The notes beneath the pieces were generated by a model. That model was given only the letters and a program-made list of their open reading frames with translations, did not search any database and had not been told where the DNA came from. The position numbers and the translations under genes are program-made. From a virus (taxonomy: Duplodnaviria; Heunggongvirae; Uroviricota; Caudoviricetes): a DNA stretch of 20,352 nucleotides. Numbering within the stretch: the first letter of the stretch is position 1; the number at the start of each line of letters is the position of its first letter. This document shows, in pieces, positions 1 to 20,352 of the stretch. The stretch is from the IMG/VR virus record IMGVR_UViG_2534681705_000008; one strand, 5' to 3'.

Positions 1-378
1 TGCCTCGGTATCCGTCACCCATTTCTCACCATCCCATTTATCGTATGGCGTTAACGGGGCGATAGTGGTTGTATTATCAGGGTAATCACCCGGTGCTGTG
101 ATTTCTTTTGATTCTCCTGTTTCGGTGCTAAAGACAATTTCACCGCGATGGTCTGGTACATATTCCCATGAGTTAAAATCTGCAGAGCGGCAGATTGCAT
201 AACCAGCTTTGTAGGTGCCTGGAGCATCTAAACAGGAATATGCCGGAATGCCGACACCAACAGCAAGATATTCAGTTGAAGCTGAAATATACTCCCGACT
301 CATGACGTCAAAGTTATAAACAGTAATTTCTCCTGCCATAGTGGCAATTAATTCACTGTTTAATTCTGCGTTATTCAT
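1..378 (-). CDS. G: Tail fiber assembly protein (gpG/Tfa-like), N-terminal part; 3' end lies beyond the window start
   Basis: Minus-strand ATG at 378..376 overlaps the TAA stop of the tail fiber gene by 1 nt; the translation continues to the window edge without a stop; position directly downstream of H as in P2. Confidence 0.7.
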   Translation of the reverse strand, partial: MNNAELNSELIATMAGEITVYNFDVMSREYISASTEYLAVGVGIPAYSCLDAPGTYKAGYAICRSADFNSWEYVPDHRGEIVFSTETGESKEITAPGDYPDNTTTIAPLTPYDKWDGEKWVTDTEA

Positions 379-1919
379 TATGCAGCCCTCACAATATAGT
401 TAAAAGCGACATTTCGTGGGCGTGTTTCATTCGCACCTGCATGTTTAGTCGTTGCCGCAACAACACCACCCTCTGTAATAGCCGGGTTGGGAATTGGGTA
501 ATTATCGAAGTCAATGGCCGGAGACAGGGGCGTGATTTGTTTTAAAATCGTGGTGCCTGTAAAACTTTCCAGAGTCTGGTCGTTAGTTCGTGAAGTCCAG
601 ATTCCCCAATAGTGGTTATGACTGACAATCGCACCGTCCTGAAGCGTTAATAATCCCCTTCCGTTATCCACTCCACGTCCGTCATCCCAGCCACGAATAA
701 ACTCACCGCGTAAATCAGGTAATTTATTTGTCGGGTAAGCCTTTGCCAGTTCCGGGTATTCTTCGGCAGAAAAAGCCGCACCGTTGCATTTCAGCCAGCC
801 TGTCGGCGGAGTGGCTGAAGGCCACGGAACAGGGACACCAACAGGTAATGCAGAGCCTTCTCCCAAACCAAGGTATGTGAGAAGATCAGCTACATCCTTT
901 CCACTCAAATTGGTAAGCGTATTGTCCAGCGGTTGTTTACCTGCCAGCGCATTAAGCATTGTCGTGGCAAAGTTCGGATCATTCCCCAGTGCCGCCGCCA
1001 GTTCGTTCAGTGTATCCAGTGCAGCAGGTGCAGAACCCACCATTCCTGCAATCGCCGATTTCACAAAAGCCGTAGTGGCAATCTGTGTATTGTTGACCGA
1101 CTGCGCCGCCGTGGGGGCTGTTGGCGTTCCGGTGAGTGCCGGACTCGACAACGGTGCTTTTAGTGCCAGCGCATTGTTAATGGTGGTACTGAAATTCGGA
1201 TCATTGTTAATGGCTGCGGCTATTTCTTTCAGCGTGTCCAGCGTGGCTGGCGCACCATTAATAAGGGCCGTCAGTGCCGCCTGTACAAACGCAGTGGTCG
1301 CAACCTGCGTGGTATTATTCCCCGCCGCTGGCGTTGGCGCTTTGGGGGTTCCGGTAAATGTCGGGCTGGCTTTTGGCGCGTACTGTGAATGCGGGTCCGG
1401 TGCGGCAAGATGTTTTGCCATCTGATCATCCGCGTACACCTTCAGCTCCAGTGCCTTGTCATCCACATACTTGCGGGTTGCCAGCACTACAGCAGGGTCG
1501 ATTTTCAGGGTGATATTGTCCGTGCTGCTGGTAATCAGCACCATGCGCACGGTCTGAGTGCGCCCGCTACCTTCAGCCAGTTGCGGCTTATAGCTTTCCG
1601 GGCAGTTGCCCACGGCAATCAATGCCCCGGACTCATCAAACAAGCCCACTTCACGTATCCACCAACCGCCCTCGTTTTCAGGGATCACCTGTTCGGCAAT
1701 AATCTGGCTGCTGTTCTGCGGGTCGATATAAAGCATATTCAGCGCAGCCCGGCGTTTCTCATTTACCAGTGCCGTCTGCTTTGCGTCCGGCGTTGGCAAT
1801 ACTCCACCGCCATCGCCCACCGCCATATGGGTAATTTTTAGCGGCACACCGAGCGCGGCGGCGCTGGCAAGTTTCGCCGCGCCAATATCCGTCAGCAGGG
1901 TATAAAATTTTGTGCTCAT
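378..1919 (-). CDS. H: Tail fiber protein (gpH-like)
   Basis: 513 aa; conserved P2 gpH-like N-terminus; two internal tandem repeats; C-terminal receptor-binding-type domain ending in NVAFNYIVRAA; ATG at 1919 confirmed, ATGA overlap with gpI stop. Confidence 0.9.
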   Translation of the reverse strand: MSTKFYTLLTDIGAAKLASAAALGVPLKITHMAVGDGGGVLPTPDAKQTALVNEKRRAALNMLYIDPQNSSQIIAEQVIPENEGGWWIREVGLFDESGALIAVGNCPESYKPQLAEGSGRTQTVRMVLITSSTDNITLKIDPAVVLATRKYVDDKALELKVYADDQMAKHLAAPDPHSQYAPKASPTFTGTPKAPTPAAGNNTTQVATTAFVQAALTALINGAPATLDTLKEIAAAINNDPNFSTTINNALALKAPLSSPALTGTPTAPTAAQSVNNTQIATTAFVKSAIAGMVGSAPAALDTLNELAAALGNDPNFATTMLNALAGKQPLDNTLTNLSGKDVADLLTYLGLGEGSALPVGVPVPWPSATPPTGWLKCNGAAFSAEEYPELAKAYPTNKLPDLRGEFIRGWDDGRGVDNGRGLLTLQDGAIVSHNHYWGIWTSRTNDQTLESFTGTTILKQITPLSPAIDFDNYPIPNPAITEGGVVAATTKHAGANETRPRNVAFNYIVRAA

Positions 1920-2521
1920 GGATTCACTCTCATTGTATCAATAACATGGACCGCCCCGCCTTCATGCGCGGTGCCACCGGAAATAATCGTTTCGTTGATA
2001 TACGGATAGATCGTGATTTCTTCGCCAAGATAGCTGGCGGCTCCCACCCAATGCGGGCCGCTGGTCTGCAGATTGATGGACATGCCGATCATGTGGCGGC
2101 TACATGGTTTGGCATCGCTTATCAGTCGCTCAAGTTCCAGATAGGTATCTTCAGTGATGCCCTGGTCCTGCACGCCGATATCCAGGCGAAACGTGCCCGG
2201 TGTTTCTCCGGTCTGCCACCACTCAATAATGCGGATCAGGAATCCGAACGGCTCCACCACCCGCCGCACGGCACTGGTGGTCCCTTTATGCTGATGAATA
2301 TAAAAAGCATCCTTCACCACCTGGCGCTTGACGCTTTCTGTCCAGCCCTCGTCCCAGCGATCCACAGAGAACGCCCAGGCGAGATAAGGCAGGAAACTGA
2401 CCGGACAGGTTGCCGGATTCCACAAGTCACGAAGCGGCACCTGCAGATCAGAAATCCCGCTGCAGGTTTGCGCCAGTCGGCGCTCCAGTGGTGTTGAACC
2501 CGGTGGCAGCAGACTATTCAT
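1916..2521 (-). CDS. I: Baseplate assembly protein gpI
   Basis: 201 aa; P2 tail protein I-like; ATG at 2521 confirmed; synteny J-I-H. Confidence 0.85.
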   Translation of the reverse strand: MNSLLPPGSTPLERRLAQTCSGISDLQVPLRDLWNPATCPVSFLPYLAWAFSVDRWDEGWTESVKRQVVKDAFYIHQHKGTTSAVRRVVEPFGFLIRIIEWWQTGETPGTFRLDIGVQDQGITEDTYLELERLISDAKPCSRHMIGMSINLQTSGPHWVGAASYLGEEITIYPYINETIISGGTAHEGGAVHVIDTMRVNP

Positions 2522-3422
2522 CCGTTCCTCCGTTGGTTACGCTCCACTGCGTACATGATGCCGCCTGTGTTTTGTTCAGGACCACATCCGCCAGAGGAGA
2601 AGCCAGCTCCACACGCTGCACCCCCTCAACATGCAGGGCGGCAAAGATGGCGCTACGGCGAATATCCCGACCAAGACGCGTCTGACTGGCGATGTACTTC
2701 TGCAGGCTGGCTTTTGCCGCTGCCATTACCGGCTCTGCTTCCGGTCCAGGATAGAGAAAAATGGTGGCTTCCACGCGATACGGGATGATTTCTGCGCTGC
2801 GAACCGTAAGACGGTCAGCCACCGGGCGGACGTTCTCACTGTTCAGAGCTTTTTCCACCACGTCCAGCAGGTCTTTTTCTGCAGTTCCATCGCCTTCGCG
2901 GCTAAGGACAGTCAGCACCACCTCTGCAGGTGCCGGGCTGGTTGCACTGGCATCCGCCACCCGACCGTCGGCGCTTCGGGCATGAAATTCATAAGCTGCA
3001 GTTGGCCCCGCAACAGAAAGCCCTTCAAAGGCTGCAGGCACACGCAGGCGTAACGCTTCATCGCTTTCCATCACAGCTGCAACGGGCGGCACAGCATCAT
3101 TATCAGCAGGCGTCACCGTCAGGCGTGTCACGTTGTAGTTGGCAGCGAGCTGGTCAAGATCGCCGCCCATCGCGTAAGCCACCATCACCGCCTGCGCGGC
3201 TTCGTTAATGCGCTGGCGCAGAAGCAACTCACGGTAAGCATTCTCCTGCAACAATTTAGTGGCGGGTTCAGATTCCAGTTCCAGCGTGCGGATCACTGCT
3301 TCCTGCTCATCTTTCGGATGAAGCGCCACAAATTCTGCCTTGCGTTCGGCAAGCAGCGTCTCAAAGTCCGGCACATCCACAATCTGCGGTGCAGGCAACT
3401 GCGAAAGGTCAATCACTGCCAT
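2514..3422 (-). CDS. J: Baseplate assembly protein gpJ
   Basis: The ORF track extends to a GTG at 3461, but the in-frame ATG at 3422 (MAVIDLSQLPAP...) aligns with the P2 gpJ N-terminus and gives 302 aa. Confidence 0.85.
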   Translation of the reverse strand: MAVIDLSQLPAPQIVDVPDFETLLAERKAEFVALHPKDEQEAVIRTLELESEPATKLLQENAYRELLLRQRINEAAQAVMVAYAMGGDLDQLAANYNVTRLTVTPADNDAVPPVAAVMESDEALRLRVPAAFEGLSVAGPTAAYEFHARSADGRVADASATSPAPAEVVLTVLSREGDGTAEKDLLDVVEKALNSENVRPVADRLTVRSAEIIPYRVEATIFLYPGPEAEPVMAAAKASLQKYIASQTRLGRDIRRSAIFAALHVEGVQRVELASPLADVVLNKTQAASCTQWSVTNGGTDE

Positions 3423-3768
3423 TCTCTGCTCCTGTTGATACGGAAAGGGACACAGGCACACCGTTATTCCGCCGCCCGGTCAGCTCCACCACCATTGAAC
3501 CGTCAAAATTGCTGTTGATGGTGATGGAATCCAGCGTCAACCGTGGCTCCCAGCGACTCAGCGCCACATACACTGCCGACATGACCTGCAGGCGTAATGC
3601 CGGATTTTGTGGCTGATCTATCAGTGCCGACAGCAGGGAACCATATTCCCGGCGGGCAATACGGCTACCCTGCGGTGTCAGCAGAATGTCCCGCACCGAC
3701 TGGCGCAGATGATCAATATCAGTAATGACTTTGCCGCTGGTATTGTTCATCCCGCTATAAAGCGTCAT
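3409..3768 (-). CDS. W: Baseplate protein gpW (gp25/lysozyme-like baseplate wedge)
   Basis: 119 aa; ATG at 3768 confirmed; ATGA overlap with the upstream V stop; synteny. Confidence 0.85.
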   Translation of the reverse strand: MTLYSGMNNTSGKVITDIDHLRQSVRDILLTPQGSRIARREYGSLLSALIDQPQNPALRLQVMSAVYVALSRWEPRLTLDSITINSNFDGSMVVELTGRRNNGVPVSLSVSTGAENGSD

Positions 3769-4343
3769 ACCGGGCCTCCGGTTGTATCGCCGCCTTTCAG
3801 GACGCCAGTATGCTGATGCGCATCAACCACGATCCCGTTAGAACTCATCGCTCCGCCGCCCTGGGTAACGCCACCATTGATCACCACTTCGCTGTTAATG
3901 CGCGTGCGGTCAGCCTCCAGTACAAACTCACTGGTTTTCATGGTGATGTTGTCAGCAGCCTCAATGACCATTGATTTGATGCCCCTGACATACCAGCGCC
4001 CGGTGGCGGGTTCGTATTCAAACCAGCCACCGTCAGGATGTTCTGTCACGCAGGCGTCCGCCGACGTCGACGGTGGTGCGAACTGATTCGAATAGACAGC
4101 GGGCAGCGCAAAGGCGGTTTCCAGATTGCCGCCCAGACTCAGCAGCACCACCTGCTCACCTTCCGATGGTCGCCACCATGTACGGGCATTCCCGGCACGC
4201 AGCGTCAGCCAGCTGATCCAGTTGGTTTCAAGCTCGCCCGTTTTCACCCGGCAAAGCCAGTTTTCCCTGTCCACTTCGGTGACTACCCCTGTGCGGATCA
4301 GGTTGGTGATAAGGCGCATGATTTCGGTTAATTGTGCGTTCAT
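3765..4343 (-). CDS. V: Baseplate spike/assembly protein gpV
   Basis: 192 aa; N-terminus aligns with P2 gpV; ATG at 4343 confirmed. Confidence 0.9.
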   Translation of the reverse strand: MNAQLTEIMRLITNLIRTGVVTEVDRENWLCRVKTGELETNWISWLTLRAGNARTWWRPSEGEQVVLLSLGGNLETAFALPAVYSNQFAPPSTSADACVTEHPDGGWFEYEPATGRWYVRGIKSMVIEAADNITMKTSEFVLEADRTRINSEVVINGGVTQGGGAMSSNGIVVDAHQHTGVLKGGDTTGGPV

Positions 4344-4388
4344 AGGGAAAGGTTGCCATCAGGGGAAGAAAGGCGGCAGTGCTGCAAC

Positions 4389-4408
4389 TTGTATCAGTGC
4401 TGATACAA
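4389..4408. promoter_or_regulatory. Candidate late-promoter activator (Ogr/B-type) binding site: perfect palindrome TTGTATCAG-TG-CTGATACAA containing TGT-N12-ACA
   Basis: Seen in sequence between S stop (4412) and V start (4343). P2-family late promoters are known to carry a TGT-N12-ACA dyad; a P_V promoter is expected at this position. Confidence 0.5.
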
Positions 4409-4411
4409 AGA

Positions 4412-4858
4412 TCACCCCGCCAGCCATTGCAGAATCATGTCGCGGGTCATTGCCTCAACATCATCATTTACACCCAGAAGGCGACGCTCTGCGTAACGCA
4501 CCTCCGGTCCCTTACGACTGACGCGATCTCGCAGGCCGTAATGGTGAACGCGGGCAATGCGCTGCACCTTGCCTTCAAACTGCACGCTGGCAGAGTCGGT
4601 GCTGGCGGCAGTTTTCAGGTATTTTGTGGTGCGCAGCTTTGCAAACATCTGACGTTTGATACGGCCTTTTTTACTGCGTGCTGTTACCCGTCGCGGTTCA
4701 TAGCTGCTGCCGTCAGGGTTGCGCTGCATCCTGATATTCTGCTGCTGTGTCCGGCGAAGTTCCTGCGCCAGCTGGCGCATCATGCGGCTTCTCGAGGCTG
4801 GTTCCAGATTCGCCAGCAAGGCACTCAGCCAGTCGTCCACCTTCTGCAGTTCAGCCAC
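4412..4858 (-). CDS. S: Tail completion protein gpS
   Basis: 148 aa; synteny R-S-V; the start at 4858 is a GTG, so the exact start is uncertain. Confidence 0.8.
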   Translation of the reverse strand: MAELQKVDDWLSALLANLEPASRSRMMRQLAQELRRTQQQNIRMQRNPDGSSYEPRRVTARSKKGRIKRQMFAKLRTTKYLKTAASTDSASVQFEGKVQRIARVHHYGLRDRVSRKGPEVRYAERRLLGVNDDVEAMTRDMILQWLAG

Positions 4859-5303
4859 GTTTCACCGTCCACATTTCTTCAGGTGCATCAGGTTCCGCTA
4901 TAGCTTCAACGCTCGACACACTGCCGTCAGTGCTGACCAGCACACGTTCCGTCAGTTGCAGGTTCAGGCTGATATCACAGACATCGTTGCGCAGAATATC
5001 CACCTCAAAGGTGAATAGCTTTTCCCGTAACGCCGGGTTATTGATGGCATCGGGCTGGTTATCCCTCAGCCACAGCAAAACCGGGGCCATCAGCAGATTC
5101 TGGTCGCCGCTGAAATCCTCAATCACCGCGTTCAGTGTGTAACGGTACTCCCACGACATGGAGCTGGCCCCCGTGGCAACCAGCGAACCGTTATCCACAA
5201 ACAGATGCAGTTTGTCCGGGTTATTGCGGACATAAGGCACCGCTTTATTGAGGGCGTGGCGCAGGGATTGTGGTTTGTTCACTGTTTCGCTCCTGACACG
5301 CAA
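4851..5303 (-). CDS. R: Tail completion protein gpR
   Basis: Similar to P2 gpR from ...KPQSLRHALNKAV onward; the track start at 5303 is TTG; a GTG at 5282 is an alternative start. Confidence 0.8.
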   Translation of the reverse strand: MRVRSETVNKPQSLRHALNKAVPYVRNNPDKLHLFVDNGSLVATGASSMSWEYRYTLNAVIEDFSGDQNLLMAPVLLWLRDNQPDAINNPALREKLFTFEVDILRNDVCDISLNLQLTERVLVSTDGSVSSVEAIAEPDAPEEMWTVKRG

Positions 5304-5535
5304 TAATCATGTCCACTTTGTCTGCACAGACCGCCCAGGCGGCCTCCGTTTCATCCAGCAACGCGTTCAGATCACCGTTAGTGCGCGGCGTTGCCTGATC
5401 CAGCCGACACGGCGTCACTCGCGGACAACCACTGACGGTAAGCCATACCTCCGGTGAGTGCCGGACGTTTCCGCAGCCGGATAATGTCAGCAGGCAAAGG
5501 AGTATCAGCCCAGCGGCGTAAATCCTCGTTCTCAC
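5245..5535 (-). CDS. lysC: LysC-like outer-membrane spanin (Rz1-like lipoprotein), overlapping the lysB 3' end out of frame
   Basis: 96 aa; N-terminal signal with lipobox LTLSGC; GTG start at 5535; same size and position as P2 lysC. Confidence 0.65.
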   Translation of the reverse strand: MRTRIYAAGLILLCLLTLSGCGNVRHSPEVWLTVSGCPRVTPCRLDQATPRTNGDLNALLDETEAAWAVCADKVDMIIACQERNSEQTTIPAPRPQ

Positions 5536-5806
5536 GTTTCAGTTCCTCGATCCGGTGTTGTCGTTGTCTCAGCAGCGTGCTGGTCTGTTCTGCTTCGGCA
5601 TAGAGCCGCGCCTGCTCCCGGTTATTGGTTTCAGTCAGAATGGACAGGCTGATAAGCTGGCTGTTGCTCTTTGCCAGTGCCTGGCTTTTGCTATGCAGCT
5701 CGTCTGCCTGCGTGCTGATGGTCTGGCTGGCATCAGCCAGCCGCCACGTCTGCCAGCCCAGCGCCGCCAGTAATAACGCCAGCACAACCAGCAGCAACCG
5801 GTTCAT
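5378..5806 (-). CDS. lysB: LysB-like inner-membrane spanin (Rz-like)
   Basis: 142 aa; N-terminal transmembrane segment followed by a charged, coiled-coil-like region; ATG at 5806 confirmed; ATGA overlap with the upstream gene. Confidence 0.75.
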   Translation of the reverse strand: MNRLLLVVLALLLAALGWQTWRLADASQTISTQADELHSKSQALAKSNSQLISLSILTETNNREQARLYAEAEQTSTLLRQRQHRIEELKRENEDLRRWADTPLPADIIRLRKRPALTGGMAYRQWLSASDAVSAGSGNAAH

Positions 5807-6180
5807 GCTGCTACCTGTTTCGCCATCTGATTACGGGTGATCCAGAAGGCAATAACGGTCAGTAGATAAAAGACCAGGGTAATAGCCCACCCCGTCCAGG
5901 CGAGACTTACAACAATCAGCAATCGCATCACCCAACTGATAAATACGTTTTCTTTTCGGGTAATTGTCTTCAGTAAAGATGCCCTTAACTCCTGCCAGAG
6001 CGGGCCATTCTTAATTAACGCAGCCAGTGCTACCGGAATTACCGCCCATGTCAGCAAACAGGCTACCCAAACGCCGGACGCTGCCAGTACCGGAAAAATC
6101 CCCTGCGGATACACCATTGCTGCGATTAACAGCGCCATCCATAACATCAGAAACAGTCCGCTGATTAATTTCTTTTTCAT
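5803..6180 (-). CDS. lysA: LysA-like small membrane protein (putative holin/antiholin-type lysis regulator)
   Basis: ATG at 6180 (MKKKLISGLF...) lies 1 nt after the endolysin stop; several hydrophobic helices; the longer track ORF (to 6252) would overlap the endolysin by about 70 nt. Confidence 0.65.
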   Translation of the reverse strand: MKKKLISGLFLMLWMALLIAAMVYPQGIFPVLAASGVWVACLLTWAVIPVALAALIKNGPLWQELRASLLKTITRKENVFISWVMRLLIVVSLAWTGWAITLVFYLLTVIAFWITRNQMAKQVAA

Positions 6181-6181
6181 T

Positions 6182-6694
6182 TCAGTTTGCTCCCTGTAAA
6201 CACCAGGCCATCTCCCGCGCACGGCGGTTATCCAGCCCCTGATTAAACACACCTTTTACATAAACCCAGCGCGGCAACTGTCGGCACGCATCCGCCCAGC
6301 GCCGCTGATTGAGCAATTTCACCAGCGTGGAGCTGCAGGCATTGCCCGTCCCCACGTTGAAGGCAAACGACACCGTAGCGTCATACACCTTCTGTGGTGG
6401 CAGTTGCTTCACACACCTTTCCAGTACCCGCTCCACACGCAGCACGTTGGAGATCAGCCCTTCTGCTGCCTGTCGTTCCGTGATTGTTTTGCCGGGAATG
6501 ACGCCCGATGTATTACCAATGCCGTCGGTCCAGACACCCGCGCTGCACTGATACGGCTGCAGACGACAGCCTTCGTAATCAGCAATCAGTTTCAGCCCCT
6601 CCACGGAGGTGTGAAGCTGCTGAAAACCCGGCAGCGTGGCAGCAATAGCCAGCACGGCCCCGACAAGGCAGCGTTTAACGATTGATGGATTCAT
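6182..6694 (-). CDS. Endolysin, GH24 lysozyme with an N-terminal SAR-like signal-anchor
   Basis: 170 aa; hydrophobic N-terminus (CLVGAVLAIAATLPGF) followed by a lysozyme core resembling P21-type SAR endolysins; ATG at 6694 confirmed. Confidence 0.9.
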   Translation of the reverse strand: MNPSIVKRCLVGAVLAIAATLPGFQQLHTSVEGLKLIADYEGCRLQPYQCSAGVWTDGIGNTSGVIPGKTITERQAAEGLISNVLRVERVLERCVKQLPPQKVYDATVSFAFNVGTGNACSSTLVKLLNQRRWADACRQLPRWVYVKGVFNQGLDNRRAREMAWCLQGAN

Positions 6695-6890
6695 AGTCCT
6701 CCCGCGAGATCTGCCCGTCGCGCAGAAGCTGGTAGGATTTGTGTTTGTAGTACCAGTTGATAGCCAGCATCAGTACACCAATCATCAGGCCGCCCAGCGT
6801 TGAGGCATCCTTGATGGACAAATCGCCCAGCCAGGCCAGCACGACGGCGATGCAATACGTGATAAAGGCGCTGATTCGCTCAAGCGTCAT
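6675..6890 (-). CDS. Holin (small two-TM membrane protein)
   Basis: 71 aa; two hydrophobic segments and a charged C-terminus; ATG at 6890 confirmed; position immediately upstream of the endolysin. Confidence 0.7.
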   Translation of the reverse strand: MTLERISAFITYCIAVVLAWLGDLSIKDASTLGGLMIGVLMLAINWYYKHKSYQLLRDGQISREDYESINR

Positions 6891-6893
6891 AAT

Positions 6894-7097
6894 TCAGTCC
6901 CATAGCTGGACGGTCTGCACGGTGGTGGTGGTCGGAATGTCCGGCAGCTCCACCTGCAGCCCGTGAGGTAAAAAGGGGCCGTATTCGGCAAGCCCCGGAT
7001 TTGCCTTCAGTACCTGCTCCGTGACCCCCTGCGTGCGCCCGTAATGACGCCAGCAAAGCGCGTCCACCGTGTCATACTGATGCGCACGCACTTTCAT
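6894..7097 (-). CDS. X: Tail protein X (gpX)
   Basis: 67 aa, same length and position as P2 gpX; ATG at 7097 confirmed. Confidence 0.8.
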   Translation of the reverse strand: MKVRAHQYDTVDALCWRHYGRTQGVTEQVLKANPGLAEYGPFLPHGLQVELPDIPTTTTVQTVQLWD

Positions 7098-7561
7098 CAG
7101 ATAAGCTCCACTGTGCAGTGCGGCGCATCCTGCACCCGGCTGATGGCCCAGCGGGCGTCACGCCACAAATCACCGCTTGCTTCCGCCAGTTCCTCGCCCC
7201 GCTTCACACCGGACGCCGTGGCGTCATAGTCCTGGTATCGTTCGTTGAGCATGGCGCGTGCCCAGCAGTAAACCGCGTTGAAATAGTGCTGAATGCGCTC
7301 ACTTTTGCCGTCCAGCTGTTCCGCCGGAACTTCTGCCAGCGAGGCATACCCCAGCATCTGCTGGCGTCTGCGAAACTCATACAGCTCTGCGTTGACCTCC
7401 GAAATTGCCGACAGCGCAACCTGCTTTAAACGCGGCTGCGTCACCGTGCCGTCAGTGCGCATCACGCTGCGAAACTCCGACAGGTCCACATCAGGCCAGA
7501 ACGGCGTATTCCTGATGATTTCCGCCTGTTCCGGTGCCTGTTCTGGCGCAACAAACTTCAT
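7097..7561 (-). CDS. L: Head completion/stabilisation protein gpL
   Basis: The ATG at 7561 has a good SD (AGGAGA) and gives 154 aa; the track ORF extends to a GTG at 7624; similar to P2 gpL. Confidence 0.85.
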   Translation of the reverse strand: MKFVAPEQAPEQAEIIRNTPFWPDVDLSEFRSVMRTDGTVTQPRLKQVALSAISEVNAELYEFRRRQQMLGYASLAEVPAEQLDGKSERIQHYFNAVYCWARAMLNERYQDYDATASGVKRGEELAEASGDLWRDARWAISRVQDAPHCTVELI

Positions 7562-7656
7562 GCTGCTTTCTCCTGAAATAGAGGGCGGTGGACGGGGTTT
7601 TGATGTGGCAGTGCCTTTCGCCACCCCGTGCCGCCCGTGCGCGGGGGCACGTTCTG

Positions 7657-8307
7657 TCAGCGGCTGTCATTGCGCAGTCTGCGCTCCAGCTGCTGTTTGT
7701 CTTTTTTCACGCCACAGCGAGGATCGAGCTGTAACGCATGGTTGAGATGATTAAGGGCGGAAGCCGGGTTGCTTTCACTCAGGACAGCGCCAATCGCTTT
7801 ATGCAGACGCGCCCGTGACTGGTCCGGCATATCCAGACCGTCTGCCAGCTCCAGCGTCTGCAGCAACAGATCGGCATCAAAGCCGGTGGCGGCAAGCATT
7901 GCGCTCTGCGCCGCGTCTGCCATTTCCTCTGCCAGCACGGTCTGCACGTTGCGGTTACCCAGCGGCATCACCCAGCCATGACGCAGGGCATGACGCCCGA
8001 TCTCCAGCGCCCCTGCATAATCTCCGGCATCAATGCGCCACAGCATCACGTACATCAGCACGTCATCCTGTTGAGCGCCTCCGGCAGCCAGAACGCCCTC
8101 CGCCCAGGCGGCATATTTCGGCAGCAGCTCCACCTTGATTTCCGCTTTTTTGACCGTGGACTGAACGCCCTTGAGACGGCGGCGGTCTTCCGCCAGTTGC
8201 AGCAGCATCAGGTCATAGCCCGACGCGTGGCGAACACTGCCACCCTCGCGAGCGGCCTGTTCAGCCTGAACGCGCAGGCGATGCTGCCGTGCGGGACTCA
8301 GGCTCAT
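7657..8307 (-). CDS. M: Terminase endonuclease (small) subunit gpM
   Basis: 216 aa; ATG at 8307 confirmed; synteny O-N-M-L. Confidence 0.85.
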   Translation of the reverse strand: MSLSPARQHRLRVQAEQAAREGGSVRHASGYDLMLLQLAEDRRRLKGVQSTVKKAEIKVELLPKYAAWAEGVLAAGGAQQDDVLMYVMLWRIDAGDYAGALEIGRHALRHGWVMPLGNRNVQTVLAEEMADAAQSAMLAATGFDADLLLQTLELADGLDMPDQSRARLHKAIGAVLSESNPASALNHLNHALQLDPRCGVKKDKQQLERRLRNDSR

Positions 8308-8310
8308 GAA

Positions 8311-9369
8311 TTACGCTCCGGTTTCTGCTGCGGTGGCGCTGAAGTCACCAATCTGGATGTTTTCCACCAGTGCAGCGCAGCGATAGTCCTCAACCACATA
8401 GGCTTCGTTAACGGATTCAAAATTTTCAATCCGGTCACGTTTCGGGTTGTCGATAACTGAACGGCGGCGGGTATCTTCCTGCCAGTAGATGGACAGGTTA
8501 TCCAGACGGGTGATCAGCAGCGCATTCGGCGGGAAGAACGGCGCACGCACCGCCTGCAGACCACCCATGCGTTTCTGACTGATGATCATATCGGCAGCCA
8601 GTTTTTCACTGTTTTCCTGCTCTTTGTTGACCAGCGGGAAATACTTGTCAGACAGCAGTTCACGACCGCAAATCACCACCAGATCGTCATCGTCCTGGTA
8701 GACCACGTCGATAAGCTCATTGACGGCATCCATCACTACGGCGTCCAGGTTGGCATATTCGCCACCTTTCCCGACTTTCACCGCGCCCGGTGTGGTTTCA
8801 CCGCCCGTGGTGGTGCTGCCCATGACGTGATCCGGTGCATCCTCACGGATTTTCTGCAGCCAGCCTTTGTTCACATCCTGCAGCAGCGGGTTTTCGCTAC
8901 GGTTGGAGGTTTTCGCACGCTTCACGCCGTTAAAGCCGATCATGATGCGGTCCAGTGCCTGACGTTTCACGATGGCGTTACGGATACGCACCTGGAAATC
9001 CTGAAACTTCGCCCACAGGTCCAGCTTCGCGTAGGTCAGCACCGTGTCAAAGTTGGTCTGTTCGCATTTGTATTCCACATCGACCATCAGCGTCGGATCG
9101 ACAGGTTCTCGCTCTTTCGCGGTGGTATCAGTGGTTCCGGCAATGGTGCTGCCAACACCCAGCCCCAGCAACTGACCAGACTGCTCAGTCACTGGCGTGA
9201 CGTTAATCAGCGTCAGGAAAGAGGCGGACTGCTGGATCTGGTCTTCCAGCGTCTGCTGCACGGACGGCTCTACGGTGAACTTGCTGGACAGTTCTTCAAC
9301 TGCCACACCGTTCAGACGCGCCAGCTGCTGCAGGTAAGCGTTAAAAGCAAAGCGGGTATTCTTCTTCAT
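8311..9369 (-). CDS. N: Major capsid protein gpN
   Basis: 352 aa; strong resemblance along its length to the P2 major capsid protein; ATG at 9369 confirmed. Confidence 0.95.
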   Translation of the reverse strand: MKKNTRFAFNAYLQQLARLNGVAVEELSSKFTVEPSVQQTLEDQIQQSASFLTLINVTPVTEQSGQLLGLGVGSTIAGTTDTTAKEREPVDPTLMVDVEYKCEQTNFDTVLTYAKLDLWAKFQDFQVRIRNAIVKRQALDRIMIGFNGVKRAKTSNRSENPLLQDVNKGWLQKIREDAPDHVMGSTTTGGETTPGAVKVGKGGEYANLDAVVMDAVNELIDVVYQDDDDLVVICGRELLSDKYFPLVNKEQENSEKLAADMIISQKRMGGLQAVRAPFFPPNALLITRLDNLSIYWQEDTRRRSVIDNPKRDRIENFESVNEAYVVEDYRCAALVENIQIGDFSATAAETGA

Positions 9370-9385
9370 CGGGTTTTGTGCTCCA

Positions 9386-10219
9386 TCAGCAATTGGTCAG
9401 AGTGTCAGCGGGGGCGTTACCGCCTGTTGCACGCTGGCGGTAGTCCTGGCGGCTGTCTTCATGACTCAGCTTGTCCACCAGTTCGTTAAAGGCGGTCTGC
9501 TGTGCCTGCAGGGCAGTCTCCAGCTCAGACAGACGTTCTTCCTGCTCAGACAGGGATTTTTCGGTGCGTGCGCTCAGGTTTTGCTGCTCAGTGGCGACCA
9601 GCTCCACGGCCTTATGCACATCAGAGAACCGGGCATCGTCGGACTGCTCTTTTTTGGTAAACAGCGCCGTGACACGGGCAAACAGGGACGGTTTGTCCTC
9701 CTGGATTTCTTCCAGTTCGATCACCGTTTCCTCTGCGGCGGTAAAGAGATTGGCGGGATTCTGCTTGCGGTTTGCCAGCGGGTTATGGGCTGCACTGGCG
9801 CTGAATGTCAGCATTTCCGTACCCAAACTGGCAGGGTCATCAGTGGCAGCCAGGCCGACCAGGTAGGCTTTGCCCGTATCAGCGAACTTCGGGCTGACTT
9901 CCATAGAGGTGAATAATTTCTGGCCTTTTTTCACCAATTCCACCAGGGACTCCGTTGGCTCAACGTCGGCATACAGCGCCATCTTGCCTGCCAGCGGGCC
10001 TTCCGTGATTTCTTCAGCAAACAGCGCCGTCACCTTGCCGTAACGGTTAAAGGTGCTGTCCGGGAGATAAGACTTGATGTGCTCAAGGTTAATCAGCGCG
10101 GTATACACCGCCGGGTTGTAGCTGGCTGCCATCTGTTCCAGCCATTCACGCTGGATTTCGCGTCCGTCGGTGGTGGCACCTTCCACCCCGATGCGAAAAC
10201 GCTTTGCTTTCACTGTCAT
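9386..10219 (-). CDS. O: Capsid scaffolding protein gpO
   Basis: 277 aa; ATG at 10219 confirmed; divergent from P, as in P2. Confidence 0.9.
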   Translation of the reverse strand: MTVKAKRFRIGVEGATTDGREIQREWLEQMAASYNPAVYTALINLEHIKSYLPDSTFNRYGKVTALFAEEITEGPLAGKMALYADVEPTESLVELVKKGQKLFTSMEVSPKFADTGKAYLVGLAATDDPASLGTEMLTFSASAAHNPLANRKQNPANLFTAAEETVIELEEIQEDKPSLFARVTALFTKKEQSDDARFSDVHKAVELVATEQQNLSARTEKSLSEQEERLSELETALQAQQTAFNELVDKLSHEDSRQDYRQRATGGNAPADTLTNC

Positions 10220-10295
10220 GAGCCGTGCTCCGTTAGAAATAACTTACTGGAGCCTTATGGTTGCGGTGATGGGGGCAGTGAAACAATGCGCGGTA

Positions 10296-10317
10296 TTTGT
10301 ACCGACAACCACACAAA
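10296..10317. promoter_or_regulatory. Candidate late-promoter activator site (TTTGT-N12-ACAAA) in the O/P divergent intergenic region
   Basis: TGT at 10298..10300 and ACA at 10313..10315 with short symmetric flanks; the O and P late promoters are expected in this 142-bp gap. Confidence 0.4.
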
Positions 10318-10361
10318 CCGCAGGCGGGGAAAGCCTTCATTCAAGGCTGTAGGTTTGTGCC

Positions 10362-12128
10362 ATGAACACCACACTGACACCCGCAGATCTCGATCCCCGT
10401 CGGCAGGCCATGCTGCTGTACTTTCAGGGATACCGCGTAGCCCGCATTGCTGAAATGCTGGGCGAGAAAGTTGCAACCGTTCACAGCTGGAAGAAACGCG
10501 ACAAGTGGGGTGACTATGGGCCGCTGGATCAGATGCAGCTCACCACCGCCGCACGTTACTGCCAGCTCATTATGAAGGAGCACAAAGAAGGGAAAGATTT
10601 CAAAGAAATTGACCTGCTGGCGCGCCAGTCGGAGCGCCACGCGCGGATCGGCAAGTTTAACAATGGCGGCAACGAAGCCGACTTAAACCCTAACGTCGCC
10701 AACCGCAACAAAGGCCCGCGCCGTCAGCCGGAAAAGAATGTTTTCACCGATGAACAGATAGAGAAACTGGAAGAAATCTTCCATTCCTCCATGTTCAACT
10801 ACCAGCGCCACTGGTGGGAAGCCGGAAAAACCAACCGCATCCGCAACCTGCTGAAGTCACGCCAGATCGGCGCGACCTTTTACTTTGCCCGTGAAGCCCT
10901 GATTGACGCCCTGCTTACCGGACGTAACCAGATTTTCCTTTCTGCCAGTAAGGCACAGGCTCACGTCTTTAAGCAGTACATCATCGACTTCGCCAAAGAA
11001 GTCGAGGTGGAGCTGAAAGGCGATCCGATGGTGCTTCCTAACGGGGCCACGCTTTACTTCCTCGGCACCAATGCCCGCACGGCGCAGAGTTACCACGGCA
11101 ACCTGTATCTGGATGAATATTTCTGGATACCGAAATTCCAGGAGTTGCGCAAAGTGGCTTCCGGTATGGCTATTCACAAGAAATGGCGACAAACCTATTT
11201 TTCCACGCCATCCAGCCTGACCCACAGTGCTTATCCGTTCTGGTCCGGTGCGCTGTTCAACCGTGGACGCAACAAAGCTGACAAGGTGGACATCGACCTG
11301 TCCCACAGCAATCTGGCCCCCGGCCTACTGTGCGCAGACGGGCAATACCGCCAGATAGTCACCGTGGAAGATGCGGTGCGCGGCGGCTGTAACCTGTTCG
11401 ACCTCGACCAGCTGCGCATGGAGTACAGCCCGGACGAATACCAGAACCTGCTGATGTGCGAGTTCGTGGACGATCTCGCGTCCGTGTTCCCGCTCAGCGA
11501 ACTGCAGGCGTGCATGGTGGACAGCTGGGAAGTCTGGACCGACTTTCATGCACTGGCCCTGCGCCCGTTTGGCTGGCGCGAAGTGTGGATCGGTTATGAC
11601 CCGGCAAAAGGTACGCAGAACGGCGACAGTGCCGGATGCGTGGTGGTGGCTCCGCCAGCCGTGCCGGGTGGTAAGTTCCGCATTCTTGAGCGTCACCAGT
11701 GGCGCGGGATGGACTTCCGCGCCCAGGCTGACGCCATCAAAAAACTGACCGAACAGTATAACGTGACCTATATCGGTATCGACTCGACCGGCGTCGGTCA
11801 CGGGGTTTACGAGAACGTGAAAGCGTTTTTTCCTGCCGTCAGGGAGTTTGTCTATAACCCCAACGTTAAAAACGCCCTGGTACTCAAGGCCTACGACATT
11901 ATCAGCCACCGCCGTCTGGAGTTTGACGCCGGGCACACCGACATTGCGCAGTCATTTATGGCAATCCGTCGCGCTACCACTGCCAGTGGCAACCGCCCGA
12001 CCTATGAAGCCAGCCGCAGCGAAGAAGCCAGCCATGCCGATCTGGCCTGGGCAACAATGCACGCACTGTTTAACGAACCGCTGCAGGGCGAGTCCGCCAA
12101 TACCAGCAATATTGTGGAGATTTTTTGA
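10362..12128 (+). CDS. P: Terminase ATPase (large) subunit gpP
   Basis: 588 aa; P2 gpP-like; ATG at 10362; stop overlaps the Q start (TGATG). Confidence 0.95.
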   Translation: MNTTLTPADLDPRRQAMLLYFQGYRVARIAEMLGEKVATVHSWKKRDKWGDYGPLDQMQLTTAARYCQLIMKEHKEGKDFKEIDLLARQSERHARIGKFNNGGNEADLNPNVANRNKGPRRQPEKNVFTDEQIEKLEEIFHSSMFNYQRHWWEAGKTNRIRNLLKSRQIGATFYFAREALIDALLTGRNQIFLSASKAQAHVFKQYIIDFAKEVEVELKGDPMVLPNGATLYFLGTNARTAQSYHGNLYLDEYFWIPKFQELRKVASGMAIHKKWRQTYFSTPSSLTHSAYPFWSGALFNRGRNKADKVDIDLSHSNLAPGLLCADGQYRQIVTVEDAVRGGCNLFDLDQLRMEYSPDEYQNLLMCEFVDDLASVFPLSELQACMVDSWEVWTDFHALALRPFGWREVWIGYDPAKGTQNGDSAGCVVVAPPAVPGGKFRILERHQWRGMDFRAQADAIKKLTEQYNVTYIGIDSTGVGHGVYENVKAFFPAVREFVYNPNVKNALVLKAYDIISHRRLEFDAGHTDIAQSFMAIRRATTASGNRPTYEASRSEEASHADLAWATMHALFNEPLQGESANTSNIVEIF

Positions 12129-13165
12129 TGGGAAAGAGTAAGAAGAACCGCGCTGCGTCGACGAAACAGATCCAGCATAAAAGCCAGACTTCAGCCGAAG
12201 CATTCAGCTTCGGTGATCCCGTTCCTGTTCTGGACCGCCGCGAACTGCTGGACTATGTGGAATGCGTACAGATGGATCGTTGGTACGAGCCGCCTGTGAG
12301 TTTCGACGGACTGGCGCGAACCTTCCGCGCCGCCGTGCATCACAGCTCACCGATTGCAGTGAAGTGCAACATTCTGACCAGCACCTACATCCCTCACCCG
12401 CTGCTCAGCCAGCAGGCTTTTTCGCGTTTTGTACAGGACTATCTGGTTTTTGGTAACGCCTACCTGGAGAAACGCACGAACCGCTTCGGTGAAGTTATCG
12501 CCCTTGAGCCTGCACTGGCAAAATACACCCGACGCGGGTTAGACCTTGATACCTACTGGTTTGTGCAATACGGCATGACTACACAGCCGTATCAGTTCAC
12601 GAAAGGCAACATTTTTCATCTGATGGAACCGGACATCAACCAGGAGATCTACGGCCTGCCTGGTTATCTTTCTGCCATTCCGTCAGCCCTGCTCAACGAG
12701 TCCGCCACGCTGTTCCGTCGAAAGTATTACATTAACGGCAGTCATGCAGGCTTCATCATGTACATGACCGACGCCGCGCAGAACCAGGAGGATGTAAACA
12801 ACCTCCGTAACGCGATGAAAAGCGCCAAAGGACCAGGTAACTTCCGCAATCTGTTTATGTACTCGCCTAACGGCAAAAAGGACGGACTTCAGATCATCCC
12901 ATTGTCAGAAGTCGCGGCGAAGGATGAGTTTCTGAATATCAAAAATGTCAGCCGCGATGACATGATGGCAGCGCACCGTGTGCCACCGCAAATGATGGGG
13001 ATTATGCCGAATAATGTTGGGGGGTTTGGGGATGTGGAGAAGGCAAGCCGTGTATTCGTCCGAAATGAGCTAATGCCACTACAAAAGCGATTACAGGAGA
13101 TGAATGATTGGCTTGGCAAGGAGGCGATACGGTTTGATACCTACTCGCTAGATATAGCCCCATAA
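12128..13165 (+). CDS. Q: Portal vertex protein gpQ
   Basis: The track start at 12125 is TTG; the ATG at 12128 gives 345 aa (MGKSKKNRA...); P2 gpQ-like. Confidence 0.95.
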   Translation: MGKSKKNRAASTKQIQHKSQTSAEAFSFGDPVPVLDRRELLDYVECVQMDRWYEPPVSFDGLARTFRAAVHHSSPIAVKCNILTSTYIPHPLLSQQAFSRFVQDYLVFGNAYLEKRTNRFGEVIALEPALAKYTRRGLDLDTYWFVQYGMTTQPYQFTKGNIFHLMEPDINQEIYGLPGYLSAIPSALLNESATLFRRKYYINGSHAGFIMYMTDAAQNQEDVNNLRNAMKSAKGPGNFRNLFMYSPNGKKDGLQIIPLSEVAAKDEFLNIKNVSRDDMMAAHRVPPQMMGIMPNNVGGFGDVEKASRVFVRNELMPLQKRLQEMNDWLGKEAIRFDTYSLDIAP

Positions 13166-13169
13166 TAAG

Positions 13170-13193
13170 AAAAGCCACCGTTTGGTGGCTTTT
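13170..13193. terminator. Bidirectional intrinsic terminator hairpin between convergent Q and the HipS-HIRAN gene
   Basis: Perfect 10-bp inverted repeat AAAAGCCACC-gttt-GGTGGCTTTT, with A-run and T-run flanks usable on either strand. Confidence 0.6.
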
Positions 13194-13199
13194 CTTCAT

Positions 13200-13940
13200 T
13201 TACTCAATAGGTTCAAACTCATCTTGAGGAATCAGCGTCGATTGACAGGCTTGGCTTAGTACCCCTGATAATTTACATAATAACCGATAGTTATGAGGAG
13301 CATCATCGCTAATCTTTTCGACCGTTAAAGTGATTGATTTTGGATCATCCAATAACATCTTCTTGATGTCATTACTTAAATACCTAGGGCAGTAACCAAC
13401 GATTTCAGCTGGTTTATCTGCACGAACGACAACAGCATCCCCATCGTATTCATTTTGAAGATCCAAGCAAAGACGCAAAATTTGCCCCGGTTTCAATTCA
13501 GATACACGAGCATTAGCTAAGCTATTCAAGTAACCAAGTCCATGTAAGAAGAAAAAATGCTCAAAGTTACCATCAGAATCAAAATCAATTTTTTTGAAAA
13601 TCTGCAGCTGATCAGTGCTTCGTAAGCCTCCCGAGCGAGCAAGAATATCGATAGGATTTACCTTATCTTCTTCAAATCCAAGCCATTTAATGAAACTCGG
13701 ATACTCTGGACGTCTCGGTGATAAAAGGCGATTTTTAAAAAGAGGAAACAATTCTTCCGATACATAAGTTTCACGAACATCACTCATGCCGCTAAACTTT
13801 GTAAATTTAGAAGATTTAAGAGCACCTTTGGTATACCTGAAAACATACCCCGATTTGCGCTCTTGCAAGTTACCAACAACATGCCAGTCTCTGGTATCTG
13901 GTGCCTGCCATGCGACGTAAACGGAGTTTGTATTAGTCAT
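13200..13940 (-). CDS. HipS-like (HipA N-subdomain-like) domain fused to a C-terminal HIRAN domain; putative antitoxin/sensor partner of the adjacent kinase
   Basis: 246 aa. N-terminal ~115 aa resemble the HipA N-terminal/HipS fold (VGNLQERKSGYVFRY..., ELFPLFKNRLLSP..., IDILARSGG). C-terminal ~90 aa carry HIRAN-like motifs (LHGLGYLNS; LQNEYDGDAVVV resembling NPYDxNAIxV; IVGYCPRYLSNDIKKML). ATG at 13940 overlaps the kinase stop (ATGA). Confidence 0.6.
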   Translation of the reverse strand: MTNTNSVYVAWQAPDTRDWHVVGNLQERKSGYVFRYTKGALKSSKFTKFSGMSDVRETYVSEELFPLFKNRLLSPRRPEYPSFIKWLGFEEDKVNPIDILARSGGLRSTDQLQIFKKIDFDSDGNFEHFFFLHGLGYLNSLANARVSELKPGQILRLCLDLQNEYDGDAVVVRADKPAEIVGYCPRYLSNDIKKMLLDDPKSITLTVEKISDDAPHNYRLLCKLSGVLSQACQSTLIPQDEFEPIE

Positions 13941-14851
13941 TCTAGTAACCTTCTGCGATTTTCCATTACCATTAACGTTGCAAATCTACGTGCACTGTCG
14001 GATATACACGATGAAGGCACTTGGTTAAACACATCTGTAATGGAATCTTCTGTTAAAACGCTCAACTTACCTAACCAATGGTCGCGAGCGGCAACTCTCC
14101 CTTCAACTGCATGTTGAAATGCTTCAACAGTCAGCAAGGGCTTTTTATCAGTTTTTGCTTTGAATAGCTCAGAGCGAGCTTTTCTTACAAAACATGGGAT
14201 TTGTCGATTTTTATCTTTAGTATTAAGCCGTTCGTTACGCTCATCATCTAACATCTCCCTTCCTAAACTAGCGGCATGATCGTATGTTGGACACAAAAAC
14301 TGCTCACCAGTTTCATTGTTAAGCATGATTGCCCAATTTTCATGGTGGCGATCTTGATTACTCACAAGTGCATCGAGCATCAAATATCCACAAAATACAT
14401 CTGCTGCATTTAGCCCGGTTAGATCATATACACTCGGAGGAGGCTTGATAGATTCCCTATCTAAACAACCCAAGACCCTTGTGACAGTGTGTTCTCTGAC
14501 CCTTACCGGCTTTTCCCCGGCTTGTAAAGGCCCAGGATAATCGAATGTCGAACTGTGAAGCACTTCATTTCCCATTACCATCCGGAAACCAGATGGAATG
14601 ATATTCTGAGTCACCACACCGAATCGACCATTGTATCGCGCCAAATCATAGCTAGCATGTGGAATGTTAAGCAAATGACATAACTCAGCAGCACACTTTT
14701 CAGACCAATGCTCGCCAGTACCTGGCCTAGAGTACTTAAACAACTGCAAATTTACAGTGTCATCGGAGAAATAGAACCAAAACTTCTCTTTGGTTCCTAA
14801 CTGTTCAAGATCGTTAGCTACGGGGCTAAGCTCTACCAATTGGTATGGCAT
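13937..14851 (-). CDS. HipT/HipA-like Ser/Thr kinase core (HipA_C superfamily), lacking the HipA N-terminal subdomain
   Basis: 304 aa. Gly-rich loop GTKEKF (res 19-24, resembling the HipA/HipT GxQxK loop), catalytic motif SNQDRHHENW (res 164-173, resembling GxxDxHxKN), and Mg-binding-type YD in CPTYDHAASLG (res 190-191). ATG at 14851 confirmed. Confidence 0.7.
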   Translation of the reverse strand: MPYQLVELSPVANDLEQLGTKEKFWFYFSDDTVNLQLFKYSRPGTGEHWSEKCAAELCHLLNIPHASYDLARYNGRFGVVTQNIIPSGFRMVMGNEVLHSSTFDYPGPLQAGEKPVRVREHTVTRVLGCLDRESIKPPPSVYDLTGLNAADVFCGYLMLDALVSNQDRHHENWAIMLNNETGEQFLCPTYDHAASLGREMLDDERNERLNTKDKNRQIPCFVRKARSELFKAKTDKKPLLTVEAFQHAVEGRVAARDHWLGKLSVLTEDSITDVFNQVPSSCISDSARRFATLMVMENRRRLLE

Positions 14852-14944
14852 CTGACATCCCTGTTTAGCGGATTATGAATAAGTTAGGTTCCATTTTATC
14901 CAAACATTGTCAAATACCCTAAGATTTATTAGATGATAGAGCGA

Positions 14945-14964
14945 TACTGTATGTATGTCCAGCA
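14945..14964. promoter_or_regulatory. LexA-box-like sequence (TACTGTATGTATGTCCAGCA; CTG-N10-CAG spacing retained) about 95 bp upstream of the kinase operon
   Basis: About 16/20 match to the E. coli SOS-box consensus TACTGTATATATATACAGTA, with CTG and CAG correctly spaced; right half-site is CCAG rather than ACAG. Confidence 0.3.
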
Positions 14965-15003
14965 ATCAAATCAATATATAACTCTTATATGGCTTAACGC
15001 GCG

Positions 15004-15022
15004 CTCGTATCCCCGCCACGCC
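15004..15022 (-). other. Candidate cos (cohesive-end) site: GGCGTGGCGGGGA... on the minus strand
   Basis: The 13-mer GGCGTGGCGGGGA matches the start of the P2/186 19-nt cohesive end as I recall it (P2 GGCGAGGCGGGGAAAGCAC); the location between the A/tum side and Q is where cos is expected. Confidence 0.5.
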
Positions 15023-15065
15023 TGCCCGCTTTATGTAGTGGTTTTCATGCACCTGCATGATCTAC

Positions 15066-15093
15066 GCAAAAGCCCGCCAGTTCTGGCGGGCCT
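15066..15093 (-). terminator. Intrinsic terminator of the tum/DinI-like operon
   Basis: GC-rich 9-bp stem GCCCGCCAG-tt-CTGGCGGGC, followed on the minus strand by TTTT. Confidence 0.55.
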
Positions 15094-15226
15094 TAGCAAA
15101 AACGATCCTCAAACGATCATGCGATCTCATGCGGCATAGACATGCACTACAGAGCTAACGCCTCGCAAGGGCTCGTTGTTCAACCTTGCTGACGCCAGAA
15201 GCAAGTTCAGACGCCAGCAACGTTTC

Positions 15227-15460
15227 TTAATGCAGCCAGCTGTCGTCTTCCCACACCTTCTGCATAATTTTCATCACTTGTTTTCTTTCTTCGTCCAGTT
15301 GCAGTCCGGTTAGTTCCACACCGTTAGAGCTACCTTTGCGAATGCGAATTACCGTTTTGGGATACAGGGGGCGCAGATTGCGGTAAAGCTCGGATTCAAG
15401 GGCGTCCAGGGTAGACTGGCTAATCTTCTGCTCTTTATCGATCATTATTTCAATGCGCAT
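15227..15460 (-). CDS. DinI-family protein (SOS-inducible; 186 Tum C-terminal-domain-like)
   Basis: 77 aa from the ATG at 15460 (MRIEIMIDKEQ...KVWEDDSWLH), similar to E. coli DinI; SD GAGGTG upstream; the track ORF is extended to 15532. Confidence 0.8.
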   Translation of the reverse strand: MRIEIMIDKEQKISQSTLDALESELYRNLRPLYPKTVIRIRKGSSNGVELTGLQLDEERKQVMKIMQKVWEDDSWLH

Positions 15461-15470
15461 AAAAGTCACC

Positions 15471-15659
15471 TCAGCTGATGACATCCATTGAGCGGTTGTA
15501 TTCGTGGGTTCTGATTTTTGCCATGAGTTCATCAGTCAATTCAGAAACCCACTGCAGAGCCAGCCCCTTCTCTTCATCACTACACTCACTAGCCGCTACA
15601 AGCTTAAGAAAAAAATCAATGCGCTGGAGCTTCAAAGACTCCAAAAAATAGTCCTGCAT
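15471..15659 (-). CDS. Small protein, first gene of the SOS operon (possible Tum-like antirepressor N-terminal module)
   Basis: 62 aa from the ATG at 15659 with GGAGG upstream; the longer track ORF (to 15761) would run through the LexA box and promoter and is unlikely. Confidence 0.45.
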   Translation of the reverse strand: MQDYFLESLKLQRIDFFLKLVAASECSDEEKGLALQWVSELTDELMAKIRTHEYNRSMDVIS

Positions 15660-15700
15660 CTTTCCTCCTATGACACCACACGCAACGCTGTATGCATAAC

Positions 15701-20352: not shown

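What the first reader, a model, noticed from the sequence alone, without database searches (positions are those of the whole stretch)
13166..15022. Cargo sits on the Q side of cos, not the A side
Reading the minus strand, the order is A, then the LexA-controlled tum/DinI-like operon, a terminator, the cos-like sequence (15004..15022), a roughly 150-bp promoter region, the kinase operon, a hairpin, and the end of Q. In P2 as I recall it, cos lies within about 100 bp of the Q 3' end and the accessory genes old/tin lie on the other side of cos. Here about 1.85 kb of foreign-looking DNA is between cos and Q, so it would sit at the extreme left end of the packaged linear genome.
Basis: partly seen in the sequence, partly recalled or inferred. 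Interest (0 to 1): 0.6.

Follow-up and report, generated by a model that had tools for sequence, protein, structure and literature searches.

The report
Defence cassette between cos and portal gene
In this E. coli P2-like prophage a foreign two-gene kinase/HIRAN cassette really does lie between the packaging site (cos) and the portal gene, but this is the usual, already described cargo slot of this phage lineage rather than an oddity.

Summary
The only cos sequence in the window (15004-15022, minus strand, GGCGTGGCGGGGATACGAG) aligns with the mapped cos sites of 186 and P2. It lies 1,838 bp from the stop codon of portal gene Q, against 167 bp in P2 and 176 bp in 186. The DNA in between is AT-rich (41% GC against 52% in Q). 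It encodes a HipA-family kinase and a HipS-like + HIRAN protein, matching the hipIN-type module and PADLOC candidate PDC-M03.

It is not unusual. Among 75 close relatives (Q at least 93% identical), 64 carry more than 700 bp between Q and cos, in 45 unrelated cargo types. Only 2 have the P2-like spacing. In the P2 lineage the pattern is reversed: 77 of 79 have 156-170 bp. Fels-2, RE-2010, Cartapus and phiCTX (cos-ctx-Q) have the same layout. The literature has called this position a hotspot since Dodd & Egan 1996 and Nakayama 1999. Rousset et al. 2022 list this exact protein pair in their P2 gpA-gpQ hotspot table.

New detail found here:
- Homology ends 6-7 bp past cos.
- The last ~40 codons of Q travel with each cassette.
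- All Q-side cargo reads from cos towards Q.
- The cassette carries a conserved LexA-like box.

Verdict: real, already known, low interest.

The parts
12125..13165 (+). Portal gene Q (346 aa). Its last ~40 codons (about 13045-13165) are part of the variable module.
   Evidence: Pfam Phage_portal 1.1e-19. RefSeq annotates it as 'phage portal protein'. Among relatives the amino-acid sequence is invariant up to about codon 307 and divergent after that. The tail variant is linked to cargo type: same cargo gives the same tail in 48 of 50 pairs, and different cargo gives the same tail in 0 of 2,800 pairs.
13167..13196 (.). Bidirectional terminator-like hairpin between the converging Q and hipN-like genes.
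   Evidence: 13-bp stem, -20.4 kcal/mol (+) and -21.0 kcal/mol (-), z -7.35 and -7.93, followed by a T run on both strands. Most other cassettes carry a different hairpin-forming GC-rich inverted repeat just downstream of the Q stop, judged by eye from the sequences.
13200..13940 (-). HipN-like protein (246 aa): N-terminal HipS-like domain plus C-terminal HIRAN domain.
   Evidence: Pfam HIRAN 1e-13 at residues 127-228. PADLOC PDC-M03B 6.8e-93. The AF2 model (pLDDT 89.2) matches HLTF HIRAN and 3k2y at about 1e-5, and also HipS of HipBST (7ab3_E/B, TMt 0.69-0.70) and the HipA N-domain.
13937..14851 (-). HipI-like short HipA-family Ser/Thr kinase (304 aa). Its stop overlaps the hipN-like start.
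   Evidence: PADLOC PDC-M03A 2.1e-122. Pfam HipA_C is weak, 3.6e-4, below the cutoff. The AF2 model (pLDDT 84.7) matches CtkA at 1.4e-10, plus HipA and HipT. Invariant LGTKEKFWF and NQDRHHENW motifs. RefSeq annotates it as 'HipA domain-containing protein'.
14852..14996 (-). Cassette's own promoter/leader region. Predicted -35 at 14956-14961 and -10 at 14933-14938, with a LexA-like box at 14945-14964.
   Evidence: TGGACA-17-TATCAT, 10 of 12. The box TGCTGGACATACATACAGTA matches the LexA consensus at 16 of 20. It is one of only two sites at 15 of 20 or better in the 20.3-kb window. It is conserved at -99 to -125 in diverged enterobacterial copies of the cassette. The region is 99% identical in the 4 other loci with the same cassette.
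14997..15003 (-). Conserved CGCGCG(C/T) immediately on the Q side of cos. Homology among relatives ends here.
   Evidence: Column conservation is 0.96-1.00 through cos+5 and 0.97, 0.81 and 0.61 at cos+6 to +8. It then falls to about 0.35-0.55. All phage-database matches end at window 14998.
15004..15022 (-). cos cohesive-end sequence, GGCGTGGCGGGGATACGAG.
   Evidence: It aligns with 186 cos GGCGTGGCGGGGAAAGCAT and P2 cos GGCGAGGCGGGGAAAGCAC, with the flanks conserved. It is unique in the window. It is present once, in the same place, in 75 of 80 related loci.
15023..15147 (.). A-side part of the conserved cos island (~125 bp). It includes the hairpin at 15068-15094 and the GCATGATC/GATCATGC and AAACGATC repeats.
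   Evidence: Conservation is about 0.9-1.0 up to about 15147, then random. Repeats are and the hairpin. In the P2 lineage only ~35 bp are conserved on this side.
15227..15466 (-). DinI-like gene (homologue of the C-terminal half of 186 Tum).
   Evidence: Pfam DinI 1.3e-22. 41% identity to Tum residues 71-145. RefSeq WP_001217575.1.
15471..15659 (-). 62-aa ORF, the first gene of the LexA-controlled operon.
   Evidence: RefSeq annotates it as a hypothetical protein, WP_001154431.1. It has no similarity to the N-terminus of 186 Tum. A homologous 189-bp gene is annotated in RE-2010 and Fels-2.
15701..15720 (.). LexA box of the small-ORF/DinI operon.
   Evidence: CACTGTTTATATTTACAGTA, 17 of 20 to the consensus. 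It contains CTGT-N8-ACAG.
15813..18236 (-). Replication gene A.
   Evidence: Pfam Phage_GPA 4.7e-128. RefSeq annotates it as 'replication endonuclease'.

Best explanation
The interval is the Q-side (left-end) cargo slot of the cos-flanking accessory-gene hotspot of P2-like phages. Here it is occupied by a hipIN-type kinase/HIRAN module (PADLOC candidate PDC-M03).

Anatomy. A conserved cos island of about 151 bp (window 14997-15147) separates two independently variable slots. The island consists of 7 bp on the Q side, the 19-nt cohesive-end sequence, and about 125 bp on the A side. The Q-side slot runs from 7 bp past cos to within the last ~40 codons of Q.

Why insertion is tolerated. In this lineage nothing beyond cos+7 is conserved. 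Terminase recognition must therefore rest on the island, and anything can be placed next to cos on the Q side (inference).

How the cassette is organised. It brings its own promoter, which fires away from cos, and its own bidirectional terminator, which also ends the P-Q late operon. It therefore disturbs no phage transcription unit.

How cassettes are exchanged. They appear to be swapped as whole units by homologous recombination between the conserved body of Q and the cos island (inferred from linkage of the Q 3' tail to the cargo). After cos cleavage the cassette would be the first ~1.8 kb of the virion genome's left end (inferred).

What the module probably does. The cassette itself most likely acts as a toxin/antitoxin-like abortive-infection module.
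- The HipI-like kinase would be held inactive by the HipS-like domain of the HipN-like partner.
- The HIRAN domain would sense free DNA ends.
- Expression would be under LexA control.
All of these steps are inferred. None was shown here.
For: cos identity and uniqueness.

Spacing survey:
- Window lineage, n=75: 159-3,497 bp, median 1,555; 64 loci above 700 bp; only 2 at or below 300 bp.
- P2 lineage: 77 of 79 loci at 156-170 bp.
- 186 lineage: 61 of 79 at or below 220 bp, 10 at 221-700 bp, 8 above 700 bp.

Boundaries: a sharp right boundary at cos+7, the island's A-side boundary at about 15147, and a left boundary inside Q.

Cargo content and behaviour:
- 45 cargo DNA clusters, each with its own Q tail.
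- Cargo families are typical defence genes: AIPR/AbiU, retron reverse transcriptases, TIR, PIN, GmrSD, Cap4 nuclease, SieB, DprA, Schlafen.
- All 85 Q-side cargo ORFs in 56 distinct cargos read from cos towards Q.
- Q-side cargo averages 36% GC against 52% for Q.
- The same cassette occurs with different A-side contents (cos-to-A-stop 792, 1,516 and 2,337 bp).

Deposited phage genomes with the same layout: phiCTX (cosL 1-21, ctx promoter, ctx 362-1222, terminators, Q), Fels-2, Cartapus and RE-2010.

Literature:
- Retron Ec67 lies between cos and the packaging gene (PMC7826664).
- The gpA-gpQ hotspot is adjacent to cos (PMC9122126).
- The window's own proteins, WP_001146828 and WP_000185756, are listed together in that paper's hotspot table.

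Cargo identity: and the hipIN description in PMC8262856.
Against: - cos ends have not been physically mapped in this prophage or its closest relatives. The 3' third of the 19-mer differs from P2 and 186, so the exact nick on the Q side could be off by a few bases.
- Each survey took the 80 IMG/VR contigs most similar to its query, so it is not an unbiased sample.
- cos was located with a sequence motif.
- The conservation profiles are ungapped.
- Promoter and terminator calls are consensus or energy based.
- No experiment shows that PDC-M03/hipIN protects against phage, that the kinase is toxic, or that LexA binds the box.
- I did not find the module among the experimentally validated systems in the papers searched.
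Confidence: 0.88

Rival explanations
1. The arrangement is a one-off, recent insertion or rearrangement peculiar to this prophage. It would be a genuine departure from P2-like genome organisation, and cos would normally abut Q.
For: P2, 186, PSP3 and Wphi all have Q within about 170-180 bp of cos or of the record start. 77 of 79 P2-lineage loci do too.
Against: In the window's own lineage 64 of 75 loci have more than 700 bp at this position, in 45 different cargo types. 21 complete E. coli genomes carry this very arrangement. A diverged Serratia P2-like prophage carries the same cassette in the same slot. phiCTX, Fels-2, Cartapus and RE-2010 share the layout. It is described in the literature.
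Confidence: 0.02
2. The 15004-15022 sequence is a relic or look-alike, and the functional cos lies elsewhere. Alternatively the prophage is defective, so the cargo is not at a virion genome end.
For: No physical end mapping exists for this prophage. Six of the last seven bases of the 19-mer differ from 186.
Against: There is a single match in the window and none in shuffles. The flanks are conserved with mapped P2 and 186 cos sites. The 19-mer plus flank is essentially invariant across 72 distinct related sequences, while the DNA 8 bp further on is unrelated. This pattern indicates strong selection. The packaging, capsid and replication genes nearby are intact. The phage Cartapus record starts at the homologous site, which is annotated as a putative cos.
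Confidence: 0.04
3. The two genes are not an anti-phage system. They would be a plain toxin-antitoxin/addiction or DNA-damage-response module that stabilises the prophage or modulates host physiology during the SOS response.
For: The module has HipA-family kinase plus HipS-like architecture, as in HipBST-type TA systems (PMC8262856). A conserved LexA-like box lies upstream of the kinase in enterobacterial copies. The module also sits at ordinary chromosomal sites, between asd and gyrB in Proteus and between housekeeping genes in V. cholerae. No experimental defence phenotype was found in the literature searched.
Against: It occupies a slot that in relatives holds recognised defence genes. It also occurs as a moron in a different Yersinia prophage. 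It is a PADLOC defence candidate. Gerdes et al. themselves propose abortive infection. TA function and abortive-infection defence are not mutually exclusive.
Confidence: 0.25
4. The interval is a conserved, lineage-specific phage function (for example a packaging or injection accessory) rather than exchangeable cargo.
For: It sits right next to cos, and HIRAN domains bind DNA ends, as stated in PMC8262856.
Against: Only 4 of the 75 surveyed relatives with a detectable cos carry it (a fifth carrier contig ends before cos); the rest have unrelated genes or almost nothing at this position. Its GC content is 41% against 52% for Q. It is found outside phages.
Confidence: 0.02

Closest known systems
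phiCTX cos-ctx-Q region (Pseudomonas P2-like phage, NC_003278)
   Same: A foreign gene lies directly after the left cohesive end. It has its own promoter reading towards Q, followed by terminators and then the convergent portal gene. The cohesive ends are annotated in the record.
   Different: The cargo is a pore-forming cytotoxin rather than a kinase/HIRAN pair. The cos is 21 nt, in a different genus. About 260 bp of repeat-containing cos region precedes the promoter there, against about 40 bp between cos and the -35 here.
Retrons Ec67 and Ec86 in a 186-related prophage (Dodd & Egan 1996, known here only through citing papers)
   Same: Foreign DNA replaces the sequence between cos and the transcription terminator or packaging gene of a P2/186-like prophage (title and statement quoted). 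Retron reverse transcriptases are among the Q-side cargos of the relatives surveyed here.
   Different: Different cargo. The original paper could not be read, so junction positions could not be compared base by base.
P2 gpA-gpQ defence hotspot (Rousset et al. 2022, PMC9122126)
   Same: It is the same locus, next to cos, with high diversity and defence content. The window's kinase and HIRAN proteins are listed together in their hotspot table.
   Different: In the passages I read, the paper treats the gpA-gpQ interval as one hotspot and does not separate the two sides of cos. Here the interval resolves into two slots split by a ~151-bp cos island, with lineage-specific use.
P2 old/tin (TO region)
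   Same: Accessory anti-phage genes lie next to cos, with their own promoter close to cos and transcribed away from it.
   Different: They lie on the A (right-end) side. In the P2 lineage the Q side is almost never used.
Fels-2 (NC_010463), RE-2010 and Cartapus
   Same: These are the same lineage or neighbouring genera, with the same cos island and one or more genes between cos and Q reading towards Q.
   Different: Different cargo: a 565-aa hypothetical protein, an AIPR protein and a DUF4145 protein respectively. Fels-2 also has A-side cargo.
hipIN modules (Gerdes, Baerentsen & Brodersen 2021, PMC8262856) / PADLOC PDC-M03
   Same: A short HipA-family kinase is followed by a protein with a HipS-like domain plus a HIRAN domain. 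The proposed role is DNA-end-triggered abortive infection.
   Different: Clade membership was not tested by phylogeny. The LexA-like box seen here is not mentioned in that paper.

Membership tests
P2/186-type cos site | 19-nt cohesive-end sequence homologous to the mapped P2 and 186 ends | tested here: met
   13 of 19 bases identical to 186 (the first 13 are contiguous) and 12 of 19 to P2. The adjacent (T/C)GCGCG is conserved.
P2/186-type cos site | Conserved core flanks (the '55-bp core' of Ziermann & Calendar, as cited in PMC5694545) | tested here: met
   About 35-40 bp on the A side are shared with P2 and 186. The core that is never interrupted in either lineage is about 35+19+7 bp. The original paper was not read.
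P2/186-type cos site | Position between the end of the A-side operon and the 3' end of Q | tested here: met
P2/186-type cos site | Staggered cleavage by terminase giving 19-nt 5' overhangs in virion DNA | not testable with these tools
   Needs virion DNA.
P2-like gpA-gpQ cos-adjacent defence hotspot (Rousset 2022) | Located between gpA and gpQ, next to cos | tested here: met
P2-like gpA-gpQ cos-adjacent defence hotspot (Rousset 2022) | Content varies among otherwise near-identical phages | tested here: met
   45 cargo DNA clusters in 76 loci whose Q is at least 93% identical.
P2-like gpA-gpQ cos-adjacent defence hotspot (Rousset 2022) | Holds known or candidate anti-phage systems | tested here: met
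   PDC-M03 in the window. AbiU/AIPR, retrons, TIR, GmrSD, Cap4 nuclease, SieB and DprA in relatives. The exact protein pair is listed in the paper's table.
P2-like gpA-gpQ cos-adjacent defence hotspot (Rousset 2022) | Demonstrated protection against phage | not testable with these tools
   No experimental report for this cassette was found.
cos-to-Q left-end insertion slot (Dodd & Egan 1996; phiCTX ctx) | Foreign DNA between cos and the terminator at the 3' end of Q | tested here: met
cos-to-Q left-end insertion slot (Dodd & Egan 1996; phiCTX ctx) | Own promoter, transcribed from cos towards Q | tested here: inconclusive
   The gene orientation is met (85 of 85 ORFs). The promoter is only a consensus match.
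hipIN module (HipI kinase + HipN) | Short (279-321 aa) HipA-family kinase lacking N-subdomain 1, with the Gly-rich loop near the N-terminus | tested here: met
   304 aa. The invariant LGTKEKFWF motif lies at residues 18-26. The fold matches CtkA, HipA and HipT. The Pfam HipA_C match is below the cutoff.
hipIN module (HipI kinase + HipN) | Downstream gene encoding a HipS-like N-domain plus a C-terminal HIRAN domain | tested here: met
   Pfam HIRAN. The model matches both HIRAN structures and HipS (7ab3). The genes overlap.
hipIN module (HipI kinase + HipN) | Placement in the HipI subclade of clade XI by phylogeny | not tested
   Reference sequences from the paper were not retrieved. The distribution in Proteobacteria and Cyanobacteria agrees with the subclade described.
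hipIN module (HipI kinase + HipN) | Kinase toxicity neutralised by the partner protein | not testable with these tools
   Experimental.
PADLOC PDC-M03 | Adjacent genes matching both the PDC-M03A and PDC-M03B profiles | tested here: met
   2.1e-122 and 6.8e-93, both full length.
186 Tum (LexA-controlled antirepressor) | Single protein with an antirepressor N-terminal part fused to a DinI-like C-terminal part | tested here: not met
   There are two separate genes here. The DinI-like gene matches Tum residues 71-145. The 62-aa ORF shows no similarity to the Tum N-terminus.
186 Tum (LexA-controlled antirepressor) | LexA box at the operon promoter | tested here: met
   17 of 20 match at 15701-15720.

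The most novel reading that the evidence does not exclude
The cos-Q slot may be a defined exchange unit rather than a passive gap. Three observations point this way.
- Each of the 45 cassettes carries its own version of the portal protein's last ~40 residues.
- Each cassette begins within 7-8 bp of the cos cut.
- All cassettes are transcribed from cos towards Q.

This could mean that terminase-generated cos ends seed cassette replacement. It could also mean that the portal C-terminus is functionally coupled to, or diversified together with, the defence cargo.

Separately, the hipIN/PDC-M03 module may be an SOS(LexA)-controlled, DNA-end-sensing kinase system. That regulatory link is absent from the paper that defined the family.
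Probability: 0.15. Interest if true: 0.55.

Novelty: already known. Interest (0 to 1): 0.2.

Why it matters
As posed, it matters little. The position is a documented cargo slot of P2-like phages, and this exact cassette is already catalogued there.

The value of the check is in sharpening the picture.
- The 'gpA-gpQ hotspot' is really two slots separated by a ~151-bp cos island.
- P2-type phages use almost only the A side. Fels-2-type phages mostly use the Q side, often together with the A side.
- The Q-side slot has base-precise limits. These could guide mining of defence systems and engineering of P2-like vectors, since cargo can be placed 7 bp from cos.

The conserved LexA-like box gives a testable handle on how the uncharacterised hipIN/PDC-M03 module is controlled.

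Tried and rejected
- Sequence search of both cargo proteins against PDB chains gave nothing significant: CtkA at E 0.43 and a YafQ toxin at E 0.84. Structure prediction plus Foldseek was needed.
- The terminator scan missed both obvious hairpins, probably because its stem rule absorbs the T run. They were confirmed by folding.
- Dodd & Egan 1996 is not held in the library, and I did not try to obtain Ziermann & Calendar 1990, so both are cited only through papers that quote them.
- I looked for an 'empty site' that would define insertion boundaries. The two relatives with ~160 bp spacers (L019, L025) share nothing with the P2, 186 or PSP3 spacers beyond cos+7, so there is no universal ancestral spacer.
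- I considered that the LexA-like box might be a property of the slot. It is not: only 1 other of 50 distinct Q-side regions has a site at 15 of 20 or better.
- I considered that the box might be general to the whole kinase family. It is not: it is absent from Vibrio, marine gammaproteobacterial and other copies. Cyanobacterial copies were not scored, because their LexA motif differs.
- An exact search for the window's box in the fetched loci found nothing, because the other copies differ by one base.
- The ORF at 14933-15139 (+), which spans cos, has no family match and is treated as spurious.
Full report
**What is in the window.**

The window is part of a P2-like (Peduoviridae, Fels-2-like) prophage. 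The tested 2,151-bp stretch (window 13000-15150) is 100% identical to an E. coli chromosome (NZ_CM151382).

On the + strand lie the large terminase P (10362-12128) and the portal Q (12125-13165). On the - strand lie the following:
- Replication gene A (15813-18236).
- A LexA box (15701-15720, 17 of 20 to the consensus).
- A 62-aa ORF (15471-15659).
- A DinI-like gene (15227-15466), 41% identical to the C-terminal half of 186 Tum.

Between the DinI-like gene and Q lie, in order:
- A hairpin (15068-15094).
- The sequence GGCGTGGCGGGGATACGAG (15004-15022, - strand).
- A ~150-bp AT-rich region with a promoter-like site.
- Two overlapping genes (13937-14851 and 13200-13940, - strand).
- A 13-bp-stem hairpin (13167-13196) that folds equally well on both strands.

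**Is it cos?**

The 19-mer is the only such sequence in the window, even allowing three mismatches, and none occurs in shuffles. It aligns with the annotated cohesive ends of 186 (GGCGTGGCGGGGAAAGCAT) and P2 (GGCGAGGCGGGGAAAGCAC). About 35-40 bp are conserved on the A side, and (T/C)GCGCG on the Q side.

In 75 of 80 related IMG/VR loci the motif occurs exactly once, between Q and A. In the other five, at least four contigs end within about 2.5 kb of the Q stop. The cut positions themselves are inferred by homology.

**The observation.**

The distance from the Q stop to cos is 1,838 bp. The corresponding distance is 167 bp in P2, with old and tin on the other side of cos. It is 176 bp in 186 and 178 bp in PSP3.

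**Is the interval cargo?**

Yes, on three grounds.
- Close relatives share the end of Q and everything from window 14998 onward, but carry other genes in between, such as AIPR/Abi.
- GC falls from 0.51-0.61 in P and Q to 0.37-0.45 in the interval.
- The same gene pair, always kinase then HIRAN protein, occurs in unrelated contexts.

Those contexts are:
- An E. coli island beside a two-partner-secretion locus.
- The V. cholerae chromosome.
- The tail region of a different Yersinia prophage.
- Between asd and gyrB in Proteus.
- The cos-Q slot of a diverged Serratia P2-like prophage.

**How unusual is the position?**

I fetched 80 loci for each of three portal queries, located cos by motif, and measured the Q-to-cos distance.

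| Lineage | Loci with cos | Q stop to cos |
|---|---|---|
| Window (Q at least 93% identical) | 75 | 159-3,497 bp, median 1,555; 64 above 700 bp; 2 at or below 300 bp |
| P2 (Q at least 99% identical) | 79 | 77 at 156-170 bp; 2 at 1,439 and 1,875 bp |
| 186 (Q 82-99% identical) | 79 | 61 at or below 220 bp; 10 at 221-700 bp; 8 above 700 bp |

In the window lineage, 19 loci have cargo on the Q side only, 7 on the A side only, 41 on both, and 2 on neither. In the P2 lineage all the variation is on the A side, where the cos-to-A distance ranges from 906 to 5,672 bp.

For this prophage's own lineage, however, Q-side cargo is the norm.

Deposited genomes agree.
- Fels-2 has a 565-aa ORF between cos and Q.
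- Cartapus has a DUF4145 gene there.
- RE-2010 has an AIPR gene there.
- phiCTX has cosL, then the ctx promoter, ctx, terminators and Q.

**Literature.**

[quoted passage not shown] 1999 (PMC5694545).
- Rousset et al. 2022 define the gpA-gpQ, cos-adjacent hotspot (PMC9122126).
- The RefSeq accessions of the window's two proteins are WP_001146828 and WP_000185756. They appear together in that paper's table of hotspot loci.

The finding is therefore already known.

(a) The right boundary is sharp. Across 72 distinct cos neighbourhoods, conservation is 0.96-1.00 through the 19-mer and the next five bases. It reads 0.97, 0.81 and 0.61 at cos+6 to +8, and is then random.

(b) The island extends further on the A side. 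Conservation there continues for about 125 bp, to about 15147, and then collapses. This defines a ~151-bp cos island between two variable slots. In the P2 lineage the picture is mirrored: about 35 bp are conserved on the A side, and everything is conserved on the Q side. The part never interrupted in either lineage is about 61 bp. This is close to the '55-bp core' attributed to Ziermann & Calendar.

(c) The left boundary lies inside Q. The protein is invariant to about codon 307. The last ~40 codons diverge while keeping a residue pattern. The tail variant is tied to the cargo. Same cargo gives the same tail in 48 of 50 pairs, and different cargo gives the same tail in 0 of 2,800 pairs. Most cassettes also carry a different hairpin-forming GC-rich inverted repeat just after the Q stop.

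(d) All 85 non-shadow ORFs in 56 distinct Q-side cargos read from cos towards Q. A-side cargo is mixed, 21 on one strand and 34 on the other.

(e) Q-side cargo averages 36% GC, against 52% for the body of Q.

(f) The window's cassette occurs with three different A-side configurations, so the two slots assort independently.

**What the cargo is.**

Both proteins match PADLOC candidate PDC-M03 over their full length (2.1e-122 and 6.8e-93).

The 304-aa protein has only a sub-threshold HipA_C match. However, it has invariant Gly-rich-loop and catalytic motifs. Its AF2 model (pLDDT 84.7) matches the HipA-like kinase CtkA at 1.4e-10, as well as HipA and HipT.

The 246-aa protein has a Pfam HIRAN domain. 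Its model (pLDDT 89.2) matches HIRAN structures. Through its N-terminal half it also matches HipS of HipBST and the HipA N-domain.

This is the hipIN organisation described by Gerdes et al. 2021. They proposed, without experiments, that the HIRAN domain senses phage DNA ends and releases the kinase to cause abortive infection (PMC8262856). I found no experimental test of this.

**Side observation.**

A LexA-like box (16 of 20 to the consensus, CTG-N10-CAG) overlaps the predicted -35 of the cassette promoter at 14945-14964. It is one of only two sites at 15 of 20 or better in the window.

Boxes of the same form lie 99-125 bp upstream of the kinase start in diverged enterobacterial copies, in quite different contexts. 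These are the E. coli island, the Serratia prophage, the Yersinia prophage (18 of 20), Proteus, an Enterobacteriaceae MAG, Pectobacterium, Buttiauxella, and a copy labelled as a Pseudoalteromonadaceae MAG (14 of 20). Shuffle p values were 0.002-0.034 where computed.

The box is absent from Vibrio, Providencia and marine gammaproteobacterial copies. Other cassettes in the same slot rarely have such a site, 1 other of 50. Gerdes et al. do not mention LexA or SOS.

**Conclusion.**

The observation and its reading as left-end cargo hold. Its novelty does not. The mechanism I commit to has three parts.
- A cos island that needs at most 7 bp on the Q side lets self-contained cassettes (promoter, genes, terminator) sit directly beside the packaging site.
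- Cassettes are exchanged by recombination between Q and the island.
- The present cassette is a hipIN/PDC-M03 kinase module, probably an SOS-controlled toxin/antitoxin-like abortive-infection system.

The layout and its variability are shown. Cleavage position, exchange mechanism, promoter activity, LexA control and defence function are inferred.

Noticed in passing
window 13045-13165 (3' end of Q); loci L006-L085: The last ~40 codons of the portal gene are hypervariable at the nucleotide level but keep a residue pattern (QKRLQELNxWLxxxVIxFxxYxL). Each variant is strictly linked to one cargo type: same cargo gives the same tail in 48 of 50 pairs, and different cargo in 0 of 2,800 pairs. The exchange unit therefore includes the portal C-terminus.
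   Followed up: partly
window 14945-14964; L249, L260, L262, L264, L265, L266, L267, L271 at about 100-125 bp upstream of the kinase gene: A LexA-like box (CTG-N10-CAG, 14-18 of 20 to the consensus) overlaps the cassette promoter. It is conserved in position across diverged enterobacterial hipIN cassettes in unrelated genomic contexts, but is absent from Vibrio and marine copies. This suggests SOS control of the module. The hipIN paper does not mention it.
   Followed up: partly
loci L006-L085 (Q-side intervals): All 85 cargo ORFs in 56 distinct Q-side cargos are transcribed from cos towards Q. A-side cargo shows both orientations (21 versus 34).
   Followed up: yes
loci L089-L168 versus L006-L085: Slot use is lineage-specific and mirrored. 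P2-lineage phages keep Q-to-cos at 156-170 bp in 77 of 79 loci and vary only on the A side, starting about 35 bp from cos. Window-lineage phages vary on the Q side from cos+8 and on the A side only beyond about 125 bp.
   Followed up: yes
window 15023-15147: The conserved A-side part of the cos island contains a strong hairpin (15068-15094), an 8-bp inverted repeat GCATGATC/GATCATGC (15055-15062 and 15115-15122), and a direct repeat AAACGATC (15100-15107 and 15111-15118). These are candidate terminase-binding elements. The hairpin is conserved even where A-side cargo follows, so it belongs to the island and is more than the DinI operon terminator.
   Followed up: no
window 15471-15659: The first gene of the LexA-controlled operon is a 62-aa ORF with no detectable similarity to the N-terminal (antirepressor) part of 186 Tum. 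The Tum-like function, if any, is split or replaced in this lineage.
   Followed up: partly
L181, L195, L205 and L211 (186-lineage), about 1.3 kb between Q and cos: L181, L195 and L205 carry a 334-aa ORF in the opposite orientation (Q towards cos); L211 has it split into two shorter ORFs over the same span. The L181 copy was scanned and has no Pfam match. These are exceptions to the orientation rule seen in the window lineage.
   Followed up: no
window 14933-15139 (+): A 68-aa ORF spans cos and the island. It has no family match and is most likely spurious.
   Followed up: partly
window about 18185-19015 (-): A DNA adenine methylase gene lies immediately upstream of A, as in Fels-2, where the record compares it to the retron Ec67 Dam. 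This is another accessory gene outside the cos-flanking slots.
   Followed up: no

Follow-up and report, generated by a model that had tools for sequence, protein, structure and literature searches.

What could a kinase gene and a HIRAN-domain gene be doing between the portal gene and cos of a P2-like prophage? The window (the whole stretch of DNA that we analysed, 20,352 nucleotides) comes from a tailed phage (Caudoviricetes; IMG/VR record IMGVR_UViG_2534681705_000008). An earlier note, made from the sequence without database searches, had described two translationally coupled minus-strand genes at this site as a candidate anti-phage or toxin-antitoxin-like system. Hip kinases are known above all for their part in antibiotic persistence; their natural switch is still debated.

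According to the list of open reading frames, gene 1 occupies 13937..14851 (304 amino acids) and gene 2 occupies 13200..13940 (246 amino acids), both on the minus strand. At 13937-13940 the plus strand has TCAT, or ATGA when read along the coding strand. The stop codon of the kinase thus overlaps the start codon of its partner, and the coupling claimed in the earlier note is present. The two genes also overlap or nearly abut in loci from E. coli, V. cholerae, and viruses. A Shine-Dalgarno-like AGGGA (plus strand, 14858-14862) lies 6 nt ahead of the ATG of gene 1. The features of the pair are:

13937..14851, minus strand: gene 1, predicted compact core of a HipA-superfamily Ser/Thr kinase (HipI-type; PDC-M03A), 304 amino acids
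13200..13940, minus strand: gene 2, predicted HipN-type partner (PDC-M03B) with HipS-like and HIRAN domains, 246 amino acids
13937..13940, minus strand: ATGA overlap, kinase TGA overlapping partner ATG, translational coupling as read from the sequence

That both genes are real is shown by their homologues, which fall into 955 clusters (90% identity) at E ≤ 1e-5 for the kinase and into 535 clusters at E ≤ 1e-3 for the partner. With clusters at 50% identity, the partner's homologues number 1226 at E ≤ 1e-3 and 712 at E ≤ 1e-10. Nearly all of the cluster representatives (150, among the matches listed) are 240-265 amino acids long and are aligned over most of their length.

Gene 1 carries the invariant catalytic residues expected of an active HipA-superfamily kinase, and it shares the fold of such enzymes. 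Its match to HipA_C from Pfam is weak (E = 3.6e-4; 20.7 bits, under the cut-off of 30.5). When the single sequences of the kinase and the partner were compared to solved structures, no match was significant (CtkA, E = 0.43; the toxin YafQ, E = 0.84), so a comparison of folds was needed. The AF2 model of the kinase (pLDDT 84.8) has CtkA as its best match in Foldseek (E = 2e-10, TM 0.65-0.71, 14-17% identity). It also matches HipA (E = 7e-7) and HipT from Legionella (E = 1e-5 to 5e-5); E. coli HipT is not among its best 50 matches. If a profile of the kinase family is compared to the solved structures, then CtkA is the sole significant match (E = 2.8e-4), and D167 and D191 align to D155 and D179 of CtkA. 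Across 51 homologues of the kinase, G19-T-K-E-K23, K39, N165-Q-D-R-H-H-E-N-W173, and Y190-D-H192 are invariant, which includes D167 in the catalytic loop NQDRHHENW and D191 in YDH. The kinase lacks N-subdomain 1 of HipA, with the Gly-rich loop already at residues 16-23. The earlier note had called gene 1 a HipT-like kinase without this subdomain. The absence of the subdomain and the assignment to the HipA family both hold, but to name HipT in particular goes too far, as CtkA and HipA outrank Legionella HipT.

Gene 2 is predicted to provide in trans the subdomain that the kinase lacks, in the form of a HipS-like domain fused to a HIRAN domain:

13581..13940, minus strand: predicted HipS-like (HipA N-subdomain-1-like) domain of gene 2, residues about 1-120
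13257..13562, minus strand: predicted HIRAN domain of gene 2, residues 127-228

The match to HIRAN from Pfam passes the cut-off (E = 1e-13, residues 127-228), and the match to Couple_hipA is under it (E = 0.014, residues 20-72). The AF2 model of the partner (pLDDT 88.9, pTM 0.84) has fold matches for both domains; the profile of the partner did not reach HipS or HLTF by sequence. The two-domain composition given in the earlier note stands. Of the profile matches that it expected, HIRAN passed the cut-off, and HipA_C and Couple_hipA stayed under theirs. Within the HLTF alignment block, which covers residues up to its end before Phe142 of HLTF, the partner's HIRAN domain keeps counterparts of D94, Y93, N91, and K113 of HLTF. 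In HLTF, these residues form the 3'-end pocket; the predicted pocket of the partner includes Y165, D166, and R186. Some sources label the partner as a restriction endonuclease. We reject this label, as neither the Pfam search nor the fold search gave a nuclease domain.

A pair with this architecture is already in the literature. Gerdes, Baerentsen and Brodersen (2021, mBio; PMC8262856) described hipIN, which comprises the kinase HipI and the putative antitoxin HipN, and proposed that it is a toxin-antitoxin module; their study was purely bioinformatic. This is the survey of HipA homologues with HIRAN partners to which the earlier note alluded. [quoted passage not shown] The logic proposed for hipIN (neutralisation by the HipS-like domain and DNA binding by HIRAN) is also the one that we consider for this module. 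The survey reported just 14 hipIN modules among 1,239 kinases (PMC8262856), as compared to 712 partner clusters (50% identity, E ≤ 1e-10) in our analysis. It also reported natural fusions, HipL (PMC8262856).

The pair is in a catalogue of defence systems as well. The kinase matches the PADLOC model PDC-M03A over residues 2-304 (E = 2.1e-122), and PDC-M03A models were its only PADLOC matches. The partner matches PDC-M03B over residues 1-244 (E = 6.8e-93). Both models are thus matched over their full length, in adjacent genes and in A-to-B order, and we found no difference from PDC-M03. This entry is a "candidate" in PADLOC-DB v2, and in Payne et al. 2024 (bioRxiv 10.1101/2024.01.29.577857) it appears as cassette CAS_00033, with a count of 684 and the remark "Assign as candidate PDC-M03". 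Given the PADLOC matches, the architecture, and the fold matches, the module is almost certainly hipIN / PDC-M03. Its architecture is already published and catalogued, so it is not new. There is no NCBIfam model for either protein. In the literature that we searched, we found no experimental test or phenotype of this pair or of PDC-M03, and HIRAN as a domain goes unmentioned in Millman 2022, in a 2025 modularity-network preprint, and in a single-cell study, where the word occurs in author names at most.

The pair lies between the stop codon of Q, at 13165, and a cos-like sequence, as the earlier note had placed it:

13166..14997, no strand: exchangeable cargo, from the Q stop codon to the cos region, as delimited by blastn
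15004..15022, minus strand: cos-like 19-mer, reading GGCGTGGCGGGGATACGAG on the minus strand; boundary of the cargo, outside the system
14933..14961, minus strand: promoter-like site, TGGACA-17-TATCAT, inside the cargo, direction from cos to Q
13167..13196, no strand: hairpin with a 13-bp stem, between the convergent genes for Q and the partner

When compared to related P2-like phages by blastn, similarity stops around 13085 and restarts at 14992-14998. The GC content is 0.40-0.42 over 13001-15000 and 0.51-0.60 over 1001-13000 (the phage backbone on the left side). The cos-like 19-mer shares 14 of its 19 positions with cosL as annotated in P2, and it has the same orientation relative to Q. In related P2-like phages, the slot is filled by a Hypoth_Ymh gene, or by a reverse transcriptase and a hypothetical gene, and in P2 itself the gap from Q to cosL is just 167 bp. 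The earlier note had put the pair in the variable interval between Q and A where P2 carries old and tin. It was right that the interval holds cargo that varies among relatives, but old and tin are on the A side of cos and this cargo is on the Q side.

Two further features of the cargo may bear on its expression. The promoter-like site is a consensus match only (10 of 12 positions in a consensus scan), and its region has 2 such sites, which is fewer than in its shuffles (mean of 6.0). The hairpin has a predicted RNA fold of -21 kcal/mol (z = -6.2; none of 200 shuffles equalled it), and it is in the place of P2's annotated terminator tQ. It was seen by direct folding and was not picked up by the terminator scan. 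It is probably a two-way terminator. The cargo (13166-14997) contains no third gene and no HTH gene, according to the list of open reading frames and the Pfam domain search, so the absence of a HipB-type gene agrees with the earlier note. HTH, RHH, and AbrB-type domains are absent from both proteins, which leaves HIRAN as the sole DNA-binding module.

The two genes form a single mobile unit: translationally coupled, always adjacent, and co-evolving, they move together among unrelated temperate phages and chromosomal sites. Of 57 viral loci, 56 have the kinase and the partner side by side, in that order; the remaining locus is truncated. The identities of the two proteins co-vary (r = 0.99). 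Besides the Q-cos slot of diverged P2-like phages, the pair occupies lambdoid and non-tailed prophages as well as chromosomal sites, among them an E. coli island in which it is kept. In V. cholerae it is a two-gene insert, alone amid housekeeping genes and without a defence island; in one viral locus, it adjoins restriction-modification-like genes. Among 50,697 deposited phage genomes, only five records carry a relative (27-38% identity): four are Vinavirales elements from Vibrio, and one is a phage of C. difficile. In Vinavirales elements, the pair is kept at 37% identity. We found no DNA match to the pair in plasmids.

It is conceivable that the pair aids replication or packaging of P2-type phages, with HIRAN acting, for example, on the neighbouring cos ends. 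The pair does directly adjoin cos, and HIRAN is a predicted binder of DNA ends. However, close P2-like relatives lack the pair and hold unrelated genes in the slot, P2's own slot is 167 bp, and only 21 of 5426 complete E. coli genomes have the pair. Conversely, it is present in lambdoid prophages, Vinavirales elements, and non-phage chromosomal sites, and PHROGs lists both the kinase family and the partner family as "unknown function". As close relatives lack the pair and unrelated elements have it, we reject a part in the life cycle of the carrier phage, which we consider very improbable.

As exchangeable cargo, the pair sits in a site with a record of defence genes. Rousset et al. 2022 (PMC9122126) describe the cos-proximal locus of P2 as a defence hotspot. 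A locus that is 100% identical to ours encodes the RefSeq proteins WP_001146828 and WP_000185756, and both are in the P2-hotspot Table S5A of Rousset et al. 2022 (PMC9122126), where the pair is beside DarT/Macro and Mrr_cat entries. Table S6 of the same study (PMC9122126) names a "HIRAN-kinase" from Vibrio. Eight further systems from the P2 hotspot were cloned in that study, of which three were active (PMC9122126); there is no sign of the pair among them. Residence in a hotspot is by itself no proof of defence. The genomic signs that we find are that the pair is variable cargo of a hotspot, that its neighbours include known defence-type genes, and that its cassette has a count of 684 in Payne 2024.

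The same genes could instead be a plain toxin-antitoxin or addiction module, which would stabilise the prophage or spread selfishly without any role in defence, and HIRAN would serve for autoregulation or localisation. The Hip family is a classic family of type II toxin-antitoxin systems, and hipIN was proposed to be such a module (Gerdes 2021). The solitary pair in V. cholerae fits this reading, as does the lack of an HTH regulator, since HIRAN, as the DNA-binding domain, might then assume the regulatory role of HipB. In a type II module, the toxin alone would arrest growth and its cognate protein would neutralise it by direct binding; the co-evolution of the two proteins (r = 0.99) and the HipL fusions of Gerdes 2021 speak for this indirectly. 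Such a module would also have a sequence-specific DNA-binding domain that represses its operon; here, there is only HIRAN. As seen in structures of HLTF, HIRAN reads DNA ends and not sequences, so it fits poorly with binding an operator. Also, the pair is preferentially found in hotspots with other cargo (reverse transcriptase; DarT/Macro and Mrr_cat in Rousset's table), it is listed as a defence candidate by Payne 2024, and a sister pair of a HipA-like kinase and DUF3037, itself a toxin-antitoxin pair, does protect against phage. We think it unlikely that the pair is an addiction module and nothing else.

We lean slightly towards the whole proposal that this is a hipIN-type module, carried as exchangeable cargo, that acts as a toxin-antitoxin-type defence against other phages; its functional part is argued by analogy. 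An abortive-infection mechanism is plausible on the same grounds. In a lysogen, the HipS-like domain would be bound to the kinase and would keep it inactive, as for HipS and HipT or for the HipA-like kinase with DUF3037. When another phage infects, DNA 3' ends would arise from its injected, replicating, or degraded DNA. HIRAN might bind these ends, and the inhibitor would be removed or remodelled. The freed kinase would then phosphorylate a protein that the host cannot do without. The likeliest target is a translation factor, for example an aminoacyl-tRNA synthetase, given that HipA and HipT phosphorylate translation factors of this type. Growth would stop and the infection would be aborted. 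The working model of the earlier note is a restatement of the published hipIN hypothesis (Gerdes 2021).

That HIRAN is a direct sensor of the 3'-OH ends of phage-derived DNA, and unlocks the Hip kinase allosterically via the HipS-like domain, is a tentative suggestion that we would not bet on. We also note that the carrier phage's own cycle should produce DNA 3' ends, when gpA nicks at ori and when cos is cut for packaging. If the trigger were purely end-based, then the module would need a way round self-activation at induction.

The partner might also activate or target the kinase rather than inhibit it. The HipS-like domain would complete the HipA fold, and HIRAN would guide the kinase, active and non-toxic, to DNA ends. 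Its substrates at these ends could be DNA-bound proteins of phage or host (factors for replication, recombination, or SOS), and their phosphorylation would block a rival phage directly or tune the induction of the prophage. From studies of HipBST, HipS is the inhibitor of the kinase in the solved systems. The validated sister system with DUF3037 acts as a toxin and its neutraliser, and our analysis gave no sign of a DNA-bound substrate. We consider a targeting subunit somewhat less probable even than a plain addiction module, and we continue to favour an inhibitory partner.

If HIRAN does sense 3'-OH ends as tentatively suggested above, then the fusion of an inhibitor to a reader of DNA ends would give a Hip-family toxin a concrete and defined trigger. 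The kinase would be a protein-kinase immune effector that is triggered by nucleic-acid ends, and a prokaryotic HIRAN domain would have its first assigned function; in the literature that we covered, bacterial HIRAN domains are mainly treated by analogy with the eukaryotic fork-remodelling enzymes. It would also tie the Hip family to anti-phage immunity, as was begun by the system with a HipA-like kinase and DUF3037. What this window contributes has practical more than conceptual value, as both the idea and the catalogue entries existed before. The E. coli prophage provides a compact cassette (13166-14997, about 1.8 kb) that includes a promoter-like site and a terminator hairpin and is ready for direct cloning and phage challenge.

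How does the module compare to systems that are better understood? The best structural match for the kinase is CtkA from Helicobacter pylori (JHP0940; PDB 3AKJ), whose catalytic motifs align to those of gene 1; the sequence identity of the two proteins is only 14-17%. In the eukaryotic replication-fork remodellers HLTF and Rad5, HIRAN has a SWI/SNF helicase and a RING ligase as its fusion partners, whereas here it is joined to a putative kinase-binding HipS-like domain. P2's old and tin, like other cargo of the hotspot, are swappable accessory genes by cos, between Q and A, with a promoter or promoter-like site near cos; their proteins are unrelated to this pair, and they are on the other (A) side of cos.

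HipBST, as known from E. coli O127:H6 and from Legionella pneumophila, comprises three genes, arranged as hipB-hipS-hipT, and HipB is an HTH protein. Our module has two genes, has no HTH protein, and fuses the HipS-like domain to HIRAN. The kinase gene comes first and the partner is downstream, which is the reversed order that the earlier note reported. Legionella HipT is a more distant match to the model of the kinase than CtkA or HipA. The inhibitory residue of HipS in HipBST is Trp65. The hhalign block between HipS and the partner ends at S59 of HipS and N70 of the partner, just short of Trp65, and this residue has no evident counterpart just past the block: residues 71-85 of the partner include no Trp, and the next one is the invariant W86. 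The positions of the autophosphorylated serines of HipA and HipT (Ser57 and Ser59 of HipT) are presumably Glu16 and Leu18 here, by a motif alignment. The module may thus be regulated in another way than HipBST.

The nearest experimentally validated analogue of how this module may work is the HipA-like kinase with DUF3037 (or DUF1829), known as DS-6, HipAD, or PDC-M66, which defends against phage. Its kinase is required for defence, and deletion of its partner is toxic. Both systems have two genes, for a HipA-family kinase and for a partner other than HipB that is predicted to bind both the kinase and DNA. The partner is DUF3037/DUF1829 in the one and a putative HipS-like domain with HIRAN in the other.

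The gene pair at 13200-14851 is almost certainly a hipIN module (a HipI kinase followed by a HipN partner), which is also PADLOC's candidate system PDC-M03. An earlier note on this DNA had described it as a kinase plus HipS-HIRAN operon, and as a candidate anti-phage or toxin-antitoxin-like system. The features of the pair are:

13937..14851, minus strand: ORF of gene 1, the kinase, 304 aa
13200..13940, minus strand: ORF of gene 2, the partner, 246 aa
13937-13940, minus strand: ATGA overlap of kinase stop and partner start (TCAT on the plus strand)
14961 to 14933, minus strand: promoter-like site TGGACA-17-TATCAT, 5' of the kinase gene (consensus match only)
13167-13196: hairpin with a 13-bp stem between the convergent Q and partner genes (folding energy -21 kcal/mol, z -6.2)

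The two ORFs and their overlap match the sequence as the earlier note gave them, and an AGGGA Shine-Dalgarno-like motif also precedes the kinase gene. Both are real, conserved genes: homologues of the kinase form 955 clusters (E ≤ 1e-5), and those of the partner form 535 (E ≤ 1e-3) or, with clustering at 50% identity, 1226 clusters at E ≤ 1e-3, including 712 at E ≤ 1e-10. The GC content is 0.40-0.42 across 13001-15000, versus 0.51-0.60 across the phage backbone to the left (1001-13000), which suggests that this region is foreign cargo. A survey of the cargo's ORFs found no plausible gene besides these two, and no HTH gene, which bears out the claimed absence of a HipB-type regulator.

The HipA-type assignment of the kinase is weak by sequence and is settled by its predicted structure. 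The match to Pfam's HipA_C was weak (E = 3.6e-4; 20.7 bits, against a cut-off of 30.5 bits), no NCBIfam model matched, and a single-sequence search of solved structures reached CtkA at best (E = 0.43). Using Foldseek, an AlphaFold2 model of the kinase (from 51 homologues; pLDDT 84.8, pTM 0.85) was similar to CtkA from H. pylori (E = 2e-10, TM 0.65-0.71), to HipA from E. coli and Shewanella (from E = 7e-7), and to Legionella HipT (E = 1e-5 to 5e-5). The label "HipT-like" is narrower than this ranking allows, as CtkA and HipA are better matches. As had been proposed, the kinase lacks HipA N-subdomain 1: its Gly-rich loop already starts at residue 16.

The kinase looks active, as its catalytic residues align with those of CtkA and are invariant. 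Specifically, a profile of the family aligned the catalytic loop with CtkA's (E = 2.8e-4), with D167 and D191 corresponding to CtkA's D155 and D179, and both aspartates are invariant across the 51 homologues, as are G19-T-K-E-K23, K39, and N165-QDRHHENW-173. The model has a low-confidence stretch in residues 97-118 (pLDDT under 50 at 97-109 and 113-118) that includes the invariant Y105-P106; this segment may be a flexible loop that matters for function. In a manual, not computed, comparison of loop motifs, the autophosphorylated serines of HipA (Ser150) and HipT (Ser57 and Ser59) presumably match Glu16 and Leu18, both of which are invariant. If this is right, this kinase would not be controlled through autophosphorylation at these sites.

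The partner supplies the HipA subdomain that the kinase lacks, along with a HIRAN domain that retains counterparts of the DNA-binding pocket of HLTF. That it combines HipS-like and HIRAN domains, as first read, is supported by Pfam (HIRAN at residues 127-228, E = 1e-13; Couple_hipA at residues 20-72, sub-threshold at E = 0.014) and by Foldseek hits for its two-domain predicted model (pLDDT 88.9, pTM 0.84). A profile-to-sequence alignment places HipS residues 12-59 on residues 20-70 of the partner (E = 3e-4), and another (E = 1e-3) pairs D166, Y165, N163, Q162, and R186 with D94, Y93, N91, N90, and K113 of HLTF, which hold the 3'-OH end of DNA. D166, N163, Q162, and R186 are invariant in the family. 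In HipS, Trp65 plugs the active site of HipT. Trp65 is six residues past the end of the aligned block. That region of the partner is an invariant loop, S74-P-R-R-P-E-Y80; the partner's next tryptophan is the invariant W86.

The surrounding genes are those of a P2-like phage:

10362-12128: P2-type terminase P
12125-13165: P2-type portal Q
15004-15022: cos-like 19-mer (14/19 identical to P2 cosL, in the same orientation relative to Q as in P2)
15230-15460: DinI-like gene on the A side of cos (Pfam DinI, E = 6.6e-23)
15474-15659: 62-aa ORF on the A side of cos
15813-18236: P2-type replication gene A

Similarity to related P2-like phages is lost at about 13085 and returns at 14992-14998, so the exchangeable segment is roughly 13166-14997 and abuts cos. 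The last ~26 codons of Q (13085-13165) are already dissimilar ahead of the stop codon, which places the recombination junction within the 3' end of this gene and not between genes. The same slot holds a Hypoth_Ymh gene in Escherichia phage vB_EcoM-813R9 and a reverse transcriptase plus a hypothetical gene in Klebsiella phage 4LV2017. The module had been placed where P2 carries old and tin, which holds for the Q-A interval (as in Rousset et al. 2022, PMC9122126) but not for the exact slot: P2's cosL-Q gap is only 167 bp, and old and tin lie beyond cos, on the opposite side. Here, 15230-15659 is conserved in related P2-like prophages (annotated as DinI-like or 'SOS induction modulator' plus a small hypothetical gene), so the A side of cos has no variable cargo, unlike in P2.

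Farther along, an IS110-family element (RefSeq: 'IS110 family RNA-guided transposase'; about 19580 to the window's end at 20352) is matched in 5015 of the 5426 E. coli genomes, with 93-99% identity among the matches listed. The element has apparently disrupted the D12-class Dam methylase gene of the prophage: the ORF at 19012-19620 (minus strand) aligns just with positions 97-253 of Pfam's 253-position model, and the gene is intact (855 bp) in a related prophage.

The two genes move as one unit. Of 5426 complete E. coli genomes, 21 have the locus, adjoining a portal gene in every one. Among 57 loci on viral contigs, 56 have the kinase gene followed immediately by the HIRAN partner gene (the other is cut off), and the identities of the two proteins drop in step, from 100/99% to 42/47% (r = 0.99). 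About 40 of the 57 are in P2-like phages, in the slot between Q and cos, and Q is just 62-100% identical in these phages. Other settings include:

L042: early region of a lambdoid-like prophage
L052, 6001-7669: among virion structural genes of another phage
L054 and L063: adjoining methylase or restriction-modification-like genes
L064 and L068: adjoining integrases

An E. coli island that carries AlpA and primase genes also has the pair, and in V. cholerae it is a bare two-gene insert amid housekeeping genes. In Vinavirales of Vibrio cyclitrophicus (Tectiliviricetes; non-tailed, 14-kb temperate elements), it adjoins an integrase and the kinase is 37% identical, as at L071, 2935-4649 (Vibrio phage 10N.222.46.E12_PE001, PQ189286), so the module crosses between tailed and non-tailed lineages. 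This distribution contradicts the idea that the pair serves the life cycle of its carrier phage, which we consider very improbable. In L052, the pair is directly upstream of a 553-aa gene, an unusual spot for cargo; from its position and sequence, this gene may encode a tape-measure protein. In L001 (E. coli CFSAN061772, NZ_CP042893), a prophage with an identical module seems partly tandem-duplicated: the ogr / D / tail / tape-measure (annotated truncated) / X / L / M series occurs twice, and the module is at two places.

The genes are tightly coupled, co-evolve, and behave as cargo in defence hotspots. We lean modestly towards a model in which the HipS-like domain would keep the kinase off, DNA 3' ends generated by infection would engage HIRAN and relieve the inhibition, and the freed kinase would phosphorylate an essential translation factor and so abort infection. 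A difficulty for this trigger is that the carrier phage's own replication and packaging should also make DNA 3' ends. A plain addiction toxin-antitoxin module is an unlikely alternative to this defence model, and it is slightly less likely that the partner activates the kinase or targets it to DNA-bound substrates. The window's compact native cassette (~1.8 kb) is well suited to decisive experiments.

Catalogues and published tables already list this system, including these very accession numbers. Gerdes, Baerentsen and Brodersen (2021, PMC8262856) counted 14 hipIN modules, with HipI followed by a HipS-like plus HIRAN HipN, which is exactly the architecture of this pair; they also described single-chain HipL fusions. 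They proposed that HipS neutralises and HIRAN binds DNA. The earlier note has the anatomy right, and its model is reasonable but repeats this published hypothesis. PADLOC-DB's PDC-M03A and PDC-M03B models match the kinase and the partner at full length; they derive from cassette CAS_00033 of Payne et al. 2024 (10.1101/2024.01.29.577857; count 684, 'Assign as candidate PDC-M03'). WP_001146828 and WP_000185756, the RefSeq proteins of a 100% identical locus, are among the P2-hotspot arrangements in Table S5A of Rousset et al. 2022 (PMC9122126), in some genomes adjoining DarT/Macro or Mrr_cat entries, and Table S6 names a Vibrio 'HIRAN-kinase'. Full-text searches of the literature found no experimental test of the kinase and HIRAN partner pair, and a 2025 NAR paper calls the defence function of HIRAN-HipA operons 'predicted', with the link yet to be investigated. 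The sister system, a HipA-like kinase with DUF3037(/DUF1829) (DS-6, HipAD, or PDC-M66), is a validated defence that requires the kinase and in which losing the partner proves toxic.

Follow-up and report, generated by a model that had tools for sequence, protein, structure and literature searches.

[quoted passage not shown] It was proposed there that the HIRAN domain recognises DNA ends, whether these belong to an invading phage or to intermediates of replication, and that end recognition would activate the HipI kinase and lead to abortive infection. The idea of DNA-end gating for hipIN has therefore been in print since 2021, and the fusion family was already known. The authors also noted that short Hip kinases carry a Gly-rich loop near the N terminus and remarked that bacterial HIRAN domains, which lack the Phe142 of HLTF, may prefer single-stranded DNA (PMC8262856).

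In the related HipBST system, HipS neutralises the kinase HipT through contacts with the Gly-rich loop, docking in the manner of N-subdomain 1 of HipA (PMC10627512). In HipAD/DS-6 the HipA-family kinase has another kind of partner, and this system provides kinase-dependent phage defence (PMC13092281, DefensePredictor 2026), and a 2025 NAR paper found that HipA-HIRAN clusters adjoin diDNase genes and left their function open. The gpA-gpQ interval of P2 is a defence hotspot in which the characterised cargo is anti-phage (Rousset et al. 2022, PMC9122126); neither HipA nor HIRAN appears in the main text of that paper. Our search of the literature, which covered subscription papers incompletely, found no experiments on hipIN or HipL (toxicity, neutralisation, DNA binding or defence).

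Results

A two-gene island next to the portal gene of a P2-like prophage

The window, by which we mean the whole stretch of DNA analysed (20,352 nucleotides), belongs to a P2-like prophage, and a stretch of E. coli chromosome is identical to it. The recognisable P2-like genes include scaffold O (9386-10219, minus strand), the terminase (10362-12128, plus strand), portal Q (12125-13165, plus strand) and the replication endonuclease gpA (15813-18236, minus strand), and a DinI-like gene is located at 15227-15460 on the minus strand (Pfam DinI, E 1.3e-22). An island of low GC content, delimited by composition and by nucleotide similarity, occupies positions 13166 to 14990; its GC fraction is 0.41 over 1.8 kb, compared with 0.53-0.60 in the flanks, and it holds only two genes, both on the minus strand, with ORFs of 304 and 246 aa. 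These are hipI (13937..14851, RefSeq WP_001146828.1) and hipN (13200..13940, RefSeq WP_000185756.1). Because nucleotide similarity to sequenced P2-like phages restarts only from about position 14990, we regard the hipI-hipN pair as variable cargo. The exact island, adjoining the portal gene, was found in 21 of 5,426 complete E. coli genomes.

The stop codon of hipI and the start codon of hipN overlap in an ATGA (13937..13940, minus strand), as read from the sequence, and the two genes are translationally coupled through this overlap. Upstream of hipI, a promoter-like site, TGGACA-17-TATCAT (14933..14961, minus strand), matches the consensus at 10 of 12 positions, although it is weak evidence for a promoter, as shuffled sequence contains more such sites than the region does. 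At the other end of the island, between the convergent hipN and portal genes, a palindromic hairpin, AAAAGCCACC-GTTT-GGTGGCTTTT (13170..13193), has a perfect stem followed by a T-run. The window contains it once, against 0 matches expected by chance, and it is probably a bidirectional terminator for hipN and the portal gene.

Outside the hipIN module, the sequence GGCGTGGCGGGGA (15010..15022, minus strand) was a unique match in our search, and we take it to resemble the start of the cohesive end of 186/P2. Should this sequence be cos, hipIN would sit at one extreme end of the packaged genome, with cos on one side and the portal gene on the other.

Several features of the surroundings were recorded as well. 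The DinI-like product is 77 aa long in RefSeq and 101 aa in the longest ORF, and its gene is followed by a terminator-like GC-rich hairpin, GGCCCGCCAG-AA-CTGGCGGGC, with a T-run (15067-15092, minus strand). The dinI/gpA side forms a second, separate cargo site of the prophage. Two sibling P2-like viral contigs with identical hipIN, L017 and L009, have extra cargo between dinI and cos: in L017 (806-2575) this cargo encodes a 288-aa protein with a sub-threshold match to Abi_C (E 0.0017) as well as a protein of 217 aa whose PADLOC match is HEPN-like and weak (E 1.1e-5), and in L009 (2151-2576) a 141-aa protein with no family match and an N terminus that by eye is signal-peptide-like. A gene annotated in RefSeq as a DNA adenine methylase (18225-19082, minus strand) overlaps the end of the replication endonuclease gene and is followed by DUF3850 and TraR/DksA-family genes. 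Past the end of the window, the same prophage carries genes for GmrSD restriction endonuclease-domain and HEPN-domain proteins after the CI repressor gene (contig L001, 18474-20201), and these resemble a second defence locus.

HipI is a short HipA-family kinase

HipI is a Ser/Thr kinase of the HipA family that lacks N-subdomain 1, in accordance with the kinase neighbour that the original prediction had supposed. It matches the PADLOC profile PDC-M03A nearly end to end (E 2.1e-122), and its match to Pfam HipA_C is sub-threshold (E 3.6e-4). The AlphaFold2 model has a pLDDT of 83.8, and the closest structural match in Foldseek was CtkA (E 5.7e-10, TMt 0.72). CtkA of H. pylori, itself a short kinase of the HipA family, is active without the N-subdomain. 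It was followed in the search by HipA, with an E value of about 1e-6 and a TMt of only about 0.4, which is low because HipA is approximately 110 residues longer, and then by the Legionella HipT structures (7wcf/8ezr/7vkb).

Three of the four core kinase motifs named by Gerdes et al., of which the fourth is the activation loop, were compared across 36 homologues. The Gly-rich loop G19-T-K-E-K23 (14783..14797, minus strand) is invariant and stands near the N terminus, as described for short Hip kinases (PMC8262856). The catalytic motif D167-R-H-H-E-N172 (14336..14353, minus strand) is likewise invariant and aligns with the catalytic segment of CtkA, and D191 (14279..14281, minus strand), an invariant residue in the motif YDHAAS, is a putative Mg-binding residue by its likeness to the known HipA motif. 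The Ser-x-Ser motif was not found in the Gly-rich loop of HipI, which reads D14-L-E-Q-L-G-T-K-E-K; T20 in this loop is invariant among the 36 homologues. Overall, HipI is apparently an active kinase core without the subdomain that HipN resembles.

HipN combines a HipS-like fold with a HIRAN domain

The hipN ORF stands at exactly the positions originally given, begins with ATG and encodes 246 aa, and its translation contains every peptide quoted in that prediction. A chance or mis-called ORF was ruled out by conservation of the sequence in more than 1,600 clusters. The RefSeq product name of hipN is 'HIRAN domain-containing protein', and the product matches PADLOC PDC-M03B nearly end to end (E 6.8e-93). 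The AlphaFold2 model has a pLDDT of 87.4 and a pTM of 0.82.

The N-terminal domain (residues ~5-115, 13596..13928, minus strand) has the predicted fold of HipA N-subdomain 1. The match of the N-terminal half to Pfam Couple_hipA is below threshold (E 0.014), and when the HipN family was compared with E. coli HipA by hhalign, the match was in the right place but weak (E 0.074), so that on sequence alone the assignment would be doubtful. Searches of PDB sequences, both single-sequence and profile, returned nothing significant for HipN or HipI; only fold comparison succeeded. The HipS-like domain that had been predicted from peptide signatures is thus borne out by the predicted structure and fold comparison. 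For the C-terminal domain (residues ~125-228, 13257..13568, minus strand), Pfam HIRAN (PF08797) matched residues 127-228 with an E value of 1e-13 (51.3 bits, cutoff 24.7), and Foldseek on the HipN model concurs; profile search and predicted structure, the two checks by which the original HIRAN assignment might have fallen, both uphold it. We conclude from the models that HipN is a HipS/HipA N-subdomain 1 fold fused to a HIRAN fold.

Conservation in HipN was examined in an alignment of 44 homologues. A loop at the junction of both domains, S103-Q113 (SGGLRSTDQLQ, 13602..13634, minus strand), was delimited by sequence conservation; together with the preceding residue it contains the invariant positions R102, G104, R107, T109, D110 and Q113, and residues 106-109 within it have a pLDDT below 50. 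This loop may be a partner-contact or phospho-acceptor element. No equivalent of the HipS Trp65 wedge was identified in HipN, where the expected region holds an invariant R77-P78-E79-Y80. The mean pairwise identity over 32 cognate pairs is 70.6% for the HipS-like domain, 63.4% for the kinase and 58.8% for the HIRAN domain. For a supposed antitoxin, it is unusual that its HipS-like domain should be better conserved than the kinase. The divergence of HipN correlates with that of the kinase (r 0.85).

The C-terminal tail of HipN (residues 229-246, 13203-13256) has an identity of only 23.6% over the 32 cognate pairs. It ends in a conserved acidic-aromatic motif, in which a nearly invariant E241 is followed by F or Y, and this motif recalls the C-terminal Trp of HipB, which docks on HipA. 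In public sources some HipN homologues (P0013, P0059, P0076 and P0107) carry the name 'restriction endonuclease'. We rejected this function for HipN, as a nuclease domain is absent by Pfam, NCBIfam and fold search, and the name looks like a propagated annotation error.

The 3'-OH pocket of the HIRAN domain

In HLTF, the last nucleotide of the 3' end is held by residues of the HIRAN pocket, through stacking and through hydrogen bonds to its 3'-OH, and the HIRAN domains of HLTF and Rad5 recruit catalytic modules to the 3' ends at forks. The HLTF HIRAN sequence was checked against PDB chains before the HipN family was aligned to it. Local hhalign paired Q162, N163, Y165, D166 and R186 of HipN with N90, N91, Y93, D94 and K113 of HLTF, respectively. 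The pairing of Y137 with Y72 was obtained only in a forced global alignment and has low confidence. In the HipN family, N163, D166 and R186 are invariant, and positions 165 and 137 are occupied by an aromatic residue or His. By these pairings, the residues with which HLTF holds a DNA 3'-OH end are retained in HipN. Phe142 in the HLTF 'NAF' motif had no clear equivalent in the alignment of the family to HLTF, in line with what Gerdes et al. noted for bacterial HIRAN domains (PMC8262856).

Family size, pairing and spread

A full HMMER search for relatives of HipN yielded representatives of 1,635 clusters (50% identity) at E <= 1e-3, with 1,016 at E <= 1e-10 and 315 at E <= 1e-30. Almost all of the best 150 of the 1,635 are 235-270 aa long and match over both domains, and no single-chain fusion of the HipL type was present among these 150. 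Full-length conservation in 1,635 representatives places the two-domain architecture far beyond chance. The fusion is, on the other hand, not the unusual combination that had been claimed for it, given its naming in 2021 (PMC8262856), its inclusion in PADLOC as PDC-M03 and the number of these clusters.

A kinase gene stands directly upstream of hipN, at a gap of 0-20 nt, in all 54 distinct IMG/VR viral loci (54/54); 36 of these loci adjoin a P2-type portal gene and the other 18 have other viral contexts. Many contigs are common to the HipN and kinase match lists. Elsewhere, hipIN was found between the integrase and an ImmA/XRE module in the C. difficile phage phiCDKH02, beside the integrase in Vinavirales elements of Vibrio cyclitrophicus, in a V. 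parahaemolyticus prophage, where it is a moron, and in an integrase islet of Stutzerimonas. Thus, temperate phages of both Proteobacteria and Firmicutes carry hipIN repeatedly, as do integrase-bearing islands. In the Stutzerimonas loci (L003-L005; in L004 at 6484-7008), genes for HTH_3 and PhdYeFM antitoxin-family proteins immediately precede hipIN in the same orientation, and these could be a separate toxin-antitoxin remnant or a regulator of hipIN.

Discussion

We favour, at a probability of roughly one half, the reading that hipIN is a cargo defence module in which HipN holds HipI inactive until the HIRAN domain binds DNA ends. The HipS-like domain would dock on HipI at the site that N-subdomain 1 occupies in HipA and, by analogy with HipS and HipT, would keep the Gly-rich loop inactive. 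A superinfecting phage would yield free single-stranded DNA or recessed 3' ends, supplied by its linear genome on injection, by intermediates of replication or by host DNA that has been degraded, and binding of these 3' ends by the HIRAN domain would relieve the inhibition of HipI allosterically. The freed kinase would then phosphorylate an essential host factor, which by analogy with HipA and HipT may be an aminoacyl-tRNA synthetase, and translation would stop and the infection would abort. Such gating is consistent with the retained 3'-OH pocket, the translational coupling, the strict pairing with the kinase and the location in a prophage hotspot. A role in defence is also favoured by the low GC of the island, the integrases and lysogeny modules beside hipIN elsewhere, the PADLOC listing and the precedents of HipS with HipT and of HipAD/DS-6.

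Several difficulties arise with this scheme. HipN is encoded downstream of the toxin and is the more conserved of the two, both of which are atypical for a labile antitoxin and argue against inhibition; moreover, because the same subdomain in HipA belongs to an active kinase, HipN could activate HipI and not inhibit it. The sensing step faces the objection that lytic replication of the prophage itself and cos cutting also make DNA ends, which might trigger the module. The failure to find a counterpart of HipS Trp65 and the weakness of the promoter-like site also count against it. Three observations suggest that HipN regulates the kinase allosterically, as a subunit, and is not a labile antitoxin of the classical kind: hipN is downstream of hipI and coupled to it, its HipS-like domain is better conserved than the kinase or the HIRAN domain, and HipL exists as a single chain. 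The same three observations also keep alive the view that HipN is an activating, DNA-end-dependent subunit.

In its general form, the latter view holds that HipN is an obligate activating subunit that completes HipI into a HipA-like enzyme, and that the HIRAN domain makes its activity dependent on DNA ends or tethers it; HipI alone would be inactive and not toxic, with a logic that resembles that of Ku with DNA-PKcs. N-subdomain 1 is integral to the active HipA kinase and HipS docks likewise, yet the sole HipS tested by experiment is inhibitory (PMC10627512), and the solved structure of CtkA, the closest structural match of HipI, shows no separate N-subdomain. The position of the HipS-like domain as the most conserved part of hipIN fits an activator well, as does the coupling of the downstream hipN to hipI, which favours 1:1 synthesis. 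The confident pTM of 0.82 suggests in addition that HipN is a single rigid unit made up of both domains, and in the single-chain HipL fusions a 'labile antitoxin' would be unable to leave (PMC8262856). Weighing both sides, we consider this alternative unlikely.

A more specific proposal, for which we see a rather small chance, is that HipI and HipN constitute a split, DNA-end-activated kinase with HipN as the required sensor and not as an antitoxin. In this proposal a HipA/PI3K-like kinase fold and a HIRAN reader of 3' ends would act together and fire only at foreign DNA ends, as a phage or bacterial counterpart of Ku/DNA-PKcs. It is favoured by how unusually conserved the HipS-like domain is, the coupled gene order and the single-chain HipL, and, if true, it would represent a bacterial or phage version of the Ku/DNA-PKcs logic.

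It is similarly doubtful that hipIN is an ordinary toxin-antitoxin or addiction module serving prophage stability or persistence, with the HIRAN domain engaged in autoregulation or in the host DNA-damage response. As the operon encodes no HTH protein, HipN is its only candidate DNA binder for autoregulation, and a DinI-like SOS modulator is close by. However, we know of no characterised HIRAN domain that binds operator-type sequences. Although the HipA family is the archetype of persistence toxins in toxin-antitoxin systems (PMC8262856, PMC10627512), those HIRAN domains that have been characterised bind DNA ends (PMC8262856), and the 3'-OH pocket is conserved in HipN. The pair also departs from canonical type II systems in that the putative antitoxin is encoded downstream, has a kinase-binding domain more conserved than the kinase (70.6% versus 63.4% identity) and has no HTH or RHH domain. 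Furthermore, hipIN resides in a hotspot whose characterised cargo is anti-phage (PMC9122126), and unrelated temperate phages carry it repeatedly as a moron.

Finally, the HIRAN domain might recruit HipI to DNA ends, as the domains of Rad5 and HLTF bring catalytic modules to 3' ends at forks, so that it phosphorylates proteins of replication or recombination there, whether from the phage or from the host; DNA metabolism of the phage would then be blocked directly, in place of a shutdown of translation. The identified targets of HipA-family kinases, however, are all aminoacyl-tRNA synthetases (Table 1 of PMC8262856), and nothing in the sequence indicates a particular substrate; we hold this to be the least probable reading of all.

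If the published hypothesis is true, hipIN would be an immune sensor that turns a generic sign of infection, free DNA 3' ends, into protein phosphorylation, and HIRAN, best known from the eukaryotic fork remodellers HLTF and Rad5, would be linked to bacterial abortive infection. The hipIN of the window is a convenient test case, being a compact 1.8-kb, two-gene E. coli operon with a promoter-like site and a terminator, in a hotspot where other cargo has repeatedly proved defensive. As a typical member of its family, its value lies in its testability and not in newness.

Comparison with known systems

The HIRAN domain of HipN has approximately 15-17% sequence identity to those of HLTF and Rad5, and its partner is a kinase-binding domain, whereas in HLTF/Rad5 the partners are a SWI/SNF helicase and a RING ligase. 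Compared with HipBST (HipB, HipS and HipT of E. coli O127:H6), hipIN has no HipB HTH gene and the gene order is reversed, with the kinase first, and these two differences rule out hipIN as a HipBST variant. In addition, the HipS-like unit of hipIN bears an extra HIRAN domain, the Gly-rich loop of HipI reads EQLGTKEK without the Ser-x-Ser autophosphorylation motif of the HipBST kinase, and HipI is closest in structure to CtkA and not to the HipT of HipBST.

HipAD/DS-6, reportedly the work of Brenes and Laub (2025), resembles hipIN as a prophage-associated HipA-family kinase with a partner other than HipB. The partner carries DUF3037 and DUF1829 in HipAD/DS-6, and HipS-like and HIRAN domains in hipIN, and HipAD/DS-6 has been validated by experiment, whereas hipIN is a candidate only. 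HipL contains the same three modules as hipIN but is a monocistronic single polypeptide, while hipIN distributes them between two genes that overlap. The adjacent hipI and hipN match both profiles of the PADLOC candidate PDC-M03, in which A is the HipA-like kinase and B the HIRAN protein; PDC-M03 is a PADLOC prediction derived from embedding within defence systems, not a validated defence system.

The closest likeness is to the hipIN of Gerdes et al. The protein encoded by hipN has the HipS-like N-terminal domain, the C-terminal HIRAN domain and the short kinase directly upstream by which HipN was defined there, and the gene order, kinase and then HipN, is the same. At 304 aa, HipI is within the 279-321 aa range of the short kinases, and it shares with them the lack of N-subdomain 1, the N-terminal Gly-rich loop and, for the three motifs compared, an intact core; the HIRAN domain has no Phe at the HLTF NAF position in either case. 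Nothing structural differs between the published modules and the pair in the window. Beyond the 2021 set, our analysis shows that the family is much larger, with 1,635 clusters at 50% identity, and that it is strongly phage-borne.

What the first reader, a model, noticed from the sequence alone, without database searches (positions are those of the whole stretch)
13937..14851. Kinase has intact catalytic motifs but a minimal architecture (HipT-like core only)
The Gly-rich loop (GTKEKF), the catalytic D/H/N motif (SNQDRHHENW, Asp167) and the Mg-binding YD (Tyr190-Asp191) are all present, arguing for an active enzyme rather than a decayed remnant. At 304 aa it is shorter than HipA (~440 aa) and HipT (~335 aa) and starts almost directly at the P-loop-like motif. 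The missing N-subdomain is plausibly supplied in trans by the downstream gene.
Basis: partly seen in the sequence, partly recalled or inferred. Interest (0 to 1): 0.6.

Follow-up and report, generated by a model that had tools for sequence, protein, structure and literature searches.

The report
HipI–HipN kinase module in P2 prophage
The gene encodes an intact, very small HipA-family protein kinase paired with a downstream protein that carries the kinase's "missing" N-terminal piece fused to a DNA-end-binding HIRAN domain. This two-gene module has already been described by bioinformatics (hipIN, PADLOC candidate PDC-M03) but never tested, and here it sits as cargo in the known defence hotspot of an E. 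coli P2-like prophage.

Summary

The pair is strictly syntenic: 79/80 genome loci and 58/58 viral contigs. It matches PADLOC PDC-M03A/B and the hipIN organisation of Gerdes et al. 2021. It lies in the gpA-gpQ hotspot of a P2-like prophage, and Rousset et al. 2022 already catalogued these exact proteins there.

I found no experimental test of this module. Most likely it is a kinase toxin with a HipS-HIRAN antitoxin/sensor acting in abortive-infection defence; that mechanism is inferred. Verdict: real, intact, already known as a kind; moderate interest.

The parts
13937..14851 (-). hipI-like gene: 304-aa core HipA-superfamily Ser/Thr kinase (putative toxin/effector)
14780..14797 (-). codons for the Gly-rich loop GTKEKF (aa 19-24)
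   Evidence: Coordinates checked by translation. Invariant in 50 homologues. Lies at the turn between strands 12-18 and 21-27 of the model. Resembles HipA 153-GAQEKT-158 by eye (HipA sequence).
14333..14362 (-). codons for the catalytic motif SNQDRHHENW (aa 164-173; Asp167)
   Evidence: N165-W173 invariant. Aligns to HipA 306-GATDGHAKNF-315 (D309) and to CtkA NFDRHNGNW.
14279..14284 (-). codons for Tyr190-Asp191 (Mg-binding Asp motif)
   Evidence: Y190-A194 invariant. Aligns to HipA Y331-D332 and to CtkA F178-D179.
13200..13940 (-). hipN-like gene: 246-aa two-domain partner (HipS-like + HIRAN), putative antitoxin/sensor; start overlaps the kinase stop (ATGA)
   Evidence: PADLOC PDC-M03B 7e-93. 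AF2 model pLDDT 89, pTM 0.84. Directly downstream of the kinase in 79/80 genome loci and 58/58 viral contigs.
13596..13940 (-). HipS-like domain of the partner (aa 1-115), equivalent to HipA N-subdomain 1
13257..13562 (-). HIRAN domain of the partner (aa 127-228)
14933..14961 (-). sigma-70-like promoter candidate (TGGACA-17-TATCAT) about 80 nt upstream of the kinase ATG
   Evidence: Consensus scan, 10 of 12 matches; sequence. Consensus match only; not shown to function.
15066..15097 (-). GC-rich hairpin followed by TTTTGCG: likely terminator of the upstream dinI-like unit, separating it from the cassette
   Evidence: Inverted repeat I2, 15-nt arms, 87% complementary; sequence.
13166..15226 (.). 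low-GC cargo segment (42% GC against 54% for the rest of the window) occupying the P2 gpQ-gpA hotspot
   Evidence: Composition. Only 21 of 1279 E. coli genomes that match the flanks carry the whole cassette.
12125..13165 (+). P2-type portal gene (gpQ), conserved flank of the hotspot, convergent with hipN
   Evidence: RefSeq annotation of the matching locus. Portal found next to hipN in 39/58 viral contigs.
15813..18236 (-). P2-type replication endonuclease gene (gpA), the other conserved flank (with the dinI-like gene 15227..15532 between)
   Evidence: RefSeq annotation. Pfam Phage_GPA on the homologous neighbour. DinI Pfam 1.3e-22.

Best explanation
This is a hipIN-type two-gene module (PADLOC candidate PDC-M03) carried as accessory cargo in the gpA-gpQ hotspot of an E. 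coli P2-like prophage.

Shown here:
- The first gene encodes an intact, minimal HipA-superfamily kinase core (HipI-like, closest in structure to CtkA).
- The second, translationally coupled gene encodes a HipS-like domain (the counterpart of HipA N-subdomain 1) fused to a HIRAN domain.
- The pair is conserved as a unit across phyla and on many phage genomes.

Inferred:
- The kinase is a growth-arresting toxin that phosphorylates an essential host protein, by analogy with HipA (GltX) and HipT (TrpS).
- The HipS-like domain of the partner binds next to the Gly-rich loop and keeps the kinase off, as HipS does for HipT.
- The HIRAN domain couples this inhibition to DNA, most plausibly by binding free 3' ends or single-stranded DNA that appear during phage infection. 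The kinase is then released and the infection aborts, protecting the lysogen population and the prophage.
For: - Module behaviour: ATGA overlap. The partner lies directly downstream in 79/80 genome loci at 35-89% kinase identity, across Gammaproteobacteria, Cyanobacteria, Deltaproteobacteria, Acidobacteria, Planctomycetes and Clostridia, and in 58/58 IMG/VR contigs.
- Toxin-like asymmetry: the kinase is broken in 4 loci and the partner in none.
- Fused kinase-HipS-HIRAN proteins exist. HipL is described in PMC8262856, and the long kinase of pFR108 from the same E. coli hotspot aligns to both proteins.
- Defence context: both PADLOC PDC-M03 models match. The cassette is low-GC, has its own promoter-like site and follows a terminator. 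It sits in the gpA-gpQ hotspot, where Rousset et al. validated several defence systems and listed this exact pair.
- The pair is also carried next to the integrase of an unrelated PM2-like Vibrio prophage.
- A few immediate neighbours elsewhere are defence genes: type I RM S subunit, MkoA, Hhe, PD-T4-6.
- The HipS mechanism comes from PMC10627512.
Against: - No experiment on hipIN/PDC-M03 was found in the held literature. Toxicity, neutralisation, substrate, DNA binding and defence are all inferred.
- A related but distinct cassette from the same hotspot (exonuclease + fused HipL-like kinase, pFR108) is listed by Rousset et al. among tested systems that were not validated against eight coliphages.
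- Sequence similarity to HipA, HipT and HipS is marginal: HipA_C is below the Pfam cutoff, hhalign gives E=0.035 and 0.1, and HipS is not found by sequence.
- I could not model the complex, so the contact between the HipS-like domain and the kinase is not shown.
- In Nostocales the module sits in a conserved chromosomal context with metabolic neighbours (PfkB), not in an obvious defence island.
Confidence: 0.6

Rival explanations
1. It is a plain addiction (post-segregational killing) toxin-antitoxin module. It stabilises the prophage or the hotspot cargo and has no role against other phages. The HIRAN domain serves only for autoregulation or localisation.
For: It has the same toxin/antitoxin anatomy and is carried on mobile elements. 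A related hotspot cassette showed no validated defence. In Nostocales its chromosomal, non-island context looks like a resident TA module.
Against: Cargo of the gpA-gpQ hotspot is enriched in validated defence systems. PADLOC lists the pair as a defence candidate. HIRAN domains bind DNA ends rather than operators (PMC8262856), and no operator-like repeat lies at the promoter. TA and defence roles are also not mutually exclusive.
Confidence: 0.2
2. The partner is not an inhibitor but a required subunit. Its HipS-like domain completes the kinase as N-subdomain 1 does in HipA, and its HIRAN domain recruits the holoenzyme to DNA 3' ends. There it phosphorylates DNA-bound targets such as phage replication or recombination proteins or SSB. 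This is direct interference rather than host shutdown.
For: The HipS-like domain is homologous to a cis domain of HipA that forms a lid on the kinase core (PMC8262856). Fusions of kinase, HipS-like and HIRAN domains exist in one polypeptide, which fits a working holoenzyme.
Against: In the only characterised split systems (E. coli and Legionella HipBST), free HipS is the antitoxin and blocks the Gly-rich loop. Kinase genes are the ones found broken while partners stay intact, as expected if the kinase alone is harmful. The closest solved relative, CtkA, is an active kinase (described as a Ser/Thr kinase in PMC5536186), and the solved chain is CtkA alone.
Confidence: 0.15
3. It is a decaying or inactive remnant of a HipA-like gene, or a secreted host-directed effector like CtkA, with no toxin-antitoxin or defence function.
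For: It scores below the Pfam HipA_C threshold and has no NCBIfam match. The closest solved structure is the H. pylori effector CtkA.
Against: The ORF is full length with invariant catalytic residues across hundreds of relatives (955 proteins at E<=1e-5). The model is confident. It is strictly coupled to a conserved partner. CtkA lies on the tfs3 ICE with a type IV secretion system, and nothing comparable is in this prophage.
Confidence: 0.03

Closest known systems
hipIN modules: HipI kinase + HipN (Gerdes, Baerentsen & Brodersen 2021, mBio; PMC8262856)
   Same: A small core kinase in the 279-321 aa range with the Gly-rich loop close to the N-terminus. The kinase gene comes first, and the downstream gene encodes a HipS-like domain plus a C-terminal HIRAN domain. 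A Thr sits in the Gly-rich loop. Relatives are mainly Proteobacteria and Cyanobacteria, as in their fourth HipI subclade.
   Different: Nothing architectural differs. Their data set held only 14 hipIN modules and no experiments. Placement of this protein in their tree was not tested. They did not discuss the prophage hotspot location.
PADLOC candidate defence system PDC-M03 (PADLOC-DB v2.0.0)
   Same: Both genes match the A and B models over their full length (2e-122 and 7e-93) and are adjacent. Other authors describe PDC-M03 as HipA plus HIRAN proteins.
   Different: It is only a candidate. I found no validation.
HipBST of E. coli O127:H6 and Legionella pneumophila
   Different: - There is no HipB/HTH gene.
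- Gene order is reversed, with the kinase first.
- The HipS-like domain is fused to HIRAN.
- The kinase lacks HipT's residues 1-41 mini-domain and the Ser-x-Ser autophosphorylation motif (E-Q-L-G-T here).
- Sequence similarity is undetectable by HMMER.
CtkA (JHP0940) of Helicobacter pylori
   Different: It is only about 15% identical. CtkA is encoded on the tfs3 ICE and studied as a host-directed pro-inflammatory kinase. No HipS-HIRAN partner is known to me for it.
HipA/HipBA of E. coli K-12
   Different: HipA is 440 aa with N-subdomain 1 in cis, a HipB HTH antitoxin encoded upstream and Ser150 autophosphorylation. None of these is present here.
'Exonuclease + HipA' (pFR108) and Vibrio 'HIRAN-kinase' in Rousset et al. 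2022 supplements; HipL fused kinases
   Same: They are cargo of the same or analogous prophage hotspots and combine kinase, HipS-like and HIRAN parts.
   Different: In pFR108 the parts are fused in one long protein and accompanied by a DEDD-type exonuclease. It is only 37% identical over the 51-residue catalytic stretch. It is listed among tested, non-validated systems.

Membership tests
HipA-superfamily kinase (Pfam HipA_C, PF07804) | Match to the HipA_C profile above Pfam's gathering score | tested here: not met
   20.7 bits against a cutoff of 30.5, covering only residues 154-225. Many close homologues do carry a precomputed PF07804 hit.
HipA-superfamily kinase (Pfam HipA_C, PF07804) | HipA/CtkA-type kinase fold | tested here: met
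HipA-superfamily kinase (Pfam HipA_C, PF07804) | Catalytic D-x-H-x-x-N motif and downstream Mg-binding Asp at the HipA D309/D332 positions | tested here: met
   D167/H169/N172 and D191 align to HipA D309/H311/N314 and D332 and to the CtkA motifs. All are invariant.
HipA-superfamily kinase (Pfam HipA_C, PF07804) | Gly-rich ATP-binding loop | tested here: inconclusive
   G19-T-K-E-K-F is invariant and sits on the first beta-hairpin. It resembles HipA GAQEKT by eye. No statistically supported alignment covers this region.
HipA-superfamily kinase (Pfam HipA_C, PF07804) | Ser/Thr kinase activity and autophosphorylation | not testable with these tools
   Requires biochemistry.
hipIN (HipI + HipN; Gerdes et al. 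2021) | Short core kinase (279-321 aa) without N-subdomain 1, with the Gly-rich loop near the N-terminus | tested here: met
   304 aa with the loop at residues 19-24. Criteria are from PMC8262856.
hipIN (HipI + HipN; Gerdes et al. 2021) | [quoted passage not shown] | tested here: met
hipIN (HipI + HipN; Gerdes et al. 2021) | Phylogenetic placement in main clade XI, HipI subclade | not tested
Only the taxon spread (Proteobacteria + Cyanobacteria) agrees.
hipIN (HipI + HipN; Gerdes et al. 2021) | Kinase toxic, HipN neutralising | not testable with these tools
   The authors only hypothesised this. The weak hint here is 4 broken kinases against 0 broken partners in 79 loci.
PADLOC PDC-M03 | Adjacent genes matching the PDC-M03A and PDC-M03B models | tested here: met
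   2.1e-122 (residues 2-304) and 6.8e-93 (residues 1-244).
HipBST (HipT kinase) | Tricistronic hipB-hipS-hipT with an HTH HipB and a free ~100-aa HipS upstream of the kinase | tested here: not met
   There is no HTH ORF upstream. The partner is downstream and fused to HIRAN.
HipBST (HipT kinase) | HipT N-terminal mini-domain (residues 1-41) and Ser-psi-Ser motif at the Gly-rich loop | tested here: not met
   Only 18 residues precede the loop, and the sequence is E-Q-L-G-T-K. Criteria are from PMC10627512.
HipBA (HipA) | N-subdomain 1 in cis and an upstream HipB antitoxin | tested here: not met
   304 aa against 440 aa. The alignment to HipA covers only 295-335. There is no HipB.
HIRAN domain (PF08797) | Profile match above threshold and HIRAN fold | tested here: met
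HIRAN domain (PF08797) | Binding of DNA 3' ends | not testable with these tools
   The N-x-Y-D motif (N163, Y165, D166) matches, from my memory of HLTF, its 3'-end pocket (N90/N91, Y93, D94). N163 and D166 are invariant.
P2 gpA-gpQ hotspot cargo (Rousset et al. 2022) | Variable genes between the conserved portal gpQ and replication gpA of a P2-like prophage | tested here: met
   Flanks are annotated. The cassette is in 21 of 1279 genomes sharing the flanks. The same position holds in 39 viral contigs. The exact accessions appear in their Table S5A.

The most novel reading that the evidence does not exclude
The HIRAN domain acts as an infection sensor. It recognises free DNA 3' ends or single-stranded DNA produced by an incoming or replicating phage, and this pulls the fused HipS-like lid off the kinase. 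The module would then be a DNA-end-triggered kinase switch. That would be a sensing principle not yet demonstrated for any toxin-antitoxin kinase or HIRAN protein in bacteria. In some relatives it may be tuned by an associated DEDD exonuclease (pFR108; actinobacterial diDNase clusters).
Probability: 0.3. Interest if true: 0.65.

Novelty: already known. Interest (0 to 1): 0.35.

Why it matters
If the inferred mechanism holds, this cassette links a eukaryote-like DNA-end reader (HIRAN) to a HipA-type kinase toxin, which would give a concrete model for how a split Hip kinase is switched on during infection. It is a compact, natively E. coli system with an obvious assay, sitting in a hotspot where other cargo has been validated. 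It is therefore a practical entry point for testing the many untested Hip kinase families. As a discovery it adds little: the architecture, the family name, the candidate-defence label and even these exact protein accessions in this hotspot are already in the literature and databases.

Tried and rejected
- Single-sequence and profile searches of the kinase against PDB sequences found only CtkA, not HipA or HipT.
- hhalign and hmmsearch against K-12 HipA aligned only the catalytic stretch, with weak statistics.
- The partner profile against PDB sequences found only a weak HIRAN hit. Its HipS-like domain alone gave spurious summed hits to designed Kelch-repeat proteins. HipS similarity therefore rests on structure.
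- NCBIfam gave nothing usable.
- The search for kinase-partner fusions with the partner profile found 1659 representatives at E<=1e-3, and none of the best 150 was fused to a kinase. The longer hits are C-terminal extensions or an apparent secretin chimera.
- I looked for a conserved third gene or a defence-island signal among 143 immediate neighbours. No universal third gene appeared, only lineage-specific synteny in Nostocales (PfkB and others) and about nine defence-gene neighbours.
- The promoter region has no operator-like repeats, only two hairpins after dinI.
- The GenBank phage collection holds no close DNA match. It holds distant protein matches in Vibrio PM2-like elements and one C. 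difficile phage.
- Literature searches for experimental work on HipI, HipN, HipL, hipIN, PDC-M03 or HIRAN plus defence found none. Some 'HIRAN' hits were the surname Hirano.
- DefensePredictor's HipAD (DS-6) is a different HipA system with a DUF3037/DUF1829 partner.
- Brenes & Laub 2025 is not held.
Full report
**1. The observation**

The minus-strand ORF 13937..14851 is the maximal open frame and encodes 304 residues. GTKEKF occupies residues 19-24. SNQDRHHENW occupies 164-173 with Asp167. Tyr190-Asp191 are present. Near-identical E. coli chromosomes annotate the same CDS as WP_001146828.1, 'HipA domain-containing protein'. Homologues from other genera begin at the same position, so the short N-terminus is genuine.

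In an alignment of 50 homologues that are 57-90% identical to the window protein, E16, L18, G19-F26, K39, N165-W173 and Y190-A194 are invariant.

**2. What the kinase is**

By sequence it is a remote member of the HipA superfamily.
- Pfam HipA_C scores 20.7 bits, below the 30.5 cutoff, over residues 154-225 only.
- NCBIfam gives nothing.
- The only PDB sequence reached by a family profile is H. pylori CtkA (E 2.5e-4).

In that alignment D167 and D191 fall on the CtkA DRHNGNW and IFD motifs. By my counting from the printed coordinates these are CtkA residues 155 and 179.

Against E. coli K-12 HipA (taken from NC_000913) both hhalign and hmmsearch align only the catalytic stretch. They do so in the expected register: D167=D309, H169=H311, N172=N314, D191=D332. 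Asp309 and Asp332 are the catalytic and Mg-binding aspartates of HipA (established knowledge). The statistics are weak (E 0.035).

The AlphaFold2 model (pLDDT 85, pTM 0.86) settles the fold.
- Foldseek gives the same order.

The GTKEKF motif sits at the turn of the first beta-hairpin (strands 12-18 and 21-27). Only 18 residues precede it. HipA N-subdomain 1 is therefore absent. So is the 41-residue N-terminal mini-domain described for HipT (PMC10627512).

There is no Ser at the position of HipA Ser150 or of the HipT Ser57/Ser59 motif. The loop contains an invariant Thr20 instead.

A segment at 100-118 is modelled with low confidence although Y105 and P106 within it, and H121 and T122 just after it, are invariant. 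I have no explanation for that.

**3. The downstream gene**

ORF 13200..13940 starts inside the kinase stop codon (ATGA) and encodes 246 residues.
- Pfam finds HIRAN at 127-228 (1e-13) and a weak HipA N-terminal domain (Couple_hipA, E 0.014) at 20-72.
- hhalign places residues 20-72 on HipA 11-65.

The invariant N163-x-Y165-D166...A169 and G182 coincide with the HIRAN signature. From my memory of HLTF, that signature forms the pocket for the DNA 3' end. This last point is a recollection, not a test.

**4. The two genes are one module**

A scan of one genome per species found 147 relatives. Of the 80 loci kept (35-89% identical), 79 have the partner gene immediately downstream on the same strand, usually -7 to +30 nt away. 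The one exception ends two bases after the kinase. The taxa include Gammaproteobacteria, Cyanobacteria, Deltaproteobacteria, Acidobacteria, Planctomycetes, Clostridia and candidate phyla.

All 58 IMG/VR viral contigs with a relative also have the pair.

In four loci the kinase is interrupted by a stop or frameshift while the partner is intact. The reverse was not seen. The numbers are small and some loci are MAGs. Still, this is the asymmetry expected if the kinase alone is harmful.

The partner family is large: 1659 representatives at 50% identity with E<=1e-3.

**5. Genomic setting**

The window is an E. coli P2-like prophage. The cassette lies between the portal gene gpQ (12125..13165) on one side and the dinI-like gene and replication gene gpA (15813..18236) on the other.
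- It is 42% GC against 54% for the rest of the window.
- It follows a terminator-like hairpin (15066-15097).
- It has a promoter-like site (14961-14933).
- Of 1279 E. coli genomes that match the flanks, 21 carry the whole cassette.
- In 39 of the 58 viral contigs it sits at the same place next to P2-type portals that are 61-100% identical.

Rousset et al. 2022 defined exactly this gpA-gpQ region as a hotspot of anti-phage systems. Their Table S5A lists WP_001146828 with WP_000185756/7 as hotspot cargo.

The same pair is carried next to the integrase of PM2-like (Vinavirales) Vibrio prophages.

**6. What is already known**

Gerdes, Baerentsen and Brodersen (2021) described this organisation as hipIN. 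HipI kinases are short (279-321 aa), keep the four Hip motifs with the Gly-rich loop near the N-terminus, and are followed by HipN, a HipS-like domain plus a HIRAN domain proposed as antitoxin. HipL is the fused form. They had 14 such modules and no experiments.

PADLOC-DB lists the pair as candidate defence system PDC-M03. Both window proteins match its models over their full length (2e-122 and 7e-93). Two later papers mention HipA + HIRAN only as a predicted system.

Rousset et al. also named a Vibrio 'HIRAN-kinase'. They cloned an 'Exonuclease + HipA' cassette (pFR108) from the same E. coli hotspot. Its long kinase aligns to the window kinase over the catalytic stretch (37% of 51 residues) and to the window partner over residues 9-77, so it is a fused, HipL-like relative. 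It appears in their table of additional tested systems, not among the validated ones.

I found no experimental test of hipIN itself.

**7. Mechanism**

Shown:
- an intact kinase core;
- a partner with HipS-like and HIRAN domains;
- obligate pairing of the two genes;
- phage-borne hotspot cargo.

Inferred by analogy with HipBST, where HipS wedges a residue beside the Gly-rich loop and holds HipT inactive: the HipS-like domain keeps the kinase off.

Inferred by analogy with HipA/HipT: the free kinase phosphorylates an essential translation factor and arrests growth.

Inferred from HIRAN biology and the hotspot: DNA ends or ssDNA made during infection are the signal that releases the kinase, giving abortive infection.

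I put about 0.9 on the identification and about 0.5-0.6 on the toxin/antitoxin-defence mechanism as a whole. Rivals are a pure addiction module (0.2), a holoenzyme in which the partner activates and targets the kinase (0.15), and an inactive remnant or CtkA-like effector (0.03).

**8. Verdict**

The protein is HipI/CtkA-like rather than HipT-like, and the trans-encoded subdomain is probably an inhibitor fused to a DNA-end reader. It is not new as a kind. Architecture, name, candidate-defence status and these accessions in this hotspot are all on record.

The remaining value is experimental. It is a compact, untested E. coli system that could show how a HIRAN domain controls a Hip kinase.

Noticed in passing
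L021, L022, L047, L059 (kinase at about 6001-6900 or equivalent): In four of 79 genome loci the kinase gene is split by an in-frame stop (L021, L047) or a frameshift (L022, L059), while the downstream HipS-HIRAN gene is full length. No locus shows the reverse. Some are MAGs, so sequencing error is possible.
   Followed up: partly
L084:2910-3440 (E. coli 21AR0133); absent from window 14852-15226: Other E. coli strains with the identical kinase/HIRAN pair carry an extra 176-aa hypothetical gene (WP_000246368.1) on the opposite strand between the kinase and dinI. Viral contigs show 1-2.5 kb of further variable cargo at this spot.
   Followed up: no
Rousset et al. 2022 Table S2B (pFR108, E. coli TA255) and Table S5A ('DUF5051 + HipA_C + HIRAN'); no counterpart in the window: Some hotspot variants add a DEDD-type exonuclease (DUF5051) to the kinase/HIRAN parts. 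This echoes the actinobacterial diDNase-HipA-HIRAN clusters of PMC11706625. The window cassette has no exonuclease gene.
   Followed up: partly
L083:1303-3017 (Vibrio phage 10N.222.46.E12_PE001, PQ189286): A 37%-identical kinase plus HIRAN gene pair sits next to the integrase of a 14.6-kb PM2-like (Vinavirales) temperate element. This phage type is unrelated to P2.
   Followed up: partly
P0255 (408 aa), P0263 (340 aa), P0309 (319 aa): Some HipN-family proteins have 70-160 extra C-terminal residues after the HIRAN domain. In P0255 the tail contains a D...Q-V-K pattern reminiscent of PD-(D/E)xK nucleases. I did not analyse this.
   Followed up: no
window 14498-14551 (kinase residues 101-118) and neighbours: The kinase model has a low-confidence segment (residues 100-118, pLDDT below 50), yet Y105 and P106 within it and H121 and T122 just after it are invariant across the family. 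It may be a partner- or substrate-binding loop.
   Followed up: no
L050-L082 (Nostocales loci), e.g. L060:5178-5879 and L060:7616-8590: In Nostocales the module has a conserved chromosomal neighbourhood (a PfkB-family kinase gene convergent downstream in 15 loci, and a conserved 200-240-aa gene upstream in several). It is not in an obvious prophage or defence island.
   Followed up: partly
window 15227-15761: The mechanical ORF for the dinI-like gene is 101 aa (15227..15532), whereas RefSeq annotates a 77-aa DinI-like protein plus a separate 62-aa hypothetical protein upstream. The long ORF overlaps ORF 15471..15761.
   Followed up: no
Rousset et al. 2022 Table S5A entry NZ_NSAM01000110: One hotspot arrangement is listed as 'DarT + hypothetical + HIRAN + Macro + DinI'. 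That would put a kinase/HIRAN pair together with DarT and a macrodomain (DarG-like) protein in one hotspot.
   Followed up: no

Follow-up and report, generated by a model that had tools for sequence, protein, structure and literature searches.

An AT-rich hipIN cargo cassette with a candidate LexA box beside cos in a P2-family prophage of Escherichia coli

The window analysed here is a stretch of 20,352 nucleotides (IMG/VR record IMGVR_UViG_2534681705_000008). It is a Fels-2/186-like P2-family prophage of E. coli, near-identical (97-98%) to that of E. coli strain 410. The features that bear on our argument are, by position in the window:

12125..13165, plus strand: portal gene, P2 gpQ homologue (open reading frame; RefSeq 'phage portal protein' in the strain 410 prophage)
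13167..13196, no strand assigned: bidirectional intrinsic terminator, 13-bp perfect stem and 4-nt loop, common to the convergent genes Q and hipN
[quoted passage not shown]
13937..14851, minus strand: hipI, putative toxin/effector of 304 aa, a short HipA-fold Ser/Thr kinase (WP_001146828)
14933..14961, minus strand: predicted sigma-70 promoter of hipIN (consensus scan, 10/12 matches)
14945..14964, no strand assigned: candidate LexA box TACTGTATGTATGTCCAGCA, 16/20 against the E. coli consensus, overlapping the -35 element and spacer of the hipIN promoter
14998..15145, minus strand: conserved cos block, kept in about 1,280 E. coli genomes, 500465-1 and Fels-2
15066..15097, minus strand: intrinsic terminator (inverted repeat; fold dG -24.8, z -5.0)
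15227..15460, minus strand: DinI-like gene, Tum-type of 186-like phages (Pfam DinI 1.3e-22; phrog_189 1.5e-29; RefSeq 'DinI-like family protein')
15701..15720, no strand assigned: second candidate LexA box CACTGTTTATATTTACAGTA, 17/20, in the backbone upstream of a 62-aa ORF (15471-15659) and the DinI-like operon
15813..18236, minus strand: replication endonuclease gpA (open reading frame; RefSeq 'replication endonuclease'; Pfam Phage_GPA on homologues)

A cargo slot between the portal gene and cos

The two cargo genes (13200-14851) lie between portal gene Q (12125-13165) and cos (15022..15004), at the left end of the packaged genome, with gpA (15813-18236) beyond cos. This is the position of the cos-proximal gpA-gpQ defence hotspot defined in P2 (Rousset 2022; PMC9122126), whose far boundary is gpA. 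The portal gene forms the conserved left flank, with homology to other P2-like prophages stopping at 13124-13155, and the DinI-like gene, noted in Fels-2 as similar to TumB of PSP3, forms the right one. Just ahead of cos, the terminator at 15066..15097 closes the early minus-strand transcription unit of gpA and the DinI-like gene.

Cos was located by a looser motif together with alignment to the cos sites of P2, 186 and Fels-2; a search with the P2 19-mer itself, tolerating up to 3 mismatches, gave no match in the window. A regular expression and alignment to the P2 cos junction place the 19-nt cohesive-end sequence GGCGTGGCGGGGATACGAG at 15022..15004 on the minus strand. The identical cos 25-mer is present in Fels-2, and the P2 and 186 records annotate cos as GGCGAGGCGGGGAAAGCAC and GGCGTGGCGGGGAAAGCAT.

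On the portal side the cargo ends at what the first-pass annotation had called a perfect terminator hairpin. The hairpin is real: its 13-bp stem at 13167-13196 folds with a dG of -20.4 kcal/mol on the plus strand and -21.0 on the minus strand (z -7.4 and -6.2), none of 200 shuffled sequences folds equally well, and U-runs flank it on both sides. A consensus terminator scanner gave no match here, and folding confirmed the hairpin. P2 and 186 carry their tQ/tW terminators at the equivalent position. An Rfam match of the hairpin to BSnc120 was sub-threshold (36 bits against a gathering score of 114) and was judged spurious.

The flanks (terminase P, Q, cos, the DinI-like gene and gpA) occur in about 1,300 (1,313 matches) of 5,426 complete E. 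coli genomes, the hipIN cargo in only about 21 of the 5,426. Elsewhere the slot holds retron St85/Ec67, TIR, SIR2, AIPR, NotI restriction-modification, S8 peptidase with AAA ATPase, DUF262, KAP NTPase, SieB, RelA/SpoT with ParA and others, dozens of alternatives altogether. In alignments with phage 500465-1 and Fels-2, homology is lost at 13125-13156 and returns at 14998; comparison with relatives thus sets the variable segment at about 13125-13156 to 14997.

Like the tin/old locus of P2, this one lies between genes A and Q beside cos and carries AT-rich, self-contained, variable cargo. In P2, however, tin and old occupy the right genome end, where they are bounded by orf91 and cos; here the cargo occupies the left end, bounded by cos and Q. 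Across cos, the slot from 15145 to the DinI-like gene is empty in this prophage, and Fels-2 fills both. There are two separate slots for cargo, one on either side of the cos block, and this prophage uses the portal-side one, unlike P2; this two-slot arrangement goes slightly beyond the published catalogues.

The hipIN gene pair

Sequence and model evidence identify the cargo as a hipIN module, in which HipI, a short kinase of HipA fold, is followed by HipN, a HipS-like domain joined to a HIRAN domain. The hipI stop codon overlaps the hipN start (ATGA; 4-nt overlap, 13937-13940). Positions 13166-15226 of the window are 100% identical to DNA annotated with WP_001146828 and WP_000185756. HipN is encoded directly downstream of the kinase in 79 of 80 loci, the one exception ending at a contig edge, and the pairing spans Proteobacteria, Cyanobacteria, Acidobacteria and Clostridia.

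For both proteins, searches against PDB sequences were weak, and fold searches were therefore needed. Single-sequence searches gave no significant match for HipI or HipN, the HipI family profile found CtkA only (2.7e-4), and the HipN profile found a weak bacterial HIRAN match only (0.24). HipI matches Pfam HipA_C at 3.6e-4, below the gathering threshold, but all of its homologues match that model (48 of 48, best 1.3e-8), and HipI matches PADLOC PDC-M03A at 2.1e-122 over residues 2-304. Its AF2 model (pLDDT 84) resembles CtkA (Foldseek 1e-9, TM 0.66-0.74), HipA (5e-6) and HipT (9e-4), with the HipA/HipT/CtkA fold match spanning the whole protein. HipI is without HipA N-subdomain 1 and begins at the Gly-rich loop. 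Invariant motifs among the 48 homologues are L18-G-T-K-E-K-F-W25, K39, D167-R-H-H-E-N172 and Y190-D191, and the catalytic loop aligns with N-F-D-R-H-N-G-N-W of CtkA. K39, the D-x-H-x-x-N motif and Asp191 probably correspond to the ATP-binding, catalytic and Mg-binding residues of HipA kinases.

HipN matches Pfam HIRAN at 1e-13, a domain present in 45 of 45 homologues, and PADLOC PDC-M03B at 6.8e-93 over residues 1-244. Taken singly, HipN gives a weak HipS-like signal at the sequence level, with Couple_hipA at 0.014 and short of the gathering threshold; 29 of the 45 homologues match that model, the best at 7e-4. In Foldseek searches the AF2 model (pLDDT 89) matches the HIRAN domains of HLTF and lp_0118 (about 5e-5 to 6e-5) and also HipS of HipBST (7ab3_E, 3e-3, TMt 0.71). 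HIRAN is a fold that binds DNA 3' ends and is known from DNA-damage and fork-remodelling proteins; in the HIRAN domain of HLTF, the Asp corresponding to the conserved motif Asp contacts the DNA 3'-OH. The invariant residues in the HIRAN part of HipN are N163, D166, A169, R173, G182, P185 and R186. HipN thus shares with HLTF/Rad5 the fold (Foldseek 6e-5, TMt 0.63) and the N-x-Y-D...A motif, kept as N163, D166 and A169. Unlike HLTF/Rad5, it is a bacterial stand-alone fusion to a domain of the kinase-inhibitor type, without a helicase or ubiquitin-ligase module.

The hipIN family was described by Gerdes, Baerentsen and Brodersen (2021), who proposed that HIRAN senses phage DNA ends and that the system acts by abortive infection (PMC8262856). 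The pair found here agrees with their description in its 304-aa kinase (range there 279-321), N-terminal Gly-rich loop and downstream HipS-like-HIRAN protein (PMC8262856), and it also has the kinase core motifs and the kinase-first bicistronic order. Their study is purely phylogenetic and has nothing on LexA, SOS, promoters or the P2 hotspot (PMC8262856).

Among related systems, the module resembles HipBST of E. coli O127 and Legionella HipS-HipT in being a split HipA, with N-subdomain 1 supplied in trans by a HipS-type protein that serves as antitoxin. The N-domain of HipN matches HipS structures (7ab3_E, 7vkb_B) and HipI matches HipT structures (8ezr_B, 7wcf), at very low sequence similarity (10-21% in the structural alignments). 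HipBST itself is tricistronic with a free-standing HipS of about 100 aa, and we rejected that assignment: hipIN has two genes, no HipB, the kinase gene first and the HipS-like domain fused to HIRAN. Canonical HipBA, with an upstream HipB HTH protein and a HipA of about 440 aa, was likewise set aside, HipI being 304 aa long and starting at the Gly-rich loop; no HTH gene was found among the ORFs and Pfam matches of 13166-15226. HipAD/DS-6, identified by DefensePredictor, is an experimentally validated anti-phage system whose defence is abolished by mutation of a catalytic residue (PMC13092281). Like hipIN, it has two genes including a HipA-family kinase, a family that can thus act as immune effector, but its partner is a DUF3037/DUF1829 protein rather than HipS-HIRAN (PMC13092281).

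The cassette occurs in P2-like prophages of Klebsiella, Serratia and Pantoea, in a P4-like satellite, in lambdoid and E217-like prophages, and at bare chromosomal sites in Proteus (beside gyrB) and V. cholerae (among housekeeping genes). Deposited phage genomes and plasmids yielded no copy at identities above 40%; more distant homologues lie in Vibrio phage-like elements, one Clostridioides phage, and actinobacterial and Nostoc plasmids. Both component HMMs of the PADLOC candidate PDC-M03 match the adjacent genes, PHROGs covers both proteins under 'unknown function', and NCBIfam has no model for either. Table S5 of Rousset 2022 includes WP_001146828 and WP_000185756, and its tested-systems table has no HIRAN entry (PMC9122126). 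The hipIN/PDC-M03 family and these exact proteins are therefore already in published catalogues, as a candidate anti-phage system. A literature search for experiments on hipIN, PDC-M03, HIRAN-kinase systems or a connection to LexA found none, which is not proof of their absence.

LexA boxes and possible roles of the cassette

The region upstream of hipIN (14852-14997) was expected from the first-pass annotation to hold the operon's own promoter. It contains one predicted sigma-70-like site, with a -35 element TGGACA (14961..14956), a 17-nt spacer and a -10 element TATCAT (14938..14933), overlapped by a conserved candidate LexA box. The promoter match is not significant by itself (2 sites in the consensus scan against 6.2 expected from shuffles); it falls within the cargo-specific segment, and a TAnnnT-like -10 element lies 6-8 nt past the box in most cassette copies. 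A search of 14852-14997 for inverted repeats and operators returned none other than the LexA box.

We scored LexA boxes, which are 20-bp palindromes of the CTGT-N8-ACAG type, against the E. coli consensus TACTGTATATATATACAGTA (PMC3009722). Only two sites in the 20-kb window reach at least 16/20, and none does in 500 shuffles. The first, in the cargo, recurs in 13 of 13 Enterobacterales-type cassettes from five kinds of context, 79-110 nt ahead of hipI; these copies share ancestry and are not independent observations. It is absent from P2-like prophages with other cargo. The second, at 15701-15720, occurs in every P2-like relative examined, regardless of cargo. Outside this group the cargo box fades. 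Nineteen further gammaproteobacterial loci showed no such box ahead of hipI; most are outside Enterobacterales, and a Providencia copy (57% identity, Enterobacterales) and an Enterobacteriaceae MAG copy (43%) are among them. None of 33 cyanobacterial loci matched a cyanobacterial LexA motif, RGTACNNNDGTWCB, which is a weak negative. SOS control is thus not a trait of the whole family. Within Enterobacterales, the hipIN cassette seems to be SOS-switched through a LexA box that travels with it, a new detail.

Coliphage 186 has a LexA-controlled tum anti-repressor operon (p95/Tum), and tisB is an SOS-controlled toxin gene. The window shares with tum a promoter overlapped by a LexA box within a P2-family prophage, and the backbone version here is the one at 15701-15720. 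Unlike it, the cargo box sits before a kinase/HIRAN pair and not an anti-repressor, and it moves into non-P2 contexts.

The explanation we consider probable is that of a LexA-controlled hipIN moron in the gpA-gpQ hotspot that encodes a lysogen-protecting kinase/HIRAN system. In the resting lysogen, LexA would keep the operon low until derepression by DNA damage or by an infection producing RecA-activating ssDNA. [quoted passage not shown] The kinase might then phosphorylate an essential part of the translation machinery, an aminoacyl-tRNA synthetase if the analogy holds, and the resulting growth arrest would abort the infection or leave a dormant cell. The gain to the prophage would be protection of its lysogen, as with tin and old in P2. 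As toxin and antitoxin would be co-induced, induction alone need not activate the kinase. We suggest, tentatively and at somewhat less than even confidence, that hipIN in Enterobacterales is a two-key switch not previously described, with LexA as the transcriptional key and DNA 3'-end sensing by HIRAN as the post-translational one. SOS-dependent transcription may be too slow against fast lytic phages.

A role in persistence is a less likely reading, though the two roles are not mutually exclusive. Here hipIN would be an SOS-linked toxin-antitoxin module, not primarily anti-phage, in which HIRAN reads DNA breaks or stalled forks, HipI, induced after DNA damage, makes a fraction of the cells dormant, and the prophage gains through host survival or addiction. 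Its models are LexA-controlled TisB and classical HipA. The LexA box conserved with the cassette fits this, as do the HLTF-like fold of HipN, given where HIRAN is otherwise known from, the standing of HipA-family kinases as classical persistence toxins, and the copies at chromosomal sites with no mobile-element genes nearby (Proteus gyrB, V. cholerae). Yet the cassette prefers phage and satellite slots where anti-phage cargo accumulates, PADLOC classes PDC-M03 as a defence candidate, and most family members outside Enterobacterales are without the box.

We regard it as improbable that the cassette instead serves the prophage's own lytic programme, co-induced by SOS with the Tum/DinI-like operon and acting by host translation shutdown or by a block of co-resident prophages or superinfecting phages (inter-phage competition), rather than guarding the resting lysogen. 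Two same-strand LexA boxes within 760 bp, serving the DinI/Tum-like operon and hipIN respectively, would fire together on SOS; the cassette adjoins cos at one end of the packaged genome and is also found in early or nin-type regions of lambdoid prophages. Such a role sits poorly with a LexA-boxed copy at a non-phage chromosomal site in Proteus, with the box-less copies, and with the rarity of the cassette, carried by just 21 of some 1,300 related prophages in E. coli, by which it is dispensable for the lytic cycle. In addition, rolling-circle replication by gpA makes 3'-OH ends, and the system could risk targeting its own phage.

We think it similarly doubtful that the 14945-14964 palindrome is the operator of a regulator other than LexA, possibly HipI-HipN itself, or simply a conserved promoter element. 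With no HipB-type HTH repressor in hipIN, some other autoregulation is conceivable; the 13 copies were inherited with the cassette, and the window's own copy has CTGG instead of CTGT in one arm. Against this, the copies in Pantoea, Yersinia and S. marcescens score 16-18/20 and are near-identical to the E. coli dinD (AACTGTATATAAATACAGTT) and dinI (ACCTGTATAAATAACCAGTA) boxes. The box holds 1.44 bits per position, versus 0.24 and 0.48 in its flanks; its CTG-N10-CAG frame is retained while interior and flanks drift, and it is arranged like a LexA operator lying across a promoter.

Composition and origin of the cassette

The operon had been described by eye as AT-richer than its flanks, and calculation bears this out. 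Its GC content (13200-14851) is 0.413 (41.3%), versus 0.556 (55.6%) for 1-13165 and 0.528 (52.8%) for gpA (15813-18236). Windows of 1652 nt outside 13000-15300 have a mean GC of 0.551 (sd 0.030, minimum 0.466), which places the operon about 4.6 sd lower, and the sliding profile reaches the lowest point of the entire window at 13331. Codon usage differs just as strongly. GC3 is 0.33 in 13200-13940 and 0.37 in 13937-14851, against 0.52-0.74 in the structural genes and 0.57 in gpA; synonymous codon usage separates cargo from core genes with a summed chi2 of 325 (df 41, p ~7e-46). CTG serves for 3 of 61 Leu codons in the cargo versus 304 of 471 in the core, and the leave-one-out codon log-likelihood z-scores of the two cargo genes are -2.9 and -4.0.

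The low-GC trough exceeds the operon, with 0.464 in 14852-15226 and 0.434 in 15227-15761. As the latter is conserved phage backbone adjoining the operon, composition alone cannot delimit the acquired segment. The discontinuity that the first-pass annotation took as the mark of horizontal acquisition is thus insufficient as GC evidence alone, and acquisition itself is supported. Nor does GC point to a donor: we dropped that question, because the cassette, at 34-45% GC in six different hosts, has a higher AT content than each of the hosts compared, Proteus included (34% against 37-41%).

Collectively, comparison with related prophages, which hold unrelated cargo in the same slot, supports the reading of a self-contained swapped cassette. 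Segment 13166-14997 is best described as a mobile cargo cassette, or 'moron', that is exchanged as a block with its own predicted promoter/operator, a translationally coupled gene pair and its own terminator, as judged from these elements, its deviating composition and its presence or absence among relatives. That the operon is instead an old resident of the phage lineage, AT-rich through function or selection, finds some encouragement in the AT-rich backbone next door (43.4% GC) and in defence-type genes being AT-rich wherever located, but is highly improbable and refuted in practice by the flank and cargo survey (21 of about 1,300 flank-bearing E. coli genomes, so that close relatives of this prophage do not all have the cassette, and a diversity of alternative cargo that speaks against deletion from a cassette-bearing ancestor), the sharp homology breaks at both ends and the occurrence of the cassette in unrelated elements. 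Since the locus is the published P2 gpA-gpQ hotspot, the exchange interpretation is correct but already known; AT-rich cargo swapping in the cos-adjacent slot of the P2 family is a textbook case, and this is one more well-delimited example.

What goes slightly beyond the catalogues is a LexA box that moves with the cassette through P2-like, lambdoid and E217-like prophages, a P4-like satellite and a chromosomal site. The travelling box predicts SOS induction of hipIN, which is cheap to test, and cautions, in practice, that hipIN may appear inactive when screened in unstressed cells. If the two-key model is true, hipIN would be an SOS-gated HipA-family weapon against phages or between prophages, and standard plasmid screens in unstressed lexA+ cells could have missed it for that reason. 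Should the kinase/HIRAN pair prove to sense DNA ends, bacterial immunity would be tied to a fork-remodelling domain of eukaryotic type.

Composition and anatomy of the hipIN locus

The first-pass annotation had judged by eye that the hipIN operon is markedly AT-richer than its GC-rich flanks, and the computed values bear this out: 13200-14851 is 41.3% GC, compared with 55.6% for 1-13165 and 52.8% for the replication endonuclease gene gpA (15813-18236). In a sliding-window profile, GC drops to a trough of 38-45% at ~13,000-15,000, against 53-62% elsewhere in the window, and the global minimum falls within the operon; all 1652-nt windows outside the cargo region average 55.1% (sd 3.0, minimum 46.6). 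Codon usage, the other property for which a departure from the flanks had been proposed, also differs strongly. GC3 is 33% and 37% in the two cargo genes versus 52-74% in structural genes, synonymous codon usage separates cargo from core (summed chi2 325, df 41, p ~7e-46), and CTG accounts for 3/61 leucine codons in the cargo versus 304/471 in core genes. By leave-one-out codon likelihood, the two cargo genes fit worst of all (z -2.9 and -4.0). The AT-rich zone reaches 15761, however, and the acquired piece cannot be defined from composition alone because this includes conserved backbone (DinI-like region, 43.4% GC). As the cassette exceeds its surroundings in AT content in every context compared (34-45% GC), GC content marks it as cargo without identifying a donor. 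A second low-GC stretch, 1-750 (44.8%), takes in the tail-fibre gene's 3' end, which encodes the C terminus, and the sequence downstream; exchangeable modules for receptor binding or chaperones typically show such a pattern.

Features of the window discussed in the text
378-1919, - strand: tail-fibre gene (Phage_tail_fib and Collar domains)
10362-12128, + strand: ORF, terminase P
12125-13165, + strand: ORF, portal Q
13200-13940, - strand: hipN, 246 aa, downstream cargo gene, 4-nt overlap with hipI (PDC-M03B, 7e-93)
13937-14851, - strand: hipI, 304 aa, upstream cargo gene (PADLOC PDC-M03A, 2e-122)
15227-15460, - strand: DinI-like gene, 77 aa (RefSeq call)
15471-15659, - strand: small ORF, 62 aa (RefSeq call)
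18185-19015, - strand: 276-aa ORF (phrog_887, 'queuine tRNA-ribosyltransferase', moron category, E 2e-96)
19012-19620, - strand: Dam-type (D12 class) methylase ORF, GTG start

The two cargo genes, the small ORF, the DinI-like gene and gpA all lie on the - strand. The perfect terminator hairpin said to bound the operon is real: a 13-bp perfect stem at 13167-13196 folds at ~-20 kcal/mol on both strands (z -7.4 and -6.2) and has a U-run on either side. The portal and cargo genes, which converge here, share it as a bidirectional terminator. An Rfam match to the Brucella sRNA BSnc120 (13112-13214, + strand), at 36 bits well under the gathering score of 114, sits over the portal gene end and this hairpin and probably reflects the hairpin alone.

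DNA 100% identical to 13166-15226 is present in E. coli strains MB7671, HUM3355 and 410. RefSeq annotates the identical locus with P2-family capsid, GPO scaffold, terminase and portal on the structural side, a 'HIRAN domain-containing protein' (WP_000185756) and a 'HipA domain-containing protein' (WP_001146828) for the two cargo genes, and DinI-like, replication endonuclease and Dam methylase genes on the far side. Mechanically called ORFs at 15227-15532 (101 aa) and 15471-15761 (96 aa) are over-extended versions that overlap each other. The closest deposited phages, Wadgaonvirus 500465-1, vB_EcoM-813R9 and Fels-2, are all Peduoviridae.

The P2 and 186 records give the cohesive end as GGCGAGGCGGGGAAAGCAC and GGCGTGGCGGGGAAAGCAT. 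The - strand of the window carries the corresponding cos 19-mer, GGCGTGGCGGGGATACGAG, at 15022..15004; the surrounding sequence can be aligned with the P2 cos junction, and Fels-2 is identical over 25 nt beginning at this 19-mer. This position places the cargo between cos and Q, whereas P2 carries tin and old between orf91 and cos. Comparison with 500465-1 and Fels-2 delimits a conserved 148-bp cos block (14998-15145) with a separate cargo slot on each side. The window occupies the portal-side slot, and the slot facing the DinI-like gene is empty (15146-15226); in Fels-2 both are filled, and in P2 tin and old fill solely the side away from the portal.

Exchange and mobility of the cassette

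The operon had also been read as a self-contained cassette swapped into the phage. Searching 5,426 complete E. coli genomes with the stretch from P to A gave matches in 1,313, just 20-21 of which carry the cargo, and alignments to Fels-2 and to 500465-1, whose cargo is TIR, locate break points at both ends (13125-13156 and 14998). These observations support that reading and establish that the segment, a self-contained cassette by its terminator and predicted promoter, is exchanged among homologous prophages. In the proposed survey for alternative cargo, genomes sampled down through the match ranking hold many unrelated cargoes in the same interval: retrons St85 (including E. coli B and BL21) and Ec67; TIR, SIR2, SEFIR, AIPR and NotI restriction-modification; S8 peptidase with AAA ATPase, DUF262, KAP/P-loop NTPases, HEPN and DUF4145; and STAS-like, SieB, RelA/SpoT with ParA, macro-domain proteins and IS elements. 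Klebsiella and Salmonella phages also carry variable cargo here. The site is the published P2 gpA-gpQ cos-proximal hotspot, for which 1,650 gene arrangements were described in E. coli (Rousset et al., 2022; PMC9122126) and which was re-described in a 2026 NAR study.

The cassette itself shuttles among unrelated mobile elements. Homologues of 57-90% identity occur in Enterobacterales, Vibrionales, Alteromonadales and others. In Klebsiella, Serratia quinivorans and Pantoea, P2-like prophages hold it in the identical Q-cos slot. Other copies reside in an E. coli P4-like satellite island that also encodes AlpA and a DUF3987 primase, in Enterobacter and S. marcescens prophages of lambdoid type, within the tail module of a Yersinia prophage resembling E217, and as bare two-gene insertions in the Proteus chromosome adjoining gyrB and in the V. 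cholerae chromosome. Copies of 64-81% identity were delimited at L007 (8001-9663), L101, L102 and L103 (4001 to ~5670) and L017 (5001-6652), loci that comprise the P4-like satellite, E217-like, lambdoid and gyrB-neighbor contexts.

Two more genes lie at the right-hand end of the window. A stretch of ~980 bp (18111-19090) is missing from the otherwise 97% identical prophage of strain 410 and may be a second cargo insertion. The 276-aa ORF within it matches phrog_887 strongly, though just over positions 5-311 of 509, and nothing in Pfam or NCBIfam; the insertion is perhaps related to 7-deazaguanine DNA modification. The adjacent Dam-type methylase aligns only from residue ~85 of its homologues onward (Pfam profile positions 97-253 of 253), and beyond ~19614 the sequence upstream of it is unrelated to that of relatives. 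It appears either to have lost its N terminus or to be mosaic.

HipI, HipN and the predicted LexA operator

HipI matches Pfam HipA_C weakly (3.6e-4, below gathering), but all 48 of its aligned homologues match this family (best 1.3e-8), and a HipI family profile finds the HipA-like kinase CtkA at 2.7e-4. The AF2 model (pLDDT 84, pTM 0.85) resembles CtkA (1e-9, TM 0.66-0.74), E. coli and Shewanella HipA (5e-6 onward) and Legionella HipT (9e-4), establishing a kinase core with the HipA/HipT fold. The invariant residues include an N-terminal Gly-rich loop (G19-T-K-E-K23), K39, D167-R-H-H-E-N172 and D191; the catalytic core of HipI is intact, and HipA N-subdomain 1 is lacking.

In HipN, Pfam detects HIRAN (1e-13) and, weakly, the HipA N-terminal domain Couple_hipA (0.014); among 45 homologues, HIRAN is found in 45 and Couple_hipA in 29. 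The AF2 model (pLDDT 89) matches the HIRAN domains of HLTF and lp_0118 (~5e-5) and, separately, HipS of E. coli HipBST (7ab3_E, 3e-3, TMt 0.71) as well as Legionella HipS, so that the partner is a HipS-like protein joined to HIRAN. Among 80 loci, the hipN gene directly follows the kinase gene in 79, and the lone exception is cut by a contig end. These loci span Proteobacteria, Cyanobacteria, Acidobacteria, Planctomycetota and Clostridia, and the gene pairing is obligate. The organization is exactly that of hipIN, defined as a short HipI kinase plus HipN (Gerdes et al., 2021; PMC8262856), which the cassette matches in every feature tested. Canonical HipBA and HipBST were rejected as assignments: HipB is absent, the gene order starts with the kinase, and HIRAN and the HipS-like domain form a single protein.

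Comparing hipI upstream regions, we found a CTG-N10-CAG palindrome. In the window it reads TACTGTATGTATGTCCAGCA (14945-14964) and agrees at 16 of 20 positions with TACTGTATATATATACAGTA, the consensus for E. coli LexA (PMC3009722, which also gives bona fide boxes). The sole sigma-70-like site in the cargo-specific upstream region, TGGACA-17-TATCAT (14961..14933), overlaps the palindrome at its -35 hexamer and spacer; together, these predicted elements favor the earlier proposal that the operon has its own promoter region. No LexA-like site of that score arose in 500 composition-preserving shuffles. The box lies 79-110 nt 5' of the hipI start in 13/13 Enterobacterales-type cassettes, covering all five kinds of context, although these copies share ancestry, so that the box has been conserved while the background diverged and does not count as 13 separate occurrences. 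Scores reach 18/20, as in Pantoea TGCTGTATATAAATACAGTA and Yersinia TACTGTATATAAATACAGTC, and the copies at L007, L101, L102, L103 and L017 all carry it. Anchored on the box, information content is 1.44 bits/position versus 0.24 upstream and 0.48 downstream. P2-like prophages with different cargo have the backbone LexA box only. The box was not found in 19 more distant gammaproteobacterial hipI loci, nor was a putative cyanobacterial LexA motif in any of 33 cyanobacterial loci. Collectively, these comparisons indicate that a conserved, putative LexA-type operator at the promoter belongs integrally to the cassette in Enterobacterales. Another conserved element, GTTTGGaTAAAATgG (14891-14904, - strand), lies in the predicted hipIN 5' UTR and is kept in the closest cassette copies, which are from E. 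coli, Klebsiella and Pectobacterium and include loci L015, L020 and L021; it may act within the UTR or serve as a second -10 element of a promoter.

The window has just one further site scoring at least 16/20: the backbone box CACTGTTTATATTTACAGTA (15701-15720, 17/20), 5' of the 62-aa ORF and the DinI-like gene (- strand) and contained in the over-extended 96-aa ORF. It is conserved in every P2-like relative examined and occupies the position at which 186-type phages have their LexA-controlled tum promoter. As a strong box is conserved at this operon, the prophage is probably SOS-inducible like coliphage 186 (Tum anti-repressor), unlike P2.

Proposed function

Gerdes et al. (2021; PMC8262856) proposed that HIRAN senses phage DNA ends, activating the kinase and aborting infection. 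In our model, LexA would repress hipIN in the resting lysogen, and SOS would lift this repression. [quoted passage not shown] We infer a defense role from context, namely the hotspot location, PADLOC candidate status, residence in cargo slots of phages and satellites, and the example set by HipAD/DS-6, a validated HipA-family anti-phage system (PMC13092281). That hipIN instead serves as an SOS-linked persistence or addiction module, a reading that overlaps partly with defense, seems unlikely. A role during induction of the prophage itself or in competition between prophages, which again overlaps partly with the defense model, we consider somewhat less likely still.

Both the P2 cos-adjacent defense hotspot and the cargo family (hipIN/PDC-M03) are already published, and these exact proteins are catalogued at this locus: WP_001146828 and WP_000185756 are among the P2 loci in Table S5 of Rousset et al. 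(2022; PMC9122126). Table S6 of that study lists a 'HIRAN-kinase' system from a Vibrio prophage hotspot, and its tested-systems table has no HIRAN entry. No link between LexA and hipIN or HIRAN appears in Gerdes et al. (2021), Rousset et al. (2022), the 2026 NAR paper or a literature search. Our analysis adds the exact anatomy of the locus (portal side of cos, boundaries and terminator), the range of contexts in which the cassette travels and, in the LexA box, a testable and apparently unreported prediction of how hipIN may be regulated.

Follow-up and report, generated by a model that had tools for sequence, protein, structure and literature searches.

Does the host SOS response control the kinase operon that lies beside cos in this prophage? 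The question is raised by a palindrome at positions 14945-14964 of the stretch of viral DNA analyzed here (20,352 nucleotides, referred to as the window), which had been tentatively predicted to be a LexA operator (SOS box) upstream of the kinase gene. The window is a P2/186-like prophage, reversed with respect to the P2 map, with tail and baseplate genes on the left followed by capsid and terminase genes. Between portal gene Q and replication gene A, the minus strand carries a HIRAN gene, a kinase gene, a gap of 375 bp that extends from the kinase start to the end of a DinI-like gene (15227), and this DinI-like gene with a small phrog_698 ORF before it (Table 1). Both the palindrome and cos are located in the gap.

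Table 1. Features of the region between portal gene Q and replication gene A (positions in the window)
Feature	Coordinates	Strand	Details
Portal gene Q	12125-13165	plus	
Hairpin AAAAGCCACC-GTTT-GGTGGCTTTT	13171..13196	no strand	read from sequence; flanked by A and T runs
hipN-type partner, 246 aa, C-terminal HIRAN (PADLOC PDC-M03B)	13200..13940	minus	PADLOC E 7e-93
hipI-type short HipA-family Ser/Thr kinase, 304 aa (PADLOC PDC-M03A)	13937..14851	minus	PADLOC E 2e-122
Predicted -10 hexamer TATCAT	14933..14938	minus	starts 6 nt past box; promoter scan
Predicted LexA operator (SOS box)	14945..14964	palindromic, no strand	plus strand TACTGTATGTATGTCCAGCA; kinase-sense strand TGCTGGACATACATACAGTA; HI 5.17
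Predicted -35 hexamer TGGACA of hipIN promoter	14956..14961	minus	within LexA box; promoter scan
cos cohesive-end sequence GGCGTGGCGGGGATACGAG	15004..15022	minus	first 13 nt are the annotated cos of phage 186
GC-rich hairpin GCCCGCCAG-AA-CTGGCGGGC, then TTTT	15072..15091 (with T run to 15068)	minus	read from sequence
DinI-like protein	15227..15532	minus	Pfam DinI E 1e-22
Second predicted LexA box CACTGTTTATATTTACAGTA	15701..15720	no strand	HI 5.89; upstream of small ORF and DinI-like operon
Replication gene A	15813-18236	minus	

The two genes downstream of the palindrome are adjacent and match both component HMMs of PDC-M03; they overlap by 4 nt (13937-13940, with the hipN start over the kinase stop). 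The kinase matches Pfam HipA_C weakly (E 3.6e-4, 20.7 bits, under the curated cut-off of 30.5). No match to it was found in the PDB by phmmer, and a profile search of the PDB gave a weak match to CtkA alone (E 0.0013). Its AlphaFold model (pLDDT 82, pTM 0.85) matches the structures of CtkA, HipA and HipT, and the motif SNQDRHHENW is invariant in 19 homologues. The protein has the properties of a hipIN kinase, i.e., a short HipA fold (~280-320 aa) that lacks N-subdomain 1 and has the catalytic motifs. In the partner protein, residues 127-228 match Pfam HIRAN (E 1e-13), and nothing significant, HipS included, was found for it when the PDB was searched by sequence and by profile. A HipB-type helix-turn-helix partner is absent from the module. 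Hundreds of kinase homologues were found, the HIRAN gene followed the kinase gene in all loci examined, across phyla, and the pair is kept from Gammaproteobacteria to Cyanobacteria. Close homologues were not found in isolated phage genomes, the only matches being four distant ones (37%) in Vibrio elements.

As judged from these features, the operon corresponds to hipIN as defined by Gerdes et al. (2021, PMC8262856) and to the PADLOC candidate defence system PDC-M03. In hipIN, the gene of a short kinase precedes that of a putative antitoxin, which combines HipS-like and HIRAN domains, and the module was proposed to sense DNA ends and to cause abortive infection (PMC8262856). The order of a short HipA-family kinase gene and a HIRAN gene, and the spread over Proteobacteria and Cyanobacteria, are the same here (PMC8262856). 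That paper contains no experimentally analysed module of the hipIN clade and mentions none of LexA, SOS and prophages (PMC8262856); the DNA-damage regulation predicted here is new information and is the difference from the published hipIN. PDC-M03 is a candidate system, which a single paper names, and only in passing, and no prior report linking hipIN/HipN, PDC-M03 or a HIRAN module to LexA was found in the searchable literature.

The letters read at the palindrome have exactly the CTG-N10-CAG spacing claimed in the original prediction. This 16-bp core lies inside a 20-bp imperfect palindrome, as in E. coli-type LexA operators. The distance to the kinase start, given earlier as about 95 bp, is 93 nt between box and ATG (14851, minus strand), and this ATG is the RefSeq start in identical E. 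coli prophages. The bare CTG-N10-CAG pattern is by itself not rare, with 12 matches in the window against 6.7 expected, and this would favor a reading in which the palindrome, in AT-rich intergenic DNA, resembles a LexA site only by chance and has no regulatory role. We therefore turn to the score of the whole box, which speaks against such a reading. The matrix of the Lewis heterology index (HI) was recovered by linear regression from 140 sequence/HI pairs of PSOSP Table S1, which gives the HI of candidate boxes in E. coli K-12 (PMC12527982). The recovered matrix is symmetric, has a held-out error below 1e-4 and reproduces the published HI values of this table exactly. The HI of the box is far under the thresholds for LexA binding, 13.2 and 14.8, that were derived in the same study, and it is similar to that of the classical SOS operators in the table, in which only eight E. 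coli K-12 rows have an HI of 5.16 or less (PMC12527982). The heterology index had been suggested as a check, with a poor value counting against the site, and the value obtained is a good one. Only 8e-5 sites with an HI of 5.17 or less are expected by chance in the 20-kb window, and at the AT-rich local composition the chance rate is 3.9e-8 per position. Besides this box, the window has only one site below HI 16, the second box of Table 1; the remaining ten CTG-N10-CAG matches have HI values of 16.6 or more.

It should be noted that the window carries a minority allele of the box. A common natural variant differs by a single central base, with C replacing T at position 10 of the box on the plus strand. 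It is the commoner form, as the allele of the window was found in 3/18 IMG/VR loci that encode an identical kinase. With an HI of 7.45, the variant has a weaker score, yet it is well within the binding range.

The location of the box with respect to transcription signals is consistent with a role as an operator. The gap had been proposed to hold the kinase promoter, and a promoter scan of 14700-15900 agrees with this: it detected a single sigma-70-like site, TGGACA-17-TATCAT (10/12 matches, minus strand), which is directed toward the kinase and overlaps the box. Read in the direction of the kinase, the box (14964-14945) spans the predicted -35 hexamer and 14 nt of the 17-nt spacer. Transcription would start near 14926, which leaves a 5' UTR of ~75 nt. 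TACTGTATGTATGTCCAGCA is very probably a real LexA binding site on the promoter of the kinase operon. The same -35/-10 architecture was the top-scoring pair or among the top three in 9/12 lineages of related modules, with a -35-like hexamer at box positions 4-9 and a TAnnnT hexamer that starts 5-6 nt past the box. The three others (L006, L090 and L094) have no clear -10 at the equivalent offset, and therefore the exact promoter geometry is uncertain.

This uncertainty bears on the possibility that LexA does bind the box, and that another promoter, located downstream of the box or reading through from the tum-like operon, drives the kinase operon, which would then be largely constitutive and only fine-tuned by LexA. 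The -10 hexamer TATCAT is indeed imperfect and lacks a clear counterpart in these three lineages, a conserved motif is present in the predicted 5' UTR, and the terminator-like hairpin upstream (15072-15091) has a short T run. However, no other promoter-like site with at least 9/12 matches was found between the box and the ATG, and read-through from the tum-like operon would depend on LexA too. Two candidates for an alternative promoter were rejected, a perfect TTGACA at 14907-14912, whose spacing to TAAAAT is just 9 nt, and CATAAT near 14869, which has no -35. We regard a second promoter as unlikely and retain the one that overlaps the box.

Several other elements were seen around this promoter. 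The motif in the predicted 5' UTR, TTAGGGTATTTGACAATGTTTGGATAAAATGG (14891-14922, minus strand), is conserved in the window, L004 and L005 and more loosely in L006; as a promoter it is implausible because of the 9-nt spacing between its TTGACA and TAAAAT. The predicted fold of the 5' UTR (14849-14926) was not more stable than those of shuffled sequences (z -0.49). In L094 and L090, in which the box is 105-110 nt from the ATG, the sequence CAAATGTTGTAA(T/G)ATGTGAC is shared ~40-60 nt upstream of the kinase ATG. These two loci may have another promoter layout, in which the -10 would possibly be part of the box (TATAAAT). At the other end of the operon, the hairpin at 13171-13196 is located between the convergent stops of portal gene Q (13165) and hipN (13200) and is likely a bidirectional terminator. 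The hairpin at 15072-15091, upstream of cos, is likely the terminator of the DinI-like operon; it was not reported by a terminator scan because its T run consists of 4 T only.

To analyze conservation of the box, upstream regions of kinase homologues were scanned with the same HI matrix. In 12 lineages, whose kinases are 61-90% identical, a box was always present, with HI values of 3.7-8.6 and located 79-110 nt upstream of the ATG. These lineages include P2-like prophages (L004, HI 7.45; L005 in Pectobacterium, 6.87; L088 in Serratia, 5.50; L093 in Duffyella, 7.95), lambdoid prophages (L010 in Buttiauxella, between antiterminator Q and holin, 8.37; L092 in Enterobacter, in the nin region, 6.72; L094 in Serratia, 4.83), the tail region of an E217-like prophage in Yersinia (L090, 3.69), an E. 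coli island (L084, 5.92), the Proteus chromosome between asd and gyrB (L087, 5.88) and a locus whose context is unknown (L006, 8.60). A similar picture was obtained with IMG/VR viral contigs: when the kinase was at least 66% identical, all loci (48/48) had a box (HI 3.8-10.8, 89-116 nt upstream), and when it was at most 60% identical, none did (0/10, HI of 17.8 or more). Altogether, 32 distinct box sequences were found. CTG and CAG are invariant in 32/32, and the variation is mostly central. In terms of information content, the box has 1.40 bits per position, versus 0.26 upstream and 0.4-0.6 downstream of it, and across lineages the flanks of the box are no longer alignable. With the box at the same distance in 12/12 lineages and 48/48 viral contigs, in spite of diverged flanks and differing contexts, and with so low an expected rate, an origin by chance is extremely unlikely. 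Conservation is, within a sequence-based analysis, the decisive evidence for reading the palindrome as a LexA operator.

The same data bear on whether LexA or some other protein would bind there. Many toxin-antitoxin operons are autoregulated via palindromic promoter operators, and since the module has no HipB-type helix-turn-helix partner, some other form of repression is plausible; the inverted repeat might thus be the operator of the HIRAN protein acting as an autoregulator, or of another host or phage repressor, with its LexA likeness incidental. However, the 32 variants keep exactly the positions needed by LexA (CTG/CAG), while their center varies in the way the HI matrix tolerates. In addition, a palindrome is entirely absent from homologous modules that fall outside the clade, which would not be expected of an operator for the module's own protein. 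We consider a different binding protein very unlikely, and LexA remains the preferred one. Occurrence of the intergenic region in E. coli chromosomes also places it in a host whose LexA recognises this motif.

In a neighbour-joining tree, the box-bearing kinases form one clade. The box-bearing loci that have an organism label are all from Enterobacterales, except for one metagenomic bin (L006) labelled Pseudoalteromonadaceae. No box was found upstream of the homologues scanned in Vibrio, Shewanella, Aeromonas, Pseudomonas, Endozoicomonas, Providencia and others. A box 469 bp upstream of the kinase gene in a Vibrio locus (L019) was rejected as a kinase box, since it is situated between divergent genes of the opposite strand, unlinked to the kinase. 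Since homologues outside the clade lack the box, the predicted SOS control would be specific to this clade and not required for the module to work. LexA control was probably gained once, at the base of the Enterobacterales clade. As the box-bearing group is a single clade, persistence of the box is evidence for selection only because flanks and contexts turned over; the simplest reading of these patterns is that purifying selection kept the box while the module moved among at least five kinds of genomic context. Moreover, the box accompanies the module into contexts that are not P2-like, and SOS control would therefore belong to the module and not to the neighborhood with tum.

These contexts also bear on a third possibility, namely that LexA binds the box and that its main target is elsewhere, either plus-strand transcription across cos (ORF 14933-15139) or the action of terminase at cos. 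The box is palindromic and only 39 nt from cos, and a 68-codon plus-strand ORF starts at 14933. However, no plus-strand promoter-like site was found in the scan, and regulation of this ORF was rejected because it has no family match and runs through cos. A cos-related role was rejected because the box also accompanies the kinase where cos is absent from the vicinity, namely in lambdoid prophages, in the island and at chromosomal sites. A target other than the kinase operon is therefore extremely unlikely. Conservation and context data disfavor all four alternatives discussed here, the second promoter least firmly. Overall, the proposed link of the kinase operon to the SOS response gains support from the HI, from the overlap with the predicted promoter and from the clade-wide conservation of the box, and we think it highly likely that 14945-14964 is a working LexA operator of the hipIN operon, which would keep it off in undamaged lysogens and release it in the SOS response.

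How is the box related to the phage that carries it? Megablast homology to other P2-family phages begins at window position 14998, and G+C is ~40% over ~13166-14997, compared with 50-57% in the flanking Q/P backbone genes. A low-GC cassette of ~1.8 kb thus lies between cos and portal gene Q. The intergenic segment was found in 21/5426 complete E. coli genomes with at least 96.9% identity, 3 of these at 100%. In the three E. coli loci that were inspected, it always occurred with the same two genes beside Q, and the other side of cos held different cargo (SIR2 and an ATPase, or a 176-aa protein). By homology border, G+C and these E. coli loci, the box belongs to the cargo and not to the phage backbone, and the same sequence comparisons indicate that the operon is a mobile cassette that entered a P2/186-like prophage between cos and Q. 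In related loci, sites with intact CTG and CAG occur only at the kinase promoter and at the promoters of tum-like or other small genes; no such site was found in the neighboring SIR2/ATPase cargo.

The region between gpA and gpQ is a known hotspot for defence genes in P2-like phages (Rousset et al. 2022, PMC9122126), and the study that described it mentions none of HipA, HIRAN, LexA and SOS. The hipIN cassette occupies this hotspot and adjoins cos, with the difference that the cargo is here on the Q side of cos (PMC9122126). Related E. coli prophages carry cargo on both sides of cos at once. In P2 there are only ~170 bp from cosL to Q, and the accessory genes of 186 (orf97) are on the other side of cos. 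Toward Q, the cos cut region of the window is followed by only ~25 bp of backbone.

The original prediction also pointed to a nearby tum operon through which the same signal would trigger prophage induction. What stands is that this operon has a LexA box of its own, at 15701-15720, which is the equivalent of p95 of phage 186; as in a Tum operon, the box lies at the promoter upstream of a Tum homologue. The assignment of its product to Tum holds in part only: the DinI-like protein aligns with the C-terminal half of 186 Tum alone (residues 71-145, 41% identity), does not correspond to full-length Tum with its N-terminal part, and is preceded by a small ORF that has no similarity to Tum. RefSeq-style annotation of its relatives uses an internal start, which gives 77 aa. 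As only the C-terminal half is matched, antirepressor function and SOS induction of the prophage are possibilities only. The immunity region of the prophage is outside the window. Thus, both the hipIN operon and the DinI/Tum-like operon are predicted to be SOS-controlled, the latter as a Tum-like operon in the restricted sense given above. At 15701-15735, the p95-like box is followed by an overlapping degenerate box-like sequence, which in one relative (L001) has an HI of 11.75 and lacks CAG. This degenerate sequence may be a weak tandem LexA site.

The closest precedent is in phage 186, whose record has p95, a LexA site, tum and orf97 ('blocks 186 infection') just before cos, at the same map position. 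With the recovered matrix, the p95 LexA site has an HI of 1.49. The hipIN operon and the p95 operon share a LexA-type promoter (a predicted one in hipIN), a location near cos in a P2-family phage, with replication gene A on one side and the portal gene on the other, and an accessory gene; in 186, the accessory gene driven by p95 is orf97, whose expression from a plasmid blocks infection by 186. However, tum and the accessory gene of 186 share a single promoter, located on the A side of cos, whereas the module described here is on the portal side of cos, has its own predicted LexA-controlled promoter and is unrelated in sequence to orf97, and the window has a separate p95-like box at 15701-15720.

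It is possible to propose how the module would work. In an undamaged lysogen, a LexA dimer on the box would exclude RNA polymerase and the operon would be silent or expressed at a low level; such exclusion is expected from the overlap of the box with the -35 hexamer and with most of the spacer. DNA damage, or any process that yields RecA-coated single-stranded DNA, would lead to LexA self-cleavage and transcription of both genes, and the same signal would de-repress the DinI/Tum-like operon ~750 bp away via its own box. The later steps would follow the hypothesis for hipIN (PMC8262856), in which the kinase is restrained by the N-terminal region of its HIRAN partner and free 3' ends of DNA are detected by the HIRAN domain. 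Once released, the kinase would phosphorylate a translation factor that is essential, with growth arrest or abortive infection as the outcome. There would thus be two signals, SOS induction that licenses synthesis and DNA ends that trigger activity. We put forward, as a tentative and rather doubtful idea, that the Enterobacterales hipIN clade is a damage-licensed two-signal system, in which LexA cleavage allows synthesis only in the presence of RecA-coated single-stranded DNA and a HIRAN test for 3' ends precedes release of the kinase, and which, being located on SOS-inducible prophages, could act at prophage induction or superinfection. If this were true, such modules might arrest cells in which a rival phage or another resident prophage replicates, or might keep damaged lysogens dormant, and screens in which these systems are cloned with native promoters in undamaged cells would systematically miss their activity.

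In several respects the site resembles classical E. coli LexA operators: it is a 20-bp palindrome with CTG-N10-CAG, its HI is in the low range and it overlaps the promoter core. The low-HI rows of PSOSP Table S1 include such operators, e.g., those of recA, sulA, recN, umuDC and uvrB. In contrast to these, the predicted site is on a mobile prophage cassette and precedes a kinase/HIRAN pair and not a repair gene. LexA also controls toxin genes of the E. coli chromosome (tisB, symE, hokE, dinQ and yafNO), whose products are small membrane peptides or RNases. The module is similar to these in that a putative growth-arresting toxin module is under predicted SOS control, and it differs in that the toxin would be a HipA-family kinase with a putative DNA-end-binding partner, located on prophages.

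The operon is, by prediction, a new member of the LexA regulon and a case in which a mobile module of the toxin/defence type was recruited to it. The widespread kinase/HIRAN module (hipIN, PDC-M03) would thereby gain a concrete input signal in Enterobacterales, as a predicted part of the SOS regulon. Such control fits a DNA-end-binding HIRAN domain and suggests that the module responds to DNA damage or to foreign DNA that replicates. A module under its native promoter should stay silent as long as cells are unstressed, and assays of defence or toxicity may need SOS induction, a lexA(Def) host or mutation of the box. Finally, cargo of the cos-proximal hotspot of P2 can, on this prediction, bring its own LexA-controlled promoter, which extends the precedent of the 186 p95 operon.

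Two further observations concern the surroundings of the module. On the minus strand upstream of gene A (18185-19620), the window has a DNA methyltransferase gene and a gene for a 276-aa protein that matches phrog_887 ('queuine tRNA-ribosyltransferase') and has no Pfam match. Together, the two may provide a DNA-modification or anti-restriction function of the prophage. In lambdoid prophages, further very strong LexA boxes were detected near the module (L092 5782-5801 and L010 1319-1338). One such box (HI 0.95) immediately follows the HIRAN gene and precedes a 107-aa ORF, and another (HI 1.49) is identical to the p95 box of phage 186. Several predicted SOS-controlled accessory genes appear to cluster near the module in these prophages.
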